In this document: in pieces, positions 1 through 64,000 of the stretch
Position numbering within the stretch: the stretch's first letter is position 1
Layout: each line of letters starts with the position of its first letter
Assembly: GCA_964016885.1 (NCBI GenBank)
Contig: OZ024740.1
Span: 280,984,001-281,048,000 of the forward strand
Source of the DNA: Eledone cirrhosa
Lineage: Eukaryota
Length of the DNA: 64,000 bases
Direction: 5' to 3'
The notes under the pieces: model-generated
The model's input: only the letters and a program-made list of their open reading frames with translations
Database searches by the model: none
Told to the model about the DNA's origin: nothing
Made by a program: the position numbers and the translations under genes

Positions 1-58
1 TTAAATCAACTGGTGTGTCTGTTTTAATTAGTAGTATGACTCTCTGGAACTATAACAA

Positions 59-121
<63 letters not shown>

Positions 122-126
<5 letters not shown>

Positions 127-308
127 AACCAGTAACACCCGACGGCTGAGCTCAAGCCGTTTCGACGGCTAATTCCAGAATTAGCCGTCGAAACGGCTTG
201 AGCTCAGCCGTCGGGGTCTTACTGGTTCCTATTACCCACTCTACTACCCTAAGTATTGAGTACTTTGGTGCGTTATGGTCCACCTGGTTCCTTACCACAT
301 TTCCTTCG

Positions 309-310
<2 letters not shown>
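122..310 (+). mobile_element. Fold-back PLE pLTR-like cassette in (TA)n, containing the 3' half of a hammerhead ribozyme
   Basis: Near-perfect palindrome 122-232 centred at 176-177, then a ~78-bp unique tail; (TA)n on both sides. The right arm reads stem II hairpin, GAAA, stem III (CGGCT..AGCCG), TC. Confidence 0.7.
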
Positions 311-356
<46 letters not shown>

Positions 357-382
357 TAGAGGTTTGACACACGAGTTGTGAT

Positions 383-836
383 ATATTAGTAAAAAGGAAA
401 AGAAAATGCTGACAAATTTTACCCAGTGAAAAATAGTTTAATTAGGAATAAGTATAAATTAGTAATAAGTATTAGTTAGTATTTAATTTTAGTTAAAACT
501 AAAACTGAATACTAACAAATACTTATTACGAATTTATACTTATTCCTAATTAAACTATTTTTCACTGGTTAAAACTAAAACTGAATACTAATTAATACTT
601 ATTACTAATTTATACTTATTCCTAATTAAACTATTTTTCACTGGTTAAATCTAAAACTGAATACTAACTAATACTTATTACTAATTTATACTTATTCCTA
701 ATTAAACTATTTTTCACTCGTTAAAACTAAAACTGAATACTAACTAATACTTACTACTAATTTATACTTATTCCTAATTAAACTATTTTTCACTGGGAAA
801 AATTTGTCACCATTTTCTTTTCCTTTTTACTAATAT
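383..836. repeat. Inverted repeat whose right arm is expanded into four tandem 76-bp units, within (TA)n
   Basis: Units start at 493, 569, 645 and 721. 383-492 is the reverse complement of one unit plus the terminal 797-836. Confidence 0.85.
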
Positions 837-984
837 ATATATATATATATATATATATGACGAAATATCAATGATGGTTGGCAAATCACTGACAAAGGAC
901 TAATTTTATCATATGTAACCCATGTGCAACCACGCAGTATTCTTCTTTCTTCTCATGTTTTTATATATATATATATATATATAT

Positions 985-1033
<49 letters not shown>

Positions 1034-2329
1034 TTCGTGTAAGCGTATGATTTAGAAGAAAGTGGCGGTTGGAATTCAAAAATTGAATTGAATAGTCAGT
1101 TTTCAACGTACTTTTTCTTTTACCACAGTAATAACATGACATATAGACCACCATAACAGAAGAGAAATGAGTATCAGCACGCATTCCACGAGTACTGATA
1201 CCTATTTTACCCGCTAAACAGAAACAAATGTGTGGAGCTCCATTCAGTCATGCGTATGCATAGTTGGAGCAAGTTCGTTGGATGCGGCAGTGGTTGTCAG
1301 CGTGTGAGGTGCTGAACAACCTACGCATTGCCTTTTCATTTCACCCGATACTGCTGCCAAATATCCCGAGTTCCTTTGATTTACACGAGATTACTTGGTA
1401 CTTCTGCGTTGTTAGTATGGATACGATGTAAATAAAGCTTCGCTCATATATGTGTGTGACTTGTTTATGTGGCTAAGTATTGTGCATGTATATATGAAGT
1501 GTGTATATATGTCTGTTTCCGCATTTATTTTGTTGTGCGAACGAATTCGTTATTTCATGTGAATTCGTGTGTTTATGTGCGTGTTACATATTGTATACAT
1601 ATCTTGGGAATGTGCGTATGTATTGCTTATATGTATATATGTGCATTTTTGTCGAATGTTTTGAATGTGTTTGTGTAAGTTCACGATTAGACACATGTGT
1701 TTTCGTTATGAATGCATCAACCTTTGCGCTTGCATATATTTGCTTGTGTGTGCATGCGCTCGTGTGTGTATGTGTGGCTGTTTTCACATATATGTCTATA
1801 TGTTTTATTTTCGAGTGCATTAGTTTGTATTGTGTGTTTACTATTAATGGCTGGAAAAATAATTGTATGTATTGATTAAATAAGAACATTGTATGGTTTT
1901 CAACGTTCTAGCCCTAGAAATATACTGGAAGCTATTTTAGGCAGAAATAATTGTTTTTAAGATTACATTAGTTGAAACATTTTCGTCGTAGACTGGACTG
2001 TTTTCAATAAAATAGATAAAACACACAAACAAAAATATTCACTCTGCATTTCAGTAGAATATACATGAATGGTATATTATTAAAAATGTTTTTGTTTTCA
2101 CAAAAATAACATAGAATTCTTTATCCAGTTTAAAGGTAATTGTTATGACACATTCAGAAATATTTATTTACATGAAAGCTGTATTTCAAACCTTTCGTGC
2201 TCTGTCTTTTAACGTTTTTTTTTTGTTTTTTTTTAGCAATGACTTTAAAAAATCATATGTAAATTGAAGATTTTAACATCATAAACCTTTTAATTACAGA
2301 TGTAAATTTCGAGCTTATCAGATCTTCCC

Positions 2330-2446
2330 TGGAGAAACGTAAAATAAAGTGTCTTGCTCAATGACACGACGTGCTGCCGGAAATCGAACTCAAGACTTTA
2401 CGATTGAGAGCTGAATACACTAACCACCAAGCCACGCGCCTTCACA
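2330..2446 (-). mobile_element. tRNA-derived SINE (5' part)
   Basis: Minus strand has an A box (TGGCTTGGTGG), a B box (GAGTTCGATTTC) and the CORE-like TTGAGCAAGACACTT. Similar head to 44305-44587. Confidence 0.7.
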
Positions 2447-2893
2447 CGGACACAGACACACACACACAAACATACACACACACATAAGTATATGTATATA
2501 TGTATATATATATATACATATATATAGTATGTGGTTTTGACCACACACACCCATATTTATATATATATAGTGACAATAAAAAGGTAGATTTGCAGTATGC
2601 TATGATATGTATGCATGTGTGTGTGTGTGTGTATGTGTGTGTGTGTGTGTGTAAATATATATGTTTGATTGGGAAATTGCAAGTACTATCAATCTATCGA
2701 TTCTCTATTATGAATCTCCTTAAAATTAACTTTAAGCTACATTCACTGAATATTTCGTGTTATAAAATGATTATATACTTGTAGTATGATGCTCATAAAA
2801 AACACAAACTCTTCATTATGAGTTGATTTGTGGTGTCTATTACTACCCCCCCCCCCTTAAATACACCAAGAGGGAGAAGAAGCATTTATAAAA

Positions 2894-3412
2894 TCTATAT
2901 ACATAAATGGCAATTTCTGTCTGTTTGTTTGTCTGTGTGTTTGTGAACCTAAAACTAAAAAAACTACCAAACTGATCTTGATGGAACTTGACACGCGTGT
3001 GGGGCTCATGCCCATTTGTTTTCTTACGTATATTTCATTTTAATTAAAGGGTTCCGCGGGGGCACATAACCCCCGCTGAAAACCCCCGTTGAACATTTTT
3101 CCCTTCGATTTATATGAAATTTAAACCATAGGTAAATGACAAGATATGATGCCTATTCACAAAAGTTTTGAATTGATGTTTTGAAAAATATTATTTACAA
3201 GAAACAAAATAAGAATAAGATTTAATAATGTAATTTTGATTTGATATATTACAAAAAATAATGTTTTCCAATTTTTCATGCATTACATTTTACATTTAGA
3301 AATATTGAAATGCAGTTTTTCTCCATAAATTATATGACCAATTTGAAATCAATCATTATTTTCTTACAAAACAAATGTGTAAAACGCAGCAAGGCGCGGG
3401 TAATTCGGCTAG
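2894..3412 (+). mobile_element. Non-autonomous Helitron
   Basis: 5' TC, a (CTGT/TTGT)n tract near the 5' end, subterminal GC hairpin (CGCAGCAAGGCGCG), 3' CTAG, inserted between A and T. Confidence 0.75.
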
Positions 3413-3973
3413 TATCTCTATAAAGTCGTTGATGAGTACTAATCTCTCTAGAATATCCTACCACTCAATCTCATAAACCTCCACACATATGACAGTTCGA
3501 ATGGACAATTCTTTATAATTCTGAAATACAATAGCATATTTTAACCTTAAACAGTGATACAGGATAATACAATCGGCCTAAATGAGGTTCCTCCGATGGG
3601 TCTTTGGAGTAACATTTCTCGAGAGGGTCCGTAGATCTGAGATCAGCCAGTCGCTTCAGGTGGAGCCACTAATTCTCCTAATTGAAGGATCTTAGCTCTA
3701 GTACTATGGACGTATGGTTAGAATGTCTACTGAAAGAATTGATGGACATCTTTTATGGAAAAATTAAACCGTTGGGAGACACCAAGCTATGGTAAGAAAC
3801 ACTTACCAGAGATGCCATATAGTGGACCTAATGATTGCGAAGCTAACTTCTTAACCATTCGGCCCTGCTCCGCCCACATATGACTACCCCCCACACACAT
3901 ATACACACACACATATATAAGTTTTGTATGTGTGTATGTATATATATGTGTGTGTGTGTGTATGTATGTGTGG

Positions 3974-4077
<104 letters not shown>

Positions 4078-4108
4078 GTGTATCTGGATGTATGTGTATG
4101 TATATATA

Positions 4109-4151
<43 letters not shown>

Positions 4152-4618
4152 ATGTGTATATATGTGTGTGTGTGTGTATGTGTGTATGTATATGTATGTG
4201 TGTGTGTATGTATGTGTGTATATGTATATATATATATATATATATGTATATGTGTATGTATATATTATGTATGTATGTGTGGATGAAGGTATGTGTGTAT
4301 ATATAGGTGTAAGTGCACTAAATCCCTTTCTATCACGCTCCACTCTCCTACCCACCACAGGAAGATATGTGTATGTATATTGCTTCCACCCCCTCACTGA
4401 CCAGCAACTGGCCAGTTGGCCATTGCTAAATCTGACCTTTATAAAATAACCCACACCCCAAATAACTTCTCATTCACTACCAGAAAGGGACACAGCAGTC
4501 AACCTGTTGTTGCTACCTAGATGAAAACTACTATGAAATGCCACAATGAATTTTATACTTGAATTTTCAAATCTCAAATTTTAACTCTTCGTATTATTAA
4601 TTTTTCTTAATATTAATC

Positions 4619-4666
4619 AACATTTGAAAAGATGGCTTTTGCAGACCCATCGAAACCGGTCATTTT
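4619..4666 (+). ncRNA. Decayed minimal type I hammerhead ribozyme
   Basis: AACAT-TTGAAAA (two changes from CTGAAGA)-GATGG..CCATC-GAAA-CCGG-TC-ATTTT, with palindromic stem III ACCGGT. Confidence 0.5.
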
Positions 4667-4765
4667 TTATACCCTTTATTATTTCCTTACCTTATAAAAT
4701 TATATGTTTTTTCACAAAAAAGTATTCTGTCTCTTATATATTCCATGTGCCATTACCAACCTCAA

Positions 4766-4890
<125 letters not shown>

Positions 4891-5056
4891 CATATATATG
4901 TGTGTGTGTATATATATATTCATTATACTCTATTATTTGTTTTCTGTTTTCCGTTTACTTTTTGCACGCACATATATACAAACATATATACATAGGCATG
5001 AATACATATATACACACATATACACATACATATATATATACACACATATACACACG

Positions 5057-6389
<1,333 letters not shown>

Positions 6390-7197
6390 CATACATTTAT
6401 AACGTTTCATGATTTAGACATTCACATTATTAATGACTATGGAGCATAATGTAAGTCATTTCAAATTTCCAGTTGCTTAGTTACTTCTGTTTTATCATAC
6501 ATAAGAATTGTTCAAATCCTTCCTTCAGAATATTTAGCGAGCATTTGTTTCTGACATAGCTATTGTCACTCTTTACTCAGCGTGGCATACTCCTCTGTAA
6601 GCTTCCGTTTTAATTTTAAAAAAATGCAGAGAATAAATTGGTTTTCGAGTTAATAAATGGATTTTTATGATGAAATGTTTTCAACAGTTGATTTTAAATA
6701 AAAAATATCTACTGCAGTGCAAATAAAATGAACAAATATTACAGCTGTTTTTACAATTGTTGTTTCACATTGTTAGATAATTCAAATCATGGCATTTGTG
6801 CATCCAGCCAATGGACAATTTTTCAGGCTATTCTTTATAATTCATACTGGAACATGTCCGCAGTAATGCTGGTATTGTCATTGTTATCATTCATATTGTT
6901 CTGCAACTCAAATCTTTGTAATATCGTGTTTCCAGCAAATGGACAAATTTTAAAACTATTCTTAATAATTTTGACTATTCCATGTTGGTAGTGATGCCAT
7001 AAATTCACAAATATATTCATATATGATGGTGACGAAATCAAAAAGTGATAATGCCTGCGTGAAATATCTGAACAGTACATTTTTAATAGCATCTCGTCTT
7101 CGTTTCACTCGTTTTGACATCCTCACTGCAAGACTTTCAGTAAAAACCAGGAATGTTTTTACTGATTAGTCTGAAAGAAGAATTTGTTTTAGTGGTC

Positions 7198-7250
<53 letters not shown>

Positions 7251-8791
7251 GTGTATTCAATATATTGTTGTGATACATTTAATAGAAGTCATTTCGTTTC
7301 TTTTGATTTATTAACTATATCTCTTTAATTTTCTTTAAAAAGTCTGCATAAATTGGCTTGTTCAAGCATACTGGTAGATGGTAATTCTCTGAGAACACTT
7401 GAGGTGTATATTTATAACCAATATTTTCTGTTGGTTAGCTGCAGATGAGCTTTTTAAAGCAGATATATGATTAAACGTATTCTGCTCATGACTATCATAT
7501 CTTTTTTATATAGAGACACATTATACAATATACCATACTTTAAGATGGTGCCGTCTGCCGTGAGAGATGTGTTGCTATTTCTAACCGATGAAATGACTGC
7601 GTAGAAGTTTATTCATTGGCGCACTTTCTGTCACTATATCGAACTGCTGGTATGAAAGCATGGCCACGCTCGTTTGTCTGACCTAATACGATTAATGTTT
7701 CTAAAGATGTTTATATGCACTCAATATACAAAATCTCACAATTTCATGAAAGGCCATTGACGTTATATAAACATAATTGAGTAATTTTCTTAGCTTTAGA
7801 TTCTTCCGCGCCGTTCGGCGCATCGAGCTGTAAGGACTCGCCAACGGTCACGATCAGCGGCGGCGTTTTTGGCGCCAACTGGTGTCAACTGGCGGCAACT
7901 CCGCCTCCGTTTGCCGCCAGTTGAAGCCCAGTTCATCGCTGTTTTCAAGTGTCGTTCGTCGGGAAGGCGCAGAATATGGCCAACTAGGCGGCACCGCCGC
8001 TCCGCGACCCTCCTCTATAGCGTCCACGACTCTCGGCTCTCCACAGGATTTCGATTTCCTCGTTTCGCACATAGTCGCGCCAGGACACACGATGGACCAT
8101 TCGCAGGCACCGCTGGTGGAAAGTGTTCAGCCGTCTTTCTATCTTTGCAGTATCTAATAAAAATAAAACACACTACCAAAGGGAACAGAAAAGAAAAAAA
8201 AAAAGAAAAGAAAAAGGAGAAAAAGAAGGAAAGATCAAACAGCAAAAGAAAGAGAGGGGAAATTAGCATTGTGGGGACCAAGAATGTCTCGACGGAGACC
8301 GGTCAACAGACGGAGCAGTCCACCAGGACCCGGTATTTTACTATCTTCATATCAGCGTTCAGAATTGTTTCATTAATACTCAAATTTCACGTATTATGCA
8401 GTTACTTATTGTATTCTGTTCATTAGATGTTTAATATTCTCCATTTTCATGCGTAGCTGTTCATTCTGGGATGCGGCAATCAAAAATATTTCGTTTCCAG
8501 CTATTGGGTCATGCACTTCTCAATCAATGCTAACATTTTCCGCATCTGTTTCTCCCGTGTTCGCAAATTTTCTTATATTGTCTATGTAAGGGCCTTTCTT
8601 CCCATGATTGTAGCTTTCATCCTACTTTCAGACTAGTTTTTGAAATTGAAATTATTCTGTTGCTGTTTATTCATCTTATTCACAAAAAGCTGCTACATCT
8701 GGTTTATTTTTGTCCAAAACAAGGTATAGATTTTTGTTTTGCATATTTTGCATACCTCTTCATTTGAGTAGCTATTGTTGTAGTTCTACAA

Positions 8792-8998
8792 TGGCGGTGG
8801 ATTGGCAGTATCGGTAGAGCGTCGAACACCATGCTTTTCTGCATAGAGTTATGGCCCTTTACGTTCTGAGTTCAAATCCTACCGAGGTTAACTTTGCCGT
8901 TCATCCTTACGGGGTCGATAAAATGAAGTACCAGTAATGCACTGGTGGAGTAATTGCTAGCCTTGAGCCAAAAGTAGAAACAATTATTGTAATTCTAC
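8792..8998 (+). mobile_element. tRNA-derived SINE with Deu/Nin-like central domain and (ATT)n tail
   Basis: A box TGGCAGTATCGG, B box GAGTTCAAATCC, central TTCATCCTTACGGGGTCGATAAAATGAAGTACC, ending AGAAACAATTATT. Confidence 0.75.
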
Positions 8999-9019
8999 AA
9001 TAGTTGTTTTTTTTTCAAG

Positions 9020-9315
9020 TGATAGCTCGTGGCTTTGTGATCGGGTATTCGGCTCACGATCATAAGGCCGAGAGTTTGATTCCTTGAGCCAGACACTTTA
9101 TTTCACGTGGGTCCAGTCCACTCAGTTGGCAAAAATGAGTTCTACCTGTAATTCGAAGGTTCAGCCTTGTCACATTCTGTGTCACACTAAATCACCCTGG
9201 GAACTACGTTAAAGGTACGCGTGCTATCGAATACTCAGCCACTTGCACATCAATTTTACGAGCAGGCGTTTCTGTCGATCTTAGGAGTATTCGTTCTAAC
9301 TGACGGAGAACCACT
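9020..9315 (+). mobile_element. Second tRNA-derived SINE family
   Basis: tRNA-like head plus CORE-like TTGAGCCAGACACTTT. A decayed relative lies at ~43400-43680. Confidence 0.55.
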
Positions 9316-9548
9316 ACAATAGTTGTTTTACAAAAGCTTTTTAGTAGTAAAAAACCTATATCTCTATTTAATCATTATAAATATAATCATCGTGTGCTGT
9401 ATTTTTAAAGGTAGTCAATGCTTTTCTTACTTTCCCAGCAGGTCCGACTAATTCACCGAGTTTCTAGTTAAAAATGTTATATTATGTTAAATATCACCCG
9501 CTGACCTCAACAATCTCTGGTGTGTCGTCATAAATGTTTTCTTCGTGG

Positions 9549-9601
9549 TCTTCTTCTTCTTCTTCTTCTTCTTCTTCTTCTTCTTCTTCTTCTTCTTCTA
9601 T

Positions 9602-9650
<49 letters not shown>
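9549..9650. repeat. Compound (TCT)n(TAC)n microsatellite
   Basis: Direct reading of the sequence. Confidence 0.95.
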
Positions 9651-9651
<1 letters not shown>

Positions 9652-9976
9652 TCGGAAGTCTACGGACACATTTCATACATAACTCCATTAAGAATATTCG
9701 ATTAATTTGCTTATACTCCATGCTATTTCTTTTTCATATTTTGCATTTAAAACATTTGTCTGTTAACTAGAATGATAATAAAGCTTCCTACGGGGAGTTG
9801 AGAACATATCACAGTATTGGTAGCACTAATATAAACATAAATGTTTCCAAGCACAAAACATTTAGCCTATTCACAGCATTATGAAATGAAATAAAATGAT
9901 TATATAGGTGTATGAATACAATTTCCATATGTTTACGAGAACTTATTTGTTTTATTTATTTATCTATTTCATTTAT

Positions 9977-10014
<38 letters not shown>

Positions 10015-10084
10015 ATATTATTTTATATATTGTATATTATATTATCCTTATCTCAGCATCCTCTAAATGTCGTTTTGGCCTGTA

Positions 10085-11355
10085 CTATTATGTAATGTCT
10101 GATTTTCTAGAAGAAAGTTTTAGAATGTATTTATTAAATTTGTGTCACTTGTTATCATTTAGAAATGTTACAATGAGTAATTTATAACTTTTCCTTTCAG
10201 ATTATAAAAAATATTGTTCATAATCGTCTGCTATATTCGCACCCATGTCTGTCCTATTTCATGATCACTTTAGACATATTTTAGTCTATGAGTTTCATAA
10301 AGGTGTCGATTCAAGTACAACAGAAAGGTCCATCCAGAGACATTATGGGGATGATGCAGGTAATAAAATAAGTTGCAGGAGGTGGTTTTCCCGTTTCCGA
10401 AGTGAGGATTTCAGTTTGAAAGACCAGCCAAAAGAAGGTCATCCCCCCAAAAATTGATTCCGAAGATTTGGAATCTGTTGTCACCGAAAATCCCACCATT
10501 ACTTCTAGGGATCTTACAGAATAATTTAACATAGCCCATTCAACTGTAGTATGCCAACTGAAAAAGGATTAGAAAAGTTTCAGTGGTTGCAAAATGGGTC
10601 CCACACGAACTGTCTCCAGAGAATCTGTAACAGCATTTGGTTTGTTATGAGTCATTGCTTTCATAACACCTTCAGGCACCAATTTTAGGTCGGCTTGTTA
10701 CAGGCGATGACAAGTGGATCCTTTACCATAACGTTAAACGCCGCCGCTCGTGGATCAGTCGACCAGGAAGACCACTTCTAGAACCGAGAGGAGGACTTCA
10801 TCCGAAAAAAATCCTGTTGAGTGTATGGTGGGATATTGAAGGAATTGTCCATTATGAACTGTTAGACAACAATCAAACAATTACTGCTAATCTCTAATGT
10901 GATGAACTTCGTCGTTTGAAAGCCGCTTTGAACCTAAAGCGACCCTCCTTAGTCAACAGAAAGGGTGTCATCTTCCATCACAATGATGCTCGTTCTCACA
11001 CAGTTCGACCTTTGAAAGATCTCTTGGAAGAGCTTAGTTAAGAAATATTGCTTCATCATCCATATTCTTCTCACCTTGCTCCTTCTGATTATCATTTGTT
11101 TCGGTAACTACAGAAATATTTGGATGGTCTTAGGTTGACATCAAGAGAAGCGGTTGAAAATGATTTGGATTCATATCTTGCATCAAAACCTAAAGAGTTT
11201 TACAAGCGTGGCATTTATAAGCTTGTTGACAGATGGAATGAGTTCCTAGAAAGAAAAGGAGGTTAAATTAATGAATAAATATTTTCATAGTCATGGGCTT
11301 TTTCATTATTAATATAGACCTTGAAATAGGACATTACATTTGCACCAACCTGATA
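10085..11355 (+). mobile_element. Decayed mariner (DD34D) transposon; transposase pseudogene ~10245-11268
   Basis: Motifs FRHILVYEF, RRWFSRFRSEDFSLKD, WVPHELS, VTGDDKW, HPKKILLSVWWD, HHNDARSH, PYSSHLAPSDYHLF, with stops. 3' TIR GACATTACATTTGCACCAACCTGA followed by TA; only ATGTAATGTC remains of the 5' TIR. Confidence 0.9.
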
Positions 11356-13744
11356 TTTATATCTTACCTGAACCATTGTTTCTGATAACGAACAGTAAAA
11401 TGGGTGTATTTTGTCGAGGCTGATATTATGAGTTACATAACTGCTATCGATTAGTTAATATATCGATATTATCATGGTTAATTTCAATCTTTGATACAAT
11501 CGTAAAACAATGGATCAATTAAACACCGACCGTCGTCTTTTTCCTTTCATTGTTTAACATATACATCGGACTCTAGTTCTTTGAACATTCAGCAATATAT
11601 TATAGTATTATTCTATTGAAACAGATTTCAACTTCCTTCGATGAAATAATCATATAAAGGTAGAATATTAATATGTTTCATGTGTTCAGATAATGGGATT
11701 TCAACACAGAATGTATTTTGGATCTATTAATTCTACTTTGGTAGTGTGCGAATGTGAGATATATGTATGTGGTATTTTAACTTCTTTATCCAACCACATT
11801 TTATTTCACTCATCATATATCTGAAAATTTGAGATAGCGGGCATTTGTCGTAAATTTGTCCACTGATCTGATTGACATTAAATTTCATCTATTACTCATA
11901 TTGCTGCTGCTATAGTTTAAAGAATAAATTGAAATCGTATTTATTAAACGCTTTGATTTGGCTTCCAAATCTAATCAAATCTCACCACAATATTTCAAGT
12001 TTCACTGAGGAAAATGACTTCGAAATATTCCAACATTAAATCACTGATCATTCTGATGTATGCGTAATTAACATTTTCTGTTACTTTCGAGATGATAGAT
12101 GTATAAGAACATCTGATAGTCTAACGGATCAAAATATCTAAAGGATGATTCTGTATTGCAATTAAGCAAGTGGTTGTTTCCTTCAATACATAGCATGGAG
12201 TGAGCGTTCAGATCTATTGAACGTAAAGTATTGTATATTGTTGTTTCTTTCCTCCATTATTTACAGAAGGACGTCTCCATATCATTAATAATATCGGTTT
12301 AGCTCGAGAACTATTATGTTTATATTATTGGCGAACTGCAGGCCAAGTTAGGTTTTTGAAGTTATATATATAACATAAATGCAAAGGAAAAAGGAAAGGA
12401 CATAGAGGAGAGAACGATTCAGCGAAATTTAAATGCTTTACATCAGTGAATCTCATTGAAATTGGCAAGGCTTTGCTTGTTAAGCATGACAAACCAACAT
12501 CTAAGGTGCATAAGAACTATTTAATGACGTTGATAAGTTCCCTCCTCAGCAACAGGTAACGTTTGTTTACAGGTAGATATATTGACGAACACTTTCGTAC
12601 ATTAAACCACTGATTCAGGTTGAGGTTAGGCTTTTCCCTACCATTGATATATTTTTGTATTATTCAGACGTCCTTTGTATTAGTTTACTGTCTTAGTTTC
12701 TTAGAAAAGGTTGCGTTTTACTCTATCTTTTATTTCGTGTGCGGTGAGGTAAGAGTGATTAATTATGATTCAAATTAAACCTTATTGTGAACGCTTGAAT
12801 CTAATTAATATTGTTTATCTTATATTGTATTTATGGAAATGATTTTTCTCCCTTCGTCATCTGTATTAATCTCAAATGTAAACTCTAGATTGAAGGTTCA
12901 AATTTAGTTAAAGTTAGGTTTTCTATAGTTCTGATACTTTTTTGTATTAGACATAATTCAGCACCCCGTTTAAAACTATCACCGAATTTTAAGGTGCCTT
13001 TAGCAGAGTTCAGTCCTTTACAGACATTCAAGTAAGGTTTAAAAAAGTCTTCACCTGATAATGACATCATCATTTTACAGCTATTATCATTAATCACTAT
13101 CATTTTCCGCAACGTAGCTTTCCTGAACTAAATTTCAATTTATTGCTGTTTATTTACACAAATATCTTAAATGGTATTCAAATATTTTTAATGATAAAAC
13201 CACATTTTTCAACATTCCCATTAATAGAAATGTTGCAAGTTCAATTTTGTATTTGTTGTTGTTAAATTATAAACTACTACAGTCAAATATACAAGAGCTA
13301 ATAAAAATAGCAATATAAACTAATATAAACGTTCTTTTTTTCCAATTTATAAATTTATTACACGATACTCACTTGTGACATTTAAAACTTTGCACTATTG
13401 ATTTTGCTTTCCGTATTGAATTTAAGCAATCTTTTATTATTTACAGAGTTTGTTAGATTTCTCGAAGATGAATGCTTTCATGCGAGAACTATTATAGGCT
13501 AAAATAATTTATAGAATTAATTGAATGTATGAAATTATTATTCTAAAGTTGTTTAATAAATGTTTACAAATTACTGATTTCTGTAATTGCCACAAAGAAG
13601 AGAACAGTAAATCCAATATACCCGATTCTAACAGTCAACCACCGATACCTACAAATTATTGGTACTCAAATATCCTCATTGCATTATACTTGTCTGTGTA
13701 TCTTGTTCATTAATGTATATACATATAACCCACCCCACACAGTA

Positions 13745-13777
<33 letters not shown>

Positions 13778-13778
13778 A

Positions 13779-14522
13779 CAGGGTGTCCCCAAAAATTTGA
13801 CATCATTTCGCATGCCAATAATTTTAGCAATTCTTGTTGAAATAACCTCAAATTTTCACAGAGTGTATAGAAACAGATCCAGATTTCATATTTAATGTTT
13901 TATATTGTTCGCTTTTCAGGTTGAGAAATGCCGTTCACTTCCACAGAAAAGTCATTTTGCCTCTTGGAATATGCTCGAACACAGTCACCCAAGACTGTGC
14001 AGCATGCCTTCAATGCAAAATTTCGAAAAAAAGTCACCAACTGGCAAACAAATTTGGACCTGGTACCAAATATTTAAAGAGGAAGGCTGCTTATGCAGGG
14101 CTAAAGGATCTGGAAGACCATCATCAACATCAGAAGAGAAGGTCGAGCAAGTTCGTGAAAAACTCTTGCGAAGCCCCAAGAAGTCCGTAAGGAGAACAAG
14201 TTTGGAAACCCAGATTGCTCGAATGACGGTTTGGCGTATCCTTAGGATACTGTTTGCCAGTTGGTGACTTTTTTTCCAAATTTTGCATTGAAGGCATGCT
14301 GCACAGTCTTGGGTGACTGTGTTCGAGCATATTCCAAGAGGCAAAATGACTTTTCTGTGGAAGTGAACGGCATTTCTCAACCTGAAAAGAGAAAAATATA
14401 AAACATTAAATATGAAATCTGGATCTGTTTCTATACATTCTGTGAAAATTTGAGGTTATTTCAACAGGAATTGCCAAAATTATTGGCCTGCAAAATGATG
14501 TCAAATTTTTGGGGACACCCTG
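13779..14522 (+). mobile_element. Fold-back non-autonomous Tc1/mariner-superfamily element with 272-bp inverted arms
   Basis: TA|CAGGGTGTCCC...GGGACACCCTG|TA. Arms 13779-14050 and 14251-14522. Frameshifted N-terminal HTH transposase fragment from ATG 13928 (..FKEEGCLCRAKGSGRP..RSPKKSVRRTSLE..TVWRIL). Confidence 0.9.
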
Positions 14523-14523
14523 T

Positions 14524-14611
<88 letters not shown>

Positions 14612-14702
14612 ATAATAATAAATTTGAAGACTAAAATCCAAACAGGGATAAATAAGGATAAATATATATCAAATATATAAGAACCCTAGAGCAAATATTT
14701 AT

Positions 14703-14937
14703 TAAAATAACAGATTAAAGTTTAAGCAGAGAATCGCTACTTTCACTCCTAACGGGATCTTCTTAAACTAAAAAACGTCCCCTAACGTCTTCACGAACCA
14801 AAGTATCGTCTTCTTGTTTTCCTTGCAACATTTTTCGAAATATTTACATCTGCGTTCACAAATTGATTGTTTTTTTTTAGTTTCAGAAGATCCCGTGAAC
14901 GCAGCGATTCTTTGATTAAATTTTAATCTGTTATTTT

Positions 14938-14938
<1 letters not shown>
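14703..14938. repeat. Inverted-repeat cassette of a dispersed TA-associated repeat family
   Basis: Arms ~14703-14776 and ~14870-14938. Related copies at ~36685-36850 and ~47777-47896, each next to (TA)n. Confidence 0.7.
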
Positions 14939-14969
<31 letters not shown>

Positions 14970-16113
14970 GTATTAAGGATACTATTTATGGTTATGTATA
15001 TACTAAAACCTTTTATAGTTATATATATTTTAAACTTTAAACAGTGAAAGACAGTAATTTATTACTACCTTATTACCAGTAAGATAAATAGCTCAATGTA
15101 ATAACATCAGTTGTTCTACACAGCAGTTATATAGAAATTACATGAATCAAAGTTTCTAATCATGGTTCTAATAAAACCCTGCCAGGTTCTGTGGGTAGAC
15201 TACATTTACAAAGATCATTGATTTGGAGATCTGACTCTTCATGTGGAATATTCAGTTGTGGCACTCTATGATAGAGGGTAATCATCCTAATATGGACACC
15301 TTTAGTACTTCTTGATAGACTAGACTGTAATTTAAAGATAGGATACTTAAATTTATAACCATATATGATAGGGACTCAATTGGGACACCATTTAATGTAC
15401 ATTGGAATAATAAATTTAGTTATAGAAATCAGCTAGTTACCTCCCCTCACGCATTAACTCCCCTTAATCACACACACACTTCCGGAAAATAAAACGATGT
15501 AAATTCTCGCAACAAAAACAACCTGCTCTATAAAATTGGATTAACGAACAACAAGCTGTAATATTCTAACCTAATTAATCAAGCATCCAATACTGAATCA
15601 TCGTTGATTATGTGAAGGACATATAATCTATATATTACGTTTCCTGGATTGTGAAAATGGTGGTGTATACGAAAATCATAACATTATTTTGCTTCTCATT
15701 TTTAATATTTCTCTGAACACAAGCTTCTATATCATACATAAAAAATACTTTACCAATACAACCCCCATAATACTCTTGATTGCCCGCTTAAAGTGCTTGT
15801 ATTCTATATAATACCTTGCCGCATTATAATCTTATATAAATAAGACACACGTGCATGCTCCACGTGTAACTATTGCATACACTAACTACTTCAAACAATC
15901 CTCATGCATTGTCTTCGTAAACTGCCGATGTTGTATTTTAACTTTAATTTTGTTTTAATTTTCTTTTAATATGATTTTAATTTTTGAATGTAAATTGCCA
16001 TGTTAAAATATTATAATGGATGTCAACCCACTGTGCATCGGTATATACATATGTTTCTGTATGTCTCTTGTGTTGGAAAGGAGGTCATGTATGTAAACAA
16101 TCATTGAGAAATT

Positions 16114-16158
16114 GCTCCGAAGACTCCAAACCTCGGTTTGCACGAAACAATTGTAAGC
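16114..16158 (+). ncRNA. Minimal type I hammerhead-like motif, CCGAAGA core variant
   Basis: GCT-CCGAAGA-CTCCAAACC.TC.GGTTTGCAC-GAAA-CAATTG-TA-AGC, ~40 nt before (TA)n. Confidence 0.65.
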
Positions 16159-16191
16159 TAATACATGGTTTGAACAGAACTTTGATTCATG

Positions 16192-16233
<42 letters not shown>

Positions 16234-16289
16234 ACATACAAATGCACACACACTCACATGCACACACACACACACACATACATACACAC

Positions 16290-16363
<74 letters not shown>

Positions 16364-16624
16364 TTTCTTTATTAACCACAAGGGTTTACATAAAGTAGAC
16401 ATTAAGGACAGTGCAGGACAATGCAGGACGGTACAAATGGGCATTTCTGCGTGTAAAAAAAACAAAAATAGAGGATGTAACAAAAATAACAATGAAAATA
16501 ACAATGAAAAATTCCCCAATAGGGGGGAGACTTCGGAGGGACATTTGTGGAGAAAGCCCAGTAAAAAGCCACAATGACCCTGACCACCAAGGCAAGTGCC
16601 CTCTCCCAGTTTTCCACCTTTAGT

Positions 16625-19600
16625 TTACAGATATATACTCAGAGTCGGCCCATTCACTCGGGCCATTCTTGCTTCTCTCACCCATCTTTCAACAAAATGC
16701 TGGGAAGAGAGCACTTCCTTCTCTACTCTGATTTTCCTTTTCAAATGAAATTTGAAAAAGTCAATCAGAGCATCACCGAAGAGGTAAGTGCTCGTCTTCA
16801 GCCCTTTCAAACGTGTCCACCATGCTATCTCTTTCGCCATGGCCACCAGACAGATAAAAACTGCCTGCCCTTCCCGGCTAAAGGAGGAGGGCGGGGCAAT
16901 CCTCACGATAGACTCAGATGATAGCTGGATCCGTCCTAAACGCGACAGCAGGTGTTCGACATAAACCCACAAGTCAGCAATTTTCGGACACTGGACGAGT
17001 GCGTGCAGGACGGTTTCGTCGCCCTGCGCGCATCTCGGACATGCCCGGCTGACGGCACCTCCATGCCTGTAGAGTTTATCCCGAACTGGCAAGGCTCCTC
17101 GGTAGCACTGCCAGGCCAGAGATTTCTGGAAGTTGTCCATAGGCCCTGGCCCGAAAGTTCTTCCGAAGAGATTGGCTAGTTGATTTTCGTCGACGCCTAG
17201 AGTTTCCCCAAGTACGTCGTCGCTCTTCCCCTCCACTAATCCTCTATAGAACGCCGAGGTGGAGTTTCCACCGATCACATTGCCCGATTGGTCGAGGGCT
17301 GTGAGCGCCTGAAGACATTCCAGTCTCCAGGCGCTCCCTCTCGGTCTTCGCTTGACCCAGGACTGCAGCTCCGTCAAGGAAACGAGCTGGGGAAAAACGC
17401 GTCTAGCAAACGGCGACCACACCTGATCACCGTCGAGGAAGAGGTGGAGATGTCGTAGCCTGAGCGCGTGCCTGCGCATCATCAGCCACGGCATGCCCAG
17501 CCCTCCACGTAGCGGGTGTTGACAACAGATGGACCGCCTGACCATCGGAGCACGTCCCTTCCACAAAAAGCGAAAGAGCAAACGCTCCAGCGCAGTCAGG
17601 CGAGGCTTAGGACAAGGTACGACGGTTAGGCGGTAGCAGATGACAGACGCGATGTACGCGTTAGCCACCTCCGCTCGACCTTTCAGGGATAGCTTCCTCT
17701 CCGCCCATTTCTGGGTGAGAGAAGCCACCCTGCTCGTCACCTCGTCCCAGTTTTTGTCCGTCTGGAGGTCCGGACCGAACCAGACCCCTAGCAATTTAAC
17801 CGGTCCGTCCGTCCAGCGCCCGACGACGCTGTTGGACGGCATGGACCTGCCTCTCCAGGTGCCGAGCTGCAGGCCCACTGACTTTTCCTGGTTGATCATT
17901 GCTCCTGTCACCGCTTCGTATTCTCTTAGTGTAGTGCCGATCGCCTCGATGTGTTTGGCGTTCGACACCACTACGGTGACATCGTCCGCATATGCTGACA
18001 CGGATCTTCCGCATCCTAGTTCGCGCGGGACTCCCCTCAACGTCTCCAGTTTGTGCAGTAATGGCTCGAGAGTCAATACGTACAAGAGGGACGAGAGGGG
18101 ACATCCTTGGCGGACCGAGCGCATGATGTTGAACGGTTCCGACAGGTGACCGTTCACTCTCACCACAGAGCAGATGTCGCTGTGCATGGCAGCGATCCAG
18201 CCTCTGAAGACGGGCCCAAAGCCAGCCGCCCTCAGGACTGCCGCTAGGTAACGATGGTCGACCCTATCGAAAGCTTTCGACTGATCTAAATTGATCAAGG
18301 ACCCACCCGTGCCAGGTTCCCTAGCTACCCTCTCTACGATGTATCGCATGAGGTGGAGGTTGTCGTGGATGGATCTGTCGGGAATGGCGCATGTCTGCGC
18401 CTCTCCCACCAGACCACCAACGACAAGCGCCAACCTCTTTGCTAGCACCTTGGCCAAAATCTTAAACTCTGTGTTTAGCAGAGTTATGGGCCGGAAATTG
18501 TCTATGTTATCCCCCTTGTTCGGATCCTTTCTCAGCAGTGCCACCGCTCCTCGGCTCACAGAACTGGGAATTCTCCCGTTCTGTTGCCAGTTGCAGTAGA
18601 CGTCCGCCAAGAGGCCTCCGAACAAGTCTGGCATCTGTACGTAAAGTTCATAGGGCAGACCATCCAAACCAGGCGATTTACCCCTTGTGCAGCCAGTCAT
18701 TGCCTCCCGTACTTCAGCGGCTGTTATCGGCTTTTCGCAACACTTCGCCTCAGTGGCCGAGAGCCGCGGCAGTCCGTCGAGGTAGACACTAAAGTCCATC
18801 CCTCTACCCGGCCCCCCGCTGCCCCCGAACAGCTGAGCGAAGTGTCGCTGAAAAGCTTCACACATTTGCCCGGGATCGAGTAGCATGCGCCCGTCGTGGT
18901 CCACCAAAGACCGGATCGTGGCTTTGTTGCCATGACGCGCCTCCGCCACTCGGGCCCATTGAACGGCTTTCGTCCCCTCGTGTCTGAGAGCACGCACCCT
19001 AGCTCTGACAACGCAGCCTTCGTGCTTTGCATTGAAGAATTGGTCAAGGGCCAATTTCGCCGCAAGCACGTCGGTCGCAATGCCTTTGCTAAGCGCCTCG
19101 TCTAATTTTCTAACTAGTTCTCCCTCTGCTCTATTTTTCTCTATTGCTAAAGCCTTACTAAACCTAATCGATTCTATTCTAATCGCTCTTTTCAGAGCAA
19201 ACCACCACTTGTTGTTGACGATGGCCCCCGTCAACGCCCGCTTAACTAGTTCGCTAATCCGGTCTCTGTAGGCCTTGCGCGCTGGTAAGGACGCGTTTAG
19301 CTTCCAGTAGCCGGGTCCTCGTCTATGAAGCCTATCTAAGTCAAGCACACAGATCACGAATTTGTGGTCCGTGTAGCTGACTATCTTGAATTGTGGACAG
19401 CCTATGCTAGACCTATCTATTTCCCTACAAAATACTCTATCTAGATATGATCTGGATGACCCTATGCGGTTTCTCCAAGTCCACATTGGCACATTCGGGA
19501 AATCCAATCGGTACCTGTCAGACAGTTCAAAACGCCTGAGCAGGTTGGTGAGGCTCTTGCACCCTCCACCCCTATCCGCTAATCCCACACAGTCCCAGCG

Positions 19601-20044
19601 TGCATCTAAGATCCCGTTCCAGTCGCCCACTAACACTAAAGAGCGCGACGTTCCAAGAAAGGTCTCCAGACGCCGGAAGAAATCAGGCCGCCCTGCTCCT
19701 GTCGGGGCATAGACGGCCACTAGCCTGAAAGCTTGCCCGTCTCCGCTGGTCACGTCCAGCACCACCAGCTTACCCTCTGGGTCCAGGAAGATGGCCCGTA
19801 TGGCGAGATCCAAACCTCTCCGAAAAAGCACAGCAACTCCTCCACCCGATCCAGGACGGCTGGGAGATGCGTACACATCGTAGCCGCCGAAGATCGGTGC
19901 GAAGGCCCGTGCTTCGGAGATTCTGGTCTCGCTGATGGCCACTACATCTATGTTTAGTGACCTGAGGTCGTTGAGCAGGTGACCCTGCTTCCATGACGAC
20001 CCCAAGCCACGCGCATTTATGCTGCCTATTCTGAGTGAGGTCAT
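16625..20044 (-). CDS. LINE ORF2: APE endonuclease, reverse transcriptase and C-terminal zinc motif (1139 aa)
   Basis: SINARGL, SET, VYAP, GDWN, LDR, TDH; KSPGLDG, FRPITLLN, DQSKAFD, RQGCPLS, YADD; CPRC..ETVLHALVQC. Confidence 0.97.
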   Translation of the reverse strand: MTSLRIGSINARGLGSSWKQGHLLNDLRSLNIDVVAISETRISEARAFAPIFGGYDVYASPSRPGSGGGVAVLFRRGLDLAIRAIFLDPEGKLVVLDVTSGDGQAFRLVAVYAPTGAGRPDFFRRLETFLGTSRSLVLVGDWNGILDARWDCVGLADRGGGCKSLTNLLRRFELSDRYRLDFPNVPMWTWRNRIGSSRSYLDRVFCREIDRSSIGCPQFKIVSYTDHKFVICVLDLDRLHRRGPGYWKLNASLPARKAYRDRISELVKRALTGAIVNNKWWFALKRAIRIESIRFSKALAIEKNRAEGELVRKLDEALSKGIATDVLAAKLALDQFFNAKHEGCVVRARVRALRHEGTKAVQWARVAEARHGNKATIRSLVDHDGRMLLDPGQMCEAFQRHFAQLFGGSGGPGRGMDFSVYLDGLPRLSATEAKCCEKPITAAEVREAMTGCTRGKSPGLDGLPYELYVQMPDLFGGLLADVYCNWQQNGRIPSSVSRGAVALLRKDPNKGDNIDNFRPITLLNTEFKILAKVLAKRLALVVGGLVGEAQTCAIPDRSIHDNLHLMRYIVERVAREPGTGGSLINLDQSKAFDRVDHRYLAAVLRAAGFGPVFRGWIAAMHSDICSVVRVNGHLSEPFNIMRSVRQGCPLSSLLYVLTLEPLLHKLETLRGVPRELGCGRSVSAYADDVTVVVSNAKHIEAIGTTLREYEAVTGAMINQEKSVGLQLGTWRGRSMPSNSVVGRWTDGPVKLLGVWFGPDLQTDKNWDEVTSRVASLTQKWAERKLSLKGRAEVANAYIASVICYRLTVVPCPKPRLTALERLLFRFLWKGRAPMVRRSICCQHPLRGGLGMPWLMMRRHALRLRHLHLFLDGDQVWSPFARRVFPQLVSLTELQSWVKRRPRGSAWRLECLQALTALDQSGNVIGGNSTSAFYRGLVEGKSDDVLGETLGVDENQLANLFGRTFGPGPMDNFQKSLAWQCYRGALPVRDKLYRHGGAVSRACPRCAQGDETVLHALVQCPKIADLWVYVEHLLSRLGRIQLSSESIVRIAPPSSFSREGQAVFICLVAMAKEIAWWTRLKGLKTSTYLFGDALIDFFKFHLKRKIRVEKEVLSSQHFVERWVREARMARVNGPTLSIYL

Positions 20045-20078
20045 GTTTAAAATAGAGTGGAAAGATGGGAAAGACCAC

Positions 20079-22175
20079 TTACCGTATTTTTGGTAGAGGA
20101 GGGATGGTTTTTACATCCCTTTTCACTTGATCGTCTGGTGAAGGGACCGTTGAATCGTCCCTTCGGCTGGTCGTCGGCTCTTCTAAGAGAATGTCTGAAT
20201 ATACTCTTCGATTAATGGTTCCTCCTAGGTCCCTGAAATCACCAACTGCGTTGGGGAATTTCGTTTTAATGTTTGTGTATTGTTTCTGTGCTATTTTTAG
20301 CAGTCTTATGTTAGTTGGCGTTTTGATTGGTGCTGGTATTATGTAGTCCTGTTGTGAAATGTCTGTGTGTTCAATTATGTAAGTCATTAGTTTCTTGTTG
20401 TGTGTGTTTATTGCCGTGCATTTGTTTTTCTGGGGGTGGGGTGTGGTTCTGCTATTTTCTTGTCGTTGTTGCTGGGTGTGTGTGTTTTGTTGTTGTGTTT
20501 GCGATGTTGGTGCTTGTGGTGGTGGTGTTGAAGGTGTTGTTGGCGGTGGGGTTGTCGCCGGTGGTGATGGTGGTGCTGGTGTGGGTGGTGATGGTGTTGG
20601 TGGTGTTGCTGCTGTGGGTCTCTTTGCAGTAGACTTTACCCTTTTCTCATTTCTTTCCTCCCTTTTCAAAGGCGACGATGCGCTGCTTCTGCGTTTGTGC
20701 CTTCTTGAGACCTTTTGCCATCCCTCTCCCACCTCACACTCCATGTCTGATTCTGTAAGGTCGGGGAGGGGTACCAGCTCCACTCTTTCACTTGTTGTTG
20801 TTGGTGATGTTTGCACTGGAGTCTCTGTTGCAGCTGCATTTGGTATTGCTGTTGTTGTTGTTAATATTTCCACTGCTGCTGCTGTCTTTGATTTCCGTGG
20901 AGTGGGTATGGGTGCCACGGACCTATCGTTCCTGGTTGCCGCTTGTCCTGTTGCTGGTAGCCGTGGAACCGGATTCGGGAGGAGGGGGGTTTTCTCCTTT
21001 CTCAGGGTCTTCTCGTTGCAGAAGGCCCTGAGGTGAGTCTTCGATCCACAGCGAAAGCATTTCGGTCGTTTGCCCTCAACACTTATGGGCAGTTGAGTGC
21101 CGTTATCGAAGTCTATCACATCCGGGATAGCTTCGATGCACTCCTGGTTGGTTTGGATTAGCATCTCAATGGAGGAGCCGACCCAATCTTCTCTTACTTT
21201 TTTCTGTACTTGCAGTACAGTTGTTTTGTCCTCGATTCCGACGAGGACAGACGCGGCCAGCCAAGAAGGGGTCATTCCGGGGGGGACGTGGGTCAGTTTG
21301 ACCCTCACAATTTTTTGCCCGCAGTAGGAGGGCACCAACACCATTTCCTCGCTCCTTAGGGTCACTACTGATTGGGCCTTTGCCTCCTGGGGTGTGGCAA
21401 AAAGTACGTCTACGGTGGCGTATTTTTTGCCTCGGGTGATGTGCGTTTTCCTCTGCCACACAGACCCCAAGGCTTTTTGTATTTGGGCCTCTGTGGCTCT
21501 TTCCACCCTACGGGATTTTGTACTTACTGTACGGTACGTGACCGTACAGTGCTCTTGGGTTTCGAAAAAATTTTTCGCTGCCTTGCAGATTGCTCGGTGT
21601 CCGTTCTTTGTCACCATCTTCTTCGCTTCCTCTAATTCCTCATTTGTTATGAGGATTGTTTCCAGGTTTTTCGCAATACCTGCAAATGAGATTGGTTTTT
21701 CTCTGCTGTTGTTGTTGTCGTCAGAGCTGCTGGTACTTTTGTTGTTGCTGCAGGTACTACGACTACTGCCTCCGCCGCTGTTGCTGTGGTTGTTGTTGGT
21801 GTTGCTGCTGCTAATGCTGTTGTTGTTTATGCTGCTGGTGATGCTGTTGCGGCTGCTACTGTTGTTTTCATTGTCACTGTTGCTGTTGTTATTACGGCTG
21901 CTACTGCTATTATTCCTGACGTCAGACGAATGAACTGGGTTTTCGTATTTCCCGCACACCTGTTTCGTCGCTGTCGTCGTCGTCGTGGAGAAACCTTGCA
22001 CGCTTTGCACGAGACTTTTCTTTTCTTTCGTCGCTTGCGAAAGAGAAGGGAGGGAGAGAGACACATTTAAAGAAGGGAGGGAGAGAGACAATCTTCTCTC
22101 TCCTGTAGTGATGATTGAGGAAGAAGAAGACGGAATGAGTGGGAGTGACGTATGAAATTTCTTTTTGGTAGCCAT
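20079..22175 (-). CDS. LINE ORF1 with a CCHC zinc knuckle
   Basis: EGKRPKCFRCGSKTHLRAFC and N/S-rich and P/T-rich low-complexity segments. First ATG (MATKK) at 22175, conserved in copy B. Confidence 0.9.
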   Translation of the reverse strand: MATKKKFHTSLPLIPSSSSSIITTGERRLSLSLPSLNVSLSLPSLSQATKEKKSLVQSVQGFSTTTTTATKQVCGKYENPVHSSDVRNNSSSSRNNNSNSDNENNSSSRNSITSSINNNSISSSNTNNNHSNSGGGSSRSTCSNNKSTSSSDDNNNSREKPISFAGIAKNLETILITNEELEEAKKMVTKNGHRAICKAAKNFFETQEHCTVTYRTVSTKSRRVERATEAQIQKALGSVWQRKTHITRGKKYATVDVLFATPQEAKAQSVVTLRSEEMVLVPSYCGQKIVRVKLTHVPPGMTPSWLAASVLVGIEDKTTVLQVQKKVREDWVGSSIEMLIQTNQECIEAIPDVIDFDNGTQLPISVEGKRPKCFRCGSKTHLRAFCNEKTLRKEKTPLLPNPVPRLPATGQAATRNDRSVAPIPTPRKSKTAAAVEILTTTTAIPNAAATETPVQTSPTTTSERVELVPLPDLTESDMECEVGEGWQKVSRRHKRRSSASSPLKREERNEKRVKSTAKRPTAATPPTPSPPTPAPPSPPATTPPPTTPSTPPPQAPTSQTQQQNTHTQQQRQENSRTTPHPQKNKCTAINTHNKKLMTYIIEHTDISQQDYIIPAPIKTPTNIRLLKIAQKQYTNIKTKFPNAVGDFRDLGGTINRRVYSDILLEEPTTSRRDDSTVPSPDDQVKRDVKTIPPLPKIR

Positions 22176-22404
22176 GTTTTTGTTTAAAATGAAATTTTGG
22201 GTACAAAACCCCAATAACTGGCTATTTAACCCCGAAGGGCCAAATAACGGACAGAAAGACCCCTCTCACGAGGAGGAGGGTGTCTTTATCAACAATTTGG
22301 TTCAAGTTTTAAACAATTTACAATTGTTTTAACGGTTAAAAATTACTATACCTTACAGAGCCGAGCCTCCGTCAACCATGGCATTCAATAATAATAATAA
22401 TAAT

Positions 22405-24480
22405 AGTTCTGATAATGAAAGACCGAATCAAGAGGGTAATGATGCTACCAACTATAGACCTATCACATGTCTGCCCGTAATGTGGAAACTGTTGACGAGC
22501 ATTGTGTCTGAGGAAATCTACCATCACCTCCACACAAACAACTTGTTACCGGACGACCAGAAAGGATGCCGAAAGAAGTCACGTGGTACAAAGGACTAGT
22601 TGCTTATTGATAAGATGGTAATGGGGAATTGCAGGAGGAGACACACTGATCTTGCCATGGGATGGATAGACTACAGAAAGGCATTTGACATGGTGCCTCA
22701 TTCCTGGATCACCAAAAGCCTGGAGATCTTCAGGGTGGCGGATAACATCAGACAGTTGCTAGGCAGGAGTATGGGGTCCTGGGAGACAGAGTTGACATCA
22801 ACTGGAGTATCCTTGGGAAGCGTGAAGATCAAGAGAGGTATCTTCCAGGGAGATAGCCTGTCCCCTCTGTTGTTTGTCCTTGCCCTGATGCCCTTGACCA
22901 TTATGCTGCGAAAAGTGAGAGCAGGATACAAGTTGGGAAGGGGAGAGCTTACCATCAATCACCTCCTCTTCATGGACGATCTTAAGCTCTTCGGGAAAAG
23001 TGAGAAGGAGTTGGATGTGCTTGTTGACACTGTCCGTATTTTCAGCAGTGATATATGTATGCAGTTTGGTATTGGTAAATGTGGAGTCATTGTGATGAAG
23101 AGGGGTAGGTTGAGCAGAAGTAACGGGATCCAGATACCAACAGGTGAGATGATAAAGGAAATTGACTCTGAGGAAGGATACAAGTATTTGGGCGTTCTGG
23201 AGGCTGATGGCATAAAGAACAAAAAAATGAAGGAATTGTTAAGAACTGAATACATTCGGAGAGTAAGGAGCGTATTGAAGTCACATCTGAACAGCAGAAA
23301 TGCCATAAGCGCAGTAAATTCCCGAGCTGTGTCTATTATTAGGTACAGTGCGGGAATTCTGAGATGGAATGTTGCTGAACAGAAAGGAATGGATAGGAAG
23401 ACTAGGAAGCTATTGACTATCTACAACATGTTCCACAAGAGGAGTGATGTCGATAGACTCTACCTAAGGAGATCTGAGGGTGGAAGAGGTCTTATCAGCA
23501 TAGAGGACTGTGTTCAGATGGAGAAAAACAACCTATACAAATACGTGACCTATAGTAAGGAGCCAATGCTCAGAGCTGTACTGAAGGAGGGGACAGTAGG
23601 CCAGGGGATGTCCAGGGAGGAAATAACATCAAGGAGGAAGAGCAGCCTTAAGGGAAAACCCCTTCATAGTACCTTCTTTGAGAAAACTGAATTTAGAGAT
23701 CCACAGACATGGAACTGGTTGAGAAGAGGAGACCTCAAAAAGGCTACAGAAGGAATGCTAATGGCTGCGCAGGTGCAGGCCCTCAAAACGAAGTGGTTGA
23801 AGCACCATATCTACAAGGAGGAGGCCAGCCCACTGTGCAGGATCTGTGGAGAGAGGAGACTGTGGCTCACATTGTGTCCGAGTGTAAACACCTAGCCCAG
23901 ACCCACTATAAGGGCTGGAGACACGATGTGATGGGCAGGGTGATCCACTGGCACCTGTGCAAAGTAAACAATCTACCACATTCTGAGAAATGGTATGAGC
24001 ATAGGCCAGAGGCGGTGATGGAGAACAATCAGGTGAAGGTGCTGTGGGATTTTAGGATACAGACGGACAAAAAACTGGAACACAATAGACCTGACCTGGT
24101 GGTTGTGGACAAAGAAAAAAGATCGTGCCTGATTGTGGATGTGGCCTGCCCGTTCGACACGAGAGTGCAAGAGAAGGAGAGGGAGAAAATTAACCGATAC
24201 CAGGACCTAAAGTGGGAGGTGAAAAGGATTTGGAACTGCCATGAAGTCAAAGTGATCCCGATTGTCATAGGCGCACTGGGGACTATCTCCAAAAGTTTCC
24301 AGGGATGGTTAAAGAAAATTGGCCCCTTCACGCTTTTTGGAACGCTTCAAAAGGCATGCTTGCTTGGAACAGCAAGAACCCTCCGATACGTCCTGAATAT
24401 CTGAGGCTGCAGGTAGTGGCTTGATATTCAATCCAACGGACTTTCCAGTTAACCAACATCAATGACTGAGATTCAAGGAA
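22405..24480 (+). mobile_element. 5'-truncated R4/Dong-like non-LTR retrotransposon (restriction-like endonuclease) in (AAT)n
   Basis: RT motifs YRPITCL, WIDYRKAFD, QGDSLSP, FMDD; CCHC knuckle; RHD; PD..D endonuclease. Has a stop and frameshifts; nearly identical to 27024-29100. Confidence 0.92.
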
Positions 24481-24545
24481 TAACAATAACAATAATAATA
24501 ATAATAATAATAATTGTTTCTACTTTAGGCACAAGGCCAGCAATG

Positions 24546-27500
24546 GGAAAGGGAAGAAGACGCACGAGGTGACGGTGGTCATGAAATCGCTCCCGTAAGT
24601 TTTGAATTTTTAACATATTTAAATCATTTGTGAAATAACAACTCTTAGTACAAATGCTACGTAAAGCACCCGGCTTGAGCCCCAAAAAATTCGGACCCAA
24701 AATATATTGTTATAAGGCTCAAATATTTAAATATTCAACTTTGTATTGTACACTGTATATCCAAAAAAGAAAATGGCTATAAATGGAAGAAGAAGAACCC
24801 CCCCCCCCTCCTCTCCTCTGGCTACACTATATAGGACAGTTAAACTCACCAACACCAGAAACTAGATACACCACCCACCCCATCATCTGTGTACACTAAA
24901 CACAACAGCCAGATAACGACATTTTCACCTTCACCGCCACCGCTCACTACGGCCATCATTACCACCACTATCCCATCACCGCCGCCACCACCCCTTGACT
25001 CCTTCACTACTGCCACCGCTACAGCACCATCACTACAGTAATACGGTCACATCACCGCCACCACTGCCTCGGTATCGACATCACCACCACCACTGTCTCA
25101 GTATCGCTACCGCCGCCAGTCTCCCACTTCCCCCTGCTGGCTGCTACTTCCACATTATAGAATTCCTACTACTAACAAAGAGGAAGGCATCAAAATATAT
25201 AGATAGACTCAAAAGAAAAAAGAAAAAACAAACAACAAAACCAAAGCAGCACAGCAACAACAGCAAAAACGAGAAAAACAAACAGAGAAAAACAAAAACA
25301 AAAAAAGAAACCCCAAAAACGTAAAGAAAATAAGAATGAAGAGAGAAGCAGGCGGACGGACAGAGAAGAGGGGGGAAAAAGTAAAACTTAAAAAACAAAA
25401 ACTAAGTCAGACATTCGAATACTACATTACAATGAAACTTATGCTTATTCATTTTTGGGGCCCTTTCTGCCTGTGTGTTTGTTTGTTTATGTGTCTTCGT
25501 ATACAGCGTGGCGATAATGCCACACAAGGGCCAAGTGGGATGGCGGATCCACAGATGGCTATGTAACTATACATTCGCCAATCCTCGATAAGAGTGTTTA
25601 AATATCGAACATAAACAGTTCGAATGACGGTGAAATGGAGACTAGAACGTCATGTGACAGACTCTCACCCAACTGGTGCCCCCTGGCTCAGCAGCAGGAA
25701 CCTGACTGTCAACCAAATACTGCTGATGTTGGAGGAAGAAGAAGAAGGAAAGGGGCCAGAACCAACTGGACGAAAGAATTGAATAGAACTGTTATGCAAT
25801 GCTACCTGAAAAGTAACCCCAAGGAGAGGGGCTACAGGAGACGGATGCATAACATCTGGAACGAGATTGGTTTATTTAAATTAGATGAACAAAAATTGGC
25901 CGGGCAGGCTCGGGTAATAAGAACTAATGGGTGGATAAGCGAGCTGGAACTGGAGGAACTGAGCAGAGAGAATGGCTTGGAGATGGCGGGTGTAGTATGC
26001 CAGACAAGCGAGCCGGTGGGAAATGAAGGTGAGGAGGTCCTGAGAACGGAGGAACCAACCGAAGCAGACAATGATCTGAATACTGAGATAAATAATACCT
26101 GGAACAAAGATACGGCCACTGAGGAGATGAATGCTGACGGGCTAGGACAAGATTCGGTTGACATCCTAAATTTAGTGGTAGATGAATTGAACAATGATAG
26201 TGGGAGACCTATGAACCTAAGATTTGTAGACAGGAAAAAGTTAAAAGAAACAACAGCTAAGGTAAACAAAGTCATCCCATACCTTGAGGCGAGGAGCCTT
26301 CACCAGTGCAACAATATCCTCAAAGCAACAGCAAATACGGTGAGGAAACTACTTGGTATAAAAGCGAGAGGAAACAACAGACAAGAAAGAGCAGAGCCGT
26401 GGTGGAAGAAGCGACTGAGTGGGCAAATCGGGGAAATGAGAAATGACATAGGAAAGCTTGAGTCACTACTGAATGGGACACTAAAAAACATAGGCACTAA
26501 AAATAGACTGGAAATAAAATACAAAACTAGGAGTAAAAAGCTAAATATTATCATAGAGGAATTGAAGCAACGCATTGTAGCAAAGAGTGCAAAAATCAGG
26601 TGATACGAGAACAGAGTCAGTCAGTATAAACAGAACCGCATGTTCGACAACAACCAGAAGATGCTGTTTGGACAGCTTGAGGGGAAAGAAAGAGGCAACG
26701 ACTTGATCCCTGGGGCGGAACAAGCTAAAACATTCTGGAGAGGAATATGGGAGCAGGATGTTAGACACAATGCCCAGGCAGGGTGGATTGAGACAGTACA
26801 GAGGGAGATCGGTGAGCAGGCACAACAACAGACTGATTTGAGTATCACAGTTGAAACTCTTAAGGGGCAAGCCAAAAAACTAACCAACTAAAAATCACCA
26901 GGCCCAGATGGTGTGCAGGGGTATTGGATTAAACATTTAACATCCCTCCACCCGAAGCTGACGGCCATGTTCAATGACTGCTTGGTGTCGGGTGAGGTGC
27001 CAGAGTGGTTGACAAAGGGTACCACAGTTCTGATAATGAAAGACCGAATCAAGGGTAATGATGTTACCAACTATAGACCTATCACATGTCTGCCCGTAAT
27101 GTGGAAACTGTTGACGAGCATTGTGTCTGAGGAAATCTACCATCACCTCCACACAAACAACTTGTTACCGGACGAACAGAAAGGATGCCGAAAGAAGTCA
27201 CGTGGTACAAAGGACCAGTTGCTTATTGATAAGATGGTAATGGGGAATTGCAGGAGGAGACACACTGATCTTGCCATGGGATGGATAGACTACAGAAAGG
27301 CATTTGACATGGTGCCTCATTCCTGGATCACCAAAAGCCTGGAGATCTTCAGAGTGGCAGATAACATCAGACAGTTGCTGGGCAGGAGTATGGGGTCCTG
27401 GGAGACAGAGTTGACATCAACTGGAGTATCCTTGGGAAGCGTGAAGATCAAGAGAGGTATCTTCCAGGGAGATAGCCTGTCCCCTCTGTTGTTTGTCCTT

Positions 27501-29101
27501 GCCCTGATGCCCTTGACCATTATGCTGCGAAAAGTGAGAGCAGGATACAAGTTGGGAAGGGGAGAGCTTACCATCAATCACCTCCTCTTCATGGACGATC
27601 TTAAGCTCTTCGGGAAAAGTGAGAAGGAGTTGGATGTGCTTGTTGACACTGTCCGTATTTTCAGCAGTGATATATGTATGCAGTTTGGTATTGGTAAATG
27701 TGGAGTCATTGTGATGAAGAGGGGTAGGTTGAGCAGAAGTAACGGGATCCAGATACCAACAGGTGAGATGATAAAGGAAATTGACTCTGAGGAAGGATAC
27801 AAGTATTTGGGCGTTCTGGAGGCTGATGGCATAAAGAACAAAAAAATGAAGGAATTGTTAAGAACTGAATACATTCGGAGAGTAAGGAGCGTATTGAAGT
27901 CACATCTGAACAGCAGAAATGCCATAAGCGCAGTAAATTCCCGAGCTGTGTCTATTATTAGGTACAGTGCGGGAATTCTGAGATGGAATGTTGCTGAACA
28001 AAAAGAAATGGATAGGAAGACTAGGAAGCTATTGACTATCTACAACATGTTCCACAAGAGGAGTGATGTCGATAGACTCTACCTAAGGAGATCTGAGGGT
28101 GGAAGAGGTCTTATCAGCATAGAGGACTGTGTTCAGATGGAGAAAAACAACCTATACAAATACGTGACCTATAGTAAGGAGCCAATGCTCAGAACTGTAC
28201 TGAAGGAGGGGACAGTAGGCCAGGGGATGTCCAAGGAGGAAATAACATCAAGGAGGAAGAGCAGCCTTAAGGGAAAATCCCTTCATAGTACCTTCTTTGA
28301 GAAAACTGAATTTAGAGATCCACAGACATGGAACTGGTTGAGAAGAGGAGACCTCAAAAAGGCTACAGAAGGAATGCTAATGGCTGCGCAGGAGCAAGCC
28401 CTCAAAACGAAGTGGTTGAAGCACCATATCTACAAGGAGGAGGCTAGCCCACTGTGCTCGATCTGTGGAGAGAGAGAGGAGACTGTGGCTCACATTGTGT
28501 CCGAGTGTAAACACCTAGCCCAGACCCACTATAAGGGCTGGAGACACGATGTGATGGGCAGGGTGATCCACTGGCACCTGTGCAAAGTAAACAATCTACC
28601 ACATTCTGAGAAATGGTATGAGCATAGGCCAGAGGCGGTGATGGAGAACAGTCAGGTGAAGGTGCTGTGGGATTTTAGGATACAGACGGACAAAAAACTG
28701 GAACACAATAGACCTGACCTGGTGGTTGTGGACAAAGAAAAAAGATCGTGCCTGATTGTGGATGTGGCCTGCCCGTTCGACACGAGAGTGCAAGAGAAGG
28801 AGAGGGAGAAAATTAACCGATACCAGGACCTAAAGTGGGAGGTGAAAAGGATTTGGAACTGCCATGAAGTCAAAGTGATCCCGATTGTCATAGGCGCACT
28901 GGGGACTATCTCCAAAGGTTTCCAGGGATGGTTGAAGAAAATCGGCCCTTTCACGCTTTTTGGAACGCTTCAAAAGGCATGCTTGCTTGGAACAGCAAGA
29001 ACCCTCCGATACGTCCTGAATATCTGAGGCTGCAGGTAGTGGCTTGATATTCAATCCAACGGACTTTCCAGTTAACCAACATCAATGACTGAGATTCAGG
29101 G
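24546..29101 (+). mobile_element. Near full-length R4/Dong-like element bounded by a 31-bp (plus AAT) direct repeat
   Basis: TGTTTCTACTTTAGGCACAAGGCCAGCAATG at 24515-24545 and 29126-29156. The 5' boundary is inferred from this repeat. Confidence 0.75.
25635..29027 (+). pseudogene. R4/Dong-like single ORF (RT plus RLE) with two in-frame stops (26601-26603, 26889-26891)
   Basis: R4-type N-terminus WTKELN..GYRRRMHNIW..EQKLAGQARVIR; KSPGPDG, FMDD, CSICGEREETVAHIVSEC, RHD, RPDLVVVD, EKINRYQDL, all in one frame. Confidence 0.92.
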
Positions 29102-29125
29102 AATAACAATAACAATAATAATAAT

Positions 29126-29224
29126 TGTTTCTACTTTAGGCACAAGGCCAGCAATGACCCAGTGCATTACTGGTACTTTATTTTATCGACCCCGTAAGGA
29201 TGAAAGGCAAAGTTAACCTCGGCG
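29126..29224 (-). mobile_element. 5'-truncated Deu/Nin-domain SINE between AAT tracts
   Basis: Reverse complement of the 3' half of the 8792-8998 family. Confidence 0.75.
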
Positions 29225-29236
29225 AATAATAATAAT

Positions 29237-32200
29237 GATTTCTTTATTAACCACAAGGGTTTACATAAAGTAGACATTAAGGACAGTGCAGGACAATACA
29301 GGACGGTACAAATGGGCATTTCTGCGTGTAAAAAACAAAAACAGAGGATGTAACAAAAAAATAACAATGAAAAATTCCCCAATAGGGGGGAGACTTCGGA
29401 GGGACATTTGTGGAGAAAGCCCAGTGAAAGGCCACAGTGACCCTGATCACCAAGGCAAGTGCCCTCTCCCAGTTTTCCACCTTTAATTTACAGATATATA
29501 CTCAGAGTAGGCCCATTCACTCGGGCCATTCTTGCTTCTCTCACCCATCTTTCAACAAAATGCTGGGAAGAGAGCACTTCCCTCTCTACTCCGATTTTCC
29601 TTTTCAAATGAAATTTGAAAAAGTCAATCAGAGCATCACCGAAGAGGTAAGTGCTCGTCTTCAGCCCTTTCAAACGTGTCCACCATACTATCTCTTTCGC
29701 CAAGGCCACCAGACAGATAAAAACTGCCTGCCCTTCCCGGATAAAGGAGGAGGGCGGGGCAATCCTCACGATGGACTCAGATGATAGCCAGTTCCGTCCT
29801 AAACGCGACAGCAGGTGTTCGACATAAACCCACAAGTCAGCAATTTTCGGACACTGGACGAGTGCGTGCAGGACGGTTTCGTCGCCCTGCGGGGCATCTC
29901 GAACATGCCCGGCTGACGGCACCTCCATGCCTGTAGAGTTTATCCCGAACTAGCAAGGCTCCTCGGTAGCACTGCCAGGCCAGAGATTTCTGGAAGTTGT
30001 CCATAGGCCCTGGCCCGAAAGTTCTTCAGAAGAGATTGGCTAGTTGATTTTCGTCGACGCCTAGAGTTTCCCCAAGTACGTCGTCGCTCTTCCCCTCCAC
30101 TAATCCTCTATAGAACGCCGAGGTGGAGTTTCCACCGATCACATTGCCCGATTGGTCGAGGGCTGTGAGCACCTGAAGACATTCCAGTCTCCAGGCGCTC
30201 CCACTCGGTCTTCGCTTGACCCAGGACTGCAGCTCCGTCAAGGAAACGAGCTGGGGAAATACGTGTCTAGCAAACGGCGACCACACCTGATCACCGTCGA
30301 GGAAGAGGTGGAGATGTCGTAGCCTGAGCGCGTGCCTGCGCATCATCAGCCACGGCATGCCCAGCCTTCCACGTAGCGGGTGTTGACAACAGATGGACCG
30401 CCTGACCATCGGAGCGCGTCCCTTCCACAAAGAGCGAAATAGCAAACACTCCAGCGCAGTCAGGCGAGGCTTAGGACAAGGTACGACGGTCAGGCGGTAG
30501 CAGATGACAGACGCGACGTACGCGTTAGCTACCTCCGCTCGACCTTTCAGGGATAGCTTCCTCTCCGCCCATTTCTGGGTGAGAGAAGCCACCCTGCTCG
30601 TCACCTCGTCCCAGTTTTTGTCCGTCTGGAGGTCCGGACCGAACCAGACCCCTAGCAATTTAACCGGTCCGTCCGTCCAGCGTCCGACGACGCTGTTGGA
30701 CGGCATGGACCTGCCTCTCCAGGTGCCGAGCTGCAGGCCCACTGACTTTTCCTGGTTGATCATTGCTCCTGTCACCGCTTCGCATTCTCTTAGTGTAGTG
30801 CCGATCGCCTCGATGTGTTTGGCGTTCGACACCACTACGGTGACATCGTCCGCATATGCTGACACGGATCTTCCGCATCCTAGTTCGCGCGGGACGCCCC
30901 TCAACGTCTCCAGTTTGTGCAGTAATGGCTCGAGAGTCAATACGTACAAGAGGGACGAGATGGGACATCCTTGGCGGACCGAGCGCATGATGTTGAACGG
31001 TTCCGACAGGTGACCATTCACTCTCCCCACAGAGCAGATGTCGCTGTGCATGGCAGCGATCCAGCCTCTGAAGACGGGCCCAAAGCCAGCCGCCCTCAGG
31101 ACTGCCGCTAGGTAACGATGGTCGATCCTATCGAAAGCTTTCGACTGATGTAAATTGATCAAGGACCCACCCGTGCCAGGTTCCCTAGCTACCCTCCAAC
31201 GACAAGCGCCAACCTCTTTGCTAGCACCTTGGCTAAAATCTTGAACCCTGTGTTTAGCAGAATTATGGGCCTGAAATTATCTATGTTATTCCCCTTGTTC
31301 GGATCCTTTCTCAGCAGTGCCACCGCTACTCGGCTCACAGAGCTGGGAATTCTTCCGTTCTGTTGCCAGTTGCAGTAGACGTCCGCCAAGAGGCCTCCGA
31401 ACAAGTCTGGCATTTGTACGTAAAGTTCATAGGGCAGACCATCCAAACCAGGCGATTTACCTCTTGTGCAGCCAGTCATTACCTCCCGTACTTCAGCGGC
31501 TGTTATCGGCTTTTCGCAACACTCCGCCTCAGTGGCCGAGAGCCGCGGCATTTCGTCGAGGTAGACACTAAAGTCCATCCCTCGACCCGGCCCACCGCTG
31601 CCCCCGAACAGCTGAGCGAAGTGTCGCTGTAAAGCTTCACACATTAACCCGGGATCGAGTAGCATGCGCCTGTCGTGGTCCACCAAAGACCGGATCGTGG
31701 ATTTGTTGCCACGACGCGCCTATGCTACCCGGGCCCATTGAACGGCTTTCGTCCCCTCGTGTCTGAGAGCACGCACCCTAGCTCTGACAACGCAGCCTTC
31801 GTGCTTTGCATTGAAGAATTGGTCAAGGGCCAATTTCGCCTTTGTAAGCGCCTCGTCTAATTTTCTAACTAGTTCTCTCTCTGCTCTATTTTTCTCTATT
31901 GCTAAAGCCTTACTAAACCTAATGGATTCTATTCTAATCTCTCTTTTCAGAGCAAACCACCACTTGTTGTTGACGATGGCCCCCGTCAACGCCCGCTTAA
32001 CTAGTTCGCTAATCCGGTCTCTGTAGGCCTTGTGCGCTGGTAAGGACGCGTTTAGCTTCCAGTAGCTGGGTCCTCGTCTATGACGCCTATCTAAGTCAAG
32101 CACACAGATCACGAATTTGTGGTCCGTGTAGCTGACTATCTTGAATTGTGGACAGCCTATGCTAGACCTATCTATTTCCCTACAAAGTATTCTATCTAGA

Positions 32201-35138
32201 TATGATCTGGATGACCCTATGCTATTTGTCCAGGTCTACATTGGCACATTCGGGAAATCCAATCGGTGCCTGTCAGACAGTTCAAAACGCCTGAGCAGGT
32301 TGGTGAGGGTCTTGCACCCTCCACCCCTATCCGCTAATCCCACACAGTCCCAGCGTGCATCTAAGATCTCGTTCCAGTCGCCTACTAACACTAAAGAGCG
32401 GGACGTTCCAAGAAAGGTCTCCAGACGCCGGAAAAAATCAGGCCGCCCTGCTCCTGTCGGGGCATAGAAGGCCACTAGCCTGAAAGCTTGCCCGTCTCCG
32501 CTGGTCGCGTCCAGCACCACCAACTTACACTCTGGGTCCAGGAAGATGGCCCGTATGGCGAGATCCAAACCTCTCCGAAAAAGCACAGCAACTCCGCCCC
32601 CCGATCCAGGACGGCTGGGAGATGCGTACACATCGTAGCCGCCGAAGATCGGTGCGAAGGCCCGTGCTTCGGAGATTCTGGTCTCGCTGATGGCCACTAC
32701 ATCTATGTTTAGTGACCTGAGGTCGTTGAGCAGGTGACCCTGCTTCCATGACGACCCCAAGCCACGCGCATTTATGCTGCCTATTCTGAGTGAGGTCATG
32801 TTTAAAATGGAGTGGAAAAGATGGAAAAGACCACTTACCGTACTTTTCGTAGAGGAAGGATGGTTTCTCCATCCCTTTTCACTTGATCGTCTGGTGAAGG
32901 GACCGTTGAATCGTCCCTTCGGCTGGTCGTCGGCTCTTCTATGAATATGTCCGAATATACTCTCCGGTTGAGAGTCTCTCCTAGGTCTCTGAAATCACCA
33001 ACTGCGTTGGGGAATTTCGTTTTAAAGTTTGTGTATTGTTTCTGTGCTATTTTTACCAATCTTATGTTCGTTGGTGTTTTGATTGGTGCTGGTATTATGT
33101 AGTCGTGCTGTGAAATGTCTGTGTGTTCAATTATGTAAGTTATTAGTTTCTTGTTGTGTGTATTTATTGCCGTGCATTTGTTTTTCTGGGGGTGGGGTGT
33201 GGTTCTGCTATGTTCTTGTCGTTGTTGCTGGGTGTGTGTGTTTTGTTGTTGTGTTTGCGATGTTGGTGCTTGTAGTGGTGGTGTTGAAGGTGTTGTTGGC
33301 GGTGGGGTGGTGGTGCTAGTGTGGGTGGTGATGGTATTGGTGGTGTTGCTGCTGTGAGTCTCTTTGCAGTAGCCTTTACCCTTTTTTCATTTCTTTCCAC
33401 CCTTTTCGAAGGCGACGATGCGCTGCTTCTGCGTTTGTGCCTTCTTACGACCTTTTGCCATCCCTCTCCCACCTCATACTCCATGTCTGATTCCGTAAGG
33501 TCGGGGAGGGGTACCAGCTCCACTCTTTCACTTGTTGTTGTTGGTGATGTTTGCAGTGGAGTCTCTGTTGCAGCTGCATTTGGTATTACTGTTGTTGTTG
33601 TTAATACTTGCACTGCTACTGCTGTTCTTGATTTCCGTGGCGTGGGTATGGGTGCCACGGACCTATCGTTCCTGGTTGCCGCTTGTCCTGTTGCTGGTAG
33701 CCGTGGAGCCGGTTTCGGAAGGAGGGGGGTTTTCTCCTTTCTCAGGGTCTTCTCGTTGCAGAAGGCCCTGAGGTGAGTCTTCGATCCACAGCGAAAGCAT
33801 TTCGGCCGTTTGCCCTCAACACTTATTGGCAGTTGAGTGCCGTTATCGAAGTCTATCACATCCGGGATAGCTTCGATGAACTTCTGTTTGGTTTGGATTA
33901 ACATCTCAATGGAGGTGCCGACCCAATCTTCTCTTACTCTTTTCTGTACTTGCAGTACAGTTGTTTTGTCCTCGTCGGAATCGAGGCCAGCCAAGAAGGG
34001 GCCATCCCGTGGGGGGGGGGGGGGGCGTGGGTCAGTTTGACCCTCACAATTTTTTGCCCGCAGTAGGAGGGCACCAACACCATTTGCTCGCTCCTTAGGG
34101 TTACTAAGGATGGAGCTTTTGCCTCCTGGGGTGGGGCAAAAAGCACGTCTACGGTGGCATATTTCTTGCCTCGTGTGATATGCGTTTTCCGCTGCCACAC
34201 AGACCCTAAGGCTTTTTGTATTTGAGCCTCTGTGGCTCTTTCAACCCTACGGGATTTTGTGCTTACTGTACGGTACGTGACCGTACAGTGCTGTTGGGTT
34301 TCGAAAAGTTTTTCGGCTGCCTTGCAGATTGCTCGGTGTCCGGTTTTAGTCACCATCTTCTTCGCTTCCTGTAATTCCTCATCTGTTATGAGGATGGTTT
34401 CCAGGTTCTTTGCGATACCTGCAAACGAGATTGGTTTTTCTTTGCTGCTGTTGTTGTTGTTGTTGTCGTCAGAGCTGCTGTTACTTTTGTTGTTGCTGCA
34501 GGTACTACGACTACTGCCGCCGCCGCTGTTGCTGTGGTTGTTGTTGTTGTTGCTGCTGCTGCTGTTGTTGTTTATGCTGCTGCTGATGCTGTTGCGGCTG
34601 CTACTGTTGTTTTCCTTGACACTATTGCTGCTGCTCTGTTATTACGGCTGCTACTGCTATTATTCATGACGTCAGACGAATGAAATGGGTTTTCGTATTT
34701 CTCGCACACCTTTTTTGTCGTTGTCGTCGTCGTCGTGGAGAAATTTTGCACGCTTTGCACGTGATTTTTCTTTGCTGGCGTCGCTTGCGAAAGAGAAGGG
34801 AGGGAGCGAGACACATTTAGGGAAGGGAAGGAGAGAGACAATCTTCTCTCTGCTGTAGTGACGATTGAGGAAGAAGAAGACGGAATGAGTTGGAGTGACC
34901 TATGAAAGTTCTTTTTCGTAGCCATGTTTTTTTTTGTTTAAAATAAATATTGGGCACAAAACCCCAATAAGCGGCTATTTAACCCCGAAGGGCCAAATAA
35001 CGGACAGAAAGACCCCTCTCACGAGGAGGAGGGTGTTTTGCCTACAAGTTGGTTAAAGTTTGAAACAATTTACAATTGTTATAGCTGTCAAAATTTACAA
35101 TACCTTACAGAGCCGAGCCTCCGTCAACCATGGCATTC
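29237..35138 (-). mobile_element. Full-length but disrupted Tx1-clade LINE (copy B, same family as A) in (AAT)n
   Basis: ORF1 from 34925 and ORF2 32799-29488 are broken by frameshifts, stops and an ~85-bp deletion near 31195; same termini as A. Confidence 0.95.
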
Positions 35139-35156
35139 AATAATAATAATAATAAT

Positions 35157-35333
35157 TGTTTCTAATTTTGGCACAAGGCCATCAATTAAACCAGTGTATT
35201 ACTGGTACTTTATTTTATCGACCCCATAAGGATGAAAGGTAAAGTTAACCTCGGCGGGATTTGAACTCGGTCCGTAAAGGGACGTAACTGTGCTGCAAAG
35301 CATGGCACCCGACCCTCTACCGATACTGCCAAT
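35157..35333 (-). mobile_element. Deu/Nin-domain tRNA SINE flanked by AAT tracts
   Basis: A and B boxes plus TTTCATCCTTATGGGGTCGATAAAATAAAGTACC on the minus strand. Other copies at ~37500-37690, ~39068-39175, ~56810-57000 and ~63015-63165. Confidence 0.8.
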
Positions 35334-35358
35334 TAATAATAATAATAATAATAATAAT

Positions 35359-36324
35359 GATTTCTTTATTGGCCACAAGGGCTGACATCAAGAAAAACAT
35401 TACAGACGGCACAGGACGGTACAGGACGGTACAGGATGGTACGACGTGCGTTTTGTGCGTGTAAAGATTTTTATTATTTATATAAGAAACGAAAAAGAAA
35501 AAAGACATAGAAACATATATATATATATATATATATATATAAACAATAAAAATGAAAATTGAAACAATGAAATATTCCCCAATAGGGGGGAATCCTCCGA
35601 GGGTTACTCGTGGCGAAAACCATACAAAAGACGACGATCACCCTTACCACCAGGGCAAGCACACTCTCTCAATTTTTTCCCATTCCTCAAACTACAAGCG
35701 TATATTTAGAGCGGTCCCGTTCACTCGGACCATTCTCGCTACATTCACCCACCTTTCAACAAACTTGCTAGAAGACAGCACTTGCCTCTCCACCCTGATT
35801 TTCCTCTTCAAATCAAACTTGAAAAAGTTAATCAGGGATTCGCCGAAGAGGAAAGTGTCTGTCTTTAACCCTTTCAACCTTGTCCACCACACAATCTCTT
35901 TCGCTATGACCACCAGGCAGATGAAAACCGCCTGCCCTTCCTCCTCGAAGCAAGACGGCGAGACCATCTGCGCAATGGACTCAGTCGATAATCGGATCGG
36001 TCCTACACGCGACAGCAACTATTCGACATAGCTCCACAAGTCAGCAATGCTCGGGCACTGAACGAGTGCGTGTACGACGGTTTCATCGCTCTGCGTGCAT
36101 CTCAGACAGGCTCGGCTGACGGCACTTCCGTGCCTGTAGAGCTTATCTCGAACCGGCAAAGCTCCCCGGTAGCACTACCAGGCCAGGGATTTCTGGAAGT
36201 TATCCATAGGCCCTGGGCTGAAAGTTCTCCGGAAGAGAGCAAACATCTGATTTTCTTCGACACCCAGGATCTCTCCGAGAACGTCGTCACTCTTCCCCTC
36301 CACTAGTCCTCTATAGAACGCCGA
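35359..36324 (-). mobile_element. 5'-truncated, diverged Tx1-clade LINE (copy E) in (AAT)n
   Basis: C-terminal ORF2 (..WWTRLKGLKT..FVERWVNVARM..), AATAAA plus (ATT)n tail, AAT repeats at the 5' junction. Confidence 0.9.
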
Positions 36325-36872
36325 TAAAAATAATAATTAATAAATGTGAAGAATAAAATCTACGTATGTGTGCGTAAGTTTATGTATATGTGTATGTATT
36401 TGCATGCATGGCATGTGTTTTCCCGTATGCACGTGTATGTACATATATAGATGTGTGTATGTATATATTTAATTATTATTACTTTAATAACTTCTGTCAT
36501 GGTCGTTCTACTAATTTATTTACATTACTCTTAACTCCGAAGCCGAGAATAATTAGGTTTACTAAATAGAATATTAGTCTATGACTTCATTTATACCATG
36601 AACGTGGTTTTGTCTTTGCGTGTATTTGTTCTCGCCGCTCCACATAACGACGTATTATCCTCGCTTTTTTCCGTTCATTGCCAGGGAACGTCTTCACGAA
36701 CCAAAGTATCGTATTTCTGTTTTCTTTCGGTTGCAACGTTTTTCGAAATATCTACTTCTGCGTTCACAGACTGATTTTATTAGTTTCAGAAGATCCCGTT
36801 AAGGGTGAAAGCAGTGGGTCTTTGCTTAAACTTTAATCTGTTATTTTAATAATAAAATAAATAAATAAATAA

Positions 36873-36951
<79 letters not shown>

Positions 36952-39900
36952 AAGTTCCCGCAACTGGTGCATTTAGTTATTGCGGTGCTATTTCAGTGGG
37001 CCTTAGAAATACTTGTTGGTGCCCATCTTCTCTCTAAGTATCCAGTCCCTCACTAAGATTAGTCTGCCAACAGAAGTAGTTACCTGTGTGTGGCTGAAAA
37101 ATATCCCAGAGCCAGACATATGTGTCAGGTAAAAACCCACGAGGAGGCCACTGCATGATATCAGAGTGTCTTCTCTATTCGAAAATCCCGGTTTTTCGTT
37201 AATGCCTTTTTTTAAATCCTCCAAAACAGTGCGTCCAGTATTGCAATATCGTCTCTTCATATTAATTCACTTTATTTATTATGGAACATTAGAAAACGCC
37301 ATGTTCAGGTTTGAAATAACGTTTCATTAAATCGTTGTATTCTAGTTTCACAGATACATTGAGTAACGGTACGTCCGGTTTTAAAATAGTAATTCCTTAT
37401 ATATTAGATAAAAGATTAGTAGACTAATGCTTCGTATCCATGCCTGTATTTAAAGAGAGATGAATGGTTTATACATTGAGAGAATGTCATATAATGTGAA
37501 TTATTTCTACTTTTGGCACAAGGCCGGCAATTACGCCAGTGCATTACTGGTGCTTTAGTTTATTGACCCCGTAAGGATGAAAGGTAAAGCTAACCGCGGC
37601 GTGATTTGAACTCAGAATGTAAAGAGCCAGAAATCTATGCTGCAAAGCGTGATGTCTGACGGTCTACCGGAACTGCCAATGCACCGCCAGTTGCGTCTTA
37701 TAACAGTGGCTAAGAAATGCATACCGTTGAAGCCGCTATATATTCTTTGTCAAAAGTTTGTAACTTGCGTACTGCTTAACTATGTATGTTCTGAGATTAT
37801 ATTGCCAGACGGAAAAATAAATACATTTATCCTAATATGAAGGATGAAGCGATCGTAAAGAATTTCACATTTTACATGGAAAACATTAGCTGCTTGGTGT
37901 AAATGTTTCTGATTGTGAATCTTGGGATTAATGGTGTGGTTTTAGCTATTGAACGCTGTGGGTGTAAGATATTCCGTATGAGTTATTATAAATATAATAG
38001 TAACCCTTTCAAATTTACATGTTACATTTTATTAATAGGGGGTGTCATTCGGTAAGTAGTGTTTATGTTTGAATTGTGTGGTTATTTTCCAAGTAGTTAA
38101 GACATTCTTAGTGCCCATTCTTTGCAGTAGCGTTATCTATGGATTATTGTAAAATTAGCAGGCGTCGTGAGCCTTACCAAACTTTTGGAAGCATAATTTC
38201 TACGGAGCAACAGCAATGTTTAATATGTTCTATATTTATGACAGTGGATGTTATTTTCAGGGATATTTAGTTTTGTATCTTAGCAGGTTGATGAAACACA
38301 TAAATACTACTGCGTTGATTCGAATAGAGTTTCTTTCGATGACTCGATAAACAGATATATGTTGGATAAAATATTATTAAAAGTATCTATAAAAGGTTCT
38401 GCATTGTTAAAGAAAATGCATTTTAGTTACCGCATTTTACCGCATTTTAGTTATGCATTTTAGTTACCATTTTCTATCGATTCTCAATTCTATGATAGAG
38501 TAACGCCAGATATTATTTCTACAATTCTAAAATGGCTATACGATTATAACGGGCAAAGATTAAAGTGATAAAAGAAAATTTCTGGAATCAAACAGATAAA
38601 ATTAAGTTAGATTAATTTATAAACTAAACAATTCTTTGTTCTGCTAACTTTGAGCTTCGAAACACTACTTTTCAAAATTATTACACCTCTGAAACAACGA
38701 TCATAATCGTTAGTGGAAAGGGTTGGTTTTACAATCAAAACCAATTACAAAATATACTATTCAACGAGAGAGCCACCATGTAGTAATTAGACCGGTGATA
38801 AATAGCAGCCACATCTGTCTCAAATCACTTACTACCGCCTTAAAAGAAGATACGTTAGATACTGTAGATTTGGATGATCATAAAATGACAGGATTAAAAC
38901 GAGTGGAATGTATATGATCATCGGGTTGCTTGATTAGAATTAAAGTGCGTCTAAACAGCAAATACAAAGTGTGTATTCATTGATAAGAGCATCAACTGTA
39001 ACCAAATGAACGCTCAAATGTTAACCCTATATTAAGTTGAAAACGATATCATACTTATTATTATATCCAGCCGAGGTTGACTTTGCCTTTCATCCTTACG
39101 GGGTCGATAAAATAAAGTACCAGTAATGCACTGGATAATTGCTGGCCTTGTGACTAAAGTAGAAACAATTATTATATGGGCTCCAAATAACATACGGCTT
39201 CATACATGTAAATGGAGAACTATCTATAGATAATTAGGTGTGCATCATCATGGTGAAGCAATCTTCTAATTGCAGTCACATATCTAAATGGCACTTACGA
39301 TCAAACGCATTTCATTACGTGCTAGCTTTAACACAAAAAATGAGAACGAGACGTTTCAATGGCATGCTTATTGTCATTTACAGTAATTGTTTAAATGACG
39401 TTTCAGTGACATGCTTATGGTCATTTACATCCCTCCATATATTAAAAAAATCGGTTTCGATTCGATTCTTTATACATATTTATTAGGGTATATAAATCAG
39501 AGAGATGTAAACCATTTTTATGAGTTATACGAAGGCTCACTAATGGGTATCCCAAACATTGAGATGATTTGGACTAAACCAATGTTTTATTCCGTAGTAT
39601 ATAACGGAATAACGGAAAATGTGTGAATGATCTTAATAATATTGAATTTGTCCTGCAACTTCGTCAATAAGCTACAATAATGTCTATCAGATAATATCAT
39701 TGTTTTCATGCATCAGTAATGTTTTTCCCAAAGTGATCTCTTTTCACCCGTAAACGTCACTATCGAAATATTCATATTGCTAAGTATATTCCCCCTGAAA
39801 CATAGTTGTTCTTATGCAGTTACAATTTTCTCAATACAAATATTATGCATATTGCTGTAGCTTACAACAATGAGTAACATTAATTCTGTATAGTTTCTAT

Positions 39901-40750
39901 TTCTCAGAATTTAACGGAAATATAAAACATTTCAAAATATGCGATGTTTGAATCTCTATGTGTTAATTTTCTTACATTGTAGTAATATGCAATTAAGATG
40001 TACATGTAAATGTTATGGAATATGGTGGCTAATACATAGAACAATAACTCATTAATAATCTGAGACCTTAGATATTTAGTTAAATGAATAATTGTAGAAA
40101 ATATTATTATCATTATTTTAGAAAACATCTTAATATGATTGAGAATTAATTTAGAGTATTATATATATTCTCGTTGTATTCAATCAAAGATGGCTTCTAG
40201 GTATACTTCGTATAAACGCTTCAATAACATATAGTTTTTCAATTCAACTTGTTTACATAATTGAAAGTTGTTTTGTTACGGATTATTTACATATCTTTCC
40301 ATATTCCACATACATATGTGGAAGTATCTTTCCTGTTTATAGTTAAGTATATCTTGTACGCCAAGTAAAATCAATTTGTTTCAACGGATTCATTGTTTAA
40401 TATTGAATTATACATGTTGGGGTTTATGAACAGATAACTATTTTAGGGGTACTTAATCGTTGCAGTTGAATGCGATTTATAATAATTTAAGAAAATAACT
40501 TGACAAAATGACGAGGCGCCAAATAATATGAAAAATGATATAACAAAGGAATGATGTATTGTTGGTGGGTTTGATTTAATGCTTAATAGTATCAACAGAT
40601 CAGGTGACAGAAATAAGTAGATATTGAGAGGGGTAGAAAGATACACAATGAGAAAGGCAGAAATAAATAGATGGATGGATAAGTAGATAAGTACATTGAT
40701 AGATGAATAGATACATACCATACATAAGTAGTTAGACCGATAGGCGGATA

Positions 40751-40893
<143 letters not shown>

Positions 40894-41149
40894 CCTTAAA
40901 AGGAGTGGAAATGGAGACGATCGGATAATAGTTCAATAATCTAAGTAAAAGAGGTAAGAATGGATAGACTGAGTGACATGGCAGAAATACATAAGTGGAG
41001 CGAATAGAGGAAATTAAATTATGTTAGCCTACAATAGCCTATAGTCTATGAAAACATTGTTATTATTCAATTGTGAGCTCTGTCGGATCAATAAATTCGT
41101 TAGCAGTCGTGGCTGTACGTTTAGATTCCCATCGATAATTTGGCAAATT

Positions 41150-41500
41150 AATCCGCCGGGCATTCCAACACCACTTAGGTTCGGTGTTATATTATATATA
41201 TATATTACCATGTGTGTAGGGCTCCTGTTTGTTCTGTTAAAAATATATGTAATAGGCTTCTTTTGCCTTTTCATTCTATGTTGGAAGACTGTTTTGGACG
41301 ATGCGGATTTGTAAAAATACTAAAATATACTATGGTGCAGATGATGTCTGCTAGATCCTACACAACCTTTTCCGCATGTGCAATTTAGGTTGTAAACCTA
41401 CGCTGGATTTTAAACATATCTGGCAAACTATTATCTAATCTGATTAAACAGTTCTAATAGAAGATATTACAAGTGTATATTTGTGTGACAACTATTGTTT
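41150..41500 (-). pseudogene. Highly decayed Penelope-like GIY-YIG endonuclease remnant
   Basis: Minus-strand fragments IIVCQICLKSSVG and KAKEAYYIYF resemble PLE endonuclease motifs; many frameshifts. Confidence 0.35.
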
Positions 41501-41996
41501 GAAAGCGTGACTTAGCCTCAGGATTCTAATAAGTGGAGAAAACTTCTTCATATAGCTTCATAAATAGTTAGTCTTCGACCAGTATTACAGGAAGTTGAAA
41601 TAAGTATAATTTTTCTTATTTTGCTTTTTGCTTTTATGACTCTCTCCAACATTTTCATTCTTTCCTACAAATTAAGATCTTGAACTCTTAGGCTACTTGT
41701 TATACCTTCAACAAGACGAATAATTATTTACATATCCAGTATAGTTTGTGATCATATTATTAAAGGATTTTGACGTGTGTGTCAAGGTTAAAACTTTCAT
41801 ATCAAACATTATAATTTTAAAGTATTTTATATTAAGGCTAACATTTTTATATATGATCTTCTGTCTACGGTCAGGGTGTAGATTAATAAAAAAAGAAACC
41901 GAGTATTGTGGCGTTCACATCTTTTCAAAGAACAGTTGTATTGTCGCTGAAATAGAAAGTAATAAGGATCTTTAATACAAAAAATAAAAAAAATAA

Positions 41997-42800
41997 CTAA
42001 AGTTCCTCAGGAAAATACTCAAAGCAATTTATTACCACATGAAAGAGATGTTTACAGTAATTTGTATCTATTGTAAGAAAATGAACAGTTGTGATGAATA
42101 TTAACAGACAACATTTCAGTACTCTTTTGGTAGAATAAAATATGAATAAAAGCAACGTAAATATTACATGAAACCAGAAAAGTAAATGGACAAAAACATT
42201 CTGTAATACAGACTGGTGATTCTGTAAATAGAAAAAAAAAAAAGGAATTTTATAATATAGTAAGAATCCATTGTGGTAATCTAGGACACAACATTCCATC
42301 CGCAATGTGATTTTAACTCTTCATTAATTTGACCATAATATGTCCTTTGATCTCGGTTCGCTGGGCCCTTCTACTGAATTTACATAAAGAAATGGGTGTT
42401 TATGAATATATTTTTACCACATATATTATTAGAGCAAGCAAAATGAAATAGTCTTAGGTAGAACATCATCGACTGGATGCATCTCATTTGTAGTATCGTA
42501 AGAAAGGCGCCGTGTAACTGAGTTGGTACAAGGACTTAGGTTTATAGGGAAAATGAGACTGCATGCAAATTTTGCTTTTATTAAAATCTTTCCATTATGA
42601 AATGAAATGCACTAAAGTTGAATTCATCTTCAGAATTAACTTTATTCAACTAGATAATCTCGACGTGGTGTGATCTTACTTATGCGTAATATACAGGTTA
42701 TGAAATAATGTCAACACAGGATAATAGCAGTGAATGTGCCCATTAAAAAAGACCCATTTTCAACAGAAAGATCGATTATCTATACAAATCTATTACCATA
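41997..42800 (-). pseudogene. Possible ancient piggyBac transposase remnant
   Basis: Fragments CVLDYHN..VFVHLL and TNYCK..CFEYF resemble the piggyBac C-terminus; no TIRs or TTAA identified. Confidence 0.3.
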
Positions 42801-44269
42801 TAGGTTACATCGGAACATCATACAATATAGGTTCTTTTTTATTATGTTATAACGATGAGTTTAATTACAATTTAGGCACACATTTTTGAAGTTATCATTT
42901 AATCAGCAGTTATATTTTTCTTTTATATATTCCCTTTTAAATGTTATTTTCGATGTGTTGTTTATATGTTATTGTCATTATCATTATAATATATCGTAAA
43001 CAATTGCAAGACATTATTAACTACGATCTTTCTGCTAGATCTGAACAAAATATTCAGATCGACTTTCAGATGATGGTCTTATATAAACAATTTCAAATAA
43101 TGACATATATCCAATTTCAGTCGATGACGTTATGTAACCAATTCAAAGATAACAATGTACGTTGTGGAAGCAAGAATGATATTTCTGAATATTTACCCGA
43201 TGTTTACAAAATGATGCAATTACTCTGACTTTATTTTCTCAATCATTTCATACTGTTTGCTTAACTCACGAATAGTGTCTGTATTGATCAGAAGATGTTT
43301 GATGGTATAACAGCTGACTAATTTCCTATTCAGTTTTCATAACATTGATTAATCTTAAACTATTTTTTCTGGAAATAGAAGTTAAATTGGTCTTTCTGAA
43401 GGCTTAAGGTGTTTGGTTCACGATCGCAAAATCGTGATCTCTGTTCCCCATTGTATGTTTTCCCGTTATTTAAGTTCACATAGTTGGAAAATATGAGTTG
43501 TACATATAATTCAAAATTCAATAATTTAGCCTTGTCACATACCTTGCCACCCTGGATGACTCCGAGAATGGTGATACGGTTGCATGTATCTATGGAATGT
43601 TCAACCAGTTAGATGTTAATTTCACGAGCAAGCTGTACTTGAAACACTTATCGTTGAAACCAAAGGATGTTCAACACACGGACATTTTAGTAAACTCTTT
43701 CCCAAAAGCTCACCTATTCATAGTGTTCACTAATTTACCATATTTTGTAAATACTGTTAACTGTATTTTATCGAAGCAGCCCATGATTAGGCTACTTATG
43801 AATATATATATTAGAAAAACTACACTCATCCAAACATTTATCAGTTATTTAAACAATATTTTATGCATGATGACATAAGTTAAAGGTAGGTGTATGGAAA
43901 TAACCAGGAAAGATTCACAGTATTCAATGCTTTGATATTCAGATTTTCTCAAATCCTATAATCAGACAATTATCAGCGTTATTGAACTTCGATATTATGT
44001 ATCTAATAAAAAAAGGGTTACAATTGGCGTAGAAGTGTAAATCATCCATATCTAAATACCAATTATGAGCAGATTTAAATTTCGTCGACACTACGTATGC
44101 AATACTTTATTTTTACTATAGGCTATTTGCTTTATTGTCAGGTATAGGAGAAACCAATTATAATTATACAACGGAAACCTGATACGATTATGTATGAAAA
44201 TAGTGAAGTACCTCTAAGGGCACACACACACACATACACATATACATACACGCACACGCACACAAACAA

Positions 44270-44303
<34 letters not shown>

Positions 44304-44304
44304 T

Positions 44305-44587
44305 TAAGTCTAAAGTCTGTTTTAAGCCAGAAGGCTCATTTAATCGGTGCTTGTCCCGGTTTCATGGCGTAAAGTGACCGAGAGTATATGACTACCCCCT
44401 GGATAGGACGCCAGTACATCGCAGGGTTAAAGCCCCAGCTATTGTTGGTACATATTTTCAGCTGAGTGTACTAGAGTAACGTGAAATGAAGTGTTTTTGC
44501 TCAGGAACACAACACACAAGCCAGGAAACGAACCGACGACATTATGATCGTAGTCCAACACCCTTACCACTAGGACACGTGCCTCCA
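44305..44587 (-). mobile_element. tRNA-derived SINE with Meta-like domain
   Basis: A/B-box head, CORE-like segment, and AACCCTGCGATGTACTGGCGTCCTATCCAGGGGG..GAAACCGGGACAAGC. Confidence 0.7.
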
Positions 44588-44966
44588 TATATATATATAT
44601 TAGTTGTAGTACTAAGAGAGCGTTAAATGTAAAAGAGGTGTATATGAAAGCATACAATATATGTTTATATGCAATAAACATATGAGAAGCTCGCTATCAA
44701 GCAAAGATATTTTTCAAGAAAAGATTATTTCGCTCTGTTTTGCTCTGTGAAAATATCACAGATGTCTGAGTAGGTGATAATGCCAGACAATGATGTTTCA
44801 AGATCTTTCAACAGTGATATTCATTTTACTGAGACTAGAGTCCATATAGATTTATATGACGAATATGTGCTAGAGATGTTCATTTGCATATAAAGTGAAC
44901 TTGGGTGGTTTTAATTAATTGGGACTAAGACAGCCTTAAGCATGATACGGGTGTATATATGTATAA

Positions 44967-45476
<510 letters not shown>

Positions 45477-45628
45477 TTAATATACTCTGTCATCTCTGTT
45501 CTTAGGAATATGGCGTTGAGTGCTAGAAGTGAATAGCATTCCTATATACCGAATAGTGTATATATATATATCACCTTGATCACCTTGACCGACAAGTCTG
45601 TCGGGTGCCATTCGGCGCCGCTGTTCAC

Positions 45629-45699
<71 letters not shown>

Positions 45700-45881
45700 C
45701 TTGTGTATTCGTAAATAACTATATATATATATATATATGACCTACCTCCCTCTGCCTCTATCTTTACTTCGGCCCTTGAAAAAATTGATTCCACTTCATT
45801 CACTCTCATCTCGGGAACAGTTTTGGACAGCGCTAGTTCGTAATTTAAATTCAAGAATTTTATATTCTTCGAATGAAAAGA

Positions 45882-45964
45882 ACCTTCTGACGAGAATCTT
45901 TCTTTGCAACGAAGGCCGTATGGTCTCCGTTTATTTTTGAGATTCGAAACCGATCGGTAAAGGT
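45882..45964 (+). ncRNA. Type I hammerhead ribozyme with intact core
   Basis: ACCTT-CTGACGA-GAATCT(40 nt)AGATTC-GAAA-CCGATCGG-TA-AAGGT; GUA cleavage triplet; palindromic stem III. Confidence 0.88.
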
Positions 45965-46139
45965 AACTATAGTAGGTAAAGTCAATTTTTTAAAATTTAT
46001 TTTGAAACTCTTTCATTATTTGCTAAGCCTTGATTATATATATATATATATATATATATAGTTATTTACGAATACACAAGCACACACATATACATATTTC
46101 TTGATATACGAGTATATATATATATATGTAAATACATAA

Positions 46140-46229
<90 letters not shown>

Positions 46230-46332
46230 ACATATATATACATATATATACGTATGTATATATATACATATATATATACATATATAAATATACATATATG
46301 TATGTATATGTGTGTGTTTTGGTATTCGTAAA

Positions 46333-46368
<36 letters not shown>

Positions 46369-46415
46369 ATATACACACTATTCGGTATACAGGGATGCAA
46401 TTCACTTCTAGCACT

Positions 46416-46496
<81 letters not shown>

Positions 46497-47004
46497 GATT
46501 GTGCGTACCTTTTACAAATCTGATAGAAATATTTGTGTCGAAGACTCAGAAAACTTGGTTAAAATCTGCCAGCCGGTGTAATTTGCGTGATTGAGTAAAT
46601 CATCATTTGCTTCAGTGATAATCATTTTCCATAATTACTGCGATACATCAATGACTTCTGATTGGTGACGGAAGTTGAAGTATTCTTCTTCGGCATTACA
46701 TGTTATTGACCTCAATAAATATGACGCTAGGCAGTTATGAGGTGAGAAGTTGTTTCGAAGATAATTGAATAATGGCTGAGACAGTATATTGAAGCTCTTT
46801 GAGACTGATGTGCTAATGGGGAAGATGCGTGGTTGATTCAATGCGATTGCTAACAGCATCGTTTGGAAAGTTCCTAGTGTACAGCATGTAGACGGGACAT
46901 CAAATATGGCGCAGTTTCTTTCCTAGCTTTAACTAATAATTTCTCAAATTGATGTCGTGTTACGATCTTTCATTGCGCTTATACTTTATATGTATGATCG
47001 CGCG

Positions 47005-47133
<129 letters not shown>

Positions 47134-47616
47134 AGAGTCATAGACAACAGATCATATTTTTCCCTTTAATCTGTGAGTGCAATTCAGCAATATGATTGGC
47201 GAAAGGAAATAAGATATGATCCGGATGTTTGCAACAGGCTGAACTACTCTAAAGATACCTAAAGATTGTTTGGTGGTTGTTAAACCAAGCAACACATTAT
47301 GTCTACTGCCCACGAACTTAAAACGCAAAGAGTCAGAACAAATACTGTGAGGCACCTTGTCCGTGATATTTCAAATCCTACCAATCAACTACACTGAAGA
47401 GGTACCTCTATGTTTGATGTTAAGCAAAATTTATTTAAGTGAGATTTGGTCTCAGACGTCTCCATGTTGTAATAAATACAAGGAATTTTTTTCATAAGCT
47501 GATAACGCTGTTATTTTGACTTTTGACGTTAATGATATAATATCCAAAAATTAATCATGTATCTGTCAGGGCTATTTTAACAGTATAGCTAATGTCACCA
47601 TTAATTTTAGTGAATA

Positions 47617-48243
47617 CTAGCAGAATGACCCGGCGTTGCTCGGGAGTTGCTTTAGGGTTCTTATATATTTGACATATATTTATCCTTATCGAGCCTCGTG
47701 AAATAAATACGTTTGTTTATATTTTGTTATTGTGTATGCAAAAATATCTGTACATGAATATATAATTATATATATATATTAAAATAACAGATTAAAGTTT
47801 AAGCAAAGAATCACTGCTTTCCCCCTTAACAGGATCTTCTGAAACTAAAAAAAATCAATCTGTGAACGCAGAAGTAAATATTTCGAAAAACGTTACACAC
47901 TATATATATATATATATATATACACACACAGAGAGATAGCGACGTCATAATGTCGTAATGCAGACAGCCAGACATACAGACAGATATTATAAGGGCGCAA
48001 CGTTATATCTATGTATCTATCTAAAAAGAAAGCCTAAGAATTATAGAGAGAGATCGCTAAATCGCCTAATGCGGTCCCTAGAGCATTGAAAATTTGAATT
48101 CTTTTCCACTCAAAACACTCAGAGGACCATAAGTATTACATGTTTGAAGTTTGAAAACAATCGGTTGAGTGGTTCTCGAGTGTTAGGGAGTCAGGCAGAC
48201 AGATAGACAGACAGACAGACATTCTCTGTTTTAGATATATAGA
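47617..48243 (-). mobile_element. Non-autonomous Helitron
   Basis: Minus strand: TC start, (CTGT)n tract, CCCGAGCAACGCCGGG hairpin, CTAG end, A|T insertion site. Confidence 0.8.
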
Positions 48244-48372
48244 TTACAAATTATAAGTCCATAAATTGACACAATGCTATATCCATCTATGATAAGTGAG
48301 TGCACTTAGGCATAAATCTTCATAACAATTCAAACTAGATGCATTTTCTGAATATATAATTTGGTGGAAAGC

Positions 48373-48514
<142 letters not shown>

Positions 48515-50160
48515 TTATGCCGATGACGTGACAGTAATGGTGTCGACGGCCTCCGAAATCGAGGCGGTCGGCACCTTACTGGAGGAGTACGAAAAGTTCA
48601 CAGGGGCTAAGCTGAACCGGGACAAGTCGATCGGTTTGCAACTCGGCACGTGGAGGGGCAGACCGATGCCCTCCGATGGCGTCGTCGGACGCTGGACGGA
48701 GGGCCCGGTGAAGTTGCTCGGGGTCTGGTTCGGACCGGACCTCCAGGTGGAGAAAAACTGGGCGGAGGTTACGAACAGGGTGTTTGCACTGACCCAGAAG
48801 TGGGCCAGTTGCAAACTATCCCTGAAAGGTCGGGCGGAGGTGGCGAACACCTACATAGCGTCCGTCATCTACTACCGCCTGACCGTAGTGCCCTGCCCAA
48901 GGGAAACCCTCACCAAGATGGAGCGCGCGCTCTTCCAATTCCTTTGGAAGAGGCGGGCTCCTATGGTGAGGAGATCCATCTGCTGTCAACACCCTTCGAA
49001 AGGAGGGCTGGGGATGCCGTGGCTAATGATGCGTAAACACGCATTAAGGCTACGGCACCTCTACGTATTCCTCACCGGACAACCGGTGTGGGCCTCGTTT
49101 GTGAGACGAACCTTTCCCAGACTCGTCTCACTCACCGAGCTGCAATCCTGGGTCAAGCAAAGACCGAGAAAACTGGGCGCCTGGCACACTGAGTGTGCCC
49201 AGGCGCTCACCGCCCTCTGGCAGGCGGATCCGGTTATCAGTGGAGACTCCACCGCAACATTCCATAGAGGGCTGGTACGCAGCAGGTGCGACGACGCCCT
49301 CGGAGAAGCCCTAGACATGGAGGAGGACGAACTGGCCAGCCTGTTCGGTAGGACATTCAGCCCGGGACCTATGGACAACTTCCAGAAGTCCCTGGCCTGG
49401 CAGTGCTACCGAGGGGCTTTACCCGTTCGAGAAAGGCTCTACAGACACGGGCGCCCGGGTAGGGACCCCGCCAAAAAGATCTGTCCCAGATGCGTGTGCG
49501 ACGAGGAAACCGTTGCACACGCATTGGTACAGTGCTCGGGCGTAGCCGATCTGTGGGGCTATGTCGAACAACTGCTGTCAAGGGTGGGACCGATCCGGTT
49601 GACCACCGAGTCTATTGTAATGATCAAGCCGCCTCCCCTCTTCAAAGATGAAGCAGAGGCGGTGTTTCTGTGCGTAATAGCCATGGCGAAAGAGGTTGTA
49701 TGGTGGACGCGTCTGAAAGGACTGAGGTCAGGCACCTTTCTCTCTGGCCAACAACTGGTCCGTTTCTTCCGATATCATTTCGGAAGAAGGATCAGGATGG
49801 AGAGAGAGGTGCTGCACCCCAGCCGTTTCTATGAAAGATGGGTGAAAGTGGCGAGAATGGCCCGTGTGAATGGGCCTTCACTCTACATCAGACTATAGGT
49901 GAGGAAGATGAAAGACCAAGGGAGCACCCCTTCTCTGTGCTCCTGAGGAGAAGGGTTGCACACTTTTTTCGGGGGTGTGTGCGACCCCCCAAGGCGCCTC
50001 CTCTCTATTGAGGATTTTGTTAAAAATTTTATTTTTTGTTATATCTTATTTTATTTTTATATTTTGTTATTGCCTCCTCCTTATTGAGGACGCCTTTTTG
50101 TGTAAACTCCCCCTTTGTACTTGTCCCACTTTTGATGCCCTAGTGGCAAATAAAAGAAAC
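48515..50160 (+). mobile_element. 5'-truncated Tx1-clade LINE (copy D) in (ATCT)n
   Basis: Starts at the YADD codons; open ORF2 C-terminal half to 49898; AATAAA then (ATCT)n. Confidence 0.93.
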
Positions 50161-50165
50161 ATATC

Positions 50166-50235
<70 letters not shown>

Positions 50236-50436
50236 GATAGAGTAAGACACGCTTCGCATCGGCTCCGCTATTCCATCGGGATTTACCCTTACTATTGTAA
50301 GTACCGGATAAATTTTTTAGTGCAACACATTTGGAACACTAACCCCTGTTATTTAGGGAAACATTTTTGCATTTACCCCCTTTTTAGGGGGTAAAATAAA
50401 TATCTATTTTTGCCGAAAAATTTCTTTCTTGGCAGC

Positions 50437-52272
50437 ATGGCGGAAAAGATGGCAGACATGTCTGCCATTAGCTCTGCCACGCCCCCCAAGTCTGAAGAAC
50501 AAAAAATAATTACAACAAAATTAGACATTGAAACAAACAAACAAAATGAAAAAACAAATGTTAAGGAAAATGAGCAAACAGAAAACAAACAAACAGAAAA
50601 TAATACAAATAACGACAGGGCAACTTTCGCCCAGAAAACAAAGCAATCCATTACATACACACCAATTGACCTAACTGCCGCCAGAGAAAAACTGGCCGAA
50701 GCAAAGAAACATATTGTTTTGGGGGAGAACGGAATGTTTTCCATTAACTCCCCCCCAGAATTCAAGAAAGCCAGAGCAGAAAACACAGTTATATACAGAA
50801 CTATACTAAACCAGTCAAGAAAGCCAGCACAGCCCAGCCAAATGGAAATAGAGTTAGTCCTAAAAGACTATATGAAGAATATTCTCTTCATACGAAAGGA
50901 CCGACTCTATGGCAGCATTTCGGTCCTAACAAGAGACAAAGAAACGGCGGTTCAGCTTTCCCTAAGCCCACTCTCGTCGACAACATATAGCTTCTATCCC
51001 TCCTACATGGGTAGAAGAACACAGAGAGTAAAAGTAAAAACAATGCTGCCCACAATGGACTTCTGGTGGGCTATTGCTGGCTTCATTGATATGGGCGAAG
51101 ACACTATGCTGTCAATGGGGAAGGCAACTGGAGATGCGTTCCTGGGAATGGGCCTCGACATACTAGTCCAAATGAGGCCCGAAAGAATAGCACAAATCCC
51201 GGATCGCATCTGGCTGGATGACCTTACCCCAATAGACATAATTGTAGAGGGGAGAAGACCAGCATGCTATTTATGCATGGAAAGGGGACACGTTAAGGCT
51301 AACTGCCCGAAACGTATCCCCCAAAAAGGACTATTGCCCACACCCACCACAAACAGTACACCAGCACCACCCACCTCCAAAAATACACTAATACCACACA
51401 CAGCAAACAAAATACAGACACCACCAACCACAAACACAACACAAACATCACCACCACCAGCACCAAACACAAGCACGACACAAAAATCACCACCACCAAC
51501 CACAACACAAACATCACCACCACCATTACCAACCACAAGCACGACACAAACATTACCACCACCACCACCACAAAACCCATTCCAAACAAATAATAAAAAA
51601 AACAGTAACAAATCTACCCCTCCCGCAAAATAAAAACAACCACACAACACGTCCCTCCCACCTAGCGCTGAAGAGTTTCCCCCAACTTCTGAAGAAGAAG
51701 GAGGAGAAGCCTTCAGACAAGTTAAAAGAAAAAAAAGAAAACACACACCCAGCACACCACAAATAACCCACACACAAACACCAACTCCAATCAAAAACAC
51801 CCCACCCTCAACAAACAAAAATAAATCTGCGCCTCCCCTCTCCGAAACATTGACAGCATCACAAAAAAAGACGTTGCAATACACATATATAAATAAAGAA
51901 AACAAAATACTGGTTAAATTAATAAACAATAACCCTATGGTGCAGACCGAAGGGCCAAACTTTATCTCAACAGAGAACTTCACCCATTTAAAAATGATAA
52001 AGGTCCCTCTGGACCTTTATCGTTCCTTAAAAGAACAATTTAGACGGGACGTGAGCCCCCCCTGTTTAAAACCGTTGAATCGCGTCCTCTTGAAAGATTT
52101 CCCCATAACCGCCCCTCTCCCTGACACAACTCCAAATACCCCAACCCCACCACACACGTGTACCCCCACACCACCACAAAACATCCCTCCACCCAACACA
52201 CCTGATGCCATGGAAATTACGCAACCCGGAGAGGTAAGTGCTTTTCTTTCTTCACTTTCAACACCAAAATAG
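50437..52272 (+). pseudogene. LINE ORF1 (CCHC knuckle) with one in-frame TAA at 51631-51633
   Basis: VEGRRPACYLCMERGHVKANC; ORFs 50410-51633 and 51850-52272 are in the same frame. Confidence 0.85.
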
Positions 52273-55200
52273 ATCAATTGAGAGTTGGCTGTTTGAACGC
52301 GCGTGGCCTGAGCTCAGCTTGGAAGCAAGCAAAGCTTCTAAGTGACCTCAGGTCACAAAGTATAGATGTGATGGTTGTTTGCGAGAGTCGGATCAGCAGC
52401 GTGAGACAGCTGGCGCCCGCCTTCGATGACTTTGAGATGCACGCATCTCTCTGTCAACCCGGAGGCGGGGGGGGAGTTGCCGTACTGCTGGATAAACGTC
52501 TGACTCTCGACGTACAGATTGTTCACTCGGACCCGGGGGGTCGATTACTGGTGCTGGACGTCGGAGGTGGTGAAGGCGGGGCTTTCAGACTGGTCGGTCT
52601 TTATGCTCCCTTCGGGGCGGAGAGAGCCGACTTCTTCCAACGTCTGGAGACTTTTCTAGGAACGTCGCGTTCCCTGCTTTTAGTGGGGGACTGGAATGGA
52701 ATCCTAGATGCGCGTTGGGACTATGCAGGGGCATGTCCCGATAGAGGGGGGTGTAGCAGCCTCAAGGGGTTACTCGATCGATTCGACCTGGTCGATAGAT
52801 TTCGACTAGATTGTCCAACTGCGCCAACCTGGACCTGGGCAAACCGCAGTGGACAATCTAGATCGTACCTAGATAGGTTTTTGGTTAGGAGTAAGGATAG
52901 GGACGTATTTAGTTGTCCAGAACTGATCATGGTTGGCTATTCAGATCACAAATTAGTGACCTGCGTGGTCAACCTTGATAGAACGCATAGACAGGGTCCC
53001 GGTTACTGGAAGATGAACTTGTCCTTACCGACAAAGAAAGATTACAGAAACCGGATTAGTAGCTTAGTTAAGATGCGGTTGACGGGAGCGATCGTCAACA
53101 GTAGGTGGTGGATATCTCTAAAGAGAGAGATTAGAGTAAGTTCGATAGGTTACAGTAAGGAACTAGCGGCGAATAGAAATAGGAGGGAAAGGGAGTTAAC
53201 AGATAAACTAGAAGAGGCGATTAGGAGCGGAGACGTAGCCAGAGTGTTAGCGACGAGAACGGCATTGAGCCAGTTCTTTGACGCGAAGCACGAAGGCTGC
53301 GTTGTCCGAAGTAAAATACGTGCTTTAGGAAACGAGGGGACCAAAGCTGTTAGCTGGGCCCGCGTGACAGAAGCCAAGAGTGGGATTAAATCCACCATTC
53401 GGTCTTTGCGAGACCAGGATGGACGGGTGATCCTTGAACCTGAGCGAATGTGCGAGACCTTTCAAAGGCACTTTGCTCGACTGTTCGGAGGTGGCGGGGG
53501 GCCGGACGGGGATGTGGACTTCGGTCCATACCTCGACGGTCTACCGCGTCTTTCGAGCGGCGAAGCGGAGTGCTGCGAAGGGCCAATCACAGCCACTGAA
53601 ATCGGGGAAGCGCTCAGCCAATGCAGCAGACGCAAATCCCCGGGTCTCGATGGTCTACCATACGAACTTTATTTAGCTATGCCGGTCTTGTTCTCCGAAC
53701 TCCTCGAGGCTGTCTATTGCAACTGGCAACAGAACGGGAGAATTCCCTGTTCTGTGACCAAGGGCGTGGTCACGCTAGTGAGGAAGGACGAGAGCAAGGG
53801 GGACGACTTAAGTAACTTTAGGCCCATAACTCTGCTGAATGCAGAGTTACAGATTTTGGCCAAGGTGTTGGCGAAGAGGTTGGCGCTTGTGGTGGGTGGT
53901 TTGGTGGGAGACGCGCAGACATGCGCTATCCCGTCCAGGTCCATTCACGACAACCTCCACCTCATGCGATACATCATAGAGAGGGTTGGCTACGAACCCG
54001 GCTTTGGTGGGGCCCTGATCAACTTGGATCAATCTAAGGCGTTCGATAGGGTCGACCATGGTTACCTGGATGCGGTGCTAGCGGCGGCGGGCTTCGGACC
54101 CGTTTTCAGGGGCTGGATTTCTGCCATGCACAGTGGCAACATCTACTCTAGGATTAAAGTAAACGGCTACCTCTCGGAGCCGTTTCAAATCACCCGATCC
54201 ATCAGACAGGGGTGCCCCCTCTCCTCCCTTCTGTACGTATTGACTCTCGAGCCACTGCTGCGGAAGTTGGAGTTGCTGCGGGGCATACCCCTGGAACCGG
54301 GATTGCACAAAGCGGTCTCGGCCTATGCCGACGACGTAACAGTAATGGTGGCGGACGCCTCGGAAATCGGGGCGATCGCCACCCTACTGGAGGAATACGA
54401 AAGGCTGACGGGGGCTAAGCTGAACCAGGACAAGTCAGTCGGTTTGCAACTCGGAACGTGGAGGGGCAAACCGATGCCGTTAGACGGTGTCGTCGGGCGG
54501 TGGACGGAGGGCCCGGTGAAGCTGCTCGGGGTCTGGTTCGGACCGGACCTCCAGGTGGAGAAGAATTGGGGCGAGGTGACGAGCAGGGTGTTTGCGCTGA
54601 CCCAGAAGTGGGCCAAGTGCAAACTATCACTGAAAGGTCGGGCGGAGGTGACGAACGCTTACATAGCGTCCGTCATCTACTACCGCCTGACCGTCGTGCC
54701 TTGCCCCAAGGAAAAGCTCACCATCATGGAACGCATGCTCTTCCAGTTCCTCTGGAAGAAGCGGCCTCCCATGGTGAGGAGATCCATCTGCTGCCAGCAC
54801 CCTTCGAAAGGAGGGCTGGGTATGCCGTGGCTGTTGATGCGTAGGCACGCATTGAGGCTACGGCATCTACAGGTATTCCTCAACGGTCAGCCGGTGTGGG
54901 CCCCGTTTGTGAGGCGAGCCTTCCCACAGCTCGTCTCGCTCACCGAACTGCAATCCTGGGTGAAGCAAAGACCGAGAAAACTGGGCAACTGGCACACTGA
55001 GTGTGCCCAGGCGCTCACGGCTATCTGGCAAGCGGACCCGACTGTCAGTGGAGAATCCACCTCGACATTCTATAGAGGGTTGGTGGCTAGCAGGGGCGAC
55101 GACACCCTTGGAGAGTCGCTAGGCATGGAGGAGGACGAACTGGCCAGCCTGTTCGGTAGAACTTTCGGCCCGGGACCCATGGACAACTTCCAGAGGTCCC

Positions 55201-55705
55201 TAGCCTGGCAGTGTTACCGGGGGCTCTGCCCGTTCGAGAAAAGCTCTACAGACACGGGCGCCCAGGCAGGGATCCCGCGAAAAAGATCTGTCCCAGATGC
55301 GTGCGCGACGAGGAAACCGTTGCGCATGCACTGGTACACTGCCCGGGCGTTGCCGATCTGTGGGGCTACGTCGAACGACTGCTGTCGCGTGTGGCGCCGA
55401 TTCGATTAACCGCCGAGTCTGTGGTGAACATCAAGCCGCCTCCTCCCTTCAGAAATGAAGCAGAGGCGGTCTTTCTGTGCGTAATAGCCATGATGAAAGA
55501 GGTTGTGTGGTGGACGCGCCTGAAAGGTCTGAGGTCGGGTGACTTTCTCTCCGGCCATCACCTGGTTTACTTCTTCCGATACCACTTCGGAAGAAGAATC
55601 AGGATGGAGAGAGAAGTGCTTGGTCCCAGACAGTTTTATGAAAGGTGGGTGAAAGAAGCGAGAATGGCCCGTGTAAATGGGCCTTCTCTCTACATTGTTC
55701 TGTAG
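52269..55705 (+). pseudogene. LINE ORF2 (APE-RT) with ATA at the expected start and a 1-bp frameshift near 55222
   Basis: LNARGL, GDWN, SDH, RQGCPLS, YADD, CPRC..ETVAHALVHC; colinear with copy A ORF2. Confidence 0.92.
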
Positions 55706-56386
55706 GTGAAGAAGTGAAGAGGAAAGGGGGAGCGCCTCCTCTCTGGGCTTCCCCCGCGAAAAGAGTTGCACACTTTTCGGGGGTATGTGCAATCCCCAAC
55801 ACGCCCCCTCCCTTTTGAGGACTTTTTATTGTTATATTATTATTGTTATTCCTTTTTTCTTTACTCGATTTATGTAAACTCCCCCACTGTGTAAATGTCC
55901 CCTTCTTTTGTGCCCTCGTGGCAAATAAATAGAAATTTATCTATGGATGTGTGTATGTATGCATATGTGAGTGTGTGTATAGGTACATACTAAATAAATT
56001 GATATGTAACCGTACGGGAACACTCCACATTAACGTACAATTACCAATCACATACATACTATAATTTTAGAATATTCTTCCCTTTAACATTTACAAGCCA
56101 GACTGAATCTATTTAATTGGAATGTCTTCAATGTTAAATATATTACCGAAGCCCATTGTTGTACGAAATATGACTTTTAAGGAATCAAGTTTCATGATCT
56201 AAACTACCTTTCAGATTTTCTATATAACACACACACACACTCACACACATACACACACACACACATACGCACTCGCACACACACATACACAAACAGATAC
56301 GCACCCTCGCGCACACGCACACACACACACACATGCACACACACACACAGATACACACCCGCGCGCACACGCACACACACACATAC

Positions 56387-56416
<30 letters not shown>

Positions 56417-56417
<1 letters not shown>

Positions 56418-56639
56418 AGAAGAAATTAAAAGATGGTTAAAAAAGTTCCATGTATTTTATTATGCGCATTTCAAAAACAAATATCATCCTGGTACGATAT
56501 TTGCGTTCTCATCAGATAAAATAGGGAGACATGATATGATGCTTAAAAAAAACACTTGTGAACAAGGTAGTGTCTAATCAACATAAATGCGCATAATAAA
56601 ATACATGGAACTTTTTTAACCATCTTTTAATTTCTTCTT
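56417..56639 (-). mobile_element. Inverted-repeat cassette (55-bp perfect arms) in (TA)n containing a hammerhead
   Basis: Arms 56417-56471 and 56585-56639. Confidence 0.8.
56454..56522 (-). ncRNA. Minimal type I hammerhead ribozyme with intact core
   Basis: ATTTTAT-CTGATGA-GAACGCAAATATCGT..ATGATATTTGTTTTT-GAAA-TGCGCA-TA-ATAAAAT. Confidence 0.88.
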
Positions 56640-56725
56640 ATATATACTCCAGTCCAATAAACAGTTGAGTGCTACTTATCCGATTTTTGCATTGCTTTAT
56701 TGTTCTACAATAAAACTCAGCTCCT

Positions 56726-56778
<53 letters not shown>

Positions 56779-57630
56779 AATGATAATGATTATGGTAATT
56801 ATGATGATTTCTAACTTAAGATAATGGCCAATAGTTTTGTGTGATATGAATAAATAGGAACCTGTAATCGACTGGTATACCATTTTATCGATTCTCGCAA
56901 GGACGAAAGGGAAAGTTGACTATGGTGGAATTTGAAATTAGAACATAGAGGAATATAATGCATGCATTTCATACGACACTCCAATGATTCTTCTAATCCA
57001 CATGATGGATGCGTCTTTCAATTTAATCTTCGTATGCAAAATAAATCGTTAAATGTTCTTGGATATATCTTATCATCACAATGATAGCAATAAGTCGGTA
57101 ATTTTCATAGGTATCTACAAACCCTGATGAAAATTCTTGTATATTCTACTATCGGTTTATGTACAACAACAGAAAATCCTCATGTTAAAAAGATATATAG
57201 ATATAAGATTATATGTATCACCGACGAATCCAAGGCAACACGATGTACTATTATTACCAGACGCAAAGTTTAAATTTCGAGAGGAAAATATAGAAATGAT
57301 TTCATCAAATATACATCTAAGGTTCGAAGATTGCTAAAATATTCACTTTTACATATTGAAGGCATGAAATAAATGATACTATAAAGAAAGACTTTTAATA
57401 ATCATTTACATTACATTCTATTTTCACATTGAAAGTAGGTTCTTTTGAAATGAAACAATTAAAATTGTACGAATTCTAAATAAAATTAACACATTTCCAT
57501 TAACACAGAAGAAACAAAATGCGTTCTTTCAAACATTAGGAATTCTGTGATAATATTTAAAATGCGTTCGAATATATCACATGGAATTTTTATGAACGAG
57601 AAAGAAAAAAAAAAAAAGAAAAATAAATAA

Positions 57631-57720
<90 letters not shown>

Positions 57721-57885
57721 GGGGTAACAAATTATTGTTATATGTAGTCCACTTAGGTGTAGTCCAGTTATGGTACTCCGCGTAGTGAATGATATCAACG
57801 CTTGGCTAAGTTTGACTCAACAAGGCGTTTCCATAGTGATGCTGCGAGTACGCTGTAATTCCTATGTTGTAAAGACTTGGAGTAA

Positions 57886-58200
57886 TAATAAATCAGGAAA
57901 GAAGAGTGACACGGTTTGCTATACAATAATAATTTATTGCTAGCGTTGTTGATATTGTTGTTATTGTTCTGACTGAATACCATTACTACTACATATAGTA
58001 GCCTGTATATTCTTTTCATGCCTGTATTTCTTTTCATTCTCGCAAGCTCCGATGAACTGACTGGTTATAACTTTGTATTGGCGAGCGAGTGACGAGAAAA
58101 TAAGGATCTCTAGACCAGTTCAGAGAAACAATTGTCAGCAATGAGATTAAAAACCTTTTTTGTATAGCAAACCGTGTCACTCTTCTTTCCTGATTTATTA
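57886..58200 (+). mobile_element. Inverted-repeat cassette (41-bp arms) with a CCGATGA-variant hammerhead at 58046-58139
   Basis: Arms 57886-57926 and 58160-58200; GCT-CCGATGA-ACTGACTGGT..ACCAGTTCAGA-GAAA-CAATTG-TC-AGC. Confidence 0.72.
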
Positions 58201-58276
<76 letters not shown>

Positions 58277-58307
58277 TATATATTTATATATATGTATATA
58301 TATACAG

Positions 58308-58357
<50 letters not shown>

Positions 58358-58391
58358 CCTGTATATATCTATGTATATATGTATACACACA

Positions 58392-58445
<54 letters not shown>

Positions 58446-58563
58446 AATTTGCGAAAGGTCAACAAGAATAAATAATATGGAAGCCAAACAGTATAAAGAT
58501 GTAATACTTTAACGCTTGATATGTACACTTTCATTCACGCACACATGGATCTCTTTCTCTCCC

Positions 58564-58656
<93 letters not shown>

Positions 58657-58789
58657 TATATATATGTGTGTGTGTATGTGTGTGGGAGGGTCATGTGTGT
58701 GTGCGTGTGTGTATCAGTGTTCAACATAACTTATAATAGAGATATATGACACAAATTGTAAATACCGCAAAAGAGAAAACATCTGATAT

Positions 58790-59545
58790 ATGTTTATTGC
58801 TCTGGTCTTTTTTAGCCCATGGAGCGCTTGCTAGCATGACTCGGAATTTGCGTTACGTTTCGCTTTTTATAACCGCCGAAATGCGATTCTCGCTGAATTT
58901 ATATTTGTATTAATCTCCCGAGTCTTACAATTAACCTGTTAATAATTCTAGTGACAGATTAATTGCATAAGTTTATTTTAAAAACTACCCGGCCGAGAGT
59001 TTATTCGATTTGTGCTATTTATAAAATTTTTTGCATGGATTTACACATACTGAATTCATTTACCAAAATCTGGGGTTTTTTCCCTGTGAGTTACGCATGT
59101 GCTTTTACGAAACACTGTGTCATCCACAACACTGGTATAGAACAAAATACCTGTTGATAACGTGATATTCCTCGTTCGATATTTATACCAAAAGCTTATT
59201 GTTTTAAGCAGATAGTATTGATTTAGGTGTCACAGAAACGCTGTACTGGATTTTACCATCAATTCCAAGGGTCCAGGTTTGTTATATAAATATGTATATG
59301 TATTTATATATATATATGTCAATATGTCATTTATTTTGTCTGACCTGTGTAGCTTGACTTGTTTTTTGGCTTAGGTGGTTTATGGCTTCTTGACCGCCTT
59401 CTCAGTTTGTATGGCCTTTATAACCTATGTTTATTGCTCTGGTCTTTTAGCCCATGGAGCGCTTGCCAGCATGACTCGGTATTCGGGTTACGTTTCGCTT
59501 TTTCTACCCGCCGAAAAAAATATTCTCGCTGAATTTATATTTATA
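58790..59545. repeat. ~120-bp imperfect direct repeat (58790-58910 / 59427-59545)
   Basis: ATGTTTATTGCTCTGGTC..GCCCATGGAGCGCTTGC..TTCTCGCTGAATTTATATTT occurs twice. Confidence 0.85.
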
Positions 59546-59590
59546 TATGTATATATATATATATATATACATACACACAGACACACACAG

Positions 59591-59681
<91 letters not shown>

Positions 59682-59832
59682 CATGTATATACATGTATAT
59701 ACATGATGAAATTTGTGGTCTTGTTTTGCTTAACTAATGTATATATATATAGAACACATCTGATATATAAACATTTATTATATATATTATATATTCATAT
59801 AAATATATACATTTATATACATGTATATATAT

Positions 59833-60100
59833 ATTGTTATACTTTGGGAGGGTCATGTTGCCAATAAGAAACACACGCACCCTGTGCTTTCACTTCAATT
59901 TATTATAATAAATTTATAAATTTAGGAATTTATAAATTTCCGGTTGGTTGGTTGGTTCCACAACCAGATGGTTGTTTATATATTGTCAAAGTTCTTTCGT
60001 CACACATTCTGTGACCTCTTCAGTGACTGGGGATTCTTTTCTTTGTTTTTTGTTTTTTGTGCCTCTCCTTTGTTCTGTCCTACGCCATCTTGTTTTTGTG
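59833..60100 (-). mobile_element. Relative of the 5132-6235 cassette with a hammerhead-like motif at 59985-60027
   Basis: Shares the TTGTTATACTT(T)GGGAG.GTCAT end and CTACGCCATCTT; minus strand reads GTCA-CTGAAGA-G-GTCACA..TGTGAC-GAAA-GAAC-TT-TGAC. Confidence 0.65.
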
Positions 60101-60264
60101 TGTGTATACATATATATATATATATACATGTATATATGTATATATGAATATATAATATATATAATAAATGTATGTATATCAGATGTTTTATATATATATA
60201 TATATATATATTCAAGGGCGGTGCCCCAGCATGGCCTCAGCCGGATGGCTGAAACAGGTAAAAG

Positions 60265-60293
<29 letters not shown>

Positions 60294-60295
<2 letters not shown>

Positions 60296-61550
60296 TTAGT
60301 TAAGCAAAAGAAGACCACAAATTTCACCAGGAAGACATCATTTAAAGATTGTCAACATAGTTGTAGTTTAATATAAGGAATGTAAGGAATAATAATAATA
60401 CTAATAATGTCCCTTTACAACTGTTTTGCTACTCCATATAATGTTTCTGGATCAAATGATTATAGATCATTATTGATCTGGTTCAGATGAAGATAATTAA
60501 CTTAGGTAAAAATGGAGCAGTTCAGCGGAACTTCAAATGTGATTATGAAAATATTGATAAGGAATATAAATTAAGGTAAAGAAAGATGGTTACATGAATG
60601 TAATGTTCCATATATTGGTATTTCACTATGGTGTCCTTGGTCTATCTATTGTATGCCATAGGCGAGCAATATTCTTCTGTCGAGGCTGGATTATGCGAGA
60701 TCTGCCTATGGGTAACAAGATAGCCGCCTAAGGACATATTTACCTTACTAATTAGAGGCTGGTTTCAGGGGAAGTAACTCCTCGAGAAATTAGAAATTGT
60801 AGGTGGTTTATAGTTAAGAAGTGTTAATGAGTTTAAGTGAGAGACAATGTAAGGGAGGTAACTTATAATTATCTAAGTTAGGGTTAACTATTTAACATGT
60901 TAGCTATAAGATAAAGTGGGATTAGATGACTATGTTGGGTCAAATATTCTGTTGGCGAAGGAATTCGCCCTTCGATGTTGACAGCTAATAGCTACCTCCG
61001 TTCTATCATTAATCGGTAGAGGTCGTGATAGAGTTATGTAATAGGCTTCGGTAAGACAGAGATCACAAGAGTTTCTTCGTCAATTGAACGGTTGGGTTCT
61101 AGCCAAGATATCCCATGTTAGTGAGCGTTCAATCGTGGTTAATTTAAGGTTTTTAATGAGCCTAGCTAGAGATGTTGAACATCTATTGCTAGGGTCTCGG
61201 AAGGAAAATGAGTGCGCGTTATAGCATACCTCAAAAAGGTTCGAGGTAGGGCCAATATAGGAGCTGGTATGCGATGCTGTTTTAACTGTGCACCTATAAA
61301 CTATATTGAGTGTAAGGCATTGTCCGTTTAGTGGGCATGCATTAGGGTAACGGCAGTTGAAGTTACTGGTGCGGTTAGCTGCGGTAGGGTTGTTTAAACT
61401 ATGCGGTTGGTGCGTGCTAGAAGGATTAGATGTGAGAGTTGTGCTACTAGAGTGTAGTGTAGTGGCGTGGTGTTATTGAGTGGGGTTGTGGTACCGCGGT
61501 GTGGGAGTTGTACTGTTTTAGTTTATGATGGTTACTGAATGCGATGTGGC
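60294..61550 (-). mobile_element. 5'-truncated Penelope-like element (Naiad-like); GIY-YIG endonuclease pseudogene 61361-60930
   Basis: FNCRYPNACPLNGQCLTLNIVYRCTV..SYIGPTS..YNAHSFSFR..STSLARLI..WDIL..*RRNSCDLCLTEAYYI..NDRTEVAISCQHRR; decayed hammerhead at 60432-60492; microsatellites on both sides. Confidence 0.85.
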
Positions 61551-61552
61551 TA

Positions 61553-61655
<103 letters not shown>

Positions 61656-62058
61656 ACATACTAGCATTTCTGTGAGGTTTTTTATACAGAATATGTTATC
61701 GTGACAAAATTAACTTTTCTCTTCCTAAACATCCTCAGATGCCACAACATATTTTGTATTGTTGTTGTTTTTTAATACACCGTAATAAAATGTACTATTA
61801 CTTGAGTATGTTCATTGTTATATTAAATTATATATTTGAAAATATTAAACGGATATCACATGCGTAAACGTGGATACTTCTTGATACATAAAAATCTTCA
61901 TAGATATGTACATTTTTTAATGATGTATAAACGGGAAAAATGTTCTTGCTTATATTTACATATAGTTTATATGTTAAATATGTTGGAATTCGTGGAAAGT
62001 TTGTAGTTTATAGTTCGTCATAAGACGAAGAAAATTAGACCGCAATGTAACACATTGA

Positions 62059-62736
62059 CTAATTTTCCAAAGTCGACATTTCCATTGTGATAGTTGTACA
62101 TACTTTTGTGTTGTGATCTTTCTCAATGGAATTGACAAAATGAGATGCAGTCGAATCTGGATTTGTATAAGCAACTCTTCTCCATTTTGGACAATTTAAT
62201 GTTTTATAATTAATACTAAACGCGAGGAATATATATGGGTTAACTGCTGAATTACCTGGTGCAATACCACCTATAATAGCATATAAAGTGGGTGATATAA
62301 GTTGATGGTTTCCATAAGACATTATCATTTCACCTGTAAAATATGGCAGCCAGCAAATAATATACATCGATACAATAACAACAGTCATTTTCAACGTCTT
62401 GATTTTCGCTTTCGGGAGAGAACTTGATCTAGTACTTTGAAGGTGTACTTTTCCAGGCTTGATATTGCTTTTGGTGTTAGATGATTTATTCTCTGTTGCT
62501 TTTCGAGAAATCTTCAGAAATATTCGTGCGTAGAATATGATTAGTAATATTAAAGGTATAAAGAAGACCACAAATGCTACGTAGGTAAGAAACAGTTGAC
62601 GATGTATTTCAGGTTTGTTTCGGAATGTATTCTCACAGCGATTTTGTCCATTTTTTTCGACGTGTGTAAATACAAATAGCATTGGTAGTGATGTAAGTGC
62701 AGCAACAATCCAGCCCAGCCCTGCAATTTTCCAGAC
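62059..62736 (-). CDS. Last coding exon (TM4-TM7 and C-tail) of a class A neuropeptide GPCR of the vasopressin/GnRH/CCAP-related group
   Basis: WIVAALTSLP (TM4), ECL2 Cys, FFIPL..Y (TM5), KAKIKTLKMT..CWLPYF (TM6), NSAVNPYIF (TM7); acceptor TTCTTTGTATTGTTTTGAAG|GTC in phase 0; upstream exons not seen in the window. Confidence 0.93.
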   Translation of the reverse strand, partial: VWKIAGLGWIVAALTSLPMLFVFTHVEKNGQNRCENTFRNKPEIHRQLFLTYVAFVVFFIPLILLIIFYARIFLKISRKATENKSSNTKSNIKPGKVHLQSTRSSSLPKAKIKTLKMTVVIVSMYIICWLPYFTGEMIMSYGNHQLISPTLYAIIGGIAPGNSAVNPYIFLAFSINYKTLNCPKWRRVAYTNPDSTASHFVNSIEKDHNTKVCTTITMEMSTLEN

Positions 62737-64000
62737 CTTCAAAACAATACAAAGAAAGTTATTGGTATGTAGCAACGTTGTAATATCCGATTAAAAACAA
62801 ACTGCCACACGCATCTTACACTCAACCAATCTAAATTTATTAAATTTTAAATGTATGTATGAACGTGTACGTCCTGATAGTGTGAGTCGTTAGGACGCTA
62901 TTATGAAAATTTAAACCTGGCGGGTTTATCCTTTCTCCAGCACTGACAAAACCATTTCTTTTCCAATGAAGGAGAGAGAAAAAGAGAAATTGAAAAAGGA
63001 GTATACTAGAAGAATCGACCTCAGTACTGGATGGAATTGTTTCATAGACCTCGAAAGGATGAAAGACAAAGTTGATCTCGGCTATATTTGAACTCAATGA
63101 ACGCTGAGATTTAGAAGAAGCACCGCAAATCATTCTATCCGACGTTCTACCGATTCTGCTAATTCATTACTTGTTCAATAACAAATAATCAATTCTTTAA
63201 TATCATAGAGTAAATATGCTGAATTGTTAGAGTATCGTACAAAATACATTGTGACATTTTATGTTGGCGCATTACGCGGTGAGTTTGAATATCGTCGTGG
63301 TCAACGTTGCTTTTTATCTTTCAAGCTTCAATAAAATTAACAGTCAAATAATTGTGTCGATACAATTGGCTCCACTGACAAAAATTGCCTGCCTTGGGCC
63401 TAGAATAGAACCATTATTAATGCATTACAAGAATCACAAAATAGTTCATAGTTACATAATGATTGACTTTCCCCAGAATCGTTAAAATACAAAATTAATA
63501 TTTGGATTTCTCCTTTATATTTGAAGTCAAACTATTATAGTCTACATTTCTTTTTTTACTCCCAGGGATGATAATTTCCTTTTAAGAAATATAGTTTTAC
63601 TAATAATTCAGTCCGCTATATTGCTTCCTATAAAACATTTTTTTAACGAGTCTTCGCAATTGGTCGACGTTTTGCAAATAGCAGCCATATATTCCACAAA
63701 TCACATCCTGACTTCTTAAAAAAAAAAAAATTATACTTTATACTATGTTCTTAGATTACGCTATGCCTAAAAGCAAAATCTGGTTATAAAGTGAATGTCT
63801 TTGGTTATAGCGTTACTGGCCTCGGTTTTAAAGAAATATAAGAGTACTTAACATTTTGTAATGAAATAACATTTTCATTTATATGTGAGTGCTGAAATGA
63901 CAGACATGTTAATCGCAGGAAATGATACACAATTCCAATTATTGTTGTGTGTCTTCTTCAAATGTTTCTGTATATATCAAAATAAAAACTAATAGAATAG

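Follow-up and report, generated by a model that had tools for sequence, protein, structure and literature searches.

LINE RNAs are expected to lose splice sites, as spliced RNA is what gets copied into the genome. The window analyzed here, a 64,000-nucleotide stretch of the Eledone cirrhosa genome (contig OZ024740.1, positions 280,984,001 to 281,048,000), raises the question of what a consensus 5′ splice site is doing at the border between the 2 open reading frames of several LINEs. The initial annotation had proposed that splice signals bracket ORF2, so that the whole reverse transcriptase (RT) gene may be an intron, with the fallback that the donor is a U1-binding site only. The window contains 5 copies of related two-ORF LINEs, of which A and C are full length, B is degenerate, and D and E are 5′-truncated:

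50234..55936, + strand: copy C, full-length LINE of Tx1/L1 type, inserted in an (ATCT)n tract
50437..52272, + strand: ORF1 of C, with a CCHC knuckle and a Pro/Thr-rich linker
52269..55705, + strand: ORF2 of C, with APE endonuclease, RT, and zf-RVT, starting at an ATA that overlaps the TAG stop of ORF1
55924..55929, + strand: poly(A) signal of C
48516..50184, + strand: copy D, 5′-truncated, of a family that carries the donor
16350..22386, − strand: copy A, full length with both ORFs open, in an (ATT)n tract
29225..35160, − strand: copy B, a degenerate copy of the A family
35334..36324, − strand: copy E, 5′-truncated, of a family that carries the donor

The ORF2 domains were assigned by Pfam (PF03372, PF00078, and PF13966, for the APE endonuclease, the RT, and the C-terminal zinc-binding region), whereas the separate ORF1 gave no Pfam match; its CCHC pattern was read by eye in A, in C, and in a more distant element from another assembly, referred to below as the outside relative. 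In the 3.0-Gb host genome, these families are young and abundant, with 377 copies of C, 890 of D, and 1,924 of A matching exactly at the junction, and many family copies have both ORFs open. Window copy C itself carries a premature ORF1 stop at 51633, which is confined to this copy, and a late ORF2 frameshift near 55220; several intact relatives have neither. The flanks of the copies shown consist of (ATT)n for A, E, F, and G and of (ATCT)n for C, D, and I, and tandem arrangement is frequent. The Tx1 label fits this architecture and target preference, the tree being a quick search with long outgroup branches and no named Tx1 reference. No relatives were found in viral contigs.

Family C departs from the initial annotation at the proposed start of ORF2, where no ATG is present. 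The frame opens at an ATA overlapping the ORF1 stop in all 10 copies fetched, and a pattern search for ATG, ATC, or ATT at this position in the family returned 0 matches. Family C, with its 377 young copies, thus lacks an AUG for ORF2.

The donor and its surroundings comprise the following features:

52234-52239, + strand: junction 5′ splice-site motif of C, in phase 0 of ORF1
52241..52263, + strand: pyrimidine tract after the donor of C
20082-20077, − strand: junction donor of A, in phase 2, with the ORF1 TAA stop at +2 to +4
32838-32833, − strand: junction donor of B
50297..50302, + strand: another GTAAGT resembling a donor, about 60 nt into C from its 5′ end

All 3 junction donors were confirmed where the initial annotation had placed them. 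The distance to the ORF2 start that it gave, 35–38 nt, is right for C (35 nt) and A (38 nt), but B measures 39 nt. Its statement that the surroundings of the 2 families are unrelated proved incorrect: their ORF2 DNA is 71% identical, and a pyrimidine tract 3′ of the donor is common to both. This tract ranks in the top 2% of the element in 7 of 7 families of the host genome and is absent in the outside relative.

The junction donor exceeds chance expectation, with GGTARGT occurring elsewhere in the elements 5 times in 85,110 bases, or about 0.0035 times per 60-nt window. In its match to U1, the junction site is the best or tied-best among the 269–327 GT sites of the element in 8 of 8 families. 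Additional donor-like hexamers lie near the 5′ end in 5 of 8 families, namely C, D, G, I, and the outside relative, the last of which also has them 3′ of the ORF2 stop; these were retained in every copy examined. Skipping of ORF1 by splicing from the 5′ donor into the tract between the ORFs was considered and rejected, as only F and G have an AG ahead of the ATG; 0 copies of D departing at the 5′ donor were found, in a search without a counted denominator.

Further families were gathered by DNA, protein, and pattern searches, for which 160 stretches were fetched. Among the 66 copies spanning both ends of ORF2, taken from 120 longer stretches and the first 40, a script detected the strict motif G/GTRRGT (slash at the splice point) in 60; the exceptions were 3 point mutants, 1 internal deletion, 1 truncation, and 1 copy with the motif outside the script's window. 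When the 16 subfamilies of the host genome were compared, using one natural copy each, all 16 carried G/GTRRGT at the ORF1/ORF2 junction. No substitution occurs at G(-1), G(+1), T(+2), G(+5), or T(+6), and positions +3 and +4 are conserved in 14 of the 16, compared with 6–12 for the flanking positions −7 to −3 and +7 to +11. The sole variants are GTGAGT and GTAGGT, each in 2 subfamilies, and both are common donor hexamers.

Protein coding does not explain this motif, as ORF1 crosses it in 3 phases: phase 0 in 2 subfamilies, phase 1 in 4, and phase 2 in 10. In these 10, positions +5 and +6 are consequently non-coding, and in 9 of them part of the motif forms a TAA, TAG, or TGA stop. The ORF1 stop usually overlaps or adjoins the motif, ranging from before it to 36 nt after it, while the distance from the motif to the ORF2 start is roughly 30–45 nt in the host families and 13 nt in the outside relative.

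The outside relative occurs in tandem arrays (loci L181-L222) in an assembly that presumably holds animal DNA in a microbial bin. It shares 41% ORF2 identity, sits on a long branch in the tree, and shows 0.19–0.50 identity to the host families at four-fold sites, which is near saturation. In 51 of 51 occurrences, counted over overlapping loci, its motif follows the ORF1 stop by 1 nt; the motif precedes the ATG by 13 nt. Among 45 distant L1/Tx1-like loci with a placeable ORF2 start (22–34% identity), none had the motif within 90 nt of that start, which makes it a lineage trait seen in 2 hosts and not a general trait of LINEs. This pattern of conservation marks the junction donor as a genuine signal that is kept by selection. 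Mere chance, or a stop-codon context that was passively inherited, is a very improbable explanation: although the TAA of the motif is the ORF1 stop in phase-2 subfamilies and the host families are related to each other, the motif persists where the frame has changed, where indels lie on either side of it, and where neutral sites are saturated.

The other end of ORF2 is less clear-cut. The 3′ contexts were as the initial annotation had described them, with the stop itself as the potential acceptor in C (55705), D (49898), and E (35694-35692) and AAG/GTG 7 nt past the TAA stop in A and B, and splicing of C would indeed make ORF1 end in PGE/VKK and a stop. The sites concerned in C and A are:

55682..55705, + strand: putative 3′ splice site of C, whose end is the TAG stop of ORF2
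16618..16620, − strand: AAG of A, the weak acceptor of the initial annotation; its use would leave ORF1 open for at least 70 further codons
16447..16470, − strand: acceptor-like site with the highest score in A, 177 nt past the stop within the U-rich 3′ UTR

Acceptors were ranked by a simple score of our own (pyrimidines, YAG, and a G at +1) rather than by a trained model. On this score, the ORF2-stop AG of C is first among 262 AGs, but those of E (15), D (about 30), and A (51) are ordinary in rank, and the 3′ UTR site of A is not kept in the sister family E. In 14 of the 16 subfamilies, the stop AG is among the best 15 of about 260, and averaged over 7 families it is third of 92 conserved AG columns. 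ORF2 terminates in YTR-TAG in 15 subfamilies, the A family having lost the TAG, and a G follows in 14; the outside relative also has the TAG, while its top-scoring acceptor lies 51 nt past the stop. Checked for conservation, as the initial annotation had advised, the donor thus passes in 16 of 16 subfamilies and a distant relative, and the acceptor passes weakly. A kept TAG is in itself unsurprising, as pairwise retention at comparable A/G-ending codons is mostly 0.6–0.9; moreover, coding constraint preserves YAG at 33 other ORF2 columns in at least 6 of 7 families. Similarly, the C-terminal ORF2 peptide dictates pyrimidines, and the four-fold sites there show no consistent extra pyrimidine bias.

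In 10 of 16 subfamilies, a notional join of donor and stop AG meets a stop no more than 4 codons on, in the phase of ORF1 (permutation mean 5.6, p 0.005 with kinship ignored, a value that is too small because the phases cluster on the tree). The pattern was noticed in the first families and set out in advance as a prediction, which only 3 of 8 held-out subfamilies bore out; for the K-type, the prediction came true in 1 of 3. The 6 failing subfamilies would gain 28 to 99 or more codons on joining, while in D and I the spliced ORF1p would equal the unspliced one. By these comparisons, the acceptor is weaker than the donor, and it is unproven. Real splicing nevertheless accounts better than U1 binding only for the TAG stop and for the early stop in matching phase.

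The initial annotation had further suggested that splicing could spawn HAL1-like, ORF1-only offspring. We searched A, C, D, E, and F/G with exact patterns that join the last exon-1 bases to non-intron sequence, each of which misses some first bases of exon 2. Against 3,191 unspliced copies of A, C, and D, counted by exact-match patterns, no spliced retrocopy was found. C gave 0 matches. A gave 0 in a narrow subfamily and 2 in a broad one, both small deletions; D gave 1, a point variant, and 0 with a second pattern; E gave 1, a small insertion; and the 21 matches in F/G were all unspliced variants. Exact-match patterns thus gave no precisely spliced ORF1-only copy in these families, and no HAL1-like offspring, nor any starting at the donor, was found. 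This absence weighs only moderately against excision of ORF2, as L1-type proteins favor their own RNA (PMC5860796). The caveat is offset in turn by the 3′ tail that the spliced RNA would retain and by the likely mobilization of SINEs in trans by Tx1 families (PMC4494074).

We therefore favor, with a probability of roughly 0.4, the reading that the junction motif is a U1-binding site that acts mostly without excising ORF2. Of the readings considered, it most simply accommodates a donor that is perfect, an acceptor that is uncertain, and the lack of spliced offspring, and this fallback of the initial annotation fits the data at least as well as an ORF2 intron does. U1 snRNP would likely bind the conserved motif at the ORF1/ORF2 junction, and the motif would probably decide whether transcripts run intact through ORF2. 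Full-length RNA may in this way be protected from premature cleavage or decay, as in the plant element EVD, with an effect on the ORF1p:ORF2p ratio and thereby control of RT output. Minor splicing to the ORF2-stop AG would be compatible with this. Against this reading, part of the motif doubles as a stop codon in 9 phase-2 subfamilies, and no canonical poly(A) signal that U1 could silence proved to be conserved in 8 families: counts of AATAAA upstream of the donor are near the shuffled expectation in 6 of 8, and AATAAA or ATTAAA occurs within 1.5 kb downstream in 4 of 8. An AATAAA about 315–345 nt upstream in 6 of 7 families was rejected as a conserved signal, as the sites are not homologous and are near chance. 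As no guarded poly(A) site was found, protection is a step that we infer.

Second in probability, at well below even odds yet a serious rival, is splicing of the donor to the AG at or just past the ORF2 stop, which would give an ORF1-only mRNA with the 3′ UTR, the retained-intron form being the template for retrotransposition. The recurrent YTR-TAG with its following G, the rank of the stop AG, the early stops in ORF1 phase, the unchanged ORF1p predicted for D and I, and the top-scoring acceptor-like site past the stop in the outside relative all speak for it. Against it stand the poor outcome in held-out subfamilies, the long extensions in the 6 failing ones, the lost TAG of A, the pyrimidines dictated by the peptide, the clustering of phases, and the missing retrocopies, although the RNA would keep its 3′ tail and the cDNA would be short. 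ORF1-only RNA could also arise by splicing elsewhere, either to an acceptor inside ORF2 with early termination, as in EVD, or to flanking host sequence. Conserved YAG columns at about +450, +565, +1880, and +2840 score equal to the stop AG, and RNAs made in this way might have no 3′ tail, in which case missing retrocopies would be expected. However, all 4 columns track conserved amino acids, only +565 is also present in the outside relative, and no poly(A) signal is conserved downstream of +450 and +565, so that we rank this option fourth and consider it rather improbable.

Third in order, and unlikely, is the option that the motif is merely donor-like and serves ORF2 translation by termination-reinitiation or binds a protein at the DNA or RNA level. 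Its position tracks the ORF2 start, it usually overlaps or touches the ORF1 stop, family C requires AUG-less initiation, and there are precedents in the human L1 donor that lies on a RUNX3 site (PMC5860796) and in reinitiation in SART1 and L1 (PMC5972666). Yet its invariance and its tolerated variants match the 5′ splice-site consensus position by position, and its distance to the ORF1 stop is variable. Two further options were rejected: −1 frameshifting, as visual inspection of A and C showed no canonical slippery heptamer and the relative frame of the ORFs varies among families, and evasion of HUSH, as intron protection is described as independent of the 5′ splice site (PMC8770142). Least probable of all is a mini-intron of 40–60 nt, from the donor to an AG at the ORF2 start, that would produce an in-frame ORF1–ORF2 fusion. 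The pyrimidine tract 3′ of the donor and an in-frame AG in A, D, and I fit this idea, but C has no in-frame AG for ORF1, and ORF1 of the outside relative ends before the donor. Furthermore, the fused RNA would encode RT in cis and should dominate genomic copies; as no intron-less copies were found in the families searched, we reject it.

An excess of ORF1p is usually attributed to translation. A perfect U1 site that stays at the border of the ORFs despite shifts of frame and in different hosts speaks for RNA-processing control, which in a LINE would independently parallel the strategy of plant Ty1/Copia elements. Should the entire RT ORF be a retained intron after all, which we think possible at well below even odds, the spliceosome would make an ORF1-only mRNA encoding a near-identical ORF1p, and the splicing state of the host would set the amount of RT. 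Such an mRNA would be to LINEs what the gag-only RNA is to Copia elements, and it would be conserved across hosts. In addition, thousands of young copies scatter strong donors through the host genome.

Among known elements, Kibi and Koshi of the Tx1 clade likewise have 2 ORFs, an APE endonuclease and RT, and insertion into microsatellites (PMC4494074); the targets here are (ATT)n and (ATCT)n, and the available text of that article does not mention a junction donor. The repeat annotation of Octopus vulgaris lists 13 recently active L1-Tx1 families, with no occurrence of “splic” in its available main text (PMC13282606). A conserved donor at the ORF1/ORF2 junction of a LINE seems new, as no prior report was found, with Repbase, supplements, and most of the subscription literature outside the scope of this search. 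HAL1 provides the model for an ORF1-only retrocopy (PMC5753468), and no such copy starting at the donor was found here. Human L1, with its SpIREs, also keeps a conserved, seldom-used splice donor (Larson et al. 2018, PMC5860796). That donor, however, lies in the 5′ UTR rather than at the ORF junction, has its explanation in a RUNX3 site, and gives rise to spliced copies amounting to about 2% of full-length insertions, whereas none were found here.

The closest precedent is the U1 site of plant Ty1/Copia elements, as described for Arabidopsis EVD (Oberlin et al. 2017, PMC5580714). EVD is an LTR element with one polyprotein and a short intron coupled to early termination, and its site was shown by RNA data and mutants; here, the element is a bicistronic LINE and the site is known from sequence conservation alone. 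In both, a conserved 5′ splice site lies near the border of structural and enzymatic coding and is kept better than the acceptor. The conserved site of EVD makes a gag-only RNA possible and also keeps the full-length RNA from terminating too early, and mutating it leads to premature termination, so that in these plant elements U1 binding serves splicing as well as protection of the full-length RNA (PMC5580714).

Family C, represented in the window by the full-length copy C, has no AUG at its ORF2 start, either genome-wide or in the window (52269-52272), where an ATA shares bases with the TAG that ends ORF1. The first methionine of ORF2 is located within the endonuclease. The family is young, with 377 copies, and of 10 loci fetched, 5 have an ORF2 that stays open over 1,165-1,166 codons. 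This suggests that ORF2 may be expressed by AUG-less reinitiation, or that the elements may be mobilised in trans.

Donor-like hexamers are not confined to the ORF1/ORF2 border. Five of the 8 families carry a second GTRAGT approximately 30-120 nt from the element 5' end (window 50297-50302; loci L275, L257, L292, and L185), with U-rich sequence downstream; it is possibly a promoter-proximal U1 site. A second perfect donor hexamer, in the endonuclease region at about +310 from the junction donor, was found in families E and F and in the degenerate copy B (window 32528); it was absent from A, C, D, and the further families G and I.

In the outside relative (L181-L222), a GTRAGT occurs 14 nt 3' of the ORF2 stop (L185:7479-7520 and other units) and is conserved among subfamilies. 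Downstream of it lie a strong pyrimidine tract and, 34-53 nt on, an AG; the hexamer is still present in all copies seen. The underlying record is titled as a bacterial MAG and holds dozens of 6.4-kb LINE units in tandem on about 17 contigs; these units are probably host DNA within the MAG bin.

The window additionally contains the following arrangements and repeats:

48360-55960: D and C, nested head to tail via an (ATCT)n tract
22405-24545 and 25602-29156 (+): an unrelated RT element, present twice
8792-8994, 29107-29251, 35138-35333, 37488-37689, and 39036-39178: short repeat family, 110-190 nt
5004-6324, 13743-14558, and 46035-46362: long inverted repeat pairs of 552, 308, and 328 nt, respectively

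Across the genome, many LINE copies lie in tandem, 5.7-6.1 kb apart, which is the pattern that insertion into tracts left behind by older copies would produce. The short repeats repeatedly adjoin (ATT)n tracts, and are possibly a SINE with the same target as the LINEs. The inverted repeat pairs resemble fold-back or MITE-type elements. The two copies of the unrelated RT element adjoin A and B, in (ATT)n tracts; its C-terminus is similar to a restriction-like endonuclease, and the element may be R4/Dong-like.
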